A stretch of DNA of 64,000 bases from Candidatus Falkowbacteria bacterium (GTDB lineage: Bacteria > Patescibacteriota > Patescibacteriia > Patescibacteriales > UBA12465). A program made the position numbers and the translations under genes. The notes under the pieces are model-generated. The model was not told the origin of the DNA. It searched no databases and saw only the letters and a list, made by a program, of their open reading frames with translations. Position 1 is the first letter of the stretch. Each line of letters opens with the position of its first letter. This document shows, one piece after another, positions 1 to 64,000 of this stretch. Location of the stretch: contig JAPLVZ010000009.1 in assembly GCA_026396805.1 (NCBI GenBank), forward strand, positions 4,058 through 68,057, given 5' to 3'.

Positions 1-527
1 TGTTTAAAAATGTCGACCGTTCCCAAATAATCAATAAAGTCTTAAGTGACGCCCCGGATGGATTATTGATATCGGGCGCAGGCGAAAACGGCGCCTATAT
101 CTTAACGCCGCGTTCGGGAAATTTTTCGGAAGTAAGGAATCTGGTTAAAAATATTTTTACCGCTTCCTCGGCCGAATCGGTCATGACTCCGGTCAAGAAG
201 ATAGTTAAAATTACCGATGCCGCCCAGGTAGTAATTTTAAACGGTACCTGGATCAGCGGCTTGGCCGGCAAAACCGCCGTCATCCTTGAGCAATCCGGTT
301 TTATAATTTCAAAAATCGGCAACGCTCCGGAAAGGAATTATACTCAAACCACCGTTTATAGTTTAGCGACCTCCACTGTCAAAGAAAAATCTCTTAAGAC
401 TCTAGAAACATTGGTTGGCGCCGCTCAATCTTTTAATTTTCCGGCCTGGATAAGCGATTATCAAGCCACCAGCACTGCTCCCGACTTCTTGTTGGTTATT
501 GGCACGGACGCCAATAAAGCCGAATAA
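1..527 (+). CDS. LytR/CpsA/Psr-type envelope protein, C-terminal part (LytR_C-like); 5' end outside window
   Basis: Frame 3 is open from base 3 into the listed ORF 66..527; motif VVILNGTxxxGLAGKTA...YTQTTVY resembles LytR_C domains. Confidence 0.45.
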   Translation, partial: FKNVDRSQIINKVLSDAPDGLLISGAGENGAYILTPRSGNFSEVRNLVKNIFTASSAESVMTPVKKIVKITDAAQVVILNGTWISGLAGKTAVILEQSGFIISKIGNAPERNYTQTTVYSLATSTVKEKSLKTLETLVGAAQSFNFPAWISDYQATSTAPDFLLVIGTDANKAE

Positions 528-535
528 ACAAAAAT

Positions 536-1963
536 ATGGAAAACCTCAATAAAAACCTGCCCCTCGTCGTCATCTGCGGCCGGACTAATGTCGGCAAATC
601 CACCCTTTTTAATTGCTTGGTCGAAAAAAGACAAGCCTTGATTTCTGATATCGCCGGGACGACTCGCGACAGTAATTTAGGCACGGTCGAATGGTCCGGC
701 AGCGCTTTTGATTTGGTGGATACAGCCGGAATAATTGATTCACGCGCTTTAAGCAATCGGAAAATAACTGAAGATGACATTGACAGCCAAACGCAAAAAC
801 AAGCCAGAAATTATCTTAACCAAGCGGACTTGATTATATTTTTAGTGGACGCAAAAACCGGATTATTACCGGAAGACAAAACCATGGCGGCCGGCTTCAA
901 AAAAAATTCCGAGTACCGCCAGAAAACTTTAGTGGTCGCCAATAAGATAGATAATTTTAAAAACGCTTCCGAGGCGGCACAATTCAACCGACTCGGGTTA
1001 GGAGAACCGCGGATCATTTCCGCGGCCAGCGGACTGGGCACCGGCGACCTCTTGGACACTATTATCGACAAGCTGGATAAGCCGAGAAAAAATAAAAAAA
1101 TAGCGGAAGAAGACACAAACGGAATAAATGTTTGTATCATCGGCAAACCGAACGTCGGCAAGTCATCTCTATTAAACGCCATTCTCGGTTATGAGAGAGT
1201 TATCGTCAGCCCGGTTGCTCACACCACTCGCGAATCGCAAAATACCAAAATAATTTATAAGGGCGAAAATATCACCCTGGTAGATACGGCCGGAATCGCC
1301 CGTCATAGCCGCAACACCATCGGTTTTGAAAAACTGGGCGTACAAAAATCTTTAAAATCTTTAGAAAGGGCGGATATCGCCCTCCTAGTCATGGATATCA
1401 GCGAACCGATAACCCATCAGGACGCCAAACTTATCCAAGAGATAAAAGATCGGGGAAAGAGCCTGGTCTTCATCGCCAATAAATGGGATAAACTGGAAAA
1501 TAGGGATACCAAGAAATGGACGGAAATAATTTACGATAAGCTGCCGTTTGCGACCTGGGCCCCCATCCAATTCATTTCCGCTAAGACCGGCGAGAAGGTT
1601 AATAAGATTTTAGATTTGATTATCACGATCGCGACCCAGAGAAAATTGGAATTGAGCGATTCGCAATGTGACAAATTCATGAAAGCGGTCGTTAAGATCC
1701 ATAAACCGGCCAAAGGAAAGGGACTGAAGGCGCCGCGGATTTATGAATTCCGCCAGAAGGATCATAACCCGCCATCTTTTATCGTCAGAATAGGGCCGAA
1801 CGACGATCTTCATTTCTCTTACGTTCGTTTTATGGAAAATCGTCTGCGGGAACGCTTTGGTTTTACCGGAACGCCGCTTAGTGTCCGCGTTACAAAAAAT
1901 AAAAAATCACATACGACCTATAATGAAGCGCCAAACAGGAAATCAACCAGTAACGAAGAATAA
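536..1963 (+). CDS. der: ribosome-associated GTPase Der (EngA)
   Basis: Two tandem G domains with P-loops GRTNVGKST and GKPNVGKSS, DTAG switch motifs, NKxD (ANKID, ANKWD), KH-like C-terminus. Confidence 0.95.
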   Translation: MENLNKNLPLVVICGRTNVGKSTLFNCLVEKRQALISDIAGTTRDSNLGTVEWSGSAFDLVDTAGIIDSRALSNRKITEDDIDSQTQKQARNYLNQADLIIFLVDAKTGLLPEDKTMAAGFKKNSEYRQKTLVVANKIDNFKNASEAAQFNRLGLGEPRIISAASGLGTGDLLDTIIDKLDKPRKNKKIAEEDTNGINVCIIGKPNVGKSSLLNAILGYERVIVSPVAHTTRESQNTKIIYKGENITLVDTAGIARHSRNTIGFEKLGVQKSLKSLERADIALLVMDISEPITHQDAKLIQEIKDRGKSLVFIANKWDKLENRDTKKWTEIIYDKLPFATWAPIQFISAKTGEKVNKILDLIITIATQRKLELSDSQCDKFMKAVVKIHKPAKGKGLKAPRIYEFRQKDHNPPSFIVRIGPNDDLHFSYVRFMENRLRERFGFTGTPLSVRVTKNKKSHTTYNEAPNRKSTSNEE

Positions 1964-1964
1964 T

Positions 1965-2513
1965 ATGAAAATCATCGTCGGCCTGGGCAATCCCGGGGAA
2001 CAATATAAGAGCGCGCGCCATAATACCGGTTGGCTGATTTTAGATAATCTTCTCGGCGACGTGAACTGGTCGGAGAATAAGAAATTCAACGCGCTTCTTT
2101 ATAAAGACGGCGATTTTTTATTCGTCAAACCATTGACCTTCATGAATGAATCAGGAACCAGCGTCCGAAAAATATTGGATTACTACGGGCTGCTGCCAAA
2201 AAACTTCGGCTTGATTAAAAAGAAAGACGCGGATTTACAAAACATTCTGACGGTTATTCATGACGACTTAGATTTAAATTTTGGAGACTATAAAATCGCC
2301 ACGGATTCCGGCAGCGCCGGACATCGAGGCGTCCAGTCGATTATTGATCATTTAAAAACTAAAAAATTCACTCGTCTGCGCTGCGGCATTAAAAATGACC
2401 TGCTCCGAACGCATGTTCCGCCCGATAAATTCGTTCTAGATAATTTCAGCGGCGAAGAGAAAATCAAGCTTAAAGAATTATCATCCCAACTCAATATAAA
2501 AGATATAAAATAA
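1965..2513 (+). CDS. pth: peptidyl-tRNA hydrolase
   Basis: MKIIVGLGNPGxxYxxxRHNxG N-terminus typical of Pth. Start placed at ATG 1965 (2 nt after der stop) instead of the upstream in-frame ATG 1857 that overlaps der. Confidence 0.9.
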   Translation: MKIIVGLGNPGEQYKSARHNTGWLILDNLLGDVNWSENKKFNALLYKDGDFLFVKPLTFMNESGTSVRKILDYYGLLPKNFGLIKKKDADLQNILTVIHDDLDLNFGDYKIATDSGSAGHRGVQSIIDHLKTKKFTRLRCGIKNDLLRTHVPPDKFVLDNFSGEEKIKLKELSSQLNIKDIK

Positions 2514-2559
2514 ACATAAAATCCTCCTAAAAAATTTAGGGGGATTTTATTAAATTATT

Positions 2560-3711
2560 ATGAACCACGAAAACATCACCTACGAAGACAAATATTATTA
2601 TTTAGCCTTCAGCTATTTCCAAAAAATCGGACCGGTAAATATGAAACGACTGGAGAAATTTTTTCCTGATATGCACCAGGCCTGGTTCGCTAACGCCTGG
2701 GAATTGGAACGCGCCGGCCTCAACCCCTCTTTAGCGGACGCTTTTATAAACTGGAGAAAATCCTCGGCGGCTTCCATCGCCAATATAATCAGTGAACTAA
2801 AAAAAGAAGAAATTTCTTTCATCACTTGGAAAGACCCTGATTATCCGGCTCTGCTTAAAGAAATAGCGGTTCCGCCGCCGGTCTTATATTATAAAGGAGA
2901 AATTGAAAGTAGCGCGAAGAGACGTCTGGCAGTCGTCGGTTCCAGAAAATTCAGCGCCTACGGAAGTAAGGCCATCGCCGAATTATTACCGGGAGTAATT
3001 GAATCAGAAATAGAAATTATCAGCGGTTTGGCCTTAGGAATAGACGCTTTAGCGCACCAAAAAACTTTAGAACTGGGAGGAAAAACTTGGGCGGTCCTCG
3101 GTTCCGGCCTGGACTTTAAAAATATTTATCCGGCCGCCAACCGCCGTTTAGCGGAAAATATCATTAATCATGGCGGCGCCCTGATTTCCGAATTTCCGCC
3201 AGGTACTCCGCCCCATAAACAAAACTTCCCGCAACGCAATCGCATTATCGCCGGATTAGCGCAAGCGACCTTAATCGTTGAAGCGCCGATAAAATCCGGC
3301 GCCTTAATCACAGCCGACTGGGCCTTAGAAGAAAATCGGGAAGTCTTGGCCGTGCCGGGAAATATCTTCGCCGAATTTTCCGCCGGCCCCAATAAACTGA
3401 TTAAATCCGGCGCCAGACCGATAACTGCCACCGCCGATATTCTAGAGGTCTACGGATTAAACGACGACAGTGACAGAAATAATAAAATTAAAAAACGCCT
3501 CGCCGGAAGGCCGCTCTTTTTTCCAAAAAACGAAAACGAAGCTATAATCTATAAAATATTAAAGGAAACATCGGAACGCGCGGAAAAAATCAGTTCCGAT
3601 GAAATAATCAGAAAAACAAACCTTGACACCGCGGTCGTAAATAGTACACTAAGTATATTGGAAATCCAAGGGATTGCTAAAAATAGCGAATACGGTTATG
3701 ATTTAAATTAA
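2560..3711 (+). CDS. dprA: DNA-processing protein DprA (Smf)
   Basis: Rossmann-like DprA core (VVGSRKxSxYG, SGLALGIDALAHQ, FPQRNRIIAGL) and C-terminal wHTH-like tail. Confidence 0.9.
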   Translation: MNHENITYEDKYYYLAFSYFQKIGPVNMKRLEKFFPDMHQAWFANAWELERAGLNPSLADAFINWRKSSAASIANIISELKKEEISFITWKDPDYPALLKEIAVPPPVLYYKGEIESSAKRRLAVVGSRKFSAYGSKAIAELLPGVIESEIEIISGLALGIDALAHQKTLELGGKTWAVLGSGLDFKNIYPAANRRLAENIINHGGALISEFPPGTPPHKQNFPQRNRIIAGLAQATLIVEAPIKSGALITADWALEENREVLAVPGNIFAEFSAGPNKLIKSGARPITATADILEVYGLNDDSDRNNKIKKRLAGRPLFFPKNENEAIIYKILKETSERAEKISSDEIIRKTNLDTAVVNSTLSILEIQGIAKNSEYGYDLN

Positions 3712-3725
3712 ATTATCTTGCTCTT

Positions 3726-5951
3726 ATGACTTTAATAATCGTCGAGTCTCCAACCAAGGCCAAAACCATCGGTAAATTCCTGGGCCAAGAATACCAAGTC
3801 GAATCTTCATTCGGCCATATTCGCGATCTTCCCAAAAGTGAAATGGGCGTCGATATTGAAAATGGTTTCACGCCCAAATATGTCATCCCGACCAAGGCTA
3901 AAAAAATCGTCAGCGGCTTAAAGGCCGACGCCAAAAAAGCTTCGGAAGTCATTTTGGCGTCTGATGAAGACCGTGAAGGAGAAGCAATCTCTTGGCATCT
4001 GATTCAGGCTCTAGGATTAGATGAAAAAAAGACTAAGAGAATCGCTTTCCATGAAATTACTAAAAATGCCATTCTAGAAGCCCTGGAAAAACCGCGCCCG
4101 CTTGATTTAAATATGGTTGACGCGCAACAAGCGCGTCGCGTGCTTGATCGCCTGGTCGGTTATGAATTATCCCCCTTCTTATGGAAAAAGGTGGCCAAGG
4201 GCTTATCCGCCGGCCGCGTCCAAAGCGTCGCTACTCGTTTGATAGTCGAAAGGGAACGAGAAATCCAGGCCTTTATCCCGGAAGAATATTGGAGCTTATC
4301 GGCCGATTTCAGCGGCGGGACAGAGACAGAAAAATTTACCGCTGATTTATATAAAATCCGCGACAAAACTTTTGACAAGCTGAAAATAAAAAAAACCGAC
4401 GCGGAGGAGTTAAAAAAAATCCTCCAACCGGCCGATTATACCATCGACAAAATAGAAAAAAAGCAGGTCAGCAAGAATCCGGGCGCGCCTTTCACGACTT
4501 CGACTTTGCAGCAATCCGCTAATCGCCACCTCGGATTCAGCGCCAAACAAACCATGGCCGTCGCCCAAAAACTATATGAAGAAGGGCATATTACCTACAT
4601 GCGAACCGATTCGCTTAATCTGTCTCCGAAGTTCTTAGGCGAAGCCGAGGCCTGGCTTAAGAAAAATTTAGGCGCCGATTACGCGGTCAAGGGCGGACGT
4701 GTTTTTAAAAATAAAAGCAAAAACGCTCAAGAGGCTCATGAAGCGATTCGCCCGACCGAAGCCCATAATACTCCGGAAGAGTTGGGGGCTAAATTGGATA
4801 AAAGCCAAGAACGTTTATACCGCCTAATCTGGCAAAGAGCGGTTGCCAGCCAAATGCCGGCCGCTAAACTGGCCGCGACCGCTATCGACGTCAAGGCCGT
4901 GGACGATAAAGAAATTTATATTTTCCGCGCTAACGGGCAGATGCTGGTTTTTCCCGGTTATCTGAAAATCTGGCCGGAAAATACTAAAGAACAGGAATTG
5001 CCGCTCTTAGAAGAAAAACAATCCATCGCCTTACTGGATTTGCGTTCCGACCAGCATTCCACCAATCCGCCGGCGCGATATTCGGACGCCAGCCTGGTCA
5101 AGGAATTGGAAAAACATGGCATCGGCCGTCCGTCCACTTACGCGCCGACCATCAATACGATCATTGTCCGCAATTACGTGGAACGCGATGACAACAAAAA
5201 ACTTAAACCGACCAGTATCGCTTTTGTCGTCACCGATTTACTGTTGAATCACTTCCCAAAAATCGTCGATTACCAATTCACCGCCGCTATGGAAAATAAT
5301 TTAGACCTCATCGCCGACGGAAAAAAGGGCTGGCAACCGGTCATCGGCGATTTTTACAAAGACTTTCACGATAATTTACAAAAAAAATATATGGAAATCA
5401 ATAAAAATGATATTATGCCGGAAGAAAAATCAAGCGAAATCTGCGATAAATGCGGCGCGGCGATGGTCATTAAAACCGGGCGTTATGGAAAATTTCTGGC
5501 TTGCGGCGCGTTTCCCGATTGCCGCAATATTAAAAAAATGACTGGCGACCAGGGCGGCGAAAAAAAAGAACCGGACGCGAAGACCTTAGAACTGGAAAAA
5601 AAATACGCCGGCAAAGTCTGCGCTAAATGCGGCGCGGCGATGAAAGTAAGAGTAGGGAAGTATGGTCCGTTCCTGGCCTGCTCCGCTTATCCGAAATGTA
5701 AAAATATTAAAAATATCGCCCAGCCCGGAGACGGCCAAGAGGTTGCCTGTCCGATTTGCGGCGACGGTAAAATCGTTAAAAAATTCAGCAAACGTGGCGC
5801 CTTTTACGCTTGTAGTAATTATCCGAAATGTAAAAACGCTTATTGGGGCCAGCCGACCGGAGAAAAATGCCCGGATTGCGAAGCCTTGCTGGTTACCGAT
5901 AAAAACGGAGAAATCAAATGCAGTAATCGCGGCTGTACCTATAAAAAATAA
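3726..5951 (+). CDS. topA: DNA topoisomerase I with four C-terminal zinc ribbons
   Basis: TOPRIM start (IVESPTKAKTI), active-site region ITYMRTDS, four CxxC...CxxC modules (CDKCG.., CAKCG.., CPICG.., CPDCE..). Confidence 0.95.
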   Translation: MTLIIVESPTKAKTIGKFLGQEYQVESSFGHIRDLPKSEMGVDIENGFTPKYVIPTKAKKIVSGLKADAKKASEVILASDEDREGEAISWHLIQALGLDEKKTKRIAFHEITKNAILEALEKPRPLDLNMVDAQQARRVLDRLVGYELSPFLWKKVAKGLSAGRVQSVATRLIVEREREIQAFIPEEYWSLSADFSGGTETEKFTADLYKIRDKTFDKLKIKKTDAEELKKILQPADYTIDKIEKKQVSKNPGAPFTTSTLQQSANRHLGFSAKQTMAVAQKLYEEGHITYMRTDSLNLSPKFLGEAEAWLKKNLGADYAVKGGRVFKNKSKNAQEAHEAIRPTEAHNTPEELGAKLDKSQERLYRLIWQRAVASQMPAAKLAATAIDVKAVDDKEIYIFRANGQMLVFPGYLKIWPENTKEQELPLLEEKQSIALLDLRSDQHSTNPPARYSDASLVKELEKHGIGRPSTYAPTINTIIVRNYVERDDNKKLKPTSIAFVVTDLLLNHFPKIVDYQFTAAMENNLDLIADGKKGWQPVIGDFYKDFHDNLQKKYMEINKNDIMPEEKSSEICDKCGAAMVIKTGRYGKFLACGAFPDCRNIKKMTGDQGGEKKEPDAKTLELEKKYAGKVCAKCGAAMKVRVGKYGPFLACSAYPKCKNIKNIAQPGDGQEVACPICGDGKIVKKFSKRGAFYACSNYPKCKNAYWGQPTGEKCPDCEALLVTDKNGEIKCSNRGCTYKK

Positions 5952-5965
5952 TCTTGCCGGATACG

Positions 5966-6007
5966 AAAGAGCCCCTTCATTTTCAGAATGGGGCTCTTTT
6001 ATTTTTT
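5966..6007. terminator. hairpin plus T-run between convergent topA and the 6051..6344 gene
   Basis: AAAGAGCCCC (5966-5975) pairs with GGGGCTCTTT (5990-5999), followed by TTATTTTTT. Confidence 0.7.
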
Positions 6008-6050
6008 AAAATCTTCGTTCTTGATTTATTTTCTTACCGGTCTATCCGGT

Positions 6051-6344
6051 CTATTTCTTCTTAGACGAGGCTTTCTTGTCTCTTTTGGCTTGGACGAATT
6101 CCATCGCCTTCTTGGCGATTTCTCCTAAAATCATAAAGTAAGTGGCGCTATTTTTCAACTTGTCTTTAGCCAGATCGATAATTCCTTCCGCTTTAATCAC
6201 GCCATTCTCCACCCTTTTAATCAACTTATGGATTTTTTGGACGCTGGCGACAAAATAATAAATCGCCCAACATAAGAAGAAAGTTAGTAGAGCCAAACAG
6301 ACGGCTAAAACCAGATTTAAGATGTCGCTCGAAGTGGAAAACAT
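6051..6344 (-). CDS. small membrane-anchored protein, unknown function
   Basis: 97-aa ORF with one N-terminal hydrophobic helix and a charged helical, Lys-rich C-terminus; last gene of the valS-pheST minus-strand string. Confidence 0.55.
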   Translation of the reverse strand: MFSTSSDILNLVLAVCLALLTFFLCWAIYYFVASVQKIHKLIKRVENGVIKAEGIIDLAKDKLKNSATYFMILGEIAKKAMEFVQAKRDKKASSKKK

Positions 6345-6361
6345 ATTTTTTATTTAATGAT

Positions 6362-8791
6362 TTAAAAGTCTCTTAGTTTCGCTTCAAATTTATGCGCCAG
6401 ATAAGTGATTAGCGCGGCCTGGATCTTATCAACTTCTTCGGCAACCAGGGTCCGGTCTTCAGCTCGATAAGATAAATGGAACGCCAAGCTTTTCTGTCCG
6501 CCGGCTAATTTATTTCCGATATAAACATCAAACAGTTCGACTGATTTGATAAGCGGATTAAATCGGCTTATTTCCCTCCTCAAATCATTATACAATATTT
6601 TGTTCGGGGCGACAAAGGCCAGATCGCGCATTACCGGCGGATATTTCGGCGCTTCGACGCAACGGAAAGACGGCTGGTTAAGAATCAGTTCAACCAACTT
6701 ATTAAAATTTAGTTCCGCTAAAGCCGTCGCTTTCTTTAAATTCAGGTTAGCGGTCGCTTCCTGGCTAAGCAAACCGATAACCCCCAATTCCTGGCCTAGA
6801 ACCACGACTTTAGCCGCTGAATATTTATCCGCCCAACCGGGAAGATTATCAAGAACCAAAAATTCCGTTTCTATCCCCGAATTAAATAAATTCTTAAACA
6901 AGCTATTAATAACGCTTTTTAGGCGGCCGAGCAAATCACCCTCTCCGGCAAGAACGAGCCCGAGACGTTTCTCCTGATAAGGTAAAAAATTTCCCTCGAT
7001 ATTATCTTTTATTACATTACCCATCGTTTTAAAGAAAACGTTGCCGATTTCGAAAAAACCGAAATCATCGCTCTTAAACTGATTAGTCTTGATGTTGGCG
7101 ACCAGCCCGGGCGTAAGCGACTGGCGCAAAAGATTCTGGATTCCGGAAAGAGGATTGGCCAGCTTAAGATAATTGAAAAAATCGATATTTAATTTCTTCA
7201 GTTGATCTTCGCCGACAAAAGAATAATTATAAGCTTCGCTAAGAGAGCCCTTCAGACACAGAATATTTTTTATTTTCCTCTCTATCTTCCCGGTCTCGTT
7301 AACTTCCGGCAAAGCCATCGCCAAAACCGGCAACCGCGCCTCAATCTTATCATAGCCGTAAAGCCTTAAAACTTCTTCGGCTAAATCTTCTTTGCTGGAA
7401 ATATCTTTAGTCGCGCGCCAAGAAGGGATAGAAACTTTCAAAATTTCCTCTTTTTTGCCGTCTAAGGAAAAACCAAGCTTTTCCAAAATACTAATAACGT
7501 TATCACGGGGAATCTCCTGACCGATCTTATTCTTCAGCCAATTTAAATCCAATTCAACCGTTGATTGCTTCTGATCCGCGTTATTGATATCTACTAGAGG
7601 GCTGGCTATCTTCATGCTCGGACAGATTTCTTTTAAGAGCGCCAGGAAACGAAAAATAGCGATTTCAGGCAGAACCGGGTCCAGGGCTTTTTCAAAACGG
7701 ATTGATGACTCGGTGCGCAAATTCAATTTTTGCGAAGTTTTACGGACAGTGGCGGCGGCAAAATTAGCGGATTCCAAAATCAATTCCTTGGTTCCAGGAG
7801 TTATCTCACTGCTGCGCCCGCCCATGATACCGGCCAAAGCCACGGTTTGACGGCCATCGGTAATAACCAAATCATCAACCGATAAAACCCGTTCTTTCTC
7901 GTCTAGAGTTTCTATTGTTTCATTTTTCTCCGCCTGACGGACAAGAATTTTTTTCATTTTCGCGGCGTCAAAGGCATGCAGCGGCTGGCCGCAATCGAAC
8001 ATGACATAATTAGTCAAATCCACGATATTATTAATCGGACGCTGATTAACGGCCACTAATCTTTCCTTGAGCCAAGCCGGCGATTCCTTAATTTCTAGGC
8101 CGCTTACCTTAACCGCCAGGTAACGCGGGCAGGCGTCAGGAGCCGAGACTTTCACTTCCAGTTGGTTATTTTTAGCATCCAAAAAATCCTCTTGGCGAGC
8201 GAACTTTTTTTCATAAGGCAACAGGCGCAGGTTAAAAATGGCCGCCAGTTCGCGCGCTAAGCCATAATGGTTTAAAAGGTCCGGCCGGTTAGATAAGGAT
8301 TTATTATCTATCTCAAAAACAATATCATCGGCCTTCAAATATTTAGCGAACGCTTCTCCGATTTTAGCGTTTTCTTTTAAGACCATTATCACCTCGTGAT
8401 TTTTGCCCAATCCTAATTCATCCTCGGCGCAAATCATTCCTTCCGATTTCTGACCGCGAATCAAAGATTCTTTTATTTCCAGGCCGTTAGGCAGGAGCGC
8501 TCCGATCATGGCGATTGCCACCATCTGCCCGGGAGCGACATTCGGCGCGCCGCAGACGATATTCAGTTTTTTCTTTTTGACGTCCACGACGGTCAGGCGC
8601 AAGCGATCGGCGTTGGGGTGTTTAATGACTGATAAAACTTTTCCGACGACAATTTTATTGAATTGCTGCGCGGAATTAATCAAGCCTTCGACTTCAACCG
8701 TATGATTAGTCAATTCCTGGGCGATATCTTCCGGCTTTATTTTTGACGGAATCTTTACGTAGTCTTTCAACCAATTAAGCGATATATACAT
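6362..8791 (-). CDS. pheT: phenylalanine--tRNA ligase beta subunit
   Basis: 809 aa, N-terminal tRNA-binding (OB) domain, B3/4 and B5 regions, C-terminal FDX-ACB-like region; immediately downstream of pheS. Confidence 0.95.
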   Translation of the reverse strand: MYISLNWLKDYVKIPSKIKPEDIAQELTNHTVEVEGLINSAQQFNKIVVGKVLSVIKHPNADRLRLTVVDVKKKKLNIVCGAPNVAPGQMVAIAMIGALLPNGLEIKESLIRGQKSEGMICAEDELGLGKNHEVIMVLKENAKIGEAFAKYLKADDIVFEIDNKSLSNRPDLLNHYGLARELAAIFNLRLLPYEKKFARQEDFLDAKNNQLEVKVSAPDACPRYLAVKVSGLEIKESPAWLKERLVAVNQRPINNIVDLTNYVMFDCGQPLHAFDAAKMKKILVRQAEKNETIETLDEKERVLSVDDLVITDGRQTVALAGIMGGRSSEITPGTKELILESANFAAATVRKTSQKLNLRTESSIRFEKALDPVLPEIAIFRFLALLKEICPSMKIASPLVDINNADQKQSTVELDLNWLKNKIGQEIPRDNVISILEKLGFSLDGKKEEILKVSIPSWRATKDISSKEDLAEEVLRLYGYDKIEARLPVLAMALPEVNETGKIERKIKNILCLKGSLSEAYNYSFVGEDQLKKLNIDFFNYLKLANPLSGIQNLLRQSLTPGLVANIKTNQFKSDDFGFFEIGNVFFKTMGNVIKDNIEGNFLPYQEKRLGLVLAGEGDLLGRLKSVINSLFKNLFNSGIETEFLVLDNLPGWADKYSAAKVVVLGQELGVIGLLSQEATANLNLKKATALAELNFNKLVELILNQPSFRCVEAPKYPPVMRDLAFVAPNKILYNDLRREISRFNPLIKSVELFDVYIGNKLAGGQKSLAFHLSYRAEDRTLVAEEVDKIQAALITYLAHKFEAKLRDF

Positions 8792-8795
8792 ATAA

Positions 8796-9824
8796 TTAAA
8801 ATTGCTCTAAAAATTTAAGGTCGCCGCTATTAAACAGACGAATATCGTTAATATTATATTTCAACATCGCCAAGCGATTCAAACCAAAACCGAAAGCCAG
8901 CCCCGAATATATTTCCGGATCAATGCCGCCGGCGCGGAGAACTTCCGGGTGAATCAAACCGGCGCCGACTATTTCCAGCCAGCCGGTCTGCTTACAGACG
9001 CGACAGCCGCTTCCTTGGCACAAGAAACAAGTATATTCGCCGTTATTACCAGGTTCGACAAAAGGAAAGAATTTCGGACGCATCCTTAATTTAGTGTTCG
9101 GTCCGAATAAACGTTGTCCGACTATTTCCAAAAAACTTTTTAAATTGGCAAAATTAATATTTTCACCGATGAGTAGCCCTTCCACCTGATAAAAAGTATG
9201 TTCATGGCGCGCGTCCGTCGCTTCGTTCCTGAAACAGCGTCCGGGAATAAGCGCTTTAAGAGGTGCGCCATATTTCTGCATCGCCCTGATCTGAACCGGG
9301 GAAGTCTGGGTGCGCATCAATAAATCATAGTGGCCGTCCTTATTCTTATAATCAACATAAAAGGTGTCTTGCATATCTCTGGCGGGGTGGTTCGGCGGAA
9401 TATTAAGCGCGGTGAAGTTATAATAATCGCTTTCCAGCTCCGGACCGTCGAGAATCATAAAACCTAAAGATGAAAAAATGTCTTCCAGTTCATTCTGGAC
9501 AAGAGTGATCGGATTCAAATGACCTTGCGCCAGATTGGCACCGGGCAAGGTAACATCGATTTCATTATTTTTCGCGACTAGATTATTCAAAGATTTGCTC
9601 AGCGCGTTAAATTTTTCTTGCAGTTCCTTCTTGACGTTATTAGCCAGTTCGCCCGCTTCTTTTTTGAGATCGACGTTTAAATCCTTGAGCCCGCCCATTA
9701 ATTCGCTTAATCGTCCACGGCGCGACAAAAATTTCAATTCTAATTCCTTTAAATGCTCATTAGTCTTGACTCGCGCCAATTGTTCCAGAAATTCGTCGCG
9801 CAATTGATTAAATTTGTTTTTCAT
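8796..9824 (-). CDS. pheS: phenylalanine--tRNA ligase alpha subunit
   Basis: Class II aaRS core (HPARDMQDTFY, RTQTSPVQIR, FRNEATDARH, GFGLNRLAM). Confidence 0.95.
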   Translation of the reverse strand: MKNKFNQLRDEFLEQLARVKTNEHLKELELKFLSRRGRLSELMGGLKDLNVDLKKEAGELANNVKKELQEKFNALSKSLNNLVAKNNEIDVTLPGANLAQGHLNPITLVQNELEDIFSSLGFMILDGPELESDYYNFTALNIPPNHPARDMQDTFYVDYKNKDGHYDLLMRTQTSPVQIRAMQKYGAPLKALIPGRCFRNEATDARHEHTFYQVEGLLIGENINFANLKSFLEIVGQRLFGPNTKLRMRPKFFPFVEPGNNGEYTCFLCQGSGCRVCKQTGWLEIVGAGLIHPEVLRAGGIDPEIYSGLAFGFGLNRLAMLKYNINDIRLFNSGDLKFLEQF

Positions 9825-9828
9825 ATTT

Positions 9829-10209
9829 TTATCGGCTGGTTTTATAACTTATTAAAAATAGCTCCAGGATAGAAAAAATTATTATAAGCAGTAAAAGGTT
9901 GAGCCAATTAAACAGACCGGCGGCCTTTAAGATTAAGAGCAGGATTATGAACAAGGAAAATAAGAATGACTGGCGGAACGCCACTTTGACGGAATTAAAA
10001 GCCAATTCTTTTTTTATAACCACGAAACGGAATAGAAAACCGATTAAGGCGATAATCCCGCTTAAGGAGGCGAAAAGAGCCAGATAAAATAATAGAAAAC
10101 CCAGCCAGTTAGTCGCCGTCGGGTCGACGATGCCGGCCACGAACAGAAAAATTCCCCAGCAGACAGCGGTCAGGACGGACATGACCCATAAATATTTCTT
10201 TAAAGTCAT
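9829..10209 (-). CDS. integral membrane protein, unknown function
   Basis: 126 aa with four hydrophobic segments; start overlaps valS stop by 4 nt (coupled). Confidence 0.6.
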   Translation of the reverse strand: MTLKKYLWVMSVLTAVCWGIFLFVAGIVDPTATNWLGFLLFYLALFASLSGIIALIGFLFRFVVIKKELAFNSVKVAFRQSFLFSLFIILLLILKAAGLFNWLNLLLLIIIFSILELFLISYKTSR

Positions 10210-12845
10210 AAACCTTGGATTATTTTAACTATTTTTTCTAACTCCGCTTGGTAGGCGGCTAGTTTACTCTTGGCCGCGGCCACAATTTCCTCGGGCGCGT
10301 GACCGACAAAATCGGCATTGCTTAGTTTAGCCGATTGCAAGCTAATTATCTTTTCTAAATTTTCTTTTTCTTTCAATAAACGTTCTTTTTCTTTCTTCTT
10401 ATCAACGCCGCCCAAAAGATAAACTTCCCAACCGCCGACAACCGCCGCAATCGCCTTGTCTATTTTATCGCCCTTTTCTCGTATTTCCAAAGATTTCAAA
10501 CCTGTTTTAAGATTGATAATTATTTCCATTTGCTCTTTTAATAACCCGGAGTCCTCGTGACCGTAAATTACCGCCTCCAGTTTCTTCGCCGGTTCAACCT
10601 TATTCTCACCGCGAGCGTTCCTGATAGCGATAACCAGTTCCTGAATTTTTTGGAATTTTTTCTCAACCATGGCGGCTTCGTTGGTCGCCGTCTTAACCGC
10701 TATGTCTTGCGGCCACTGAGCGACCATTAATAAATCGGCGTTAAAATTCGACCAGATCTCTTCGGTGACAAACGGAATAAACGGATGCCATAAGATCAGC
10801 ACGTTCTTTAATATATAAATCAATATTTCCTCCTTATTTTTTTCTATCTTGGCGACTTCCAGATACCAATCGGCCAGCTTATTCCAAGTAAATTCATTCA
10901 ATTCCTCGGCGGCCAAAGAGAAATTAAAATTTTCCAAATGTTCGGTAACGATTTTAGCGCTAGCCGCCAGATTATTTAAAATCCATTTATCCGCCAAGGT
11001 TGGCGCTGGGGCCGTCCGGTAAGCGGTGGCATAAAACTTTTCAGCGGTGGCGGAAAGAATAAAGCGGGAAATATTCCAAAGTTTATTGACGAAGTTGCGT
11101 TTGGATTCAACTTTGGCGTCGCTATAACGAGTATCATTGCCCGGAGTGGAGCCCATGAGTAAAGACAATCTGACGGCATCGGCGCCGTATTGATTGATTA
11201 CTTCTAGCGGGTCAACACCGTTGCCCTTGGATTTAGACATTTTCTTACCATTCTTATCTAAAATTATGCCATGCAAATAAACTGTTGAGAAAGGAATTTC
11301 TCCCAGGGCGAAGAAAGACATCATAATCATGCGTGATATCCAAAGAGTTAATATTTCATAGCCGGTTTCCAGCACTTGAGTCGGGTGAAAGCGCGCCAGA
11401 TCGCCGCTCTTAACACCATCCTTAAAATTATCCGGCCAGCCCAAAGTTGAAAATGTCCACATGCCCGAAGAAAACCAAGTGTCTAAAGTATCGGGATCTT
11501 GAATCCAGCCGGTTCCTGACGGCGCTTCTTGACCGACAAAGATTTCTTCGCCCTTATACCAAACCGGAATCTGATGCCCAAACCAAATCTGCCGGGAAAT
11601 ACACCAATCATGGAGATTTTCCATCCAGTCGCAGTAGCTTTTACTAAATCTTTCCGGAATAAAAGTAATCTCTTTCTTGGCCGCGGCTTCCAAGGCTTTT
11701 TCTTTCAAAGATTTTCCGCCCAAACGTTCTAACTTCTTGTCAACGCTAATAAACCATTGCCGGGATGGAAGGGGCTCAATCGCGGTTTCACAGCGGTAAC
11801 AGACCGACAAGTTATTATTAATATCTTCTTCTTTTTCTAATAATCCTTGTTCTCTTAATTTAGCCACAATCAAATCGCGCGCCTCTACCGCTTTTAAACC
11901 AGAATAAACGCCAAAGCCGTCCCTAATCAGGCCAGCTTCATTGATAACTTTAATTATCGGCAGACTGTTGGCCTGGGCCATTTGCCAATCAATCGCGGAG
12001 TGAGCCGGGGTGACGCCTAAAGCTCCCGTACCGAATTCCAAATCTACATTATAATCAGCGATTATTTTAAGATTGAGTTCCTGACCGCAAAAATTAACCT
12101 TATATTGTTTGCCGATATATCGGCGATAACGCTCATCTTTCGGATTTACGGCCACAGCAGTATCGCCCAACTTGGTTTCCGGACGAGTCGTGGAAATGAC
12201 AATAGGAAAGTCTAAAGAATATTTAAAGGTATAGAGTTTGGCGACCTGCTCCTTATGTTCAACTTCATCGTCCGCTAAAGTCGAGTGACAACGCGGACAC
12301 CAATTAACTATTCTTTCGCCGCGATAAATCACCTCCTCCTGATACATATCAATAAACATCCTGGTTACCGCTTTTTGTCTCGTTTCGTCAAGCGTAAAAG
12401 CTAGACGCGACCAATCTAGGGAAGATCCCATTTTTTTGGTTTGGTGGAGAATAGTAGCTTGAGTTTCATTGACAAATTTCCAAACTTCTGCCAGAAAAGC
12501 CTCGCGCCCTAAGTCGTGGCGAGTCTTTCCTTGTTCTTTCAGAATTTTCTTCTCAACCACGCCCTGGGTGGCAATGGCGGCATGGTCAGTCCCCGGCACC
12601 CATAGAGTTCTATATCCGGATAAACGGCGATATCTTATTAAAAGATCTTCTATCGCCAGCATGGCGCTATGACCAATATGCAATTTAGCGGTAATATTGG
12701 GGGGAGGGAGAATAATGGTATAAGCAGGAGCGTTTTTCGGCAAATCCAGGTTATCAGGATTAAAGAATCCGGATTTCTCCCATTTTTGATAAATATTATC
12801 CTCGGTTTCAGAGGGGTTATAGGTTTTGTCTAATTCTTGTTTCAT
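10206..12845 (-). CDS. valS: valine--tRNA ligase
   Basis: Class I aaRS with HIGH-type (LHIGHS) and KMSKS motifs, editing insertion, C-terminal coiled coil. Confidence 0.95.
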   Translation of the reverse strand: MKQELDKTYNPSETEDNIYQKWEKSGFFNPDNLDLPKNAPAYTIILPPPNITAKLHIGHSAMLAIEDLLIRYRRLSGYRTLWVPGTDHAAIATQGVVEKKILKEQGKTRHDLGREAFLAEVWKFVNETQATILHQTKKMGSSLDWSRLAFTLDETRQKAVTRMFIDMYQEEVIYRGERIVNWCPRCHSTLADDEVEHKEQVAKLYTFKYSLDFPIVISTTRPETKLGDTAVAVNPKDERYRRYIGKQYKVNFCGQELNLKIIADYNVDLEFGTGALGVTPAHSAIDWQMAQANSLPIIKVINEAGLIRDGFGVYSGLKAVEARDLIVAKLREQGLLEKEEDINNNLSVCYRCETAIEPLPSRQWFISVDKKLERLGGKSLKEKALEAAAKKEITFIPERFSKSYCDWMENLHDWCISRQIWFGHQIPVWYKGEEIFVGQEAPSGTGWIQDPDTLDTWFSSGMWTFSTLGWPDNFKDGVKSGDLARFHPTQVLETGYEILTLWISRMIMMSFFALGEIPFSTVYLHGIILDKNGKKMSKSKGNGVDPLEVINQYGADAVRLSLLMGSTPGNDTRYSDAKVESKRNFVNKLWNISRFILSATAEKFYATAYRTAPAPTLADKWILNNLAASAKIVTEHLENFNFSLAAEELNEFTWNKLADWYLEVAKIEKNKEEILIYILKNVLILWHPFIPFVTEEIWSNFNADLLMVAQWPQDIAVKTATNEAAMVEKKFQKIQELVIAIRNARGENKVEPAKKLEAVIYGHEDSGLLKEQMEIIINLKTGLKSLEIREKGDKIDKAIAAVVGGWEVYLLGGVDKKKEKERLLKEKENLEKIISLQSAKLSNADFVGHAPEEIVAAAKSKLAAYQAELEKIVKIIQGL

Positions 12846-12911
12846 GAATTAAAATTACCAAAAAAACGAGTTTAAGTCAACCGAATTCCCCTAAGTCAAT
12901 CAAGTTTTACC

Positions 12912-12940
12912 TTGACTTTAGCAGTAAATAACTATATATT
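12912..12940 (+). promoter_or_regulatory. sigma70-like promoter for the DHH-family gene
   Basis: TTGACT (12912-12917), 17-nt spacer, TATATT (12935-12940), 45 nt before ATG 12986. Confidence 0.5.
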
Positions 12941-12985
12941 AAAGAGTTAAGCCCAAGCTAATTGGCGGAAGTTTATAATTGAAAA

Positions 12986-14128
12986 ATGTTAGATTTAGAA
13001 CAACAAATTTTTCGGCAACTGGAAAAATCAAAAAATGTCCTGATAGTTTTTCCGGCCGATCGGGATAATGACGCGATCGCTTCGGCTCTGGCTCTTTTTC
13101 TGTTCCTAAAAAAAATTGGAGTGGAAACAGAAATCACCGGATTCAAAAATGACGATCGATCCGAACCTTTATTTTTCCTGCCATCTTACCAGGAAATAAA
13201 AAAACAGCTGGATAATCTCCGGCGCTTCATCGTCTCCCTCGATATCAGTCAGGCCAAAGTCAACCAAATTAAATATTCCGTCGATGCCGATCAGCTTAAT
13301 TTTATTATTTCCCCGAAAACCGGCTGGTTCAAGCCGGAAGACGTCTCCACGCGAACAGGCGAATTTAGATATGATCTCATCTTCACCGTCGGCGTCAGCG
13401 ATCTGGAAGCCTTGGGAAAACTCTACGACGACAATGTGGAATTCTTCTACAAGACCACCATTATAAACATCGACCACCAAGCGGCGAACGAGGAATTCGG
13501 ACAGATTAATTTCGTCGACTTGAACGCTATCACCACCGCGGAAATAGTTTTTTATCTCTTAAAAAATTACAAGCCGGAAATGATTTCCGAAGATATCGCC
13601 ACCTGTCTTTTAGCCGGCATCATCCAGCGAACCAAAAACTTTAAGACCGCCAATTTGACGCCGCGCGTCCTTTTAACCACTTCCGAATTAATAACCCTCG
13701 GGGCGCGGCGGGAAGAAATAATCACCCATCTTTATCGGTCAAGGGATATGTCCTCTTTAAAACTGTGGGGAAAAATACTCAACAACCTTCAGGCGGAGAA
13801 AAAGAATGAATTGTTGTGGTCAAAGCTGGACAATAATGATTTTAAAGAGACCGGAGCGACAATGGACAGTTTAAGTGATATTATAGACGAGCTTATCGCC
13901 ACTGTCCCCAGCGCTAAAATCATCCTTATTTTCTGCGAAGAAACGCCTGATAAAACCACGCTCTTGGCTTATTCTCTAAAAAACATCAATGTTCTGGATT
14001 TTATCAGGGAATATGGGGCTCTGGGCGGAATAAAAACGGCTCAAGCGACTTTAAATATGGGGATAAAGGCGGCCATCAGCCAAATAATCCCTAAACTCCA
14101 AAATAAGCTTGAAAAATTAAGCTTATAA
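12986..14128 (+). CDS. DHH/DHHA1-family phosphoesterase-like protein (NrnA-like) with divergent catalytic motifs
   Basis: Overall NrnA-like layout, but DHH reads IDHQ and the DHHA1 GGGH motif reads LGGIK. Confidence 0.7.
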   Translation: MLDLEQQIFRQLEKSKNVLIVFPADRDNDAIASALALFLFLKKIGVETEITGFKNDDRSEPLFFLPSYQEIKKQLDNLRRFIVSLDISQAKVNQIKYSVDADQLNFIISPKTGWFKPEDVSTRTGEFRYDLIFTVGVSDLEALGKLYDDNVEFFYKTTIINIDHQAANEEFGQINFVDLNAITTAEIVFYLLKNYKPEMISEDIATCLLAGIIQRTKNFKTANLTPRVLLTTSELITLGARREEIITHLYRSRDMSSLKLWGKILNNLQAEKKNELLWSKLDNNDFKETGATMDSLSDIIDELIATVPSAKIILIFCEETPDKTTLLAYSLKNINVLDFIREYGALGGIKTAQATLNMGIKAAISQIIPKLQNKLEKLSL

Positions 14129-14209
14129 TGGTATAAAATAACTACTAAACATTATAATCTGGCGAACTTGCATTCTTTCTTGCATTCTTTTTTGACGGCC
14201 ATTATAATA

Positions 14210-14283
14210 GGGCATATAGCTCAGTTGGTTAGAGCACCGCTCTTATAAAGCGGGGGTCGATGGTTCAAGTCCATCTATGCCCA
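14210..14283 (+). tRNA. tRNA-Ile, anticodon UAU
   Basis: Hand-folded cloverleaf: acceptor GGGCATA/TATGCCC, D arm GCTC..GAGC, anticodon stem CCGCT/AGCGG, loop CTTATAA, T arm GATGG-TTCAAGT-CCATC, discriminator A, no encoded CCA. Confidence 0.85.
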
Positions 14284-14296
14284 CAGACGAATAAAA

Positions 14297-14370
<74 letters not shown>

Positions 14371-14380
14371 CCGTCTAGAG

Positions 14381-14412
14381 AATACGCCGTTCATAGCGGC
14401 GTATTTTATTTT
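14381..14412 (+). terminator. intrinsic terminator after the tRNA pair
   Basis: AATACGCCG (14381-14389) pairs with CGGCGTATT (14397-14405), followed by TTTATTTT. Confidence 0.75.
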
Positions 14413-14464
14413 CCTTATTTACAATTTGCTAAAATATTGGTAAATTATAGATGAAATAAAATAT

Positions 14465-14881
14465 ATGTTTTTCAATAAAAAAAACCATCTTAAGCCAAGC
14501 GTTGTCAGCGGAGCGGACAATCCGATCGAATGGTTGGATTATGAAGAGCCGGAAACGGAAGGACAGCTCGCCATTGATGTCTATCAGACCGACAAAAAAA
14601 TAATCATTAAATCCACGATTGCCGGGGTCAAACCGGAAAATTTGAAAATTTCCCTCCATCATGATCTTCTGACCATCAAAGGAACGCGGGCGGCCGACGC
14701 GGAAATAACCGAAGAAGACTATCTTTATCGCGAATGCTATTGGGGATCATTCTCCCGCTCCATAATCTTGCCGGCCGAAGTTGACAATAAGCGCGTGGAG
14801 GCGGAGCTGGAAAATGGCGTTCTCACGATTTCCTTATATAAAACCACTCCTAATAAAATAGAAATTAAGGTAAAAGATTAA
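14465..14881 (+). CDS. small heat-shock protein (Hsp20/alpha-crystallin family)
   Basis: Alpha-crystallin domain pattern (LAIDVYQTDKKIIIKSTIAGVKPENLKISL..., GVLTISL near C-terminus). Confidence 0.85.
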   Translation: MFFNKKNHLKPSVVSGADNPIEWLDYEEPETEGQLAIDVYQTDKKIIIKSTIAGVKPENLKISLHHDLLTIKGTRAADAEITEEDYLYRECYWGSFSRSIILPAEVDNKRVEAELENGVLTISLYKTTPNKIEIKVKD

Positions 14882-14913
14882 CCCTTACCCTTTTAGACAA
14901 TCATTTCTCGCCT

Positions 14914-16830
14914 ATGAAGGCTCCTTTCAAGAATACGGCAATCATTTTCGCTTCAATCCTATCCCTATTAATCGTCTTTTTGGCGATTAATTATTTTATT
15001 TGGCGAAATAATTACCAGGGGCGATTCTATCCGAAAGAATCTATCGGCAATTTAAGCCTAAGCGGCCAAACCAGGGACGAAGCCAAAAAAGCGATAGACG
15101 AGCGCTTCCAACAAATAAATAAAGCCGGATTATCTTTCCGATATGATAAACGATCGGAAAAGCTTGATCTTGACGTTGTCCCCTTTGATTCCGATTTAGC
15201 TCGTCCGACCCTGATTCTTGATTTAGAGGCGTCTCTGGCTAATATCTTTAATCCCAAAGATCATAATAACTTTTTCCATTATTTGATAGCCAAATTTATA
15301 AACAGGGGCGATAAAAAATTATTCCCGATTTATTCCCTGGACGAAGAAGCGGTTAGGGCTTTCTTGGACGACAATTTTAAGGAACTGAATATCGCACCGG
15401 AAAACGCTTATTTTTCTCTGACAAAATCCAGCCCGGAAACAAAAATTATCTCTAACCAAGAAAGACCCGGGAAGGGCATAGACTACGCTAAAATTTTCAG
15501 CGATATTCATAACAGCCTGGCTAATTTGGAAGCGCCGGCAGTCGTCATTAGAACAACATCTTTATACCCGGAAATAAAATGGTCTGACTTGGTCGATTTA
15601 GAGGCTGAAGCTAAAAAAATTATCGGCCGCGGCGAGTTAACCGTCAGCTTCAACGAATTCGGAGAAGCCAGCTCAACGACAAAATACTGGAAAATACAGC
15701 CGGATAAATTAACCACTTGGATAAGTTTGATAAAAACTCAAAATAGCACAACTATTTTTCTGGATCAAGAAAAAATCAAGGAGTATTTAAAAACTAAAAT
15801 AGCTCCAGAAATTGACGAGGAAGATGTCCTGCCGCGTTTTGAGATCAAAAACGGAAAGGTTTCCAGCTGGCAAACCGGTAAAAATGGGAGGAAAGTAGAT
15901 CTGGAGGCCAGCGCTCAAGCAATAACCGTCAATCTTCTCGGCGGCCAAAATGAAACCGGCTTGATAATCAAGGAAACCAGCGGCCAAGAAATCAGTCCGG
16001 ACAACAATCTCCAAATAAAAGAAATCATCGGCACCGGGCACTCAAATTTCGCCGGCTCGCCGATTAATCGAAGAAAAAATATAAAAAACGGGGCCGACAC
16101 CTTGCACGGGATACTCATCAAACCGAATGAAGAATTTTCTTTGCTAACGGCCCTGGGAACAATCGACGCCAGCACCGGCTACTTGCAAGAACTGGTTATC
16201 AAGGGGAATAAGACCGTCCCGGAATTCGGCGGCGGTTTATGCCAGATAGGAACCACAGTCTTTCGATCGGCTTTAGGTTCCGGACTGCCGATAACCATGC
16301 GCCAAAACCATTCCTACCGCGTTTCTTATTACGAGCCGGCCGGGATGGACGCGACTATTTATAACCCTAGGCCGGATCTGCGTTTTATCAACGATACCGG
16401 AAACTATATTCTGATCCAAGCCCGAATAATCAAAGATGATTTGTATTTTGATTTCTGGGGAACTAAAGACGGCCGCATCGCCACCACAACTTACCCGACA
16501 ATCTATAATATAGTGAAGCCGGGGCCGACAAAAATAATCGAAACAACGGATCTGGAGCCGGGGAAAAAGAAATGTACTGAAAGTTCTCATAACGGCGCCG
16601 ACGCTTTCTTTGATTATAAGGTTATTTATCCGGAAGGTTCAACCACCACTCCGATTCAAGAACGAAGATTTTCTTCTCATTATGTCCCTTGGCAGGCGGT
16701 TTGTCTTGTCGGCGTTACCGCGAGTTCCACTCCGGGGACAGCCAGTTCCACTTTAGTGACGGCTTCATCGACCCCGACTGCAGTCGCCAGTTCAACCAAT
16801 CAAACTCAAACACCGACTACATCGAATTAA
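14914..16830 (+). CDS. VanW-domain protein, membrane-anchored, with Ser/Thr-rich C-terminal tail
   Basis: N-terminal TM helix; VanW core (GGGLCQIGTTVFRSAL...MRQNHSYRVSYY); last ~45 aa are ASSTPGT/ASSTLVT/ASSTPTA-type low complexity. Confidence 0.85.
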   Translation: MKAPFKNTAIIFASILSLLIVFLAINYFIWRNNYQGRFYPKESIGNLSLSGQTRDEAKKAIDERFQQINKAGLSFRYDKRSEKLDLDVVPFDSDLARPTLILDLEASLANIFNPKDHNNFFHYLIAKFINRGDKKLFPIYSLDEEAVRAFLDDNFKELNIAPENAYFSLTKSSPETKIISNQERPGKGIDYAKIFSDIHNSLANLEAPAVVIRTTSLYPEIKWSDLVDLEAEAKKIIGRGELTVSFNEFGEASSTTKYWKIQPDKLTTWISLIKTQNSTTIFLDQEKIKEYLKTKIAPEIDEEDVLPRFEIKNGKVSSWQTGKNGRKVDLEASAQAITVNLLGGQNETGLIIKETSGQEISPDNNLQIKEIIGTGHSNFAGSPINRRKNIKNGADTLHGILIKPNEEFSLLTALGTIDASTGYLQELVIKGNKTVPEFGGGLCQIGTTVFRSALGSGLPITMRQNHSYRVSYYEPAGMDATIYNPRPDLRFINDTGNYILIQARIIKDDLYFDFWGTKDGRIATTTYPTIYNIVKPGPTKIIETTDLEPGKKKCTESSHNGADAFFDYKVIYPEGSTTTPIQERRFSSHYVPWQAVCLVGVTASSTPGTASSTLVTASSTPTAVASSTNQTQTPTTSN

Positions 16831-16843
16831 TTAATACCTGTTT

Positions 16844-16866
16844 GTTCGAATCCCACCCTCTCCGCA
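16844..16866 (+). pseudogene. tRNA-Ser-like 3' remnant (T-loop, T-stem 3' strand, acceptor 3' strand)
   Basis: GTTCGAATCCCACCCTCTCCGCA resembles the GGTTCGAATCC...CTCTCCGCCA 3' end of bacterial tRNA-Ser genes. No matching 5' half upstream, because the VanW stop codon is only 13 nt away. Confidence 0.55.
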
Positions 16867-16872
16867 GATTGC

Positions 16873-16899
16873 AAATAGCCCTAGATATGGGCTATTTTT
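16873..16899 (+). terminator. hairpin plus T-run directly after the tRNA remnant
   Basis: ATAGCCC / GGGCTAT stem followed by TTTTT. Confidence 0.65.
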
Positions 16900-16903
16900 G
16901 ATA

Positions 16904-16939
16904 GGGAGAATTGAACTTTGGAACGGTCAGTGCTAATAT
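16904..16939 (+). promoter_or_regulatory. promoter module for the VOC/HAD insert (GGGAGAATTGAA element, -35/-10)
   Basis: GGGAGAATTGAA (16904-16915); TTGAAC (16911-16916), 17-nt spacer ending TGC, TAATAT (16934-16939). Confidence 0.5.
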
Positions 16940-16960
16940 TAAAATAAATAATAAGAATAT

Positions 16961-17311
16961 ATGAAATTAAGATATATTATACTTAAAGTTAAAGACATCC
17001 AAAGAGCTAAAAATTTTTATTCCCGTCTTTTAAGCACCGAACCCACAAAAGAAGAGCGTGATAGAATGGTGGTATTTGATCTACAGAACATAAAAATCGG
17101 TTTATATAACCCCTTGGCTGACGGGGACCCCTTGTCTGAGTCTGATTTTGGAAATAGTTGTTATGCCGCTTTTGGAGTGGAAAATATAGAACCTGAATTA
17201 AAACGCGTATCCGTTTTTGCTGAAATTATATGTCATAAGAAAGTGGATTATCATGAATGGTTTGAATTTAGAGATTCGGAAGGAAATATTCTAGAAATAC
17301 ATAAAATATAA
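16961..17311 (+). CDS. VOC (glyoxalase/bleomycin-resistance/dioxygenase) family protein
   Basis: 116 aa, pattern IILKVKDIQRAKNFYSRLL ... FEFRDSEGNILEI typical of single-domain VOC proteins; visibly AT-rich. Confidence 0.65.
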   Translation: MKLRYIILKVKDIQRAKNFYSRLLSTEPTKEERDRMVVFDLQNIKIGLYNPLADGDPLSESDFGNSCYAAFGVENIEPELKRVSVFAEIICHKKVDYHEWFEFRDSEGNILEIHKI

Positions 17312-17342
17312 AGCAAAATATTATAAAATAGTATAATAACTT

Positions 17343-17738
17343 ATGAAAACAATTCTTGTTGATGCAGTTGCTGCATTTATTATAGAGACAGAAAAAGAAA
17401 ATTTTGAAATATTTGAACCAATGCGTAAAATACTTGATGAATTTCCTAATAGAAAGATTATTCTTACAGGAGCAAACGATGAACAATTTAAAAAATTTGG
17501 TTTAGATAAAATGCCCTACGAAGTTTTTACCTTAAAGCATGACCCGGAAAAAGTGAACCCTGAATATTATAAAAAAATGCTCGAACATTTTAATTTAGAA
17601 GCTGACGATGTCGTTTATTTTGAGCATAGTCCCGAAGCAGTGACCAGCGCACAGTCCGTGGGCATAAAAACTCACTATTGGGATAACGAAAGACGACCAT
17701 TAAGGGAATTAAGCATTTTTCTAGAGCATAACACCTAA
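17343..17738 (+). CDS. HAD-like hydrolase-fold protein (degenerate motif I)
   Basis: 131 aa; ILVDAVAAF where DxDxT is expected (second Asp missing), later ILTGAND and FEHSPEAV..A...G resemble HAD motifs II-IV. Confidence 0.45.
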   Translation: MKTILVDAVAAFIIETEKENFEIFEPMRKILDEFPNRKIILTGANDEQFKKFGLDKMPYEVFTLKHDPEKVNPEYYKKMLEHFNLEADDVVYFEHSPEAVTSAQSVGIKTHYWDNERRPLRELSIFLEHNT

Positions 17739-17866
17739 TTTTGGTGGGTGTGGTGGAATAGCAAAGACGTTCCCAGTGCGTTCTGCCCTCTCCGCCAGTT
17801 TAAGCGGGTTTAAAATAGCTCCAGTCAAGGATTTTAAACGGGGGTTCAAATTATTATCTTTATAAT

Positions 17867-20167
17867 ATGTCAAAAAAATACTCAATTACAAGAATATTAC
17901 TGTTATCTTTATTCCTGGCGGCCACCGGGGCGATAACTTTAGCAATCTTTTTGTTTCACCGGGCCAATCCGATTGCCAATCCGATCGCCGTTGTCAATGC
18001 CGGGTCGGATTGTCCGCTGGCTGTTGCCAACACCACATTTGTAAAATCTTACCGCCTTTTGGCATTTACCAAAATTAACGGCGCCTGGCCGACTAAAGAC
18101 GGCGGTTATATTATTTCCGGCACAACCGATCCGAATATCATGTTTATTCCTCCCGACGGGTTTGTGGCCAAACTCGATTCGCAAGGGAGCGTCAAATGGA
18201 TGAAATTTTTAAAGACAAAAAATGCGGCCGGCGCCGGCAATCCCCTGGGAGAAGAAGATATCCAGTCGATTCTGGAATTGAAAGACGGCGGGTATCTGCT
18301 GGTTTCCAAGGTTTGGGGATTTATCAAGGCCGCGGAATGGAAATCGGATGACACGGAACTGAACAAAATTTTATTTACCAAACTAGATAAGAACGGGAAG
18401 ATGATTTGGAGCAAGTCTTTTACCGGATTTGTGGAAGACGCCAAAAACTCTTTATTAGAAACTGCCGATAAAGGATTTTTATTCTATGCCAGCATCACTG
18501 ATTTGACGCCGAATAAAAGGGGGGAAGACAGCGAGGTTTATTACGATTTGCCTTTTTCTTCGCTTAAGGTCTTCAAATTCGACGTTAACGGGAACCTTCA
18601 ATGGTCGAAAAACATCAGTAATTTCATCGCCCGGAAAAGTGATTCTTTCCTGACTCAAACCGTTGACGGCGGTTATGCTTTGGCGGGTAACTTAGCGCAG
18701 ACCAATTTGGAAAAAGATTCGCCCTATAATTTCGACATTTACCCCGGACTGGCTAAATTTGATAAAAATTTTAATTTTGAATGGGCTAAAAGTTTCGAAG
18801 GCATCCCTTTGGAAATGGCCGCGGCGATAAAGCAATCCGACGGAACATATAAAATTGGGTCTCAAAAAATGCACCAAGGAGCCATTGTCACCCGCGGATT
18901 GGCGCGAACAAAAGATAATGGTTATCTGGTTTTGGGAAATTTGTCTATGGCCTCCTCATTAATGACGGACAGCCTGGATTTAAATTCCGGTCAGCCGCAT
19001 TCTTATTTGGTAGGATTTAAATTTAATGCTGCCGGCGATTTGGAGTGGGTGAAAAAAGTGACCCTGAATTTCAATATGTATTCCGGTCCGATGACCGACT
19101 ATTCTCTGATGACGACAAAAGATAACAACCTAATGATTGCCGGTTCCATTCTCTGGGCCGATGAAGATTATGAAACTAAAAGCCAGGCGGTTGCCAGCCA
19201 GCGGGATTGGTATGTCAAAAAATATGGCGAGATGGAAATGTTAAAAGACAATAGCCAAAAAAGCAAACAATCCCAGCAAGATTGGAAAAAGGTGCAGACG
19301 GCCATTGAGGTCGCGGCGGCGGGAGTCCGCTCCGGCGTTTTGATGATGAAAACCGATCAAGAATTGAATCCCAGTTGGATCAAGATAGCCAAACCGCAGC
19401 GCGCCATTACCAATTACGTTTTGAAAGCGACCTTAGATAACGGAGCGATTGTGGCCGGTGAATACGAAACTAATGTGGTAAAATCGGTTATGTTCGGTAA
19501 TAAAACTTATTATAAAGACGGCTTTTTGATGAAGCTAGACGCGAGCGGCAACGTCAAAGGCGATATTTGGCTCGCTAACTATGATAAAAACGTGATTACG
19601 GAAATAATGACGCCTTACGCGACTACTAATGATTTGACCATTAGAGTTACGCCTTACCCGATTGTTTTGACCAATCGCCAACCGGAGTTTTCTCTTTATA
19701 AAAAAGCTAAAACTACCGTTTGGGCCGCTTTCAAAAGTTCTAAAAACACCGCCTGTCCGATTTTACTAAAAATTTCCGCTAACAGTAATCCGTTACAAAA
19801 CTCGACTTCCACTTCGAGCGCGGAAAAGACTTGGCCGCAAATTAATTATGAAAAAGCGATTCCGGTTGAACCGGCGAACGGCAAAAGCCAAGCTATTCAT
19901 AATGAGCTTCTTCCCATTCTGAATCAACTTTACAACAATCAAGTCAAACTGACCGACAATATGTCGGGCATGATGCTGGACTATATATTTGACCGGATTG
20001 TTACCGGCGGCGATAAGGCGGAGATTAAAAAATATTTGGAAGGGCTGGGCTATAAGACACAAGATGAAACGGAATACCAGTTGACGATGTATAAAGTCGG
20101 CTATTTCTTAAATTTAACTTTTTCTTTAAATAATACCAACAAGGGATTTTTAGAGATCACTTATTAA
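17867..20167 (+). CDS. large signal-anchored/secreted repeat protein (recurrent xDGGYxxxG beta-propeller-like units)
   Basis: N-terminal hydrophobic segment; at least 7 spaced repeats (KDGGYIISGTT, KDGGYLLVSKV, ADKGFLFYASI, VDGGYALAGNL, KDNGYLVLGNL, KDNNLMIAGSI, LDNGAIVAGEY) each followed by a W-containing strand. Confidence 0.7.
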   Translation: MSKKYSITRILLLSLFLAATGAITLAIFLFHRANPIANPIAVVNAGSDCPLAVANTTFVKSYRLLAFTKINGAWPTKDGGYIISGTTDPNIMFIPPDGFVAKLDSQGSVKWMKFLKTKNAAGAGNPLGEEDIQSILELKDGGYLLVSKVWGFIKAAEWKSDDTELNKILFTKLDKNGKMIWSKSFTGFVEDAKNSLLETADKGFLFYASITDLTPNKRGEDSEVYYDLPFSSLKVFKFDVNGNLQWSKNISNFIARKSDSFLTQTVDGGYALAGNLAQTNLEKDSPYNFDIYPGLAKFDKNFNFEWAKSFEGIPLEMAAAIKQSDGTYKIGSQKMHQGAIVTRGLARTKDNGYLVLGNLSMASSLMTDSLDLNSGQPHSYLVGFKFNAAGDLEWVKKVTLNFNMYSGPMTDYSLMTTKDNNLMIAGSILWADEDYETKSQAVASQRDWYVKKYGEMEMLKDNSQKSKQSQQDWKKVQTAIEVAAAGVRSGVLMMKTDQELNPSWIKIAKPQRAITNYVLKATLDNGAIVAGEYETNVVKSVMFGNKTYYKDGFLMKLDASGNVKGDIWLANYDKNVITEIMTPYATTNDLTIRVTPYPIVLTNRQPEFSLYKKAKTTVWAAFKSSKNTACPILLKISANSNPLQNSTSTSSAEKTWPQINYEKAIPVEPANGKSQAIHNELLPILNQLYNNQVKLTDNMSGMMLDYIFDRIVTGGDKAEIKKYLEGLGYKTQDETEYQLTMYKVGYFLNLTFSLNNTNKGFLEITY

Positions 20168-20218
20168 TATGGTATAATTATTAATATAATATTATTTAAG
20201 TTAACAGATTCAGCTAAT

Positions 20219-20797
20219 ATGAAAATTGTTCAACAAATAGACTTCTCTTCTGTTCTCTTTGATACCTTATTCGGATTAATTTTATTTTTTTGTCTTGATT
20301 CATTTCTGGAGATTAAGGGGATTCTCCCCTTTATTTTTTATCTTTTCAGCATCGTCATCCTCGTCCATTGGTGGTTAAACTTCAAATCAGCTGATGACGC
20401 TTTCGGTGAGGAGGTAACAAATTCGGCTATTGATTTAGTCTTTGGAATTATCTACGTTATTTTAATCGAATATATCATTCTCAACGCTAAATTATTCGCC
20501 GTCACGACCGCTACCTGGTTTCTAATTAGCCTTTTGGCGATTGATTTGATTTGGGCTTTAATTTGGCGTTATATCGGCCGATGGAACACAACTGATAAAG
20601 AAAAAATCAAACGCATGGAAAAGGAGTTGGATCATTGTATTCTGGTTAACTCGGCCGCGACCGCAGTTTTTATTTTTTTAGTAATCATGGCTCAATTTTT
20701 ACCCCTGCCTTTCTACATTGCCGGATTTATTGTATTATACATTATTTTCATTATAGCCACTTTTAAAACTAAGATCATTGATTTAAGAATTTTTTAA
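20219..20797 (+). CDS. polytopic membrane protein, unknown function
   Basis: 192 aa with 5-6 hydrophobic helices; AT-rich. Confidence 0.6.
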   Translation: MKIVQQIDFSSVLFDTLFGLILFFCLDSFLEIKGILPFIFYLFSIVILVHWWLNFKSADDAFGEEVTNSAIDLVFGIIYVILIEYIILNAKLFAVTTATWFLISLLAIDLIWALIWRYIGRWNTTDKEKIKRMEKELDHCILVNSAATAVFIFLVIMAQFLPLPFYIAGFIVLYIIFIIATFKTKIIDLRIF

Positions 20798-20842
20798 TTT
20801 TACTGTTTTAAATCTGTTTCACCTTCTCTGGATTCTAAACTA

Positions 20843-20870
20843 AAAACATACGCGAGTGCGTATGTTTTTT
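20843..20870. terminator. bidirectional terminator between convergent genes
   Basis: AAAAACATACGC GAGT GCGTATGTTTTT perfect palindrome. Confidence 0.8.
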
Positions 20871-20911
20871 ATTTATAGACTGAACCCGCGAGCACTATTT
20901 AACTTCAACCG

Positions 20912-21664
20912 CTATTTCACTATATCCCCTTCAATAATTTTGTTTTCTTCGGCCGTACCGCTTTTCTTTCGAAAAGTGACCAGTTGCTGCAAAACCGTGA
21001 GAAGAGTTAAAACAAACCAATATAAAGTCAGGCCGCCGGGTAAAGAGATGCCGATGAAAATAGTGATGGCCGGCATGAAATATAACATCTGCTTATTCAT
21101 AATCGCCGCCATACTTTCATCTTTTGATCCGGGGGTCTTAACGACTGGTTGCTTGGTGATCATCATCTTGGCTTGCCAAAATTGAGCCAGCCCGGCTAAG
21201 ACTGCCAAGGGAATACTAGGTTTGCCTAAATCCAAAAAACCGAAAGAGACCAAATTAATCGTTTCCGGCCTGGAGATAAAGCTATAGACATAATCCAATT
21301 TATTGTTGACGCCATCACGGAAAACTCGATACACCGCGATTAAAAAGGGAAGTTGAATCAAGAGGGGCAGACAAGAAGAAAAGGGGTTCACCTTATTATT
21401 CTTATATAAATCCATGGTTGCCCGGCTTAACGCGGTCTTGTCGTTCCCATATTCTTTTTTCAATTCGTTTATTTTGGGTTGTAAATCCTGAAGAGATTTT
21501 TGGGACTTGATGGCGGAGCGACCCAGCGGCCAAAGTATCAATTTAAGAACGGCCGTAAGAAAAATAATGGCCAAACCTAAATCATGGAAGGAAATAGTAT
21601 TATAAAGATAAACCAGGAGATTTAAGATCGGTTGATAAAAAACGATTGTAAAAAAGTGAACCAT
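20912..21664 (-). CDS. yidC: membrane protein insertase YidC (short Oxa1-type form)
   Basis: 250 aa, conserved core (LPLLIQLPFLIAVY, multiple TM helices), located in the canonical rpmH-rnpA-yidD-yidC string. Confidence 0.9.
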   Translation of the reverse strand: MVHFFTIVFYQPILNLLVYLYNTISFHDLGLAIIFLTAVLKLILWPLGRSAIKSQKSLQDLQPKINELKKEYGNDKTALSRATMDLYKNNKVNPFSSCLPLLIQLPFLIAVYRVFRDGVNNKLDYVYSFISRPETINLVSFGFLDLGKPSIPLAVLAGLAQFWQAKMMITKQPVVKTPGSKDESMAAIMNKQMLYFMPAITIFIGISLPGGLTLYWFVLTLLTVLQQLVTFRKKSGTAEENKIIEGDIVK

Positions 21665-21714
21665 AGTAATATTTTAATTAATTAGGAATTTTTTATAGCT
21701 TTTAAACCTTTAGA

Positions 21715-21972
21715 TTATCTAACCGGGTCATTACCGCCCTTGTTCCAAGGATTACAGCGCAAGATGCGCCAACTGGTCATCATTCCTCCTTTTATAATAC
21801 CGTATTTTTCAATAGCTTCAACCGCATACTGGGAACAAGAGGGATTAAAACGGCAAAAACCACGGGGATATAATGACTTAAAGGGTCCATGATCAAAAGA
21901 AAAGGTTTTTTGATAAACTTTTATTAATCTGACAACCAGCCGTCGCGGAAAATAAACAATCATTTCGTACAT
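21715..21972 (-). CDS. yidD: membrane protein insertion efficiency factor YidD
   Basis: [19 protein letters not shown] and RILRCNPW signature. Confidence 0.9.
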
Positions 21973-21990
21973 AAATTATCTAATATTAGC

Positions 21991-22332
21991 CTATTTATAC
22001 AATTTAAGTTTTTTTAAAGCTAAAATAAGGGCTTCTTTTATCTCTTCAAACTTTTTATTTAATATTTGAGAAAAAACTATAATAACCAAATCTTTGCCAT
22101 TTTTCAAATTAGGAAGTTCTTTTTGAATGATTTCCCTTATTTGACGTTTAATCTTATTTCTTATAACCGCTTTTTTGCTAACTTTAGTACTGATTAAAAC
22201 GCCCAGACGATTAACTTCCAGCCCGTTACCGGCCGCTTTAATGCCAAAAAGTTTCGTATAAAAAGATTGACCGGTCTTAAAAGCTCGGTCAAACTCTTTA
22301 TCTTTAGTTATTCTATTGCTTTTTTTTAACAT
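21991..22332 (-). CDS. rnpA: ribonuclease P protein component
   Basis: 113 aa basic protein, position between rpmH and yidD, motif VSKKAVIRNKIKRQIRE. Confidence 0.9.
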   Translation of the reverse strand: MLKKSNRITKDKEFDRAFKTGQSFYTKLFGIKAAGNGLEVNRLGVLISTKVSKKAVIRNKIKRQIREIIQKELPNLKNGKDLVIIVFSQILNKKFEEIKEALILALKKLKLYK

Positions 22333-22348
22333 CTGGCATATATAACGC

Positions 22349-22486
22349 TTACTTTGATAATTTCTTGCGGCCTTTATCTCGGCGGCGTTTTAAAACATCG
22401 CGTCCATCCTTAGTGCTCATTCTTTTTATAAACCCATGTTTTGTTTTGGCTCGTTTCTTATTGGGCTGGTAGGTCCTTTTCGGCAT
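22349..22486 (-). CDS. rpmH: 50S ribosomal protein L34
   Basis: Not in the ORF track (45 aa). Reverse strand translates to [45 protein letters not shown]. Confidence 0.95.
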
Positions 22487-22614
22487 AAGATCAAATTTAA
22501 TTTATTATTCTTCTATAAGATAACACTTTTATTTATCGGAGTCAATAAAGGTTTAAAAATATTTTCTAAAAAGTTGTCCCCTTATTATTAACATATCGTG
22601 AACAACCGGCAAGC

Positions 22615-22643
22615 TTGTGATAAACTGGTTTATCTAATATAAT
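22615..22643 (+). promoter_or_regulatory. candidate dnaA promoter
   Basis: TTGTGA (22615-22620), 17-nt spacer, TATAAT (22638-22643), 55 nt before ATG 22698. Confidence 0.5.
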
Positions 22644-22697
22644 TAAATTTGATATAAATCTCTAATCAATATCCCTAAACCAAGATAATTAACTACT

Positions 22698-24107
22698 ATG
22701 ACTAGCGAACAAATCTGGCAAGCCGTCTTAGGAGAAATAGAATTAAGCTTATCAAGAGCTAATTTTGTTACTTGGTTTAAAGATACTTTCATCTCTTCTT
22801 TTGAAAATAACCGAATCATCATCTGCGTCCCTAATGCTTTCGTTAAAAAATGGCTGGAAGAGAAATACCATAAGAATATTCTAAGCGCCTTAGAGAGCGT
22901 CACTAAGCAAAAAATCCAAGAAATTATTTATAAGATAGAATTGAGAAGGGGGCCGATTCCGATATTAATGGTTGACGGGTCGGAAAACAAGACAGAAGAG
23001 AACGCCTCGTCCAACCAGTTTAAGAAAAGGGAAACAGCGATAAATAGCAATTCCTCCTCTAACAATGGGGCCAGTAACCAGCAAGGATTGAATTCGCGCT
23101 ATCAGTTTGAAAATTTCGTAGTCGGCCGGGGTAACGAGCTGGCTCACGCCGCTTGTTTGGCGGTCGTTGAAAATTTGGGTAAGTCTTATAATCCTTTATT
23201 TATTTATGGGGGGGTCGGGCTAGGCAAAACCCATCTATTACAAGCTATCGGCAACGCCGTTTCCAAAAAGACAAATAAAATCTTATACGCCACCAGCGAA
23301 AAATTCACCAATAATTATATCCAGGCCGTAAAAAGCGGTAAAGCCAAAGAGTTTAAAAATTTATACCGCAATGTTGATTTACTGTTAGTCGATGACGTCC
23401 AATTCATGGGCGGGAAAGACGGGACCCAAGAAGAATTCTTCCACACCTTTAATGAGCTGCAACAGAATGACAAGCAAATAGTGCTTACTTCCGACCGACC
23501 GCCAAAATCAATCCCCGCCATCGAAGGCCGCCTGATTTCCCGTTTTGAGTCGGGGATGGTGGCTGATATCGGCAAGCCGGATATTGAAACCAAGATTGCT
23601 ATTTTAGAAAAAAAATCTATTGAAAAAGGCTGTCCGCTCGATCGGGAGATATTGGCTTATATCGCCGAACACGTTCAAAATAATATCCGCGAACTGGAGG
23701 GCGCTCTGATAAAAGTTATCGCTTCCCATCAGTTTAAAGGATTGACGCCGAATTTAAAAAGTGTCAAGGAAATTCTTAGCGACTATGTTTCCAATATCAA
23801 AATTAAGTCGCTGACCCCCAAAGAGATTGTCGAGGCGACGGCCAGGTTTTACAACACGACCTATAAAGATCTGATCGGGAAAAGCCGTAAAAAAGAATTG
23901 GTTTGGCCCAGACAAATCGCCATCTTCCTTATCAGAGAAGATATCGGCACCTCGTACCCGACCATCGGAGCCGAATTGGGGGGGCGCGACCACACCACGG
24001 CCATGCATTCTTATAATAAAATCCAGCGCGAAACCGTAGAAAAAGGGAATGAAAAAATAAAACAAGAATTAAACTCCATCAGGCAATTGTTTAATTCTTC
24101 CTATTAA
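22698..24107 (+). CDS. dnaA: chromosomal replication initiator DnaA
   Basis: AAA+ Walker A GGVGLGKTHLL, LLVDDVQF box, C-terminal DNA-binding signature LGGRDHTTAMHS; Asn/Ser-rich linker after domain I. Confidence 0.97.
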   Translation: MTSEQIWQAVLGEIELSLSRANFVTWFKDTFISSFENNRIIICVPNAFVKKWLEEKYHKNILSALESVTKQKIQEIIYKIELRRGPIPILMVDGSENKTEENASSNQFKKRETAINSNSSSNNGASNQQGLNSRYQFENFVVGRGNELAHAACLAVVENLGKSYNPLFIYGGVGLGKTHLLQAIGNAVSKKTNKILYATSEKFTNNYIQAVKSGKAKEFKNLYRNVDLLLVDDVQFMGGKDGTQEEFFHTFNELQQNDKQIVLTSDRPPKSIPAIEGRLISRFESGMVADIGKPDIETKIAILEKKSIEKGCPLDREILAYIAEHVQNNIRELEGALIKVIASHQFKGLTPNLKSVKEILSDYVSNIKIKSLTPKEIVEATARFYNTTYKDLIGKSRKKELVWPRQIAIFLIREDIGTSYPTIGAELGGRDHTTAMHSYNKIQRETVEKGNEKIKQELNSIRQLFNSSY

Positions 24108-24388
24108 CCAAAGCCCCTGCCTGTGGAATAATCTGTTAACAACTTGTTAAGTTCTTGATGAAAAAAATCATACCCGGGGGATAAAAATGAATTTAAAAAA
24201 GTTGCCCCCAAAGAGCAACCAAGAATAAACAATTAAAACCCTTCTTTGCCACCTAAGGGGAGTAGTAGAAAAACCAATAAAAACCTAATCAAAAATAAAT
24301 AAATTAAATAAATCTAAAGTTATCCCCGCCCTTATTACTGTTATTAGTTTAATATATATAAATTAATAATATAGTAACCATTAAATAT
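24108..24388. promoter_or_regulatory. candidate oriC (dnaA-dnaN spacer with DnaA-box-like motifs and AT-rich tract)
   Basis: TGTGGAATA 24122-24130, GGGGGATAA 24176-24184, TTGCCCCCA 24202-24210, TTATCCCCG 24320-24328 (6-7 of 9 matches to TTATCCACA or its complement); long A/T runs 24266-24388. Confidence 0.5.
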
Positions 24389-25513
24389 ATGCGCTTAGTC
24401 AGCTTGCAGGAAAATTTAAAGAAAGGATTAAACTTAGTGGGACATATAACCACTAAGAATATTAATTTGCCGATTCTTAATAATATCTTGATAAAAGCCG
24501 AAAAGGGGAATATTGAGCTGATAAGCACTAATCTGGAAATAGGCGTTATTCACCAATTGCGCGGTAAAATAGAGGCCGACGGGCAATTCACGGTTGATTC
24601 TAAACTTATTACTGAATATGTTAACTTACTGAACGGAACCGGGAAGGTCAAATTAGAAGAGAAGGACGGCGAATTGAGACTGGAATGCGGCAACTACAAG
24701 ACTAAGATTAAAGGCGACCTCGCCAAAGAATTTCCTTTAATTCCGGTTATTCCTAAAGATACTTACTTCAGTTGTCAGATTGCCGATCTTAGAAAAGCCC
24801 TGAATAGCGTTATCTTTGCGGTCTCTACCAGTGAGAATAGGGTAGAGCTGACCGGCGTTCTCTTTTCGTTCTTAAAGGATAAGTTGAGTTTAGCCGCCAC
24901 TGACAGCTATCGTCTGGCAGAAAGCGAGATTAACGTGGTTAACAAGGGAGCTAAAGATAATGTTAAAGTTATCGTTCCGGCCAAAACCGCGGGCGAGTTT
25001 CTTAGAATATTAAACAGTCTTGATTTAAGCTCGTTAGAGTCGGAAGTCGATGTTAAAATTTATATAACCGAAAACCAGATATTATTTACAGTCGATTCCG
25101 TTGACTTAATTTCTCGTTTGATTAACGGACATTACCCGGATTACAAGCAGATTATCCCGACGCAGAGTCAGACGGAAATATTAGTGGAGAGAGGAGAACT
25201 GACGAGAGCGGTTAAAGCGTCGGCGCTTTTTTCAAAAACTGGAATTAACGACGTTACTCTTAAATTTTCTAAAAACAAAATTATTGTTTCGGCCTTTTCC
25301 GGGGCCAGCGGTGAAAGCCAGGCCGAGATTGACGCGACTGTGACCGGCGGAGACAATGAGATAACTATAAATTATCGCTATTTAATCGACGGTTTAAATA
25401 ATATCAGCGGCGACTTGGTCAGGATAGGAATTTTAAACAGTAATACCCCGTGTGTCTTAAAAGCGGAAAAAGATGATAGTTATTTGTATATCGTCATGCC
25501 GATAAGACAGTAA
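24389..25513 (+). CDS. dnaN: DNA polymerase III beta sliding clamp
   Basis: 374 aa, three-domain clamp pattern, position after dnaA, C-terminal YLYIVMPIR. Confidence 0.95.
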   Translation: MRLVSLQENLKKGLNLVGHITTKNINLPILNNILIKAEKGNIELISTNLEIGVIHQLRGKIEADGQFTVDSKLITEYVNLLNGTGKVKLEEKDGELRLECGNYKTKIKGDLAKEFPLIPVIPKDTYFSCQIADLRKALNSVIFAVSTSENRVELTGVLFSFLKDKLSLAATDSYRLAESEINVVNKGAKDNVKVIVPAKTAGEFLRILNSLDLSSLESEVDVKIYITENQILFTVDSVDLISRLINGHYPDYKQIIPTQSQTEILVERGELTRAVKASALFSKTGINDVTLKFSKNKIIVSAFSGASGESQAEIDATVTGGDNEITINYRYLIDGLNNISGDLVRIGILNSNTPCVLKAEKDDSYLYIVMPIRQ

Positions 25514-25543
25514 TTGATTAGTATTAATTAGTCTTCGTTTTTT

Positions 25544-25573
25544 AAAAACAGCCCTCTATCCGGGCTGTTTTTG
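25544..25573. terminator. bidirectional terminator between dnaN and the PBP gene
   Basis: AAAAACAGCCC ... GGGCTGTTTTT. Confidence 0.8.
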
Positions 25574-25574
25574 T

Positions 25575-28391
25575 TTATTTCATATTTAATCCTATTTCAT
25601 TGCTTTTGATTATAGCTCCGTTCCAGTCGTTGAGCCGGGCGTAAAGGAGATAAGCCCCGGCCGGGGGCGGGGTGGCCCAGAAAATTTCCAGCGGAGAAGA
25701 GGGATTATCTATATCTTTCAAATTAGTTAAATTGCCGCTTAAAACATTTTTTATAAAAACATTTATTGAGGCGGTTCTGGATGGATTGCCGATATCCAGT
25801 TTTATGGATAAAGGAAAAGAATCGACCTTAAGATTGGCGCCGGAAGAAGGGTTGATTATTTCCAGCGAACCCTTGTTCGAACCGACGGGGTTATTTTTGA
25901 TATTCAGATTAAAATTAGTCGAGGCTTCGCCGCAATTTTCAACGCTATCGCAAACCACCGCCTTAAGAGTGTGATAACCATTATTTAAGAAAGTTATCGG
26001 TTGGCTGGTCAGGGCTGTTTTAGCCACGGTTTGCCAGAGGTTATTATTAAGATAGTATTCTATGCGGCTGATGTCCTTGGCGCCGAGAACCTCTATTTGG
26101 ACAGCTAAGTTATCAGAAGAGATGGTTTGGTTGGCGAGCGGAGATATTATTTTTATCAGCGGCTTATCGGCGGAAGCTGGCGTTCCGGAATTGATTGGTG
26201 TTGAAGAAGCGTTTTTTTTCGCCCAGAGCTTAACCGCGTTTTCCCAAATATTAAATTGGGGGTCTAAAGCGGGATCAATCGGCGCCGGGCCTAAAGGATC
26301 GTTTTTATCGACATAATATAAAATATCATGATAACCAGGGCCGGTTTTGGTTCCAATCAGTTCAAGCGGAGTTGAACTGCCGGCCGGTAATCCGGTGGTA
26401 ATATCAACTTGAGTAGTTTCAGCGGGGATAATCCCGTCTAAAATAGGTTTGCCGGTTTTATAATTATCAGGAGCTTTAAAAGTTTCTGTCGGGGTGTCTC
26501 CTAAAACCTTGGCCATAAAGTCATGCCAGATCGGCGCGGCTAAAACGCTGCCGTCAGCCTTGCCCTTCATGGCTTTGTTGTCGCTGTTGCCGACCCAGAC
26601 CCCGGTAACGATTGAGGGGGTATAGCCGATGGTCCAGGCGTCATGAAAATCATTCGTGGTTCCGGTCTTCACGGCCACCGGGCGATTACCGAGAGTCAAA
26701 GAATTTTTGGCGCCGAAGATATAAGTTCGGGCTTCGTTATCGGACAAGATACTGTTTATCATTCTCGCCACTTTTGAATTAAGAACCTTTTTTTCTGACG
26801 GTCGGTATTCTTCTAAAACGCGACCATTTTTATCCTCAACTTTCAGAATGCTGACAAGGGGACTGATTTGACCGTCACGGGCGAAAGCGCTGTAAGCGTT
26901 CACATGCTCTAAAAGTTTGACTTCCGCTCCGCCCAAGACCAAAGAGAGGCCAAAGCGGCTGCGGGGGTAAAGAGTCGTATAGCCTAAATTCTCCGCCAGA
27001 TCGATAACATTATTAATATCGGCCAGATAAATCGCTTTTACGGCCGGGATATTTAATGATCCGGCTAAAGCCTGGCGGATGGTAACCGGGCCGCGTTCCT
27101 TAAGGTCGTAATCATGCGGAGTGTAAGGGTCGGCCGGATTGGTTGAAAAATTAGTGACGACATCGTAAAGAATAGTGTCGGGGGTATAGCCTTTTTCAAA
27201 CAAGGCCGCATAGACGACGGGTTTCAGTGAAGATCCGGGCTGGCGCGGCCGAGTCGCCACGTTAACTTGGCCGTCGATAGAGTCGTCAAAATAATCGCGG
27301 CTGCCGACCATGGCCAATATCTGTCCGGTCTTCGGATCGATAGCGACAAGAGCGGCGTTGTTGGCCCCGTATTTTTCCGGATAATCTTTAGTCTTATTGG
27401 CGATTGCTTCTTCAGCCGCCCGCTGTTTATATAAATCAAGAGTGGTATATATTTTTAGCCCTTCTTGTTCTACCATTTTTTCGCCGTATTTATCCGCCAA
27501 AACATCTTTGATGTACATGACAAAATGCGGAGCGGTAATATTCGTTTCCGGTCCTTTGAATTTTATCTCTTGAATTTTAGCGGCGTCGCGTTCAACTTCG
27601 GAAATATAACCTTGTTGCGCCATCAGATCTAAAACATAATCCTTTCTGCCTAAAAGGATATCTTTATTGGGGCCGTAAGGGGAATAACGACTCGGGACCT
27701 GGACTATGGCTGCCAAGACGGCCGCTTCCGCCAAAGAAACATCTTTAACATTCTTGCCGAAATATTTTTGGCTGGCGGCCTCGACGCCATAAGCGGTTGA
27801 TCCATAAGGAATTTCATTGAGATACATCTGAAGGATTTCATCTTTAGAGAATTTTTTTTCCAGACGATAAGCTAAAACCAATTCTTTCACTTTGCGAGGA
27901 ATGGTTTTTTCCGAAGTCAGGACGGCGTTCTTGATGAACTGTTGGGTTAAGGTGGACCCGCCGGCGCTGCGGTTGAAAACAATATTGGTTATTACCGTTC
28001 GAAACATTGACCAGAGACTGAATCCGCCGTGCTTATAAAAATTCTTGTCTTCTATGGCCACGGTGGCCTGTTTAACGTAATCCGGGATATCCTTTAAGGC
28101 TACCAAAGTTCTTCTTTGATTTCCGCTAATTTCATATAAAACATTTTCTCCAGTCCGGTCATAAATCTTAGTGCTTTGGGCCACCTCTCTGGTCATCAGT
28201 TGATTAGGATTAGGCAGGTCGCGAGAAACCCAAAAAACATAAATAATGGCCAATATCAGTAAAAAAAGAGCTAATAGTAAGGCTGATTTTATAAAATGTC
28301 TGGTTTTTTTATTATAAGGAGATTTTTGGCCGGGGTATTGGTGATTTTTTTTCCAGTTTGAGGAGGTTCTCCTTAGTTGCGGAATAGGCAT
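25575..28391 (-). CDS. bifunctional class A penicillin-binding protein (PBP1A-type) with ~300-aa C-terminal extension
   Basis: GT51 motifs (EDKNFYKHGG, GGSTLTQQ, RKVKE), transpeptidase SxxK (GSSLKP), KTGTTND; N-terminal TM anchor; extra C-terminal beta-rich region. Confidence 0.92.
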   Translation of the reverse strand: MPIPQLRRTSSNWKKNHQYPGQKSPYNKKTRHFIKSALLLALFLLILAIIYVFWVSRDLPNPNQLMTREVAQSTKIYDRTGENVLYEISGNQRRTLVALKDIPDYVKQATVAIEDKNFYKHGGFSLWSMFRTVITNIVFNRSAGGSTLTQQFIKNAVLTSEKTIPRKVKELVLAYRLEKKFSKDEILQMYLNEIPYGSTAYGVEAASQKYFGKNVKDVSLAEAAVLAAIVQVPSRYSPYGPNKDILLGRKDYVLDLMAQQGYISEVERDAAKIQEIKFKGPETNITAPHFVMYIKDVLADKYGEKMVEQEGLKIYTTLDLYKQRAAEEAIANKTKDYPEKYGANNAALVAIDPKTGQILAMVGSRDYFDDSIDGQVNVATRPRQPGSSLKPVVYAALFEKGYTPDTILYDVVTNFSTNPADPYTPHDYDLKERGPVTIRQALAGSLNIPAVKAIYLADINNVIDLAENLGYTTLYPRSRFGLSLVLGGAEVKLLEHVNAYSAFARDGQISPLVSILKVEDKNGRVLEEYRPSEKKVLNSKVARMINSILSDNEARTYIFGAKNSLTLGNRPVAVKTGTTNDFHDAWTIGYTPSIVTGVWVGNSDNKAMKGKADGSVLAAPIWHDFMAKVLGDTPTETFKAPDNYKTGKPILDGIIPAETTQVDITTGLPAGSSTPLELIGTKTGPGYHDILYYVDKNDPLGPAPIDPALDPQFNIWENAVKLWAKKNASSTPINSGTPASADKPLIKIISPLANQTISSDNLAVQIEVLGAKDISRIEYYLNNNLWQTVAKTALTSQPITFLNNGYHTLKAVVCDSVENCGEASTNFNLNIKNNPVGSNKGSLEIINPSSGANLKVDSFPLSIKLDIGNPSRTASINVFIKNVLSGNLTNLKDIDNPSSPLEIFWATPPPAGAYLLYARLNDWNGAIIKSNEIGLNMK

Positions 28392-28539
28392 ATTTGTATA
28401 TTTATGGGATAATTATATCATAGGCCGAAGTAATGAATAAGGGGGTCTTGCTTAATTTGACATAATGTGTTATAATATTATGATAAAATCATGAGAAATA
28501 TTTGAGAAATAATACTGATTCAAACTTATTTTAAAATCT

Positions 28540-30120
28540 ATGAATTTTCGCCATCTTTTTGAAAAGCCCATTAAAAACGTTCCTCAATTAGAGACGGTCT
28601 CTTCTGAAACAGCCAAATTTAAGCCTTCAGCTAAGATGTCTAAAGAGAAAATTGCTTTAGGAGTAGGCGCGGCCGCTTTAGTTTTTGGAAGTGTCCAGGC
28701 CGAAGCAATGAACGGCCCGGAAACGAAAGATGATAAAAAAACTAAAATAGAAACTAGCGCCGATAATTCAGATAAAAGACCGGAGTCCCCGACAACCTAT
28801 CGGATGAGCGGAGCGGATTTTGCTCCGGCTGAAACTAATCGAGTCGGCGGAGCGGATTCCCCGATTCGAGTCGGCGGAGCGGACCCGTCTAAAGCGCGAA
28901 GCTGGATAGAAAAACAAACAAAAGAAAATGGCCAAGAATTAGTGCGTCTTAATTTTGCCATTAATTTTTTTGTTGATAAGGCGGATATCTCCCCTGATGA
29001 CGCGAAAGAAATCGCGGCGCAGTTTTCAGAATTTTTAGATAATATCAAGCCGGAAAATTATCAACAGGTTCTAGAATCGGAGTGGGTCGTTTTTAGTTCT
29101 TGCAGTGAAGAACAAACGCTTAATTGGGGGGAAGAGGGTAATAAAAATTTGGCCGAGGCGCGCGGCGCGGCGACTATGGAAATTTTAAAAAAAGAATTAG
29201 CGACGCATAATTTTTCCGCTTTGGACGCCGGGAAGGTACCGGCTTTAAAAGATAAAAAGATCGACGTTACCATTGCTTCCGAGCACTCGGAAAATTTAGG
29301 AGTTACTTTGGTAACTGATTTAAATAATCCGGACACGGGAGAGAAGTATACTGCTTCTGAAGTGGAAAAAATGAAGAAGGATGATCCGGAAAAATATGAG
29401 CAGCTAAAAGCGAAAAATCGATTCGCCTATTTTAAAGCGGAAGTTGTCAGTGAATCGGAAAAAACTTCGGGAAATATCGTTAAATTAATTTCTCAATATG
29501 ATCGTTCGATTTTTATGGCTGATAAAAGCGGTTCTATGAGGGATGATTTGAAGGATATGTATAATGAGGTGAAAGAGGAAATAAGCTCTTTGCCTGGGAC
29601 CGAGCTTCTTTTATCTAATTACTCCGATAAGTTTGAAGGGATAAAGGAATTTAACGTTAATAAAGTTGAAGAAAATTTCAGTGCCAAGATCGGTCCTTGC
29701 CAAGAAACGACTATTCCGGTCTTGGCAAAATTATTGGAGCATTTATCGGCCGATTCGTCGGCTAAGGAAAATTTAAAAACCATTATTACCGTTCATACCG
29801 ATGAATCTTTGCAGTTTTTTAATTATTACGCTTTAGAGTATATTGATAATCTAGCTAAAAAATCCCGAACCGAGATTGTGTTTGTTTTTTATTCCAAACC
29901 TGACCCCAAGTGGAATAATCCCGACGACCCGGCCTTTAAAGGTGAAAAGGTTATGGTGTCCTTGGATGACGTTATGAAAAATACCGCTAATTTTCTAAAA
30001 TTAGATAGCATTAGCGCTACTGATAAAGAAAAAATAGATAAGGCTAAAGTAAAAATAATAGATTTGAGCGATTTTAAGAATAAAAATGGTCGGACAGTCT
30101 CTTTGCCAACTTATAATTAA
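28540..30120 (+). CDS. secreted or anchored protein with vWA-like C-terminal domain and possible OmpA-like middle region
   Basis: Hydrophobic segment ALGVGAAALVFGSVQAEA; tandem RVGGADSP/RVGGADPS; NKNLAEARGAATMEILKKEL resembles the OmpA_C NxxLSxxRA motif; MIDAS-like DKSGSM. Confidence 0.6.
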   Translation: MNFRHLFEKPIKNVPQLETVSSETAKFKPSAKMSKEKIALGVGAAALVFGSVQAEAMNGPETKDDKKTKIETSADNSDKRPESPTTYRMSGADFAPAETNRVGGADSPIRVGGADPSKARSWIEKQTKENGQELVRLNFAINFFVDKADISPDDAKEIAAQFSEFLDNIKPENYQQVLESEWVVFSSCSEEQTLNWGEEGNKNLAEARGAATMEILKKELATHNFSALDAGKVPALKDKKIDVTIASEHSENLGVTLVTDLNNPDTGEKYTASEVEKMKKDDPEKYEQLKAKNRFAYFKAEVVSESEKTSGNIVKLISQYDRSIFMADKSGSMRDDLKDMYNEVKEEISSLPGTELLLSNYSDKFEGIKEFNVNKVEENFSAKIGPCQETTIPVLAKLLEHLSADSSAKENLKTIITVHTDESLQFFNYYALEYIDNLAKKSRTEIVFVFYSKPDPKWNNPDDPAFKGEKVMVSLDDVMKNTANFLKLDSISATDKEKIDKAKVKIIDLSDFKNKNGRTVSLPTYN

Positions 30121-30245
30121 ATGATCTTCCCGCTTCTTTAGGGAAGGAACATAATTTGAAATAATTTAATTCAGATTTTAAAGCCGCGCTTTGAAAAGCG
30201 GGGCTTTTGTTGTTATAATGGAAACGGTGCGATAATAATAAAATT

Positions 30246-31028
30246 ATGATTACCAGTTTGGCCAATAAGACGATTAAAGACGCGGCCGCTTTAAAGAAAC
30301 CGAGAGAACGGAAGAAAAATGGGCTGATTCTAATCGACGGTTCCAGGGAAATTGAAATGGCGCTATGCGCCCGAGTGGAAATAATTTCTTTGTTTTATTG
30401 TTTGGAGCTCATCGCTGATAAGTCGGATATTTTTAATCTTGTCGATTCGGAAAAAAGAATAGAAGTTTCCGCGGCCGTCTTTAAAAAAATTTGTTACAAG
30501 GAAAACCCGGACGGGTTTTTGGCGATCGCCAGACCAGAAAATAAAAAATTGTCCGATTTGAAATTAAGCGCCGAGGCCCTGGTGGTTGTTTTAGAAAATA
30601 TTGAGAAGCCGGGGAATTTAGGAGGGATAATCAGGACGGCTTACGCGGCCGGGGTGGAGGCGATAATTATCAATAGCGCCCAGACCGATATTTATAATCC
30701 GAATGTAATCCGGGCAAGCGAGGGGCATATTTTTAAGGAGGATATTGCCAGCGCTTCGATTGGTGAAACCATTAAATGGTTAAAGAAAAATAAAATAAAG
30801 AGTTTCGGGGCGGCTACGATTGGGGCGAAGATTTATACGGAAGTTAATTTACGGGGACGGGTGGCGATGGTTTTAGGATCAGAAGCGGAAGGATTGAGTA
30901 AAAAATGGCTGGAAGAAGCGGATAAATTAATTAAGATACCGATGAAAGAAGGGATTGATTCTTTAAATGTTTCAGTGGCGGCAGGTATTATTATTTATGA
31001 GGCGTTGCGGCAGAGAACGGTAAAATAG
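30246..31028 (+). CDS. SpoU/TrmH-family RNA 2'-O-methyltransferase
   Basis: SPOUT motifs (ENIEKPGNLGGIIRTA, VLGSEAEGLS, IPMKEGIDSLNVSVAAGIIIYE). Confidence 0.88.
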   Translation: MITSLANKTIKDAAALKKPRERKKNGLILIDGSREIEMALCARVEIISLFYCLELIADKSDIFNLVDSEKRIEVSAAVFKKICYKENPDGFLAIARPENKKLSDLKLSAEALVVVLENIEKPGNLGGIIRTAYAAGVEAIIINSAQTDIYNPNVIRASEGHIFKEDIASASIGETIKWLKKNKIKSFGAATIGAKIYTEVNLRGRVAMVLGSEAEGLSKKWLEEADKLIKIPMKEGIDSLNVSVAAGIIIYEALRQRTVK

Positions 31029-31134
31029 AAGCGGCAAGTCGATTTGAGACACCTGATAGAAATAGGTATTTGACAAGAATGAATATTTTTATTAATATTA
31101 ACCTAAATTATCGCACAGGATAATTTATTTATTT

Positions 31135-31206
31135 GCGCCCGTAGTTCAGCGGATAGAACGGGAGCCTTCTAAGCTCTAGACGAGGGTTCGACTCCCCCCG
31201 GGCGTA
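31135..31206 (+). tRNA. tRNA-Arg, anticodon UCU
   Basis: Acceptor GCGCCCG/CGGGCGT (G1-U72), D arm GTTC..GAAC, anticodon stem GGAGC/GCTCT, loop CTTCTAA, T loop TTCGACT; one A-C mismatch in the T stem. Confidence 0.8.
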
Positions 31207-31261
31207 CGTTTCGCAAAATAGTTGACAGACCGAGTTGTTTCACAATACAATAGCATTACAT

Positions 31262-31744
31262 ATGCCACAAGTTAAATGTAAGATATGTAATAAAGAATTT
31301 TATGCCAAACCGAGTAATTTAAAACGAGGTTATGGCAGGTTTTGTTCTCGGAAATGTCAGTATGAAGGGCAAAAAACAGGTAAATTTATCGTGTGCGATA
31401 TTTGCGGTCAGGAGGCATGGAAAACTCCTAAAGATTTAAGAAATTCAAAAAGTGGTAAGTATTTTTGCAGTAAAAAGTGTCAAGCCATTTGGAGAAATAA
31501 ACACTATAGAGGTGAAAGGCATTCTAATTGGCGGGGTGGTGAATTTATTTATCTCAGGATAATGAAAGAAAGTAAGGTTGAACCAATTTGTAATGTTTGC
31601 GGGATTAAAGATAGACGGATATTGCTCATCCACCACCTGGATCATAACAGGAAACATAATACGATAGATAATCTTATATGGTTATGCTGGAATTGTCATT
31701 ATTTAGTTCATAATTATAATCAGAAGATTATAATTAAAAATTAG
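31262..31744 (+). CDS. HNH endonuclease with two N-terminal zinc-ribbon repeats
   Basis: CKICNKEF..FCSRKCQ and CDICGQE..FCSKKCQ repeats, then HHLDHNRKHN..NLIWLCWNCH HNH core. Start moved to ATG 31262 (track uses TTG 31235). Confidence 0.85.
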   Translation: MPQVKCKICNKEFYAKPSNLKRGYGRFCSRKCQYEGQKTGKFIVCDICGQEAWKTPKDLRNSKSGKYFCSKKCQAIWRNKHYRGERHSNWRGGEFIYLRIMKESKVEPICNVCGIKDRRILLIHHLDHNRKHNTIDNLIWLCWNCHYLVHNYNQKIIIKN

Positions 31745-31747
31745 AAT

Positions 31748-31821
31748 GGTGCCTATAGTTTAATGGTAGAACAATTGGTTGTGGTCCAATTAGCGAGAGT
31801 TCGATTCTCTCTAGGCACCCA
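31748..31821 (+). tRNA. tRNA-His, anticodon GUG, with encoded G-1 and CCA
   Basis: G-1 at 31748, acceptor GTGCCTA/TAGGCAC, anticodon stem ATTGG/CCAAT, loop TTGTGGT, T arm GAGAG-TTCGATT-CTCTC, CCA at 31819-31821. Confidence 0.9.
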
Positions 31822-31830
31822 GTATAAAAT

Positions 31831-31857
31831 AACAGCCATTCGGCTGTTGTTTTTTTT
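31831..31857 (+). terminator. intrinsic terminator after tRNA-His
   Basis: AACAGCC ATTC GGCTGTT followed by GTTTTTTTT. Confidence 0.8.
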
Positions 31858-31875
31858 CTGTGGTATAATCTAATT

Positions 31876-33549
31876 ATGACGGATAATACCTCTCAAATTA
31901 ATAACGCCTGCCAACCGGAGCCGCTCGTTGCCTATTTCAGCATGGAAATCGCTCTGGAAAATAATATCAAAACTTACGCCGGCGGACTTGGAGTTCTGGG
32001 CGGCGATATTCTGCGCTCGGTCGCTGATTTAAGATTTCCGATGATCGGGGTTACTCTTTTTAATCGCGATGGTTATTTTAAACAAGTTATCGGCGATAAC
32101 GGGGACCAAGAAGCCTATCCGGACAAGTCTGATTTTTTACGTCTGGAAAAGATGCCCCAAATCGTCGCGGTTGATATCGGCAAAGAAAAAGTTCTTGTCG
32201 GAGTTTGGCGCTACTTGATAAAAAGCGAAAGCGGTTTTAAAGTTCCGGTTTATTTTTTGGATACGGATTTGCCGGAAAATGCGCCAGCTAATCGTGAACT
32301 GTGCGGCGTTTTATACGGTGGCGATGAAGGGTATCGCTTAAAACAAGAAATAATCCTAGGTCGCGGCGGAATAAAGATGCTGGCCGCTATCGGCCATCAG
32401 CATATTAAGAAAATTCATTTAAACGAGGGCCACGGCGCTTTGGCGGCCGTAGAATTATTTTTAAACTCTAAACAGAAACGAGAAAAAGACAAACTTAAAG
32501 AAGTCAGAAATAAATGTGTTTTTACCACCCATACGTCGCTTCCGAAAGCGCAGGATATTTTCTCCCTCTCGTATTTATTAAGTTTTCAGCCGGATTTTCC
32601 GGGGTCTTTGACCGGGTTGATTAAGAACAATGAAATTAATCTAACGCAAACCGGTTTTTATTTTTCCGGCTTTGTTAACGCGGTCTCGGCGGCGCACCGG
32701 CGAGAAGCGCGGAAAATTTATAAGAATAACCGAATCAAGGCGGTAACTAACGGAGTTGATTCTTTGTTTTGGACGGCGCCGGAATTCAAAGAACTTTATG
32801 ATAAGCATATCACCGGGTGGAGAGCGGATAATTCTTTATTAAGAAAAGTTAAACAGATAGCGGCAACTGAAGTTTGGTTGGCGCATCAGCGGGCTAAAAA
32901 GCGGCTGGTGGATTATATCAATAAAAGACAGGAGATTAAACTGGATTATGATATTTTTACCATCGCGTTCGCTCGCCGTTTTGCGGTTTATAAACGACCC
33001 GAATTCCTTTTTCAAGATTTAAGCCGCTTGCTGAAAATAAATAATAAGAGGCGTCTGCAATTAATTTATGCCGGTAAGGCCCATCCCCAAGACTTAGAAG
33101 GTAGGGAATTGGTCAAAAAGATAAATTTGCTTTCCCAAGAGATGAGCCGGAACATCAAACTAGTTTTTCTGGAAGATTATGACCTTGATAAGGCGCGCCT
33201 GTTAACGGCCGGGGCCGACCTTTGGCTGAATAGCCCTTTGCCGCCGAATGAAGCCTCGGGCACAAGCGGTATGAAAGCGGCCCATAACGGCATTCCGCAA
33301 GCGAGTACCTTAGACGGCTGGTGGAAAGAAGGCTACAAGAAAAATAAAACCGGTTGGCTGATAAAAGAAAAGAAAAGCGGAGAGATTTATGATTTGCTGG
33401 AAAAAGAGATTTTGCCGCTTTATTATGATTTTCCTGAAAAATGGCGGAAGCTGATGGTTTCTACAATTAGTCTAAACGCTTCGCGCTTCAATGCGCAGAG
33501 GGTCTTGAAGCAATATATAGGCAAGGCTTATAAAATAAAAAAATATTGA
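31876..33549 (+). CDS. glgP: alpha-glucan (glycogen/maltodextrin) phosphorylase, short GT35 type
   Basis: 557 aa; FSMEIAL...YAGGLGVLGGD N-terminus and PLP-lysine region EASGTSGMKAAHNG. Confidence 0.9.
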   Translation: MTDNTSQINNACQPEPLVAYFSMEIALENNIKTYAGGLGVLGGDILRSVADLRFPMIGVTLFNRDGYFKQVIGDNGDQEAYPDKSDFLRLEKMPQIVAVDIGKEKVLVGVWRYLIKSESGFKVPVYFLDTDLPENAPANRELCGVLYGGDEGYRLKQEIILGRGGIKMLAAIGHQHIKKIHLNEGHGALAAVELFLNSKQKREKDKLKEVRNKCVFTTHTSLPKAQDIFSLSYLLSFQPDFPGSLTGLIKNNEINLTQTGFYFSGFVNAVSAAHRREARKIYKNNRIKAVTNGVDSLFWTAPEFKELYDKHITGWRADNSLLRKVKQIAATEVWLAHQRAKKRLVDYINKRQEIKLDYDIFTIAFARRFAVYKRPEFLFQDLSRLLKINNKRRLQLIYAGKAHPQDLEGRELVKKINLLSQEMSRNIKLVFLEDYDLDKARLLTAGADLWLNSPLPPNEASGTSGMKAAHNGIPQASTLDGWWKEGYKKNKTGWLIKEKKSGEIYDLLEKEILPLYYDFPEKWRKLMVSTISLNASRFNAQRVLKQYIGKAYKIKKY

Positions 33550-33573
33550 CTCGGATAAAATTAATTTGGATAA

Positions 33574-33608
33574 AAAAAGAAGGACCGGATTTATTTCCTG
33601 GTCCTTTT
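33574..33608. terminator. bidirectional hairpin between convergent glgP and histidine kinase
   Basis: AAGGACC ... GGTCCTT flanked by A-run and T-run. Confidence 0.65.
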
Positions 33609-33631
33609 CAATTTTCTTGTTTTTATAGATT

Positions 33632-34435
33632 CTATGGTCTCGCCAATTTAGCGGTAAAGGTCATTACCGTCCCTTTACCGAGCACGCTACTGGCGAAAAT
33701 TGTTCCGCCCTGTTCTTTTATCAGACTTTGGCATAGTCGCAGACCCAGTCCGGTGCCGCCCTCATCGTTCGTTCCCTTAGTTGAATAGAATTTAGGGCCA
33801 AACAATTTTTCTAGATTTTCCGGTTTGACACCGATTCCAGTATCAGTCACTGAAACCGAGACGAAACCATCTATGGTAATTGCCGAGATAATGATTCTCC
33901 CTTCAGGGTTAGTGAATTTTATGGCGTTAAAGACCAAATTTCTAATCACCGCCTGAATGGTATTGGCGTCGGCGTAAATAATAATTTCAGCGGATACATC
34001 GTTGTGGAGGCTGACCTGTTTTTCGTCGGCGTTCAGCTGTAACAGGCCGATGACATTATCGCCTATTTCTTTCAAAGAGATATTGGCCAGAGAAATTGGC
34101 TGTTTTCCTAGTCGCATTTTAGACCAATCTAGTAAATTTTCTAGCAGAGCAAAGATTTTTTGGGCTTGTTTATTAATCATCCGAGAAGATTCTTTGCGTT
34201 CGACCGCAGTTAAATCATTATAATTATATTTTAACAATTCGGTCAAGCCCAGCAAGCCGACAAAAGGACTGCGAAGATCGTGAGCGATAAGGGAAAATAG
34301 TTTTTCCATTTCCTGAACTTTTTTATTTAGTCCTTTGTTTTTGGATTCTAGTTCTTCGATTTTTTTCATCAGTCGGGCGGCGGATCCGATGTTTCTTAAA
34401 TTTATTAAAAAATTTTTAATCATTTTTTCTATCAT
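33632..34435 (-). CDS. soluble sensor-less histidine kinase (HisKA + HATPase_c only)
   Basis: H box SLIAHDLRSPF, N box VIRNLVFNAIKF, G1 DTGIG, G2 GGTGLGL; only a ~45-aa coiled-coil N-terminus; no response regulator adjacent. Confidence 0.88.
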   Translation of the reverse strand: MIEKMIKNFLINLRNIGSAARLMKKIEELESKNKGLNKKVQEMEKLFSLIAHDLRSPFVGLLGLTELLKYNYNDLTAVERKESSRMINKQAQKIFALLENLLDWSKMRLGKQPISLANISLKEIGDNVIGLLQLNADEKQVSLHNDVSAEIIIYADANTIQAVIRNLVFNAIKFTNPEGRIIISAITIDGFVSVSVTDTGIGVKPENLEKLFGPKFYSTKGTNDEGGTGLGLRLCQSLIKEQGGTIFASSVLGKGTVMTFTAKLARP

Positions 34436-34643
34436 GGCTATTATTTTTTGTTTTTAAGGTTCGTTAATTGTGAAAATTCATCATAACACATTTTTAATAT
34501 TTGTGCAAGAGTCTGGTAATTTTATAATATCTTTTGACTAAAATAAGCCATTTTAAAAAGAAGATTTTTTGTATTTTCCATATTTTCCAATTCGGCCGGA
34601 AAGAGCTATAATGTTTGTATTAGTATTAATAATATTTAATTTT

Positions 34644-34913
34644 ATGCCCAAAAAGAAACAAGCCAAATCTTCGGGAACGACCACCGAACAATTTAAAGTT
34701 TACGGTCACGAAGCCTTAAAAAAGATTAAGGAATTAATCAAAGAAGGCAATATCCGCCGGATTATCATTAAGGATGAAAAGGGTAAGATTCTCATGGAGA
34801 TTCCGATGACCTTCGCCGTCGTTGGAACTGTTTTCGCTCCGGTCTTGGCGGCCATCGGTGCTTTGGCGGCCGTTTTGAATAAGTGCACTATAGAGGTGGA
34901 GAGAAAAAAATAA
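34644..34913 (+). CDS. DUF4342-like small protein
   Basis: Pattern EQFKVxGxELxxKIKELIKEGNIRRIIIKDEKGKxLxEIP followed by a hydrophobic Gly/Ala-rich tail; start set at ATG 34644 rather than TTG 34569. Confidence 0.6.
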   Translation: MPKKKQAKSSGTTTEQFKVYGHEALKKIKELIKEGNIRRIIIKDEKGKILMEIPMTFAVVGTVFAPVLAAIGALAAVLNKCTIEVERKK

Positions 34914-35019
34914 TCAGTTGAATGATTCGGATATAAGAAAGCTCAATATAAAAAGACTCCTGATAATAGGAGCCTTTTTTATGTTGGTCAAATTTTAAAT
35001 TATTGCGGCGACTTTTGAG

Positions 35020-36393
35020 CTATTGCATCAGAGTCAAGACTTCGTCTCGTTTCTTTTCCATTATTTCTCGGCTGATTGCCTCTAAATTCAAACGTATTTT
35101 CGGCTCGGTATTTGAGCCGCGGACATTAAACCAGAAGTCCGGGTATTCTATCGTCAAACCGTCTAAGCGCGTAATCTTTCCGTCGCCGTATTTAGCCAGA
35201 ACATTGTTAAAGACCGCTTCTTTATCGCCGACCAAACGATTTATTTCTCCGGAATGGAAGTATTTTTTATATTGGGAAACATAAGCGGCGATACCGTTCG
35301 GTGTTTGCGAAACCAAGGTTAAGAGTTTTAGGATAATAATGCTCGGGTATTCAAAACAGCCGGCCTCGCCGCGCAGATAGAAATGGCCGGAAGCTTCACC
35401 GGCAAAAAAAATGTCTTCTTTTAACATCTGCTCCTTAATTAAGGAATGACCGACGCGGGTCATTACCGGAATGCCGCCGTTTTCTTTTATCAGGTCGATG
35501 GTGATACGACCCGGACGGGCGTCATAACCTATTTTCGCTCCGGGCTTAATTTCTAAAAACATTTTGGACAAGAGGCCGCGGGTAATTGACTGGTCGATTG
35601 TGTCTCCTCTATTATCAAGAAAAAACAGGCGGTCGCCGTCGCCGTCAATCGCGATACCAAGATCCGCTCCTCTCATTTTAATCTCGGCTTTTATTTGGAT
35701 AAGATTTTCTTCTTTAATTGGGTCGGCTTCATGAGCAGGGAAAGAACCGTCAAGAGAAAAGTTTAAGGGAATCAACTCACACGGAAGATTAGTGAATAAG
35801 GATTTAACGTAGGTCGCGCCCATACCGTTAGCGGTATCAATCACCACTTTCAAAGATTTTATTTTAGAATGATCGGTAAAAGAAAACGCGTAATCGGTTT
35901 CGTCTTGTAGGGCTTGGTCATTTTTGGATATTTCTCCGGGAATGGCCGCCGGCAGGAAGTGATTGGCTAAAACTTTGTCTTTTAAATAATTGATTCCCGT
36001 CTCGCCGCTAATCGGTATTCCTTGAGCGCGGACCAGCTTGAACCCGTTCCATTCTTTGGGGTTGTGCGAAGCGGAGACGATGATGCCGCCGTCATATTTA
36101 TAATGGCCGACGGCAAAATACATGGTCGGGGTAGAAATCATGCCCAAATCAATAACATCGGCGCCGGCTTCGGCCAATCCCCTGATTAAGTTCTCTTTCA
36201 ACTCCGGAGAAGACAGGCGCATATCGGTGGCGACAGCGACTTTTAATTTTTTGCCCTTGATGTGGTCGGGGTCGTTTTTTCTGAGTTCTACATAGGCCAA
36301 GCCCAAGAGGCGACCGAGCTCATTATCAAAATCCCGGCCGTAGACGCCGCGGATATCGTAAGCTTTAAAGATTTCCGGATTTATTGGTAGCAT
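35020..36393 (-). CDS. phosphomannomutase/phosphoglucomutase-family enzyme
   Basis: Phosphoserine loop SASHNPKEWNGFK, metal loop AIDGDGDRLFF, sugar-binding GEASGH. Confidence 0.9.
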   Translation of the reverse strand: MLPINPEIFKAYDIRGVYGRDFDNELGRLLGLAYVELRKNDPDHIKGKKLKVAVATDMRLSSPELKENLIRGLAEAGADVIDLGMISTPTMYFAVGHYKYDGGIIVSASHNPKEWNGFKLVRAQGIPISGETGINYLKDKVLANHFLPAAIPGEISKNDQALQDETDYAFSFTDHSKIKSLKVVIDTANGMGATYVKSLFTNLPCELIPLNFSLDGSFPAHEADPIKEENLIQIKAEIKMRGADLGIAIDGDGDRLFFLDNRGDTIDQSITRGLLSKMFLEIKPGAKIGYDARPGRITIDLIKENGGIPVMTRVGHSLIKEQMLKEDIFFAGEASGHFYLRGEAGCFEYPSIIILKLLTLVSQTPNGIAAYVSQYKKYFHSGEINRLVGDKEAVFNNVLAKYGDGKITRLDGLTIEYPDFWFNVRGSNTEPKIRLNLEAISREIMEKKRDEVLTLMQ

Positions 36394-37504
36394 AGAACCA
36401 AAGGCCTCCTAAACCGAGCCAGACGGTGATTAAGCCGAATATCCAGCCGACAAAGGGGATAGAAAATAATAGCCAGCAGATAATTACTCCCGGCACCAGA
36501 GACCAAGCTAAAGGCAAGCTCTCTTTTTTCAGTATTTTTTTAATAAGGATGTTGCCCAACAAGATGGCCGTTAATATCTTGGCGGCATAAATCGCTATCA
36601 GCCAAATCGCGCCCAGGATAAGAGCCAGCGGAATCCCGATAACGGTGAACATTAAAACCAAAGCGACCGGAGGTAAGACGAAGAAGAAAAGTAGCCCTGG
36701 GATAAGGGTTCGGATCGGTTTTTCTTCTATCAGGCCGATAGTTTTATAAATACCTTTCTTACAGACGGTAGTCATGACTAAGCCGACAACGATGGCGGCG
36801 AAGATAGCGAAGAGGCGTCCCCAAAGCCAAGGCCAAAAATGGTCATTAATTTTTACTGCCGGAGTTTTTTGTTGGATATTGCCGGCGATGCTGGCTCCGG
36901 GAGAAACACTGGCGGCTGTTTTGGAAGTGTAATTAATATCACCGTTGATTATCGCGCCGGAAGCGACGGTTAATTTTTGAGTAGTGCCGCCGTTTAATTT
37001 TAGATCAATATTTTTGCCGATTTTGCCGGTGATTAAAGCCTGCCCGGCATAGCCGCTTAAACTGCCGTCAATAATTCCTCTGGCCGATAGGTTCGATCCG
37101 GCGATATAAGCGTCCCAGCCTATTTGAGATTCTGTTCCTAGAACGACGTTAGCGCCGAAAGCGTTGATGTTGCGAGCGACCGTTCCGTTGATGGTGAGAG
37201 TATTGCCGGCGATGCGAATATTGCCGCCGACATCCCCATTGACCGTTATGTCTTGACTGGCGGCGATGATGTCTCCCTCTACTCGTCCGTTAACGGTGAT
37301 GACTTGGGCGGCGGCGATAAGATCGCCGCTAATAGTGCCGTCGATTATAATAGATTGTCCGGCGGCGTAGAGATTGCCGCTGACGATTTCTTCTTTAGGG
37401 ACATAGATATTTCCGCCTGTCTTGGTTCCGGCGGCTTTTAAGGCGGAGAAAGGTATTAAGAATAAGACCAAAAACAAGAAAATTTTGGCGATTTTTTTAG
37501 TCAT
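36365..37504 (-). CDS. bactofilin-like beta-helix repeat protein fused to a polytopic membrane domain
   Basis: Signal-like N-terminus, ~170 aa of repeated G(D/N)IxxAGxxxTINGxV units, then 4-5 TM helices; 3' end overlaps the PMM start by 29 nt. Confidence 0.7.
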   Translation of the reverse strand: MTKKIAKIFLFLVLFLIPFSALKAAGTKTGGNIYVPKEEIVSGNLYAAGQSIIIDGTISGDLIAAAQVITVNGRVEGDIIAASQDITVNGDVGGNIRIAGNTLTINGTVARNINAFGANVVLGTESQIGWDAYIAGSNLSARGIIDGSLSGYAGQALITGKIGKNIDLKLNGGTTQKLTVASGAIINGDINYTSKTAASVSPGASIAGNIQQKTPAVKINDHFWPWLWGRLFAIFAAIVVGLVMTTVCKKGIYKTIGLIEEKPIRTLIPGLLFFFVLPPVALVLMFTVIGIPLALILGAIWLIAIYAAKILTAILLGNILIKKILKKESLPLAWSLVPGVIICWLLFSIPFVGWIFGLITVWLGLGGLWFYATNKSGNL

Positions 37505-37585
37505 AGCGATATTGTTAAATTTTAAAAAATGATATAGTATAAGAGGTCTGAATATAATAGAATACTTTGATTATAGCCCAAATAT

Positions 37586-39211
37586 ATGGGGGAAGCAATA
37601 AAGGACCTGCTTTTAAATTATGCTTCCGGTTTTAAGAATCGGGATGATTTAGAAGCCGGGAAAAGGATAATCTGCAAGCGTTATGGCTTAGCGGCCGTTC
37701 CTAATTCCGATATTCTGAAAGAGTATCGTTTTTTGTTGTCTGAAAATAAGATTGTCCAAATTCTCCCTCTGGAAAAAATATTACGCAAGCGCGCCATCAG
37801 GACTTTATCGGGGATAGCGCCGGTTGCCGTTCTGACTAAGCCCTATCCGTGTCCGGGCGCCTGCGCTTATTGCCCACACGAAAAAAATGTCCCGGCCAGC
37901 TATCTGTCTAACGAACCGGCGGTAATGCGCGCCATCCGTTGCGGCTATGATCCTTATAAACAGATCGTCTTGCGTTTGAAGGCGCTGGAAAATAACGGCC
38001 ATGAGCCGACTAAGATTGAATTGATAGTTATCGGCGGCACCTGGAGCTACCTGCCGATTAAATATAAATATTGGTATATCGTGAATTGTTTTCGAGCGGT
38101 TAATGATTTTGTAAAAGTAGGCCGGTTAGTTTTTAAGCGTCCGGGAGGAGAAGAGAAATTCAATATTGGCTTAAAATCTCCTTACGCTAAAAATTTATCT
38201 TTAAATAAATTAAAGGCCGCACTTACCAAGGAACAGAAAAAGAATGAAGGCGCCGTTTATAGCCTTATTGGCTTGACCCTGGAAACTCGGCCGGATTATA
38301 TTAATACTAAAGAAATTCTGGAAATGCGCGCCTTGGGAGCGACTCGGGTAGAGATCGGCGTCCAGGCGGTTGATGATAAGATTTTGAAATTAAATAGGCG
38401 CGGGCACGGCGTCAAGGAAATCGCGGCGGCCACTAAATTATTAAAGGAATACGGTTTTAAAGTCACTTATCATTTAATGCCGGCCTTGCCGGGCGCGACG
38501 CCAAAAAAGGATTTAGCGTTATTTAAGAAATTATTCAGCGACGAGCGCTTCCAGCCCGATCAGATTAAATTTTATCCGACTGTCGTAACCGCCGGAAGTT
38601 TATTGGCTCGTTGGTACAGCCAAGGGAAGTATCAACCTTATACTGACAAGCAACTTCAGGAGTTGATCGTGAAATGCAAAGCCATTGTTCCGCCTTATGT
38701 CAGAATAATCCGATTAATTCGGGATATCCCGGGCGAGTCGATTATCGCCGGCAATAAGATTACGAATTTACGTCAGATTCTGAAAGATAGAGGCGTAAAA
38801 TGTAATTGTATCCGTTGCCGCGAGGCCAAGGAACAAGTTATCGCTTCGGATTATAAGATTAGAGCAATAAAATATCCGTCTTCCGGAGGCCTAGAATATT
38901 TTATCAGCGCGGCCAGCCGGGACGGGAAAACTTTATACGGATTTTGCCGCCTAAGAATAGATCAGAATAGTCCGGTGGCTCCGGCTATCATCAGAGAGTT
39001 GCATGTTTATGGCGTACTAGTTTCTATCGGCGGAGCTAAAAAGGTCCAACACAGCGGACTAGGAAAAAGATTAATGAAAGAGGTGGAAGAAATCGCGGCT
39101 AAAGCCGGAGCGATTAAAATTGCCGTCATTTCCGGGGTCGGAGTAAAGGGGTATTATAAAAAGCTGGGCTATAAGGAAAAAGATACTTATATGGTCAAGA
39201 ATTTTATTTAA
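37586..39211 (+). CDS. elp3: Elp3-family radical-SAM/GNAT enzyme (tRNA U34 modification type)
   Basis: 541 aa; CPGACAYCP (CxxxCxxC) radical-SAM cluster, Elp3-type core, C-terminal GNAT (HSGLGKRLMKEVEEIA). Confidence 0.85.
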   Translation: MGEAIKDLLLNYASGFKNRDDLEAGKRIICKRYGLAAVPNSDILKEYRFLLSENKIVQILPLEKILRKRAIRTLSGIAPVAVLTKPYPCPGACAYCPHEKNVPASYLSNEPAVMRAIRCGYDPYKQIVLRLKALENNGHEPTKIELIVIGGTWSYLPIKYKYWYIVNCFRAVNDFVKVGRLVFKRPGGEEKFNIGLKSPYAKNLSLNKLKAALTKEQKKNEGAVYSLIGLTLETRPDYINTKEILEMRALGATRVEIGVQAVDDKILKLNRRGHGVKEIAAATKLLKEYGFKVTYHLMPALPGATPKKDLALFKKLFSDERFQPDQIKFYPTVVTAGSLLARWYSQGKYQPYTDKQLQELIVKCKAIVPPYVRIIRLIRDIPGESIIAGNKITNLRQILKDRGVKCNCIRCREAKEQVIASDYKIRAIKYPSSGGLEYFISAASRDGKTLYGFCRLRIDQNSPVAPAIIRELHVYGVLVSIGGAKKVQHSGLGKRLMKEVEEIAAKAGAIKIAVISGVGVKGYYKKLGYKEKDTYMVKNFI

Positions 39212-39240
39212 AGTTAGACAAATTATTTTTTTAATTTTTT

Positions 39241-39269
39241 TTGGAGTTTAAGTTAGAATATGCTATAAT
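39241..39269 (+). promoter_or_regulatory. promoter of the yhhQ-like leader
   Basis: TTGGAG (39241-39246), 17-nt spacer ending TGC, TATAAT (39264-39269). Confidence 0.55.
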
Positions 39270-39344
39270 TAATATATTATGTTGATTACTAAAAATATTA
39301 CAACTTGGTCGGGATTTACTTCCGCATCTCTTAGACTCTATTAA

Positions 39345-39392
39345 CCCAGGGTGTATTTAGTAATTCTAAAGCACCCTTGGGGGTGTTTTTTT
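39345..39392 (+). terminator. leader terminator with competing antiterminator upstream of yhhQ-like gene
   Basis: Terminator CACCC(39372-76)/GGGTG(39381-85) plus U7 (39386-92). Alternative 9-bp helix CCCAGGGTG(39345-53)/CACCCTTGGG(39372-81) uses the same nucleotides. Confidence 0.6.
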
Positions 39393-39414
39393 ATTAATTA
39401 AAAACAACTTTATT

Positions 39415-40092
39415 ATGTCTTCAGATATTAAGTTTTTAGAACAAATTCCCGTGTCTCCGGAAAAGATTAGCTTCAAAATTATAATTGCTTTAACTCTTTA
39501 TTTGGTTTCGCTTTTTGCCGCCAATACATTGGGTCTAAAAATAATGCCTTTTATTTTTGGCACGCATTTGTCAGTCGCTGTTTTCTTTTTTCCGTTTGTG
39601 TTTTTGATGACCGATATCATCGGTCAGGTTTACGGCAAACCAATGGCCAGAAATTTCGTGCTGGCCGGCTTTATCAGTATTTGTTTATTCATGGTTTACT
39701 CTTTCATTTCCTTATTTGTGCCTTGGGCGCAAGAAGGCCTGAGGTTCAAAGATAGTTTTAATACGATTTTCGGCCTTTCGTTAAGAATGTCGTTAGCCTC
39801 GCTCTTAGCTTATCTGATTGCAGAATATCAGGATGTCGCGGCTTTTTTCTTTTTTAAGAAAAAATTTAATAAAAGCGCTTTTTGGCTACAATCCAATCTC
39901 TCTAACCTCTGGTCGCAACTTTTAGATACGGCTATTTTTATGCTTGTTGCTTTTGCGGGCGTATATTCTATTAAGACCATACTACTTATCGGGCTCCCCT
40001 GGTGGTTATATAAAGTCGGCATGGGATTTATCTATACCCCCTTATCTTATTTAGGTATATATCTCCTTAAATATGAAAATAAAAACATTTAA
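39415..40092 (+). CDS. yhhQ: YhhQ/VUT-family transporter (queuosine-precursor transporter family)
   Basis: Strong family pattern: FPFVFLMTDIIGQVYG, SLLAYLIAEYQDV, SNLWSQLLDTAIFMLVAF. Confidence 0.85.
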   Translation: MSSDIKFLEQIPVSPEKISFKIIIALTLYLVSLFAANTLGLKIMPFIFGTHLSVAVFFFPFVFLMTDIIGQVYGKPMARNFVLAGFISICLFMVYSFISLFVPWAQEGLRFKDSFNTIFGLSLRMSLASLLAYLIAEYQDVAAFFFFKKKFNKSAFWLQSNLSNLWSQLLDTAIFMLVAFAGVYSIKTILLIGLPWWLYKVGMGFIYTPLSYLGIYLLKYENKNI

Positions 40093-40771
40093 AACCTCGA
40101 TCTTTAAGCCGAATGAAAATTTATTATCTTTTGTTGCGAGATATTTGCAAAAGATTCCTGATAACAGCATCTTGGTCGTTACTTCTAAAATAGTCGCTCT
40201 ATCTGAAGGGCGATTTATTAATGACGCAGATGAAACAACTAAAGAGAGGATAATCAGGCAAGAAAGCGAAACAGTTTTAAAGACTAAATATGTTTATTTG
40301 ACGATTAAAGACGGAATAGTTATGGCTAACGCCGGTGTGGACGAGAGTAACGGTAACGGTTTAATAATATTATTGCCGCAAGACAGTTTTAAGGCGGCGT
40401 CAAAAATTCGTCGTCACTTTAAGAAGAAACTTCGGCTCAAAAATTTTGGCGTAATCATTACCGACAGTCGCTGTTTGCCTCTTCGCGCTGGGATTACCGG
40501 GGTAGCCTTGGGTTATGCGGGCTTTAAAGGACTAAAAAGTTATCAGGGTAAATTGGACATTTTCGGTCGGCCTTTTCAATATTCTCGCGTCGATGTGGCC
40601 GACAGCTTGGCCACGGCGGCTGTTTTTTGCATGGGTGAAGGCCAGGAAAAACAGCCGCTGGCCCTTATCAGCGAGGTCCGACTGGACTATGTTGAAAGAA
40701 TAAATAAAGATGAGTTAAAAATTGATCTGAGGGAGGATATGTATGAGCCGTTATTTAGAAAAATTAAATAA
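40073..40771 (+). CDS. CofE-like gamma-glutamyl ligase family protein (F420-0:glutamate ligase / FolC2-type fold)
   Basis: VVTSKIVALSEGR, ANAGVDESN, VIITDS, VADSLATAA motifs of the F420_ligase family; start overlaps the yhhQ-like gene by 20 nt. Confidence 0.8.
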   Translation: MKIKTFKTSIFKPNENLLSFVARYLQKIPDNSILVVTSKIVALSEGRFINDADETTKERIIRQESETVLKTKYVYLTIKDGIVMANAGVDESNGNGLIILLPQDSFKAASKIRRHFKKKLRLKNFGVIITDSRCLPLRAGITGVALGYAGFKGLKSYQGKLDIFGRPFQYSRVDVADSLATAAVFCMGEGQEKQPLALISEVRLDYVERINKDELKIDLREDMYEPLFRKIK

Positions 40772-40843
40772 TAGTTAGTTTCAATAGCTAGTTTTTGACA
40801 AAAGACTTCGTCTAAACTAAGATTAAAAGATAATATTAATAAT

Positions 40844-42088
40844 ATGAAATACGATCACTTAAAACAACAAGATCCGGCCGTTTGGGAAATAATTGAGAGA
40901 GAGGAAAAACGGCAGAATGAGGAATTGGAGCTTATTGCTTCGGAAAATTACGTTTCTCCGGCGGTTCTTGAAGCGATGGCCACGGTTTTGACCAATAAAT
41001 ACAGTGAAGGCTATGCCGGCCATCGTTATTACGGCGGCAACGCGGTTATTGACGAGATTGAACTCTTGGCGATTGAGCGGGCCAAAAAATTATTTGACGC
41101 CGAGCATGTTAACGTCCAGCCTCTGTCCGGGTCTCCGGCCAATGCCTCAGTTTATATGGCTTTTTTAAATCCTGGCGATAAGGTTTTGGGCCTAAAACTT
41201 GATCACGGCGGTCATTTATCGCACGGACATAAGGTTAATTTTTCCGGCCGCTTATATAATTTTGTCCAATATGGAGTTAATTTGGAAACCGGAATAATTG
41301 ATATGGACGAAGTCAGGGAAATCGCTCTGCGCGAGCGGCCGAAAATGATTGTCGCCGGTTTTAGCGCTTATTCCCGAGAAATTGACTGGCAGAAATTTAA
41401 GGATATCGCCGATGAGATTGGCGCGTATACGTTCGCGGATATCGCTCATATCGCGGGATTAATTGCCGCTAAGCAGATTAAGAATCCGGTGCCGATATTT
41501 GATGTCGTGTCCACGACGACGCATAAGACTTTACGCGGTCCGCGCGGAGCCATTATTATGTGCAAGGAAAAATACGCTAAGCAGATAAATAGCGCGGTTT
41601 TTCCGGGCATGCAGGGCGGTCCGCATGACCATATCACCGCGGCTAAAGCGGTGGCTTTCGGCGAAGCGCTGAAGCCGGAATTCATTGAGTATTCTAAACA
41701 GATTATAAAAAACGCTCAAGCCATGGCCCAAGAATTCATTAATCTCGGCTATCGGATAATTTCCGGGGGGACGGATAACCATTTGATGGTTCTGGACTTG
41801 ACCAGCAAGGGAACGGTCGGCAAGGAAGCGGAGAAAGCGTTAGAAAAGATAGGTATTTCCATTTCCCGCTCCACTATTCCGAATGATCCGAATCCGCCGA
41901 TGAATCCGAGCGGAATCAGGGTTGGCACGCCGGCGGTTACGACCCGAGGCATGAAAGAAGCGGAGATGAAATTAATTGTCGGCTATATCAATGAGGCCCT
42001 GGAAAATAAAACTGACGAAGGAAAGCTGGATAGCTTAAAAAAACAGGTTAAAGCTTTATGCAATAAATTTCCGATTCCGACAAAGTAA
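40844..42088 (+). CDS. glyA: serine hydroxymethyltransferase
   Basis: ELIASENY, PLP-lysine motif TTTHKTLRGPRG. Confidence 0.97.
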   Translation: MKYDHLKQQDPAVWEIIEREEKRQNEELELIASENYVSPAVLEAMATVLTNKYSEGYAGHRYYGGNAVIDEIELLAIERAKKLFDAEHVNVQPLSGSPANASVYMAFLNPGDKVLGLKLDHGGHLSHGHKVNFSGRLYNFVQYGVNLETGIIDMDEVREIALRERPKMIVAGFSAYSREIDWQKFKDIADEIGAYTFADIAHIAGLIAAKQIKNPVPIFDVVSTTTHKTLRGPRGAIIMCKEKYAKQINSAVFPGMQGGPHDHITAAKAVAFGEALKPEFIEYSKQIIKNAQAMAQEFINLGYRIISGGTDNHLMVLDLTSKGTVGKEAEKALEKIGISISRSTIPNDPNPPMNPSGIRVGTPAVTTRGMKEAEMKLIVGYINEALENKTDEGKLDSLKKQVKALCNKFPIPTK

Positions 42089-42119
42089 GAGACGAAAGTT
42101 TTAAATAGTTAATAATTAA

Positions 42120-42926
42120 ATGGTAAAAAAAATTGACGGGACGGCGATTGCTGAAAAAGTAAAAGATGTCATCGCCCAAAATATATTCAAGCTTAAAGGA
42201 CCAAGGCCGAACTTGGCCATTGTTTTAGTGGGTGAACGCGCGGATTCCCAACTCTATGTGGCCCTAAAAGAAAGAGAGGGCAAAAAGGTCGGCGTGGAAA
42301 CGCATGTCTATAAATTGCCGGTTGATATTTCCGAAGAGGAATTATTTGATGTTATCGGTTTTTTAAATAAAGACGCTTCTATCGACGGCATTCTAGTTCA
42401 GTTACCTTTACCGGAAAAATTTAATACCGATAAAGTAATCGCCGCAATTGATCCGCTTAAAGATGTGGACGGTTTTCACCCACTCCATCCCGACTATATA
42501 ATTTCTCCGGTGTCGGCGGCTATTCTGGCTTGTCTGGAAGATATAAAATTCTCCGGCGCCGGTAAATCGGCTTGCGTCTTATATAACTCCGAAGTCTTTG
42601 GTCAGAGTATTAAAGATATTTTAGAGAAAAAAGGATTAAAAGTCAGCTTGAAAGATAATCCCGAGAAAGCGGATTTGTTAGTAACGGCTTTAGGTGAACC
42701 GCATAAGATAAAAAAAGAAATGATTAAAGACGGCGCGGTGATAATTGATATTGGGATTACCAAACAAGACGGTAAGGTTCTGGGCGATGTGGATTTTGAA
42801 GATATTAAAGATAAGGCGAGTTATATTACTCCGGTACCTGGCGGTATTGGACCGATGACTATCGCTTTTTTATTTAAGAATGTCTGGGAAATATTTCAAA
42901 GGCGGAAAAATGGTAATTTTAGCTAA
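42120..42926 (+). CDS. folD: bifunctional methylenetetrahydrofolate dehydrogenase/cyclohydrolase
   Basis: LVGERADSQLYV, ILVQLPLP, VDGFHP, PVPGGIGPMT motifs. Confidence 0.95.
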   Translation: MVKKIDGTAIAEKVKDVIAQNIFKLKGPRPNLAIVLVGERADSQLYVALKEREGKKVGVETHVYKLPVDISEEELFDVIGFLNKDASIDGILVQLPLPEKFNTDKVIAAIDPLKDVDGFHPLHPDYIISPVSAAILACLEDIKFSGAGKSACVLYNSEVFGQSIKDILEKKGLKVSLKDNPEKADLLVTALGEPHKIKKEMIKDGAVIIDIGITKQDGKVLGDVDFEDIKDKASYITPVPGGIGPMTIAFLFKNVWEIFQRRKNGNFS

Positions 42927-42935
42927 TATTAAAGG

Positions 42936-44717
42936 ATGATAAGTCAAAAAAAACAGCAATTAAGAGAGCTTTTAAAGATTCATTTCGGCTATGAATCTTT
43001 TTTGCCTGGGCAAGAAAAAGCCATTGATAACATTCTGGCCGGACAAGATACGCTTGTCGTTTTGCCGACCGGGGGCGGGAAATCCTTGATTTATCAGCTT
43101 CCCGCGTTAGTTTTAGAGGGGATAACTATCGTTATTTCGCCGCTCATCGCTTTAATGAAAGATCAAGTTGATTCTTTGGAACGCGTCGGCATTCCGGCCA
43201 CCTTTATTAATTCTTCTATTTCTCCGGAGGAAATGACCAAGCGTTTGGCGAAAATAAAAAGCGGCGCCTACAGAATAATTTATATCGCTCCGGAGCGTTT
43301 TTATAATCAAACTTTCTTAATGGAGCTCAAAAATATTAAAGTATCCTTATTTGCGATTGACGAGGCGCATTGTATCAGCCAATGGGGCCATGATTTTAGG
43401 CCGAGTTATTTGCGCCTTAAAGACGCGATTAAACTGGTCGGTTCGCCGACCGTGGTCGCGTTGACGGCGACGGCTACCCCGGAAGTGCGCGATGATATTA
43501 TCAAGCAGTTAGATATGTCCGATGTGGATATGGTTATTACGGGTTTTGCTCGTCCGAATTTACAGTTCGCGGTTGTACCGACGCCAAACGGGCAAAAAAT
43601 TGAAAATATTATTAATCTTTTTACGACCGGTTCGGACATGGGCAGCGGAATTATTTATGTCGGAACCAGATCAAAGGCCGATGAACTGGTTGAGGCGTTG
43701 ACGGATAATAATATCAAAGCCGTTGTTTATCATGCCGGCATGGATGCCAATAGCCGCGATTGGGTTCAGGAGCAATTTATGGAAGGAAAGGCCCAGGTCG
43801 TCGTGGCGACGAACGCTTTTGGTTTAGGAATAAACAAAAAAGATATCCGTTTCGTCATCCATCATGACTTACCGGGGACGATTGAAGCTTATTATCAGGA
43901 AGCGGGTCGCGCCGGACGCGACGGCATCCCCAGTTTCTGCTTATTATTCTATCATCAGCAAGATCGCTATCTGCGTGAGTTTTTTATCAAGGGCGATAAT
44001 CCCGATCCGGCCATAATTATCGAGGTTTATGATTTTCTTCTGCGCCGCGCCGGATTGGAAGTAGACGCGCAGGCGTCTATTCTGATTACTTACGCGGAAA
44101 TCGCCCAGAGCTTATCGGAATCGGTTCCGGAAATGGCCATCGGAACAGCTTTGAAGATTTTAGAGAAAGAAGGCTATCTGTCGCGGCCGAATGAAAAAAC
44201 TTCCAATTCCTTTTTGAAAACTAAAAAAGATTGGGTGGAGATTGTCGCTTCTTTAAGCAAGCGCGCCAAGAGCCAATTAGAAATCGTGAGTGATTTAGGC
44301 TTAAAATATCGGAATGAATTAATCGCGGGCTGGGAGTTCAATCCCGAAGAAGTGGCCGTAGTCTTAAAAATAAAAAAAGATTCGCTGCTTCGAGCCGTTA
44401 AGAAGCTGGCGGAGAAAGATCTGGTTGAATATAAACCGCCTTATCGGGGCACAGAAATAAAAATTTTAAAAGTAGTGGAACCGGCTGACCTGAATCTAGA
44501 TTTTAAAGCGTTAAAAGCCAAGGCGGGGCGCGCTTATGAAAAATTAAATGAGATGGAAAATTATGTTTATCATCTTGGTTGCCGCCAGTCCTATATCTTA
44601 AATTATTTTGGCGATTCGCGCTCCGCGCCTTGCGGCCAGTGTGATAGCTGTTTGAAATTAAAGAAGAATAAGGACCAAGGCAAGAGTGATTATCGTTATA
44701 AAGAATATTTAAATTAA
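42936..44717 (+). CDS. recQ: ATP-dependent DNA helicase RecQ
   Basis: PTGGGKS Walker A, DEAHCISQWGHDFRP, RecQ C-terminal region with a CxxC-containing zinc motif near the end. Confidence 0.93.
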   Translation: MISQKKQQLRELLKIHFGYESFLPGQEKAIDNILAGQDTLVVLPTGGGKSLIYQLPALVLEGITIVISPLIALMKDQVDSLERVGIPATFINSSISPEEMTKRLAKIKSGAYRIIYIAPERFYNQTFLMELKNIKVSLFAIDEAHCISQWGHDFRPSYLRLKDAIKLVGSPTVVALTATATPEVRDDIIKQLDMSDVDMVITGFARPNLQFAVVPTPNGQKIENIINLFTTGSDMGSGIIYVGTRSKADELVEALTDNNIKAVVYHAGMDANSRDWVQEQFMEGKAQVVVATNAFGLGINKKDIRFVIHHDLPGTIEAYYQEAGRAGRDGIPSFCLLFYHQQDRYLREFFIKGDNPDPAIIIEVYDFLLRRAGLEVDAQASILITYAEIAQSLSESVPEMAIGTALKILEKEGYLSRPNEKTSNSFLKTKKDWVEIVASLSKRAKSQLEIVSDLGLKYRNELIAGWEFNPEEVAVVLKIKKDSLLRAVKKLAEKDLVEYKPPYRGTEIKILKVVEPADLNLDFKALKAKAGRAYEKLNEMENYVYHLGCRQSYILNYFGDSRSAPCGQCDSCLKLKKNKDQGKSDYRYKEYLN

Positions 44718-44754
44718 TGCGATAGAGAATATTTAAGTTAACGCGCCAGTATTT

Positions 44755-45444
44755 ATGAAACCGGAACAAGCGGAAAAATTATTAAATTTAGTGAAGCGGA
44801 ATTACCAGGAGATTGCCGCTAGTTTTGACGCGACCAGAAAAAAGGAAATCTGGCCGAAAATAAGAGAACTGGCGGACGCGGTTCTTGACGGCGACTGCGT
44901 CCTTGATGCCGGTTGCGGTAACGGGCGATTACTAGAAGCTTTAAAAAATAAAAAAATAAAATACCTCGGCCTGGATAATAGCGCCGAGCTGATTAAGGCG
45001 GCCAGCAAGAATTATCCGCTCCATGAATTCAGGGAAGCGGACATTTTGGATTTAGCTAATGTGCCTGAAAAAGATTTTGATCATATTTTTTGTTTGGCGG
45101 TTTGGCAGCATATCCCCGGGGAAGAATTAAGAGTGAAATTTTTAAAGAACCTGGCCGCCAAAATAAAACCTTCCGGCCGGATTATTATCAGCGTTTGGAA
45201 TCTTGGGCGCCTGCCAAAATACCGGAAAATGATTTTGAAAAATTATTGGCGGAAATTTATCGGTCGGTATGAGCTTGAAGTCCGCGACCTTATTTTTTCT
45301 TGGAAGAATTCTTCGGGTCAGTCTGTCAGCGAGCGTTATTACCACGTATTTACGCTAAGGGAAATAAAGCGCTTAAGCGCGATTGCCGGCTTGAAAATAA
45401 TTGAAATAAATCGGGATAGGCATAATATTTGGGTGCGTTATTGA
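44755..45444 (+). CDS. class I SAM-dependent methyltransferase
   Basis: Motif I VLDAGCGNGRLL, post-I LGLDNS, motif II/III spacing typical. Confidence 0.8.
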   Translation: MKPEQAEKLLNLVKRNYQEIAASFDATRKKEIWPKIRELADAVLDGDCVLDAGCGNGRLLEALKNKKIKYLGLDNSAELIKAASKNYPLHEFREADILDLANVPEKDFDHIFCLAVWQHIPGEELRVKFLKNLAAKIKPSGRIIISVWNLGRLPKYRKMILKNYWRKFIGRYELEVRDLIFSWKNSSGQSVSERYYHVFTLREIKRLSAIAGLKIIEINRDRHNIWVRY

Positions 45445-45517
45445 CGCTTTTAAATGGTGCGATATAATGAGATTACTAAATGATTAAATTAGATTGCTAA
45501 ATAACTAAAAAGTAATT

Positions 45518-45847
45518 ATGTCTAACGCCAGCGAGTTAACAAAGAGTAACTTTACCGCCGAGGTTTTAAGCAGCCCGATACCGGTTTTAGTCGATTTTTG
45601 GGCGCCCTGGTGCATGCCCTGTAAAATGATGGCTCCGATTCTTGATGAATTGGCCGCGGAAATGGAGGGCAAATTGAAAATTGCCAAGGTTAATACGGAA
45701 GACGAGGCTAATCAGTCTTTGGCCATGGAATATCAGATTCAAAGTATTCCGAATATGAAATTATTTAAGGGCGGCCAGGTGGTTGGAGAATTTATCGGCC
45801 TAAGAAATAAAGAATCTTTGAAGAAAGAGATTAAAAATTTATTATAA
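45518..45847 (+). CDS. trxA: thioredoxin
   Basis: 109 aa with FWAPWCMPCK active site. Confidence 0.95.
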   Translation: MSNASELTKSNFTAEVLSSPIPVLVDFWAPWCMPCKMMAPILDELAAEMEGKLKIAKVNTEDEANQSLAMEYQIQSIPNMKLFKGGQVVGEFIGLRNKESLKKEIKNLL

Positions 45848-45886
45848 ATAAAGCCGGCGTCCGCTTAGGACGCGGTTCTTAATAAT

Positions 45887-47113
45887 ATGAGTATTTTCGA
45901 AGATAATAATCGGCGTTTAGCCGATATCAGAGAACTGGAAGGAATAAGTGAAGCGGAGATGTCCGTTTTAGATAATCCGGTCCAGACTAAATACGCCGAA
46001 TTGGAAGTTAACGGTCGGAAATATCCGGCTTGGCGCATTGTTTATAACCGCGCGCTCGGTCCGGGCAAGGGCGGCATCAGATTCCATCCCGACGTCAGCG
46101 AAGATGAAGTTAAATCTTTGTCTTTTTGGATGGCCCTGAAAAACTCATTGGCCGATATTCCTTACGGCGGCGCCAAAGGCGGAGTAAAATTCAATCCGAA
46201 AGATTCTAATCAAGAAGAACTGGAAGCAATCAGCCGCGCTTATATTCGCGCTTTCCATGAATATTTGGGCGAGAACAAAGACGTGCCGGCGCCGGATGTT
46301 TATACGAACGCGCAGATAATGGCCTGGATGCTGGACGAGTTTGAAAAAATAAATGGCCGCCATGAACCGGGTATGATTACCGGGAAGCCTTTAGAAATCG
46401 GCGGTTTGGCCTTAAGAGGCGATGCGACAGCTCGAGGCGGGTATTTAATTATCAAAGAAATGGCCGCGGAGTTCCTCCGAGGACGCCGGAATAAGAAAAT
46501 TAAGATTGCTATCCAAGGCTTTGGCAACGCCGGTTTATTCATGACGGAAAAATTATTTAATGACGGCTATAAGATTATCGCCGTTTCCGATAGCCAAGGC
46601 GCTGTCTATAATGAAGACGGCTTAAATATTCCTGAAATCATCAAGCTGAAAAACAGCGGCCAGTCGGTCGGCGTATATAGCGGCGGAAGAAAGATAAGCA
46701 ACGCGGAACTCTTGGAATTACCGGTCGATATCTTAGTCTTGGCGGCTTTGGAAAATCAGATTATAAAAGAGAACGCGCCGCGCGTCAGAGCGGATTATTT
46801 GGTGGAACTCGCAAACGGGCCGATAAGTTATGAAGCGGATTTGATACTGGAGAAAAATAAAAAGATAATCGTGCCGGACATCCTGGCTAATTCCGGCGGC
46901 GTCATCGTCAGTTATTTCGAATGGGCGCAGAATAAGACGGGGCAGATCCTGGACGAAGAATACCTGCGCGGATTATTGGGAAAAAAGATGAAGCTGAATT
47001 GGCGGCGAGTTTATGAAAAATATTCAGAAAAAAACGGAGCGATAACTTTGCGTCAAGCGGCCTATATCTTAGCCATCCGAAAAATATTAACGGCGGAAAA
47101 ATGGCGCGGCTAA
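45887..47113 (+). CDS. gdh: Glu/Leu/Phe/Val-family amino-acid dehydrogenase (glutamate dehydrogenase-like)
   Basis: Catalytic region GPGKGGIRFHP, GGAKGG, Rossmann GFGNAG. Confidence 0.9.
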   Translation: MSIFEDNNRRLADIRELEGISEAEMSVLDNPVQTKYAELEVNGRKYPAWRIVYNRALGPGKGGIRFHPDVSEDEVKSLSFWMALKNSLADIPYGGAKGGVKFNPKDSNQEELEAISRAYIRAFHEYLGENKDVPAPDVYTNAQIMAWMLDEFEKINGRHEPGMITGKPLEIGGLALRGDATARGGYLIIKEMAAEFLRGRRNKKIKIAIQGFGNAGLFMTEKLFNDGYKIIAVSDSQGAVYNEDGLNIPEIIKLKNSGQSVGVYSGGRKISNAELLELPVDILVLAALENQIIKENAPRVRADYLVELANGPISYEADLILEKNKKIIVPDILANSGGVIVSYFEWAQNKTGQILDEEYLRGLLGKKMKLNWRRVYEKYSEKNGAITLRQAAYILAIRKILTAEKWRG

Positions 47114-47157
47114 GGAAGCCCTCAAAGGATGACGCCTCAATGAGAAAAAATGGAAAT

Positions 47158-47192
47158 AAAAAAGACGGGAATTAGATCCCGTCTTTTATTTT
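47158..47192. terminator. bidirectional terminator between gdh and the convergent thioredoxin-fold gene
   Basis: AAAGACGGGA ATTAGA TCCCGTCTTT followed by TATTTT. Confidence 0.8.
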
Positions 47193-47217
47193 AAACCCGG
47201 AGCTTATTTTAAGACTT

Positions 47218-48237
47218 TTACTCGCAACCGGCGGCGGCGGTTCCGGCAGTCGCCGTTCCGGAACCGAATCCGGCGGCGGGAGCGGCGCTGGAGAGCGTAG
47301 CTTCGCATTCTTTCGGTTGAGTATTAAAAGCGCTGCAAATAGTCGCCAGTAGAGAAGCGGAATCGCGGGCACCGGCGATTTCCTGGCCGTTGATGACTAA
47401 AGTTGGAGAGCCGCCAACTTTATATTTATCGTTAGCTGCTTTATCAACCTCGAAACCGGGGTATTTGCCTTGATAGCCAATATTATCAGTGAAATTGCTG
47501 GTTACTTTAAAACTGCTATCGGTTTTGGAAACGCAAGCGGCCAGTTTAGTCTTGTCAACCTTGGCGGAGTCAAGACAGGCGGTCGATTCGCTGGATTCCA
47601 AGAAACATTTTAAGTAAGGGCTAAGCTTGCCGTTCTGTTCTTTCTGGATACAATATTGGGTCAGGTTTTCGTTTAATTCTTTTTGGCCATGCATGGCGTA
47701 GCTGCAGAACTTTAGTTGGAAATTAATCTTATTACCTAGAGCCGCTAAAACGGGCAGGATGCCTTTTTCAATCTGGGTGCCGTAGGGGCAATAGCTCATG
47801 ACGAATAACTCCACGGTCGGTTTAGCGCTTTTAACGGAAACAGTCGCGGCCGGGGCGGGTTTCCCGGCGGCGCCGTTAGCGCCGGTCGCGTCGGCCGCCG
47901 TCTTGACGGTCTCATCAATATTTAAAGCTTGAGGGAAGAATAATTTTCCGTCTTTAGATAAGTATGATTCGACGACATCGCTGACGACATCTATTTTAAA
48001 CTTATAAAGTCCGTACTCGGTCGTTGTTTCTTTAATGGTCGCCTTGCTGCCGCTTTGCATTAAATTATCATTGATAAAATTTTCGGCCCTGGTTTTAGCT
48101 TCGTCCGGATTTAAATTCTTCACCGGCCGATGGAAAGAGAACAGGCCGATTATAACTAGCGCGATTACGAGAATAATCGGCAGGACTATCCTCATGAAAA
48201 CTTCTTTAGAAAAGAGCCTTTTTATAGCGTTTTTCAT
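47218..48237 (-). CDS. membrane-anchored thioredoxin-fold (DsbA/glutaredoxin-like) protein with CPYG motif
   Basis: N-terminal TM helix; FVMSYCPYGTQ where CxxC is expected; several further Cys; Ala/Gly/Thr-rich C-terminal tail. Confidence 0.6.
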   Translation of the reverse strand: MKNAIKRLFSKEVFMRIVLPIILVIALVIIGLFSFHRPVKNLNPDEAKTRAENFINDNLMQSGSKATIKETTTEYGLYKFKIDVVSDVVESYLSKDGKLFFPQALNIDETVKTAADATGANGAAGKPAPAATVSVKSAKPTVELFVMSYCPYGTQIEKGILPVLAALGNKINFQLKFCSYAMHGQKELNENLTQYCIQKEQNGKLSPYLKCFLESSESTACLDSAKVDKTKLAACVSKTDSSFKVTSNFTDNIGYQGKYPGFEVDKAANDKYKVGGSPTLVINGQEIAGARDSASLLATICSAFNTQPKECEATLSSAAPAAGFGSGTATAGTAAAGCE

Positions 48238-48331
48238 AATGTTTTATGATTATTATTTATTATTATTCCTCTATTATAGTAAAAATAAGAAGAGTCGTCA
48301 AAGAGTCGTCAAGGCCGGGCCAAAACACTCG

Positions 48332-49114
48332 TTAATTACGCGGTAGAGCCGCTTGCAGTTCTTTAGGCAGGCCAATCCGGAAATCTTGGGTCACGCCTTT
48401 TAGATCACGGAAACTTAAATGATCGGCTACCAAAAAGACTCGGCCGAGATTAAGTTTTTTATTTTTTAGTTCGGTTTTCTTGGTGCAGTATAAATTGTCG
48501 CCGACGAGCGGATAGCCATACGCAAAAAAATGGACGCGGATCTGGTGAGTTCGGCCGGTCTTAAGGCTGATTTTCAATAAGGTGTAATTAACGAATCTTT
48601 TCAAAACTTCGAATTCAGTCAAAGCGGCGCGCGATTTCAACCAACTGGTAATATTTCCTTGATCGCGGCCTTTCGGATGACGCCGACTTAACAGATCCTC
48701 GGAACCGGACGGCAGAGCCGCCATCTTATAGCCTTCTTGCGAGCGGGTGATCGGAAAATTTATCGCGCCGAAATCTTTGGTAACCCGGCCGTGAACCAGG
48801 GCGACGTATTCTTTATTGATTTCGCGTTCCTTGAATTGATTTTTAAGATTATCAAAACTGGCTTGAGTTTTGGCGATAACCATCAGTCCGCTGACCTCTT
48901 TATCCAGGCGATGAACAAGACCGGGACGGATAGGGTCGTCGCCGACATCTTTTATTTTTTTATAATTGGCAATCAGCCAATCGGCCAACGTCGGCTCGGT
49001 TAAATTTCCTCCGGCATGCGCGGCTAATCCGGCCGGTTTGTTGATAACCAGATATTCGGGGGTGGCCGCGATTATTTCCGGAACCAATTCTGGCGCCAAA
49101 ACAGTTTTAGCCAT
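48332..49114 (-). CDS. RluA-family pseudouridine synthase
   Basis: Catalytic motif HRLDKEVSGLMVIAK, GRTHQIRVH. Confidence 0.9.
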   Translation of the reverse strand: MAKTVLAPELVPEIIAATPEYLVINKPAGLAAHAGGNLTEPTLADWLIANYKKIKDVGDDPIRPGLVHRLDKEVSGLMVIAKTQASFDNLKNQFKEREINKEYVALVHGRVTKDFGAINFPITRSQEGYKMAALPSGSEDLLSRRHPKGRDQGNITSWLKSRAALTEFEVLKRFVNYTLLKISLKTGRTHQIRVHFFAYGYPLVGDNLYCTKKTELKNKKLNLGRVFLVADHLSFRDLKGVTQDFRIGLPKELQAALPRN

Positions 49115-49117
49115 AAT

Positions 49118-50593
49118 TTAAAAGTTAGTATTATTATAAGTCGGGCCGCCGCTCTTTTTTTGGCGGCTGAAGATAATCTCCAGGTCGGAACGTTTTACGC
49201 CGCCCAGCAGGCAGAGAACAATAAAATAAATGGCGCCGGCGGCTATTATGACAATAATCAGGCCGCTCAAGCCGGTCCGACTGAAAGGCGCCAGCCAATA
49301 AAGACCCAGCCCCATGATAGCCGCGCTGGCCAAAGATTTTAAGCTTAAGACTAAATTCGGCCGGAAGCGGCTGTATTTAAATACGCAAATGGCGGAAAAA
49401 ATTGCAATCAGGACTTCACTGTATATGGTAACGGCCGCCGCGCCGAAATATGAATATTTGGGAATAAGGAAAAGATAGGCGGCCACGGCGGTCAAGCTGG
49501 TAAAAATATAATAGCCGATCATTTTTTTCTGACGGTCTAAAGCAATGACGGCGTGGGAAAACATTGTGCCCAAAAAGACGGCCGCTACCCCGAAAATAAG
49601 GATTTGCAAGATCAAACCGGAGGCGGCGAAGTCTTTGCCGGCAATCGCCGTCATTATCGGTCGGCCGAGAAATTGTGCGCCGACGATAAGAGGAATAGTG
49701 ATGAACGCCATAAAATCAAAAGATTTTTGGAGCACGCGTTTAAAGTAGTCAGAGGCTTTGTCCGACCAGGCGGTCGTCAGAATCGGCAAAATTAGACCGG
49801 CGAACATAAAAGGAACAGTCGTTAAGACATCAATTACCTTATAAGTAGCGCCGTATAAGCCGACTTCATCAACGCCTCTGAATAATGAAAGAAATAAAAT
49901 ATCGGCGCGCAGATAGATCAGATTAAGGACTATCGTAATCGCCAACGGCCAGGATTTGAACCAGATCTGTTTCCAAATCGCCCAATCAAATTCCAGTTTG
50001 ATAAAGGCAAATTTTGCGGCCAGCAGGTAATGGCCGGCAAAACTGGCGGCGGCCGAAGCGACGCTGGCCCATAAGATTCCGTTTAAGCCGGCATCAAGCT
50101 TTTTGGTCAGGATAATCCCGATAAGAAGCACGAGACGGCTGATAACTTCAGCGACCGCGTCACGACCCATGCTTAATTTTTTTTGGAAGAGACCGATGAT
50201 AACTTGATTGAGCGCCGGGAAGATAAAAGAGGCGAGAGCGACCAAGACCCCGATTTTTATCGCCTGGCTATAAGGAAAAAAAATCACGATGAGAGGCGCC
50301 AGCCCGAGGACGGCGATAATAGAAATAAGGCGCAGGCTGAAAATATTATTCAAGATTTTATTTTCTTCGTTGCCCCGGGCGCTGATCATCTGGACAGTGA
50401 CGAGAGTCAGGCCGAAATCAGCGATGACCGCGAAGAAAGTCAGGAAGGTTAAAACAGTCGTATATTCGCCGAAACCGGTCCGACCCAGATAGCGCGTGAT
50501 AAAAGCTAAAGCTAAAAGGCCTAAAACCGTGGAGATAATTTTACCGGCGATTTGGATTATTGTATTATGAGCCACCCTTTTCGCTAAACTCAT
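49118..50593 (-). CDS. MOP-superfamily flippase (Wzx/MurJ-like polysaccharide or lipid-linked oligosaccharide exporter)
   Basis: 491 aa, ~14 TM helices, N-terminal pattern NTIIQIAGKIISTVLGLL typical of the polysaccharide-biosynthesis flippase family. Confidence 0.75.
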   Translation of the reverse strand: MSLAKRVAHNTIIQIAGKIISTVLGLLALAFITRYLGRTGFGEYTTVLTFLTFFAVIADFGLTLVTVQMISARGNEENKILNNIFSLRLISIIAVLGLAPLIVIFFPYSQAIKIGVLVALASFIFPALNQVIIGLFQKKLSMGRDAVAEVISRLVLLIGIILTKKLDAGLNGILWASVASAAASFAGHYLLAAKFAFIKLEFDWAIWKQIWFKSWPLAITIVLNLIYLRADILFLSLFRGVDEVGLYGATYKVIDVLTTVPFMFAGLILPILTTAWSDKASDYFKRVLQKSFDFMAFITIPLIVGAQFLGRPIMTAIAGKDFAASGLILQILIFGVAAVFLGTMFSHAVIALDRQKKMIGYYIFTSLTAVAAYLFLIPKYSYFGAAAVTIYSEVLIAIFSAICVFKYSRFRPNLVLSLKSLASAAIMGLGLYWLAPFSRTGLSGLIIVIIAAGAIYFIVLCLLGGVKRSDLEIIFSRQKKSGGPTYNNTNF

Positions 50594-50667
50594 TTTCTTG
50601 TCTTTTAAGCGTTATTTTTATATAATATTAAAGTCTGGATTAATTATATCATATTTACAATACCTTT

Positions 50668-51105
50668 ATGAAAATCGCCAAAAAACAGGTTTTATCTCTT
50701 ATTTTTCTAGTCGTTTTCGGCCTTATCGCTCTTAGCGCCGCTTGGCCGGCTCAAGCCGATCAAAGTTTACTGGATAGCCAGATCGGCCTGAACAATGCCG
50801 GACAAGTCTATGGAAATACCACAGCGCCGGATATCCGTTATACCATCGCTAAGATAATTAATATTGTTTTAGGCTTTTTGGGAATAATTTTTATCGGTTT
50901 GACTATTTTTGCCGGTTTCCAATATATGACGGCCGGCGGCAATGAGGAAAAAAACAAGAAGGCGGTCGGGTTGCTCACGAACGCCGTTATCGGCGTGCTG
51001 ATTATTTTAATGGCCTGGGGTATCACCAGATTCACTATCAGGCAATTGGGCCGAGCGGCCAATAACGCGGTTGATTATCAAACTTATAGTCCGTATATGC
51101 CATAA
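50668..51105 (+). CDS. small secreted or membrane protein (signal peptide plus two TM helices; possibly TrbC/VirB2-pilin-like)
   Basis: Signal-like N-terminus ending AQA; two hydrophobic helices flanking MTAGGNEEKNKK; the pilin-like assignment is only a resemblance. Confidence 0.5.
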   Translation: MKIAKKQVLSLIFLVVFGLIALSAAWPAQADQSLLDSQIGLNNAGQVYGNTTAPDIRYTIAKIINIVLGFLGIIFIGLTIFAGFQYMTAGGNEEKNKKAVGLLTNAVIGVLIILMAWGITRFTIRQLGRAANNAVDYQTYSPYMP

Positions 51106-51120
51106 TCGATCCGTCTTGGG

Positions 51121-51149
51121 TTGACAATAGTTTAATTTGTGGTATTATT
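51121..51149 (+). promoter_or_regulatory. nusA promoter
   Basis: TTGACA (51121-51126), 16-nt spacer, extended -10 TGGTATTAT (51140-51148). Confidence 0.6.
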
Positions 51150-51157
51150 GTCATTAG

Positions 51158-51190
51158 AAAGCTAGTTGTTCATCACAATTAGCTTTTTCT
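51158..51190 (+). promoter_or_regulatory. leader hairpin between promoter and nusA start
   Basis: AAAGCTAGTTG (51158-68) pairs with CAATTAGCTTT (51176-86), followed by TTCT. Confidence 0.5.
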
Positions 51191-51217
51191 CTTAATAATT
51201 AATTTAATTTTCATTAT

Positions 51218-52603
51218 ATGTCGGAAATAAGCAGTGCCATTAAGCAGTTATGCGAAGAAAAAAATCTGGATTATAAGGCGGTCATTTCCGCCGTGGAATT
51301 AGCTTTAGCGGCCGCCTACCGCAAGGATTACGGGGAGCGCAATCAGAATATCCACGTTAAATTCGATCCTAATACCGGCAATTCGGAGATTTTTGATTTG
51401 AAAACGGTCGTGGAAAATTTGCCGGAAGCCGAAGAAGCGGAAATGCTCCATAATCTCTATAATCCTAATCTGAAGGAATTAAGTAAAGAGGAATTCCGAA
51501 ACGAATTTAAAAATGATTTCAGGAATGAAACCAGAAAAGAAGAAGTCTTGGTCGAAGACGGCAAGAAAAAATTCAATCCGAAGACCGATATCCAAATCAA
51601 GGAAGCGATGATCTTAAAACATGACGCCAAAGTCGGCGATGAAATTATGACCGATCTGCCGGCTCCGGAAAGTTATGGCCGGATGGCCGCGCAGACCGCG
51701 AAACAGGTTATCATCCAAAAATTCCGGGAAATGGAACGAGATATGATTTTCAGCGAGTTCAAAGGCAAGGAGAGAGAAGTTGTTTCCGGCATTGTTCAAA
51801 GACGCGAAGGCCGTTTTGTTTTTGTCGATCTCGGCAAAGCCATCGGCGTCTTACCGGCCGAAGAACAGATTTACGGTGAGCGCTATAATCCCAGCGATCG
51901 CATTAAAGTGTTTATTAGAGAAGTGCGCGAAGGCCACAAGGGTCCGGAAATAATCCTTTCCCGACGCTCCGAAGAAATTTTGCGTAAGGTTTTCTATTTG
52001 GAAATTCCGGAAGTGGCTAACGGTTTGGTGGAAATAAAATCCGTCGCGCGTGAAGCCGGTTCTCGTTCTAAAGTCGCCATTTGGACTGACGCGGAAAATG
52101 TTGACCCGATCGGGTCTTGCGTCGGCCAGCGCGGTTCCAGGGTTCAGACTATTATCAGCGAATTGGGCGGAGAAAAGATTGATATTATTGAATATAACGA
52201 AGACGACGCCAAATTCATCGCTAACGCGCTCGCTCCGGCCAAGGTCATTTCGATTGATTTGGTGGAGTCTGAGCATAAAGCGATTGTTAAAGTCAGTCCC
52301 GATAAATTGTCGTTGGCAATCGGTAAGGCCGGGCAGAATGTCCGTTTGGCGGCGCGCTTAACCGGTTGGAAGATAGATATTATTGAAGCCACCGAAGACG
52401 GCGACAAGAAAGTTTTGGGCGTTGATGAAAACAGTGAAGAGTTGGGCGGGGAAAATGAGATTATCAAAGTAGCGGAAGCGAGTGAAACGGAAGTGGTTAA
52501 AGAAACGGCCGGAGAAGTTAAAGCCAAAGTTGTGGAAGGAACTGCCATCGAGGCCGCTCCGAAAACGAAGTCTAAAAAAGTCAAAAAGGTCAAAAAAGAA
52601 TAA
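51218..52603 (+). CDS. nusA: transcription termination/antitermination factor NusA
   Basis: N-terminal RNAP-binding domain, S1 (VSGIVQRREGRFVFVDLG), two KH domains (GSRVQTIISELGGEKIDII; GKAGQNVRLAARLTGWKIDI), acidic/Lys tail. Confidence 0.95.
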   Translation: MSEISSAIKQLCEEKNLDYKAVISAVELALAAAYRKDYGERNQNIHVKFDPNTGNSEIFDLKTVVENLPEAEEAEMLHNLYNPNLKELSKEEFRNEFKNDFRNETRKEEVLVEDGKKKFNPKTDIQIKEAMILKHDAKVGDEIMTDLPAPESYGRMAAQTAKQVIIQKFREMERDMIFSEFKGKEREVVSGIVQRREGRFVFVDLGKAIGVLPAEEQIYGERYNPSDRIKVFIREVREGHKGPEIILSRRSEEILRKVFYLEIPEVANGLVEIKSVAREAGSRSKVAIWTDAENVDPIGSCVGQRGSRVQTIISELGGEKIDIIEYNEDDAKFIANALAPAKVISIDLVESEHKAIVKVSPDKLSLAIGKAGQNVRLAARLTGWKIDIIEATEDGDKKVLGVDENSEELGGENEIIKVAEASETEVVKETAGEVKAKVVEGTAIEAAPKTKSKKVKKVKKE

Positions 52604-52630
52604 TAATAAAAAATAAATAAAACCTAATTT

Positions 52631-54640
52631 ATGTTAACAAACTTATTTATTCTCGGGAGCGCTCTGGTCGCTCTCATCTATGGCGGAGTGGTTATCGTTT
52701 CTATCCTGCATAAGCCCGAAGGAAACGACAAAATGAAAGAAATCGCGGCCGCTATTCAAGCCGGCGCTAAAGCTTTTTTAAATCGTCAGTATCGCGCGGT
52801 GGCGCTCGTGGCGGCCGTCTTATTTTTACTCATCGGTTTTGTTCCGGCTTTAGGCTGGCTCACCGCTCTGGCGTTTTTAGCGGGCGCGGTTTTGTCGGCT
52901 TTGACCGGTTATATCGGCATGTATGTCAGCGTTCGCGCTAACGTCCGGACGACGGAAGCGGCTCGCGGCGGTTTAGCCAAAGCCTTAAACGTCGCCGTTT
53001 ATGGCGGCAGTGTTACCGGGATGCTCGTTGTCGGATTGGCTTTGCTGGGCACGGCCGGTTTTTATTTTTTAACTCACGATTTGCACGCTTTAATCGGTTT
53101 CGCTTTCGGCGGATCGCTCATTTCTATTTTTGCCCGTTTAGGCGGCGGTATTTATACTAAGGCCGCGGACGTGGGCGCCGACTTAGTCGGGAAAGTTGAA
53201 GCTAATATTCCGGAAGACGATCCTCGCAATCCCGCGGTTATCGCCGACAACGTCGGTGATAATGTCGGCGATTGCGCGGGCATGGCGGCTGATTTATTCG
53301 AGACTTACGCGGTCACTTCAATCGCGGCCATGATTTTAGGCAGTTTGCTTTTTGCCGGCCGCGACAACATCATTTTATATCCGTTAGTTTTAGGCGCGGT
53401 TTCTATTATTGCTTCCATCATCGGTATTGGCTTTATCCGTTTAGGGAAAAAGAATAATATCATGCGCGCTTTGTATAAAGGCTTGATCGCGGCTGGCATT
53501 TTATCGGCCATCGCTTTTTACCCGATCACTAAATACATGATTGACGGCGCTTTAAGCCTTAATATTTATTTAGCTTCGCTTATCGGTTTGGCCGTTACCG
53601 GCTTGCTGGTAATTATCACTGAATTTTATACCTCAACCGCTTTTAGTCCGGTTAAAGGAATCGCGGAAGCTTCAAAAACCGGCAGCGGCACTAACGTCAT
53701 CGCCGGTTTGGCAGTGGCCATGAAATCCACCGCTTTACCGGTTATCGTTATTTGTTTGGCGATTCTTGGCGCTTATTCTTTGGCCGGCTTATATGGTATC
53801 GCCGTTGCGGCCATGGCCATGTTATCAATGGCGGGGATTATTGTCACCATCGACGCTTATGGGCCGATTACCGATAACGCCGGCGGTATCGCGGAAATGG
53901 CGGAATTGGGAGAGGATGTGCGAAACGTCACCGATCCGTTAGACGCGGTCGGCAATACCACTAAAGCCGTTACCAAGGGTTATGCCATCGGTTCGGCCGC
54001 TTTAGCTGCCCTAGTCTTATTCGCCGATTTCACTTATAAGATAAAAGACGGCGGCGGCAACGCCCAGTTTATGATTGACAATCCTTATGTCTTAATCGGA
54101 TTATTTATCGGCGGGTTATTGCCGTATTTATTCGGGGCCATGGCCATGAAAGCGGTCGGACGCGCGGCCGGCTCGGTCGTGGAAGACGTTCGCGCCCAGT
54201 TCCGGGAAAAGACCGGCATTATGAACGGCACGGAAAAACCGGATTACGGACGCACCGTTGATATCGTTACTAAGGCGGCCATAAAAGAAATGATCATTCC
54301 AGCCTTGATTCCGGTGGCCGCTCCGATTATTGTCGGTTTTGGTTTTAATATATTCGGCGCCGGGCGCGGTCTGGAAGCTTTAGGCGGGCTGCTCGTCGGT
54401 TCCATCGTCACCGGAATTTTTGTCGCCGTTTCGATGACATCAGGTGGCGGCGCTTGGGATAACGCCAAGAAATATATTGAAGCCGGGCATTTCGGCGGCA
54501 AGGGTTCGGACGCGCATAAGGCGGCGGTGACCGGCGACACGGTCGGCGATCCTTATAAAGATACCGCCGGACCGGCGATCAATCCGATGATTAAAGTTTT
54601 AAATATTGTGGCCTTACTGATTGTGGGGTTATTGCTCTAA
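52631..54640 (+). CDS. hppA: membrane-integral proton/sodium-translocating pyrophosphatase
   Basis: 669 aa, ~16 TM, signatures [49 protein letters not shown]. Confidence 0.96.
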
Positions 54641-54678
54641 ACGGGTTGTTACTCCGCTTCTACTAAATTAAAATATTT

Positions 54679-55980
54679 ATGCAAGTTATTAAAAAAGATT
54701 TACCCAAATCACAGATTGAATTGACCGTGGAGCTGTCCAACGAAGAGTTCGCTCCTTATATTGAGAAAGGAGCGGAAAAGGTTTCTAAAGAAGTCAAAAT
54801 CGAAGGCTTCCGGCCGGGCAAAGTTCCGCTTAACGTCTTAAAGCAGAAGATTGGCGAGATGACTATCTTAGAAGAAGCCGCTAATTTGGCCATTCGTAAG
54901 ACTATCGACGAAGTAGTTGAGAAAAATACTATGGGTCGTCAGGCTGTCGGCCAGCCGCAAGTAAACGTCACTAAGCTCGCGCCGAATAATCCTTTGGAAT
55001 ATAAAGTTATTGTTTCTATTCTCCCGGAAATTGCTTTAGGAAAATATAAGGATTTAAATATCAAGCCGGAAGAGGCCAAGGTAGAGGGCAAAGAATTAGA
55101 GCGAGCCATGAATGATCTAAGGGAAATGCGCGCGAGCGAAGTTATTGTCGACCGGGAAGTGAAAATGAGCGATAAGGCGGTAGTGGATATCAAGATGTTT
55201 TTAGATAAAGTACCGCTCGAGGATGGCGAACATAAAGAATTAGGATTATTACTCGGCAAAGATTATTTCGTGCCTGGTTTTGACAAAAAGCTCGTCGGCG
55301 CGAAGAAAGGCGAGAAGCGAAAATTTGAGCTTCCTTATCCCGACAATCATCATCAGAAAAATCTCGCCGGCAAGATGGTTGAGTTTGAGGTTACCGTTAA
55401 GGAGGTTTATGATCGTATCCTGCCGGAATTAAACGATGAATTTGCCACTTTTTTTCAGCTTAAGGATCTGGAAGAATTAAAGAAAAATTTGGAAGCCAGC
55501 TTGCTTCAAGAGAAGAAACATCGGGCGGATTTAAAAAATGAATCAGAGCTGCTCTCTAAAATAGTCGCCGACGCCAAATTTGGAGAATTCCCGGAAGAAA
55601 TAATCCAGAACGAACTCAAGAATATGCTGGCCGAACTGGAGCAGAGCGTCGTCCGCCAGGGCGGGAAGTTTGAAGATTATTTGTCCAGTCTCAAGAAAGA
55701 TCGGGCGGCCCTAATGTTAGAAATGGCGCCTAACGCCGTTAAGCGCATCAAATCAGCGCTCATTATTCGCGAACTGGCTGTTATTGAAAAGATCGCGCCG
55801 ACCGAACATGAAATCCATGAAAAGATTGACGAGCTCAAAAAGCAATATGCGAGCAATAAGGAAGTTATGAAAATGTTGGAGGAGCCGGGTTACTATACTT
55901 ATTTAGCTAATATCTTGACTAATGAAAAAGTAATCGCGAAATTAAAAGAATGGAACTATGCCAAGCCTGGCGCAAAATAA
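54679..55980 (+). CDS. tig: trigger factor
   Basis: 433 aa, N-terminal ribosome-binding GFRPGKVP motif, central FKBP-like domain. Confidence 0.93.
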   Translation: MQVIKKDLPKSQIELTVELSNEEFAPYIEKGAEKVSKEVKIEGFRPGKVPLNVLKQKIGEMTILEEAANLAIRKTIDEVVEKNTMGRQAVGQPQVNVTKLAPNNPLEYKVIVSILPEIALGKYKDLNIKPEEAKVEGKELERAMNDLREMRASEVIVDREVKMSDKAVVDIKMFLDKVPLEDGEHKELGLLLGKDYFVPGFDKKLVGAKKGEKRKFELPYPDNHHQKNLAGKMVEFEVTVKEVYDRILPELNDEFATFFQLKDLEELKKNLEASLLQEKKHRADLKNESELLSKIVADAKFGEFPEEIIQNELKNMLAELEQSVVRQGGKFEDYLSSLKKDRAALMLEMAPNAVKRIKSALIIRELAVIEKIAPTEHEIHEKIDELKKQYASNKEVMKMLEEPGYYTYLANILTNEKVIAKLKEWNYAKPGAK

Positions 55981-56416
55981 AAAAGCCCGATTTGATTATG
56001 AGATACTGGATAAATATGAAGCCGGTCTAGTTCTCTATGGCCACGAAGTCAAAGCGGTGCGCGCCGGTCAGGTCAGTCTGAAGGGCAGTTATATCTCCGT
56101 TCGGACTAAAAACGGGAAAACCGAACTCTATCTTATCAGCGCCATGATTTTCCCTTATAAGTCTGCCGGACCGATGCCGAACTATAATCAGACGCGGGAA
56201 CGCAAATTACTTTTGAAAAAAGGGGAAATTAGTCAATTATTAGGCAAGAAACAGACCGAGGGCTTGACACTCGTCCCCCTCAAAATATATACTAATCATA
56301 GTTTTCTGAAGCTTGAATTCGCCGTCGCCAAAGGCAAGAAGAAATATGATAAGCGCGAGGCGATTAAGAAGCGAGAAGTAGACAGAAATCTAAGGTCATT
56401 AACAAAAAGGCGCTAG
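55958..56416 (+). CDS. smpB: SsrA-binding protein SmpB
   Basis: ARFDYEILDKYEAGLVLxGxEVK pattern, basic C-terminal tail; overlaps tig by 23 nt and precedes the tmRNA. Confidence 0.93.
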   Translation: MPSLAQNKKARFDYEILDKYEAGLVLYGHEVKAVRAGQVSLKGSYISVRTKNGKTELYLISAMIFPYKSAGPMPNYNQTRERKLLLKKGEISQLLGKKQTEGLTLVPLKIYTNHSFLKLEFAVAKGKKKYDKREAIKKREVDRNLRSLTKRR

Positions 56417-56434
56417 CGCCTTTACAGTGATTAA

Positions 56435-56818
56435 GGGGATGCAAGGCCTCGACAGCCGGCCTTTTTCTAAATATTCAAAACGCGCTTAGTTATCCGCGTT
56501 AAACTGACTAAAAAACATAATTGCCAAAACGGCAAGAGCATTCACTTGGGCTTGCCCGAGCTATGCTCCAGTTATGGCCTAATTAATAAAGCCATAGCCA
56601 TCGGACACGGCCAGTCTTCATAACCGTTTTTCCGGTGTCATTAACATGAAGATAGATACTATCCGCTCTTTCCGGAAAGATATCGAAACAACAGAAAGAT
56701 CGTTCCAATCGCTTTTGTTCGGTTTCTGATGATTGGGATTAAACAACAAAATCGATCTATTTTTGTAAATGTATTTAGATAAACCGACTGGACATGGGTT
56801 CAACTCCCATCATCTCCA
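56435..56818 (+). ncRNA. ssrA: tmRNA (SsrA)
   Basis: 5' GGGGATGCAAGGCCTCGACAG, 3' GGACATGGGTTCAACTCCCATCATCTCCA; acceptor pairing GGGGATG/CATCTCC includes G3-U; internal tag frame ending ...SYAPVMA-TAA at 56580-56582; directly after smpB. Confidence 0.9.
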
Positions 56819-56832
56819 CATTAGTTAGCAGC

Positions 56833-56914
56833 GGTCCAGTGGTGGAACTGGTATACACGCAGCACTTAAAATGCTGTGCCGTAAGGTATGTGGGTTCGAT
56901 TCCCACCTGGACCA
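56833..56914 (+). tRNA. tRNA-Leu, anticodon UAA (class II, long variable arm)
   Basis: Acceptor GGTCCAG/CTGGACC, anticodon stem CAGCA/TGCTG, loop CTTAAAA, 13-nt variable arm, T arm GTGGG-TTCGATT-CCCAC. Confidence 0.9.
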
Positions 56915-56927
56915 CGTAGTTTAAATT

Positions 56928-57002
56928 GCGGGTATAGTATAGTGGTTATTATACGTGCTTGCCAAGCACGATAGACGGGTTCGATTCCCGTTACCCGCTC
57001 CA
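56928..57002 (+). tRNA. tRNA-Gly, anticodon GCC, CCA encoded
   Basis: Acceptor GCGGGTA/TACCCGC, anticodon stem CGTGC/GCACG, loop TTGCCAA, T arm ACGGG-TTCGATT-CCCGT, discriminator U, CCA 57000-57002. Confidence 0.92.
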
Positions 57003-57121
57003 AACGAGAAACACCATTTTATTGGTGTTTTTTGTTGTTTGTTTACCGATTATGGCTTAGGCCTAACAGGGATTGAAAAATATTAAAATTATTGACACTT
57101 ACGATTAGGTTGTGCTATATT
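56997..57121 (+). repeat. junction module copy 1 (core GCTCCA, hairpin-terminator, GGGATTGAAAAA, promoter)
   Basis: 56997-57038 matches 58879-58920 at 41 of 42 nt; hairpin ACACCA-TTTTAT-TGGTGT 57011-57028 plus U-run; TTGACA 57092-57097, 18-nt spacer, TATATT 57116-57121. Confidence 0.85.
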
Positions 57122-57174
57122 CTTTTATTACCTTAAAAATAGAATAATCACTAAAATTTATAGGAGGATTAAAC

Positions 57175-57957
57175 ATGAACTTAACATTAGACGAGCTTAA
57201 ACCATATTTTGGCGGATGGTTAGAGATCAAGAAAACAAATGCATGTCATTTTCAAGGAGGAATCAGGACCCTAACTATCACCGACGGTAATATCTTAAAA
57301 ATTGAGTTTGTTTGGAAGATGCAATTTGAGGGATGGCCGAGTAAAAACCCCAGATGGATCCATGTTCCAGAATTTACGGAATATAATATCAATCTTGAGG
57401 ATTGCAGTGTTCCTAGTTGGGAAACGGTTAAAGAAAAAACAATTCTTCTTTACTTTGCTTCTGCCGATGGAAAAATAATATTTCATATGGCTAATGACAT
57501 GAATCCCATCAAAACGCTGGATACTGAAGGCTGCCCCGTGTTGCTTAGACTGGAACTACAAAAAATGAAAGAGCAGTTTCTTTCGGTAATGGATCTAAGC
57601 AAGATATCAAGAGTTAATTTCGATTTAGCACTAATCCCCATTAAGGAGGGCTGCAGATTTATGCGAATTGATTTAAAATGGCAAGGCGCCATAAAGTCTT
57701 TCATAAGGATTCAGAAAAATGCCGAAGACAACCATGCTCGTATTTATTATGGTCTTCTTCACGAAATTGCCGGACAGTTTTCGTTAACGCACTATGACAT
57801 AGAACACTTAATGTCTGATAGGGGCGGAGGATTTCTACGGCGCTTAGAAGAAAACAATATAGAAGTTTGGGGATCAAGTTCATATTTTCCTGGAGAACCG
57901 AACCATGAACTAACCAGAAGTATTTTAAGGGAAGAATTGTTTTGTCAGGTTAGTTGA
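57175..57957 (+). CDS. hypothetical protein (cassette 1 cargo)
   Basis: 260-aa ORF with strong RBS (TAGGAGGATTAAACATG), own promoter and terminator; no family recognised by eye. Confidence 0.75.
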   Translation: MNLTLDELKPYFGGWLEIKKTNACHFQGGIRTLTITDGNILKIEFVWKMQFEGWPSKNPRWIHVPEFTEYNINLEDCSVPSWETVKEKTILLYFASADGKIIFHMANDMNPIKTLDTEGCPVLLRLELQKMKEQFLSVMDLSKISRVNFDLALIPIKEGCRFMRIDLKWQGAIKSFIRIQKNAEDNHARIYYGLLHEIAGQFSLTHYDIEHLMSDRGGGFLRRLEENNIEVWGSSSYFPGEPNHELTRSILREELFCQVS

Positions 57958-58010
57958 TAAGAGTTTGGACAATCAAAACAATGAATGATTGATTGATTGA
58001 GAATAGTAAG

Positions 58011-58045
58011 GCTGGGTGTAATAATATCCCAGCTTTTTTATTTTC
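58011..58045 (+). terminator. terminator of cassette 1 gene
   Basis: GCTGGG (58011-16) pairs with CCCAGC (58028-33), then TTTTTTATTTT. Confidence 0.75.
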
Positions 58046-58047
58046 CT

Positions 58048-58108
58048 AAATTTATAACCAAACTGCAAAAGGAGCTCACAAACAAAGCAGTCCAAAAGGG
58101 CTGTTTTT
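58048..58108 (+). repeat. cassette end motif copy 1 plus degenerate junction hairpin
   Basis: AAATTTATAACCAAACTGCAAAAGGAGCTC; 58050-58077 is identical to 58855-58882 (28 nt); then ACAAACAAAG, hairpin CAGTCC-AAAA-GGGCTG (58088-58103), TTTTT. Confidence 0.85.
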
Positions 58109-58159
58109 GTGTTATAATATGTATAATATCAATATCTCGCCATAATAAATCACAAATCT

Positions 58160-58801
58160 ATGCCCTCTACAAAAATCTTTCTCACCTCTTCCGTCAATCT
58201 CGTCGCGAAAGATATCGCCCAAAAGATTGGCGGCGCCAAGAACAAAAAACTTCTTTATATCTATACCGCTTGCGAAAAGAAGCTTGGCGAGCCTTGGCAA
58301 ATAGCCGATAGAAACGCTCTCGTTGAAGCCGGTTTCAAAGTTATTGATTATACAATAACCGGTAAAACTAAAGAAGCTATAAAAAAAGACATTCAAAAAA
58401 TAGATGTCATATATTTTAGCGGCGGGAACACCTTTTATCTTCTTCAGCAAATTCAACTCACCAAATCCGCTCCTATATTTCGCGAGGTTGTAAAAAATGG
58501 CAAGATTTATATTGGCACCAGCGCCGGTTCTATTGTGGCTGGCCCGGATATTTATCCAACTTACAAATTAGACAACGCGAAGCAAGCACCAAAGTTAAAA
58601 GGTTATAAAGGTTTGGGTCTAGTGGATTTTGTTGTCTTGCCCCATTGGGGCAGCCAACATTTTAAAAAACGTTACCTTAAGCAAAGATTAGCCCATAACT
58701 ATAACACCAAGCATAAGTTAGTTATTTTAAACGACTATCAATATCTGCAGATAGAAGACGGGTGGTATCGAATGGTTGAGATTAAACATAAAACTAGTTA
58801 A
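58160..58801 (+). CDS. peptidase S51 (dipeptidase E-like) family protein (cassette 2 cargo)
   Basis: IYFSGGNTFYLL, IGTSAGSIVAGP (nucleophile Ser context), LPHW; extended -10 TGTTATAAT at 58110-58118 upstream. Confidence 0.75.
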   Translation: MPSTKIFLTSSVNLVAKDIAQKIGGAKNKKLLYIYTACEKKLGEPWQIADRNALVEAGFKVIDYTITGKTKEAIKKDIQKIDVIYFSGGNTFYLLQQIQLTKSAPIFREVVKNGKIYIGTSAGSIVAGPDIYPTYKLDNAKQAPKLKGYKGLGLVDFVVLPHWGSQHFKKRYLKQRLAHNYNTKHKLVILNDYQYLQIEDGWYRMVEIKHKTS

Positions 58802-58852
58802 TTAATTGTTAGTTTATATACGAGAAAGATCTCTCAACTCTACATTAATTTT

Positions 58853-58995
58853 AGATTTATAACCAAACTGCAAAAGGAGCTCCAAACGAGAAACGCCATT
58901 TTATTGGTGTTTTTTGTTGTCGATTTAGCTATTTTAGGTTAGGGATAACGGGGATTGAAAAGTATTGACTAAAACAAAATATTATTGTAATATTT
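58853..58995 (+). repeat. cassette end motif copy 2 plus junction module copy 2
   Basis: AGATTTATAACCAAACTGCAAAAGGAGCTC, core and hairpin ACGCCA-TTTTAT-TGGTGT (58893-58910), GGGGATTGAAAA (58950-58961), TTGACT 58965-70, 17-nt spacer, TAATAT 58988-93. Confidence 0.85.
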
Positions 58996-59040
58996 AATGT
59001 CCTTAATTAATGTATCATTAACAACAAAAATACACAGAAA

Positions 59041-59352
59041 ATGGAAACAGTTACAGAATTTACCGTAATGGGTGAGAAACAAAAAGTCAAAGTTCTTTTT
59101 GAGAGTGTTTTTCAAATGAAATATTTCATTCGATTCACTCGAAACATTATTATTAGTATCGCCGAAGGCAATAATAGTCGGACAACCGGCGATATATTTT
59201 TCTGGAAAAAGGGAAATGATGAAGTTTATAAATCTATTGGTTACATGGACCTCGCTGAAAGAGATACAAATGATACTCTTTGGAGAGTCCAACCGAAAAG
59301 AACATCCTGTGTTGAGCTCGGGAAAAGGATAGTTATGTTTCTGACCGATTAA
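59041..59352 (+). CDS. hypothetical protein (cassette 3 cargo)
   Basis: 103-aa ORF downstream of the junction promoter and followed by a terminator; preferred over the overlapping antisense ORF 58969..59292, whose product looks like noise. Confidence 0.55.
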   Translation: METVTEFTVMGEKQKVKVLFESVFQMKYFIRFTRNIIISIAEGNNSRTTGDIFFWKKGNDEVYKSIGYMDLAERDTNDTLWRVQPKRTSCVELGKRIVMFLTD

Positions 59353-59377
59353 ACTGATTTCTCAGAAAAACCGGACT

Positions 59378-59405
59378 AAGGCTGAATTTGTGTCAGCCTT
59401 TTTTA
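59378..59405 (+). terminator. terminator of cassette 3 gene
   Basis: AAGGCTGA (59378-85) pairs with TCAGCCTT (59393-400), then TTTTT. Confidence 0.75.
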
Positions 59406-59412
59406 TATCCTC

Positions 59413-59487
59413 AAATTTATAACAAAACCGCAAAATGAACCCGGACGTAAAATAAACGAAAAACAGACCTGGTTCCGGTCTGTTTTT
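59413..59487 (+). repeat. cassette end motif copy 3 plus junction hairpin (also a bidirectional terminator)
   Basis: AAATTTATAACAAAACCGCAAAATGAAC (59413-59440), A-rich spacer, hairpin ACAGACC(T)GG-TT-CCGGTCTGT (59463-59483) flanked by A-run and T-run. Confidence 0.75.
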
Positions 59488-59559
59488 GCTGTCCAGATAA
59501 ATATTCTTTTTGCGGGGCCTATAAGTTATTGATATCGGGCGACAGAATAAAGCTTTTAT

Positions 59560-61290
59560 TTATTGAAATTTAATATAATTATGCCGCGGGCAAACGATAA
59601 CTTTATCCCCATCTTTAAAAATTTTAGTGGCGTATTTGGTGGCGATTAAGCAAGGAATATTAAGCTCTCGAGAAACAATGGCCGCGTGGCAGGTGATACC
59701 GCCATGGTCGGTGACGATGGCGGCGGCTTTTTTCATGGCCGCCAGAATATCCGGGGTGGTGGCGACAGAAATCAAAACATCTCCTTCCCGCATTTTATTC
59801 ATATCCGCCGTTGAATTGATTATTTTTACTTCTCCATAAATCCAATTGCCGGTTTTCCCCAAGCAAGCGGCCGTCCCTTCCAATAATTTTAGATTTTGGC
59901 CGTCTTGGATGGCCTTTTCCGGTTCGATATTTTTTTGCAAGTACTTGTCCGCCGCCGCGCCGTATAAGAATTTTTTGTCTTGATAAGGATAAACGCAATA
60001 ATTGCTTCTTTCCTGCAGTTCTTGGCGGGAAACGGTTAAGCGGCCACGCAATAAATCTTTGGATTCTTCCCGGGTCAGATTAAATAGGTCTTCTTTTTTA
60101 TAATCCGGCGCCAATTTGGCAAAAATCTGATACATCAGATAGAAGATCAGGAAGGCGGTATCTTTGCGGTGTATCTTTAAATAGGAAAGCAGGCCTAAGG
60201 CGTTAATGAAGTTTTGATGCCGGAGGTCAATCTTTAATTGACGATAAATTTCTTGCTTGCTGGCTTGGACTTCTTTTTCATTATTAAGCAAGCTGTTTTT
60301 TTCTTTTTCCAGCTCCGTCCTATTTTTTGCCCGGAGCTCCTTAAAAATTTGTTGAAAATATCCTAATTCAAAACCCGGACCGACATAACCATAATTAAGC
60401 CAGCGCCAACGGGAATAAATATCCTTTAATTCTTGTAGGCAGGGGCTATTTTGGCTCTTTAAGGCTAATTCTAATAATTCCAGTCTTAGTATCTGGGTAT
60501 AAGTTAATTTTTCCGGAGCCAATAGCCGTTCCATGACATAACCTAAGTTCAATTTGGTCGGTTTGATTTTATTGACCAAATATTTTTTTAAATAATTGGA
60601 GAAGAGCTGATCTTTCAGATCGAAGATAGCGATAGTGTTCAGACCGATTTGAATAGAAATAATTTCCAAAAATTTATCGAAGAGCCGCAGCGCTTTATTT
60701 TTAGAAATTTGGAAATTATTTTGATAGAGTTCCTGAAAGATTTTTTTAGCCTCTTCGCCGACCGCGATACTTTCCGGATAAATGATTTTAAAAACGAAAG
60801 TCGGATTTTTCAGCAGTTTTTTTAAAGAATCCTCGGCCCCCTGTTCAATTATGTCTTTTTCGAAATAGAATTGACCATAATTTCCCCTATAAACGGCGAT
60901 AGCGTCAGACACTTTTTTAATAATTCCTTTCCGGACCCCGTAATCGGACACATAAGCAATCAACATATAGTCAAGCGATAAAAAACAAACGCCGCTCTCT
61001 TCGTTTAATAAGAAATATTTTTGTTTTTGTTCATCTCGCTCCAGAAAAATTCCCTGTAAAGATTTGAAGAAACGATAATCATTGTTCAGGGAATAGAAAT
61101 TCTGCCGATTTTTTTGTTTTTTGAAAACTATATTCAGTTTTATCAATTTATCTAATTCTCGTTGCACGTTCGCCTGATTTTTATCAGTCAATTTGATTAT
61201 TTCCGAAGTCGATAATAATTCGGTTCGATTATCGAAAAGGACGGAAAGAATATCAAACGTTATTTGAGAAGAGAATAGTTTATTAATCAT
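59560..61290 (-). CDS. wHTH DNA-binding domain fused to unknown central region and C-terminal PEP-utilizer phosphohistidine swivel domain
   Basis: N-terminus LSTSEIIKLTDKNQANVQRELDKLIKLNIV (ArsR/MarR-like wHTH); C-terminus EGDVLISVATTPDILAAMKKAAAIVTDHGGITCHAAIVSRELNIPCLI matches the PEP-utilizing-enzyme mobile domain with the conserved His. Confidence 0.8.
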   Translation of the reverse strand: MINKLFSSQITFDILSVLFDNRTELLSTSEIIKLTDKNQANVQRELDKLIKLNIVFKKQKNRQNFYSLNNDYRFFKSLQGIFLERDEQKQKYFLLNEESGVCFLSLDYMLIAYVSDYGVRKGIIKKVSDAIAVYRGNYGQFYFEKDIIEQGAEDSLKKLLKNPTFVFKIIYPESIAVGEEAKKIFQELYQNNFQISKNKALRLFDKFLEIISIQIGLNTIAIFDLKDQLFSNYLKKYLVNKIKPTKLNLGYVMERLLAPEKLTYTQILRLELLELALKSQNSPCLQELKDIYSRWRWLNYGYVGPGFELGYFQQIFKELRAKNRTELEKEKNSLLNNEKEVQASKQEIYRQLKIDLRHQNFINALGLLSYLKIHRKDTAFLIFYLMYQIFAKLAPDYKKEDLFNLTREESKDLLRGRLTVSRQELQERSNYCVYPYQDKKFLYGAAADKYLQKNIEPEKAIQDGQNLKLLEGTAACLGKTGNWIYGEVKIINSTADMNKMREGDVLISVATTPDILAAMKKAAAIVTDHGGITCHAAIVSRELNIPCLIATKYATKIFKDGDKVIVCPRHNYIKFQ

Positions 61291-61301
61291 ATAAGGATTA
61301 T

Positions 61302-61339
61302 TATGCTAATTTAGTATAACAATATGTTATATTAGCATA
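61302..61339. promoter_or_regulatory. nested palindrome, operator candidate upstream of the wHTH-swivel gene
   Basis: TATGCTAAT-TTAG-TATAACA-ATA-TGTTATA-TTAGCATA, 12 nt from the start codon at 61290; a third TATGCTAAT lies at 61428-61436 within GCTAATCTTAGC. Confidence 0.55.
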
Positions 61340-61548
61340 GCTACTTTCAAAAAGCAAGACTTTTCCACTTATTTTTAGCTTATTTCGCTGAATTTTTTGC
61401 TTCTTATATAATTATTATGTAATAAAATATGCTAATCTTAGCTAAAAATTAATTTTTGGAATGATTGCTTTATTAATCTCTATTTACTTTTTATTTTGTT
61501 CTGACTATAATTGGAATACTCAAGTTATAATAATTAATTTCTAAAAAT

Positions 61549-62700
61549 ATGGGATTTTTTGAAAAACTTGGTTTTAACAACCCTAAAGCCAAAGAAGTGC
61601 CTCTATCGCGATTGGGTGCAAGAACTAGAGCAGAAAAATTAGCCGAAGATAAAGAAAAAAGGGAAGATTGGGCTATGAATAAAAAAGGTGACAGAGCGGA
61701 TATGTCGGAAAAAGGCCGCAGTTTGCCTTCGCGGGAAACTCCTGATGGTTATAGTGAAAACGAAGGTTGGTATCAGGACGAGAAACGCTTGAGACAGTCG
61801 TTTGATGAAAATGATGAAAATGGGATTCCCAATAATGAAGCGGTTTCTAACGACGATTATTGTAAACAGACAGCTCAACCCGAAGACGGTGTGGTAGAAG
61901 AAAATATCGGAGATTTGAAAAAAATATTAGATAAGAAATTAGCCGGTAAATTAGCTAATACCCCCGATCGTCTGAAAAGGGCCAGGGTTTCTCTCTCCGG
62001 GAAAAGTGAAATCGAGCAAACGCTTGCGAAGACCAGGGAAGTGTATTCCGGTACCGAGGAAGAACAATTAGACGCCAAGATAGATCTCGATTTAATGAAA
62101 GGAAGAAAAGAAGCGTTTTTTCGGAGGATAGAGAGAAATAAAACCGAGAGAGCGAATAAGGAAAGTGCTCAAAAAAGTTTCGATAAAATTAAAAGAGCCG
62201 CTCCAGAATATTCCGACAGTGAAATAGCATTAATGACGAAGGCTTTCAATTGGCTGAGATTACCCGAGAAGCGACGGCAAGAATCTCCGCTGCTTGATGT
62301 TAAAGGCGGGCCGCTAAAACCCGAAGAAATTTTAGAACTGGCTAACGACTATGGCGATTACCAGGTTGAGCAAGGCGAATGGGGGAAGGCGCGTTTTAAG
62401 TCGGAGAATTTTCGGGGACGAGAGCAATTAGTCAATTATAAAACATTATCGGACGGTCAGATTGAGAAATATATCGCCCATAGTGATGACCCCGGCGATT
62501 ATTATTATGACTTAAAGGAAAAAAGCACCGTAGACAGTAAGAATAATGATAAGATGAAATATGTTTTTGTAAAAACCATTCCCGGGTTATTACCGCGCCG
62601 ATTAGAAACCAGGGGTGGTTTACCTTCAAATCGTCAAAGAACGCCAGACGATAAAAGCAAGGCAGGTAAAAAGCCGGCGCTCGAGACACTGGCCGCTTAA
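61549..62700 (+). CDS. highly charged hypothetical protein (cassette 4, divergent from the wHTH-swivel gene)
   Basis: 383-aa ORF rich in E/K/D/R, probably largely disordered; C-terminus ...KPALETLAA. Confidence 0.65.
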   Translation: MGFFEKLGFNNPKAKEVPLSRLGARTRAEKLAEDKEKREDWAMNKKGDRADMSEKGRSLPSRETPDGYSENEGWYQDEKRLRQSFDENDENGIPNNEAVSNDDYCKQTAQPEDGVVEENIGDLKKILDKKLAGKLANTPDRLKRARVSLSGKSEIEQTLAKTREVYSGTEEEQLDAKIDLDLMKGRKEAFFRRIERNKTERANKESAQKSFDKIKRAAPEYSDSEIALMTKAFNWLRLPEKRRQESPLLDVKGGPLKPEEILELANDYGDYQVEQGEWGKARFKSENFRGREQLVNYKTLSDGQIEKYIAHSDDPGDYYYDLKEKSTVDSKNNDKMKYVFVKTIPGLLPRRLETRGGLPSNRQRTPDDKSKAGKKPALETLAA

Positions 62701-62703
62701 ATT

Positions 62704-62839
62704 ATCTATATTAATCCATAAAAGAGATTCTAAGTAAAAAGCACCGTTTTATCGGTGTTTTTTTGTGTCTATTGAATCGCCCTATGTCAGCGGTAAGGGG
62801 AATTGAAATCTTGACTTAAACGAAGTATTGGGGTAATAT
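62704..62839 (+). repeat. cassette end motif copy 4 plus junction module copy 3
   Basis: TATCTATATTAATCCATAAAAGAGATTCT (62704-62731), hairpin GCACCG-TTTTAT-CGGTGT (62741-62758) plus U-run, GGGGAATTGAAA (62797-62808), TTGACT 62811-16, 17-nt spacer, TAATAT 62834-39. Confidence 0.8.
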
Positions 62840-62953
62840 AAAAAGTCAACATCAGCTCTTTAAAAAATAAGGTTAATTGGATTAATTACTAAATCCATCT
62901 AAATTCAGGTGGGGTTAAAAATTAATCCAATTATTAATTTAAATCATGTAATC

Positions 62954-63319
62954 ATGGAAAAATATCGTAGTAAAGCTTTTATTACAACATCGGTAACACT
63001 ACTTTCCTTTTCGTTCATCGTCCTTAATGTAATACCGATAATTATGCCCAGTCTTGTGGCTTATGTCTTTGGATCTAATAAGTACAGATATAAAACTCTG
63101 TATGGATTATCCAGCATTCATTTTCTGATTTCGATGCTGGCCGGCGAATTGACCTTTTTCATAATCAGTTCTTTCGCCATCAATTATATTATGGATTTTT
63201 ATAATCCTAAAATATTTTGGTATATAGTTATCGCTAGCTTTATATCAAACTATTTATTCTCGGTAATTTTCTATTTTTTAGGGAGTTATCTGGCTAAAAT
63301 TAGAAAAGCCAGAGGTTAA
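62954..63319 (+). CDS. small polytopic membrane protein (cassette 5)
   Basis: Four hydrophobic helices; start set at ATG 62954 (track uses GTG 62909); start choice uncertain. Confidence 0.55.
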   Translation: MEKYRSKAFITTSVTLLSFSFIVLNVIPIIMPSLVAYVFGSNKYRYKTLYGLSSIHFLISMLAGELTFFIISSFAINYIMDFYNPKIFWYIVIASFISNYLFSVIFYFLGSYLAKIRKARG

Positions 63320-63370
63320 ATTAGTTGTTATAGAACTTTCACAAATAAATTCACTTAATATAGGAGAACC

Positions 63371-63892
63371 ATGAAAAAATCAAATGAATCACCAGTAGGA
63401 AAAAGGCCATTCCACGAATCAATCGTGGATGCAATTAGTTATTGCCCTTTTAGCGCCCTCGATGTTTTAGCCAGACTTATTAAATCCACCAAAATTCCAC
63501 AGAATCATGATGCCATCATTGAGGCCTGGAAAAGAGCGATGGAGATTATAAATTCCGATGATGATTATGGCGTTCCTGAAAGTGTTTCAGGACAAAAGCC
63601 TGTCGATTATGTACAGTTAATGAATTCAGCCGGGAGTCTCGAAGAAGCCCTTAGGCTGGGATTTGATTTTCTTCCTCTTGACGGGAGATTTTTGGGCCCC
63701 CAGGGAAAAATATTATTATTCCGCAATAATCTTCCCAAGGGCCATGAAGAAGTCGCTGAAATAATAGTGACGGACGCTGAAAAAAATGACGGTAAAATAA
63801 TTTTTTGTGCCGCCTGGGGGAAGGATTATAAAAAATACGAACTAACAGCCAATTCTGGAGATAAAATTGAGGATTGGTCTGACAAATGGTAA
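63371..63892 (+). CDS. hypothetical protein (cassette 5)
   Basis: 173-aa ORF with RBS ATAGGAGAACCATG and downstream terminator; no family recognised. Confidence 0.7.
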   Translation: MKKSNESPVGKRPFHESIVDAISYCPFSALDVLARLIKSTKIPQNHDAIIEAWKRAMEIINSDDDYGVPESVSGQKPVDYVQLMNSAGSLEEALRLGFDFLPLDGRFLGPQGKILLFRNNLPKGHEEVAEIIVTDAEKNDGKIIFCAAWGKDYKKYELTANSGDKIEDWSDKW

Positions 63893-63912
63893 AAGATTAA
63901 ACAGGGTAAACA

Positions 63913-63946
63913 AAAAGGAAGACCAAAATTTTAGGCTTCCTTTTTT
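63913..63946 (+). terminator. terminator of cassette 5
   Basis: GGAAG(A)CC ... GGCTTCC followed by TTTTTT. Confidence 0.7.
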
Positions 63947-63971
63947 CATATCCTCTATGGCGGTAGTTTTT

Positions 63972-64000
63972 AAATTTATAATTAATCCGCGAAAGGATCT
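63972..64000 (+). repeat. cassette end motif copy 5 (runs into window edge)
   Basis: AAATTTATAATTAATCCGCGAAAGGATCT aligns with the other four end motifs (AAATTTATAA..GC.AAAGGA.CT). Confidence 0.7.

Follow-up and report, generated by a model that had tools for sequence, protein, structure and literature searches.

The question raised by this locus is what role is played by a short sequence that recurs at the ends of small gene cassettes, which the original prediction had taken for a recombination site, a protein-binding site or the start of a repeated small RNA. It arises in the Patescibacteria (CPR), whose genomes are tiny, for which few mobile elements have been described and whose route of accessory and anti-phage gene gain is largely unknown. 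We analysed a window of 64,000 nt from a Candidatus Falkowbacteria contig, in which the cassettes form a low-GC stretch directly 3' of SmpB, tmRNA, tRNA-Leu and tRNA-Gly(GCC).

Motif copies and organization of the array

The 28-nt sequence ATTTATAACCAAACTGCAAAAGGAGCTC occurred exactly twice in the window (58050-58077 and 58855-58882), and a search allowing up to 3 mismatches gave no further match (0 expected in shuffles). A degenerate consensus, for which the expectation was likewise 0, added copies at 59413-59441 (2 mismatches) and 63972-64000 (0 mismatches), and a profile search recovered both (E = 8e-5 and 2.5e-5, respectively). The remaining predicted copy, at 62704-62731, was not confirmed by sequence alone: its local alignment to the consensus scored 22.0, the 95th percentile for random windows of the same sequence being 22.5, and the nhmmer profile search did not report it. 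It lies directly 3' of a stop codon and 5' of a hairpin and promoter homologous to those of other junctions, and the orthologous junction of relative L109 carries the same decayed sequence; as a motif copy it is credible only through this context and position. Every copy in the window was on the + strand and 3' of position 57002. An inverted motif beside the inverted PEP-utilizer gene (~59513-59536, minus strand) scored 22, not above background, and was rejected. The features of the array are as follows.

56928-57002, +, tRNA-Gly(GCC) gene (ARAGORN; Rfam tRNA, 64 bits)
56997-57002, +, GCTCCA, last bases of tRNA-Gly and left (attB-like) array boundary, where the 88-nt repeat starts
57003-57121, +, type-A junction flank (terminator and promoter scan; 85% identical to 58879-58966)
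57003-57036, +, A-rich spacer and terminator hairpin with T-run within this first type-A flank
57068-57079, +, GGGATTGAAAA element of the first type-A flank
57092-57121, +, sigma-70-like promoter for cassette 1 (promoter scan)
57175-57957, +, cassette 1 cargo gene, 260 aa, no confident family (ORF list, Pfam)
~58008-58039, +, own terminator hairpin of cassette 1 (MFE fold)
58048-58077, +, motif copy 1 (AAATTTATAACCAAACTGCAAAAGGAGCTC), 3' end of cassette 1 (profile, 44.7 bits)
58074-58077, +, GCTC of motif copy 1
58078-58118, +, type-B junction flank: ACAAAC spacer, hairpin at 58084-58107, T-run (terminator/promoter scan)
58110-58118, +, extended -10 box TGTTATAAT of the type-B flank, for cassette 2
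58160-58801, +, cassette 2 cargo gene, Peptidase_S51 family, 213 aa (Pfam E = 6.8e-36)
58853-58882, +, motif copy 2, 3' end of cassette 2, running into GCTCCA and a type-A flank (profile, 43.2 bits)
58883-58994, +, type-A flank of cassette 3 with hairpin and T-run
58950-58961, +, GGGGATTGAAAA element of the cassette 3 flank
58965-58993, +, promoter TTGACT-17-TAATAT of cassette 3 (promoter scan)
59041-59352, +, cassette 3 cargo gene, 103 aa, no family (ORF list, Pfam)
59378-59400, +, own terminator of cassette 3 (terminator scan)
59413-59441, +, motif copy 3, diverged (AAATTTATAACAAAACCGCAAAATGAACC; profile, 21.6 bits, E = 8e-5; alignment score 42.5)
59459-59489, +, hairpin of the junction that follows copy 3; as a bidirectional terminator it also serves the convergent PEP-utilizer gene
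59560-62700, mixed strands, cassette 4 cargo (ORF list, Pfam)
59560-61290, -, PEP-utilizer-domain gene of cassette 4
61549-62700, +, 383-aa gene of cassette 4
62704-62732, +, motif copy 4, decayed, assigned by position only (score 22.0)
62733-62839, +, type-A flank of cassette 5, where homology with L107, L108 and L109 resumes
62736-62763, +, hairpin of the cassette 5 flank
62798-62809, +, GGGAATTGAAAT element of the cassette 5 flank
62811-62839, +, promoter of cassette 5
62909-63892, +, cassette 5 cargo, a 136-aa membrane protein and a 173-aa protein (ORF list, Pfam)
~63916-63947, +, own terminator of cassette 5
63972-64000, +, motif copy 5, diverged, cut by the window end, last of the array (consensus and profile search)

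Contig L003 continues past copy 5 with a hairpin, a promoter, a 176-aa gene and then core genes, and contains no further motif; the gene after the last motif is conserved in all three close relatives. A cassette extends from just past one GCTC to the next, measures 0.3-3.3 kb and carries 1-3 unrelated genes, the units being arranged head-to-tail with as many motifs as cassettes and the tRNA serving as the first junction. Its parts are, from 5' to 3', an A-rich spacer, terminator hairpin with T-run, usually an own promoter, cargo, sometimes an own terminator and finally AAATTTATAACCAAACTGCAAAAGGAGCTC. Motif spacing ranged from ~270 to 3300 nt; L061, for instance, packs 5 motifs into 3.4 kb. The original prediction had the motif always lying after the cargo gene's own terminator, and this held for the copies at 58048, 59413 and 63972 but not for those at 58853 and 62704; many relatives, too, have a cargo stop codon that abuts or overlaps the motif. 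Overall, ~40% of copies sit behind a separate terminator.

Distribution of the motif in other genomes

The original prediction had made its case depend in part on additional copies existing elsewhere, and many were found: AAATTTATAACCAAACTGCAAAAGGAGCTC had ~45 further occurrences in at least 20 other Patescibacteria contigs, and near-identical copies were present in 7 Patescibacteria genome contigs and ~25 metagenome contigs. In the 10 loci with a tRNA-Gly gene, 20/20 motif copies lay downstream of it on the same strand. Two array contexts were observed, one at tRNA-Gly(GCC) after tmRNA and tRNA-Leu and the other at tRNA-Gly(TCC) after an MFS transporter gene, and only the tRNA-Gly 3' end is common to both. 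The tRNA-Gly was intact in all loci, with the array starting at its GCTC(CA), and H+-PPase, trigger factor and SmpB were found upstream of the array in at least 8 loci. Motif orientation tracked the tRNA and not the cargo, as evidenced by the cargo gene on the opposite strand in L032 and by the PEP-utilizer gene of the window.

Several cassette genes in the relatives resemble anti-phage defence genes. Cargo of the window recurred in other settings: a gene 71% identical to the Peptidase_S51 gene is placed after a motif in L050, the 383-aa gene alone adjoins tRNA-Gly in L109, in L033 a PEP-utilizer homologue forms a plus-strand cassette with the motif at its end, and homologues of the cassette 5 cargo occur in the arrays of L033, L035, L107 and L109. 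Viral, phage and plasmid collections yielded no genuine motif copy; a phage or plasmid attP was rejected after two IMG/VR pattern scans gave nothing or only chance matches inside ORFs, and blastn against phage and plasmid collections gave no motif match. A match in L063 (29.9 bits) was judged a chance Firmicutes promoter/RBS look-alike, having neither GCTC nor hairpin, and matches in Bacteroidia, Woesearchaeota and other MAGs, which were inside ORFs or without context, were likewise attributed to chance. The literature search returned no paper containing the motif sequence and none on cassette arrays at tRNA-Gly in CPR.

Junctions at the tRNA-Gly 3' end

The motif ends with GCTC(CA), the last bases of the adjacent tRNA-Gly, and the sequence downstream of it is a copy of a tRNA-Gly 3' flank, as expected if the motif were the element-side arm of an att site, one of the two predicted readings. 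The tRNA-Gly genes (...CCCGCTC(CA)) end in ...CCCGCTCCA or in ...CCCGCTC followed by AC, and the motifs end in ...GGAGCTCCA or ...GGAGCTCAC. What follows a motif resembles the tRNA-Gly 3' flank in having a terminator hairpin and often a promoter. In the window, an 88-nt direct repeat (85% identity; second copy at 58879-58966) opens exactly at GCTCCA and brackets cassettes 1-2. At least 4 unrelated flank types were found both after tRNA-Gly and after motifs, with identity beginning at GCTC; one of these is a 55-nt double hairpin, and the type-B flank has homologues both 3' of tRNA-Gly, in L032 and L062, and after motifs, in L006, L017, L028 and L038. The boundary is a 4-nt word, without target duplication, and hairpins lie ~10 nt from it.

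Sequence conservation and the RNA reading

Aligned copies showed high information content from -3 to +27 of the motif, which collapsed past GCTC. Because the copies were collected with a sequence pattern, conservation within that pattern is partly ascertainment; GCTC lay outside it. The same few positions vary across genomes while the remaining positions are invariant, a pattern suggestive of recognition by some factor and not of homology alone. As read from its sequence, the motif is asymmetric and lacks the dyad symmetry usual for core recombinase sites. A derivation of the motif from a partial tRNA was rejected, as it has nothing in common with tRNA-Gly upstream of GCTC.

The other predicted reading was a repeated sRNA transcribed from the TATAAY within the motif. 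An RNA element, whether the 5' part of such an sRNA (TATAAY as -10 box, AAGGAG as seed, hairpin as terminator) or a conserved 3'-UTR element of the cargo, would fit the strong hairpin and T-run that follow nearly every copy in MFE folds, the perfect SD-like AAAGGAG of a motif mostly unpaired in those folds, and the many relatives in which the abutting stop codon would leave a 3' UTR ended by the hairpin. This reading is nevertheless improbable. No -35 box and no promoter call was found at any copy, and ~3/4 of the copies have TATAAC, which puts a C in the decisive final position of a -10 box. The sequence upstream is not conserved and often belongs to the end of the cargo coding region. The copies behind a separate terminator would lie outside the cargo transcript, and the motif keeps the orientation of the tRNA even where, as in L032, the cargo is on the opposite strand. 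An Rfam scan of 55-64 kb reported tmRNA and tRNAs only, with sub-threshold noise at most and nothing at the motif, and RNAalifold on 27 junctions gave 0 consensus pairs, the hairpins being individually real and mutually unalignable. An RNA function does not predict conservation that ends exactly at a tRNA-derived GCTC.

Breakpoints and cassette turnover

Where the same cassette occurred in different contexts (L068 versus L028; L035 versus L061), homology included the motif and stopped right after GCTC; breakpoints in relatives thus coincide with the motif, a point on which the original prediction had staked its reading. The window, L107 and L109 (88-92% identity) have the distal cassette and core genes in common and differ in the tRNA-proximal cassettes, that is, between the GCTC of the tRNA and a motif-type junction. 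All three have the right breakpoint immediately 5' of the same flank, where it is preceded by a motif, decayed or of intact type, or by a partial tRNA-Gly copy of 22 nt. The last of these belongs to the L107 insert, which has a classical attL/attR structure with a 22-nt direct repeat of the tRNA 3' end and repeated TTGTGAC arms, and therefore identifies the tRNA-Gly end as a site-specific integration target in this lineage. The 22-nt repeat was confined to L107/L108, whereas motif-type junctions repeat only GCTC(CA) and the tRNA 3' flank.

Other events have a different signature. In L109 the indel of cassette Y falls within the hairpin and T-run, ~35-45 nt 3' of GCTC, and the presence or absence of the PEP-utilizer gene between relatives has its breakpoint in the promoter region. 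In the window, the flank at 62733-62839 combines parts of the L109 junction-1 and junction-2 flanks, a hybrid that traces one cassette indel to homologous recombination between flanks and not to crossover at GCTC. Look-ups with SmpB and three cassette proteins found the same cassette order in all Logan contigs of this strain, and neither a circular junction nor an empty site.

Such events bear on a further explanation, in which motif, terminator hairpin and promoter form a repeated insulating and expression module that serves as portable homology, as in the promoter/stem-loop (PeSL) cassettes of T4-type phages. RecA-type recombination alone would move the cassettes, possibly after natural transformation; the tmRNA/tRNA-Leu/tRNA-Gly block could provide the left arm and the motif or flank the right arm, no dedicated recombinase would be needed, and the motif would be conserved since only motif-keeping cassettes spread. 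Each junction does pair a terminator with a sigma-70-like promoter, the PeSL-type composite, and this pairing recurs between accessory ORFs; the hybrid flank is one indel from recombination inside a flank, the 88-nt repeat surrounds cassettes 1-2, and the scan of ~45 proteins described below found no recombinase. T4-type phages use this mechanism with PeSLs, mini-circles included (PMC2839356). The explanation leaves unaccounted for the fusion of the motif to tRNA-Gly 3' flanks of at least 4 unrelated types exactly at GCTC(CA/AC), as well as the presence of arrays at two distinct tRNA-Gly genes. Since the motif is absent from the tRNA junction, identity there amounts to only 4-6 nt, and 30 nt is itself marginal for RecA-dependent exchange. 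The position-specific variation of the motif, too, looks like factor recognition. We consider this explanation unlikely, though with an appreciable chance of being right.

An operator or other protein-binding site without a recombination role, for example for a regulator or nucleoid protein acting on cassette expression, would suit an asymmetric, strongly conserved 30-nt sequence that shows position-specific tolerance and lies upstream of each cassette promoter. The distance from motif to next promoter, however, varies from ~35 to ~85 nt with a terminator between, the last copy precedes a non-cassette gene, and neither the fusion to tRNA-Gly flanks nor the coincidence with homology breakpoints is explained. 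We consider this reading very improbable.

Search for a recombinase

Pfam searches covered ~45 proteins, from ORFs in and beside the island in the window and in 14 related loci and from 10 more ORFs in the upstream 57 kb of the window; they detected no integrase, resolvase or other recombinase. None of these proteins matched Phage_integrase, no intI was present beside the array, and no scanned cassette encoded an integrase of its own. Two candidates were rejected: the MerR-HTH protein beside a motif in L019 lacks the catalytic domain of an IS607-type serine recombinase, and the ORF between tRNA-Leu and tRNA-Gly in L035 looks like an HTH plus LAGLIDADG-type endonuclease.

The sole strand-transfer enzyme among the scanned proteins was an IS200-like Y1 transposase in two contigs, its genes (Y1_Tnp, Pfam E = 1.5e-33) lying directly upstream of motif copies once in L041 and twice in L055. 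The motif could accordingly be the right end of an IS200/IS605-type (Y1 HUH) family whose non-autonomous passengers insert as ssDNA circles 3' of GCTC, in keeping with strictly polar arrays and with hairpins ~10 nt from a 4-nt boundary word without target duplication. The transposase units, however, carry their own matching left and right hairpins (ACCACCSGC...), and their ends reconstruct an uninterrupted cassette tail (hairpin-TTTTTTAT joined to TTCCCAAAATTTATAACC), so that they are insertions into cassettes, 3' of TTTAT, and not cassette machinery. In addition, boundary hairpins of different cassettes have no sequence relationship, in contrast to the ends of IS200/IS605 elements, the upstream hairpin lies ~47 nt from GCTC and is often absent, and only 2 of more than 20 contigs have the transposase. 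We regard this origin of the motif as very improbable.

A proposed mechanism of cassette capture

The motif is probably, on a somewhat better than even assessment, a DNA-level boundary element: the cassette-side arm of an att site, comparable to the attC of integrons, of cassettes that accumulate 3' of tRNA-Gly. Array architecture, polarity, the GCTC boundary, tRNA-Gly specificity and turnover in close relatives are properties of the loci as they stand, and the following steps could produce them. A circular cassette would carry an attP composed of motif, GCTC(CA/AC) and hairpin, and would recombine site-specifically with an attB at the extreme 3' end of tRNA-Gly (...TTACCC, GCTC(CA), terminator) or, alternatively, with an existing motif junction. 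Crossover would fall within GCTC, with the motif as the recombinase-binding arm in the role that attC has in integrons, and the recombinase would be encoded elsewhere in the genome. The hairpin of the incoming cassette would then terminate the tRNA or the preceding cassette. New cassettes would enter beside the tRNA and displace older ones to distal positions, with decay of the motifs there. In addition, cassettes are deleted or shuffled when junction modules recombine homologously, as in the one case above. Against the proposed mechanism stand the absence of any recombinase from the ~45 proteins scanned, the missing dyad symmetry of the motif, the breakpoints away from GCTC, and the single cassette order in the Logan contigs, with neither circle nor empty site.

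More tentatively, and with somewhat less than an even chance in our view, the locus may represent a previously undescribed gene-capture platform of Falkowbacteria-like Patescibacteria, an accessory- and defence-gene hotspot in which self-contained cassettes are inserted serially at a tRNA-Gly end by means of a 30-nt attC equivalent, with a recombinase that is encoded elsewhere or not recognised by Pfam. The hotspot is defined and polar, with a sequence-defined cassette boundary, in at least 20 contigs from different samples and with turnover at ~90% identity. The 30-mer followed by GCTC offers a simple probe for harvesting cassette cargo from metagenomes, much of it defence-like in the relatives, and is also usable for an enzyme search by phylogenetic profiling.

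Comparison with known systems

IS200/IS605 elements resemble the arrays in polar insertion by a short word, in hairpins near the ends and in the Y1 transposase genes of two arrays, but conservation is lacking among the cassette hairpins, and the transposase copies entered the cassette tail secondarily. Xer-dependent modules (IMEX, Acinetobacter pdif) are alike in that a 28-nt site bounds small modules without a recombinase of their own, on which a host enzyme would act in trans. A dif site, however, is built as 11-6-11 with inverted arms, a structure absent from the motif, all copies of which are direct repeats, and the partner site here is a tRNA end and not dif. The division tried, ATTTATAACCA / AACTGC / AAAAGGAGCTC, gave 0/11 matches between the left arm and the reverse complement of the right arm, and a dif/Xer site was rejected.

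The PeSL cassettes of T4-type phages (PMC2839356, PMC4122927) likewise place a repeated terminator stem-loop and a sigma-70 promoter between small accessory ORFs, and recombination between their copies makes indels, as was seen here once. They differ in occupying a phage hyperplastic region and not a bacterial chromosome; the present junctions have an extra 30-nt conserved motif 5' of the stem-loop, are anchored at a tRNA and carry a tRNA-derived GCTC at each joint.

Tycheposons of Prochlorococcus are tRNA-targeting elements that build islands by serial integration (bioRxiv 10.1101/2020.12.28.424599). Integration at a specific tRNA 3' end, tandem elements separated by an att copy, the newest elements beside the tRNA with older, degenerate ones distal, and the occurrence of cargo-only units are all shared. 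Tycheposons measure several kb and have a tyrosine recombinase and partial-tRNA repeats of ~40 nt, whereas the present units measure 0.3-3 kb with no integrase found, repeat only 4-6 nt of the tRNA and have a non-tRNA 30-mer as their conserved repeat. The relative L107, with its 22-nt partial tRNA-Gly repeat, has the classical form.

Integrons share the polar arrays of short, mostly single-gene and co-oriented cassettes with unrelated functions, each ending here in the motif as in an integron-like array, a recombination-site-like element at every cassette 3' end with few bases in common with the primary site, and the apparent entry of new cassettes at the proximal end. The differences are that no intI lies beside the array and no recombinase was found in the scanned proteins, that the primary site is the tRNA-Gly 3' end and not attI, and that the cassettes carry their own terminator and promoter. 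An attC is an imperfect palindrome with R''/L''-L'/R' boxes, whereas the motif is unpaired, asymmetric and conserved in sequence; the GTTRRRY core box was not conserved after the junction hairpins, and the motif showed no attC-type hairpin fold. Pairing of TTATAAC...GTTATAA gave the 58048 junction an attC-like look, but this reading was rejected: GTTATAAT serves as the extended -10 box of the gene that follows, and other flank types lack it. Should the motif be the substrate of a dedicated or host recombinase, the locus would be an integron-analogous cassette system built on a tRNA gene, one whose cassettes bring their own promoter and terminator.

Motif copies and junction layout in the window

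Exact search confirmed the two identical copies of ATTTATAACCAAACTGCAAAAGGAGCTC reported in the original prediction (58050-58077 and 58855-58882) and found no other match in the window with three or fewer mismatches (0 expected by chance). Diverged copies had also been proposed. Those at 59413-59441 and 63972-64000 were recovered by a degenerate consensus and had profile E-values of 8e-5 and 2.5e-5, respectively, while the one at 62704, with an alignment score of 22.0 against 22.5 for the 95th percentile of random windows, is not significant by sequence alone, although its position is a genuine cassette junction as judged by comparison with relatives. Every copy lies on the + strand within the final 7 kb of the window, and G+C falls from about 0.42-0.49 to 0.35-0.40 in the motif-bearing stretch, which is directly preceded by the trigger factor gene together with SmpB, tmRNA, tRNA-Leu, and tRNA-Gly(GCC).

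Features of the array and its upstream neighbors in the window
55958-56416, SmpB
56435-56819, tmRNA
between tmRNA and tRNA-Gly(GCC), tRNA-Leu
56928-57002, tRNA-Gly(GCC)
57092-57121, sigma-70-like junction promoter
58110-58118, extended -10 box at a junction
58965-58993, sigma-70-like junction promoter
62811-62839, sigma-70-like junction promoter

A direct repeat of 88 nt (56997-57084 and 58879-58966, 85% identity) starts exactly at GCTCCA, the final six bases of tRNA-Gly, and the GCTCCA of its second copy is the motif end (AAAAGGA followed by GCTCCA). Junctions were ordered as the cargo's own terminator (in some cases), AAATTTATAACCAAACTGCAAAAGGAGCTC, an A-rich spacer with a strong hairpin and T-run, a sigma-70-like promoter, and the next gene. 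The motif had been predicted always to lie past the cargo's own terminator, which held at three junctions and failed at 58853 and 62704. Successive cassettes carry mutually unrelated cargo: a protein of 260 aa, an S51 peptidase, a protein of 103 aa, a pair formed by a PEP-utilizer-domain protein (- strand) and one of 383 aa, and a second pair of 136 and 173 aa. Same-strain contigs that run on beyond the window have no additional motif; behind the final one they show, in order, a hairpin and promoter, a kinase-like gene of 176 aa, and core genes (EamA/flavokinase ... S1).

In one family of flanks (type A), a conserved GGGRATTGAAAW lies directly upstream of the -35 box (57068-57079, 58950-58961, and 62798-62809) and recurs in the retrieved contigs L035, L042, L056, L061, and L109; it is a component of the portable flank and might act as a regulator site or UP-like element. 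Elsewhere in the window, dnaA- and dnaN-like ORFs (22698-24107 and 24389-25513, recognized from N-terminal sequences only) lie close to the cumulative GC-skew minimum near 16-18 kb, which places a replication origin within the window; the tRNA-Gly array is ~35 kb from this putative origin and co-oriented with replication. Between tRNA-Arg (31135-31207) and tRNA-His (31749-31820) lies an ORF of 169 aa (31235-31744) whose product has an HNH endonuclease domain and may be a free-standing homing-type endonuclease. Nine independent same-strain Logan assemblies stop at the tmRNA 3' end and about eight others begin inside tRNA-Gly (window about 56818-56975; L072-L080, L095-L102), while some break at or just past motif copy 1 (L101, L103, L106); these breaks likely reflect graph branching among co-occurring relatives with common tRNAs and motif and different cassettes.

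Distribution of the motif

Of 22 stretches that matched the pattern in 185,579 species genomes, 7 were Patescibacteria contigs (one a Falkowbacteria MAG, another labelled Parcubacteria) with GCTC, a hairpin, and a T-run after the motif; the rest were chance matches inside ORFs. Metagenomes yielded 43 stretches, ~25 canonical, and a profile made from these picked up further diverged copies, bringing the number of distinct copies to ~45, spread over at least 20 contigs. Searches of IMG/VR and of phage and plasmid collections did not find the motif, and no paper was found to contain its sequence. A Firmicutes-like contig (L063, 1672-1711) gave a match that was judged fortuitous: ahead of a DnaD-like gene, TTTATAATCAAACTGCGAAAGGAG supplies the -10 box, leader, and Shine-Dalgarno. 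In composition, the motif thus resembles a promoter-proximal leader that carries an RBS.

At the 10 loci that include tRNA-Gly, all copies (20/20) share its strand and lie 0.4-7 kb downstream, and motif orientation tracks the tRNA even with opposite-strand cargo (L032; the window's PEP-utilizer gene). Arrays usually follow tmRNA, tRNA-Leu, and tRNA-Gly(GCC), whereas in L030/L033 and L062 an MFS transporter gene and then tRNA-Gly(TCC) precede the array. Therefore, the common denominator is the tRNA-Gly 3' end and not one ancestral neighborhood.

The proposal that the TATAAY within the motif drives a repeated sRNA found no support: the copies have no -35 box, mostly read TATAAC, were not called as promoters, and have no conserved fold. 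Since, in addition, ~40% of copies stand behind a terminator and the motif strand tracks the tRNA, an sRNA or 3'-UTR element is a weak and very improbable reading, and a plain operator is less likely still.

Cassette boundaries

Among 32 strong copies, information content stayed close to its maximum between -3 and +27 and collapsed past GCTC, which formed no part of the search pattern. The tRNA-Gly genes end in CCCGCTCCA or in CCCGCTC followed by AC, and motifs end in GGAGCTCCA or GGAGCTCAC. Sequence after the motif is always akin to the 3' flank of some tRNA-Gly gene. Both positions, after tRNA-Gly and after motifs, host at least four flank types unrelated to one another, among them a 55-nt double hairpin (TTTACGGGGATTTATAATCCCCAGATTACAGAAACCCTCGTAATGAGGG), with identity beginning at GCTC. 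A 321-aa gene cassette adjoins tRNA-Gly in L068 and occurs also in L028, and homology between the two runs from GCTCCA through flank, gene, and motif and stops just past GGAGCTC; a 177-aa gene cassette (L035 versus L061) shows the same extent. Thus, a cassette consists of flank, promoter, gene(s), and motif through GCTC, with the motif at its 3' end. The data establish the motif, at the DNA level, as a polar boundary of exchangeable cassettes that have their anchor at tRNA-Gly.

Cassette turnover in close relatives

Homologues of the window's 173-aa protein led to two genomes whose shared DNA matches the window at 88-92% identity.

Gene order after tRNA-Gly (c1-c5, successive window cassettes)
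Window: c1, c2, c3, c4 (PEP-utilizer + 383 aa), c5, 176-aa gene
L107 (GCA_030692125.1): X (radical-SAM/SPASM enzyme + 49-aa Cys-rich peptide), c5, 176-aa gene
L109: 383-aa gene, Y (120 aa), c5, 176-aa gene

All three have the distal part in common and differ in the tRNA-proximal part, as predicted by serial insertion beside the tRNA and in agreement with the tycheposon island model (bioRxiv 10.1101/2020.12.28.424599). In 3/3 genomes the left breakpoint is the tRNA GCTC and the right one adjoins the 5' side of the c5 flank; what comes before it is a decayed motif in the window, AAATTTATCACCAAAATGCAAAAAGAACTCCG in L109, and a 22-nt partial tRNA-Gly copy (GTTCGATTCCCGTTACCCGCTC) in L107. Insert X (1.9 kb, L107 7460-9360; also in L108), which looks like a RiPP cassette, adjoins tRNA-Gly; the 22-nt stretch of the tRNA-Gly 3' end forms a direct repeat around it, an arm of ~120 nt with repeated TTGTGAC lies at each end, and it contains no integrase gene. 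The insert has a textbook attL/attR pair, and this tRNA-Gly end is thus an active target for site-specific integration in the lineage. A TTGTGACCGTATTGTGAC arm is also present after tRNA-Gly in L032. In L035, whose tRNA-Gly is 100% identical to the window's while flanking genes are ~72% identical, a 220-aa ORF (7675-8337, - strand) found in this relative only lies between tRNA-Leu and tRNA-Gly; it has an N-terminal HTH and an LYWGEGDK motif and is LAGLIDADG-like by eye.

Homologous recombination demonstrably contributes as well. The window flank at 62733-62839 combines the hairpin of L109 junction 1 with the distal part of L109 junction 2, so homologous recombination between two flanks produced the Y indel, with its crossover in GGTGTTTTTT, 35-45 nt past GCTC on the 3' side. 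A second difference, in which the PEP-utilizer gene is present or absent, breaks inside a promoter region. The main rival, a module like that of PeSLs (PMC2839356, PMC4122927) spreading through homologous recombination, draws on the Y indel and is in our judgment rather unlikely as the full account. Site-specific recombination best explains three facts taken together: at GCTC the motif is fused, precisely and repeatedly, to differing tRNA-Gly flanks, two tRNA-Gly genes are used, and each cassette has one motif. These facts support the att-site arm suggested originally. We therefore lean, with modest confidence, toward the motif being the cassette-side arm of such a reaction, in which it would play an attC-like role with a recombinase supplied in trans.

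Search for a recombinase

No recombinase was found among ~45 proteins scanned from islands, flanks, and the window. The sole strand-transfer enzyme was an IS200-like Y1 transposase (Y1_Tnp, Pfam E = 1.5e-33) in two contigs.

IS200-like elements
L041, 2264-2920
L055 (minus-strand reading), about 1350-700 and 1827-1660

These elements sit 3' of TTTTAT, between the cassette's own terminator and the motif. The transposase was rejected as cassette machinery because the elements have matching left and right hairpins of their own (ACCACCSGC...) and in-silico removal of the unit restores an intact cassette tail (hairpin, then TTTTTTAT joined to TTCCCAAAATTTATAACC); the unit is thus an insertion sequence targeting that tail, as at least two independent insertions at the same relative site also suggest. 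Reading the cassettes themselves as IS200/IS605 elements is even less likely than the sRNA or 3'-UTR reading.

Cargo and comparison with known systems

Defence-like genes are abundant in the relatives' cargo, with matches to anti-phage defence models for an Old/AriA-type ATPase, PDC-S59, PDC-S45 protease, PDC-S65/Schlafen, HEPN (PD-Lambda-3_B), and AbiEi (cassettes of L017, L019, L035, L006, L025, and L008) and a NERD nuclease (Pfam match only). Judging from these matches, the array serves in part as a defence island.

A literature search found no published description of such a cassette system. The array resembles integron arrays and tycheposon-type tRNA islands in how it works, yet it falls outside both by defining features: no adjacent integrase was found, and the motif has no attC palindrome. 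At motif-type junctions only 4-6 nt of the tRNA are repeated, against 22 nt in L107/L108. The junctions share a terminator-promoter module with PeSLs, but the arrays are chromosomal, anchored at a tRNA, and carry an extra conserved 30-mer.
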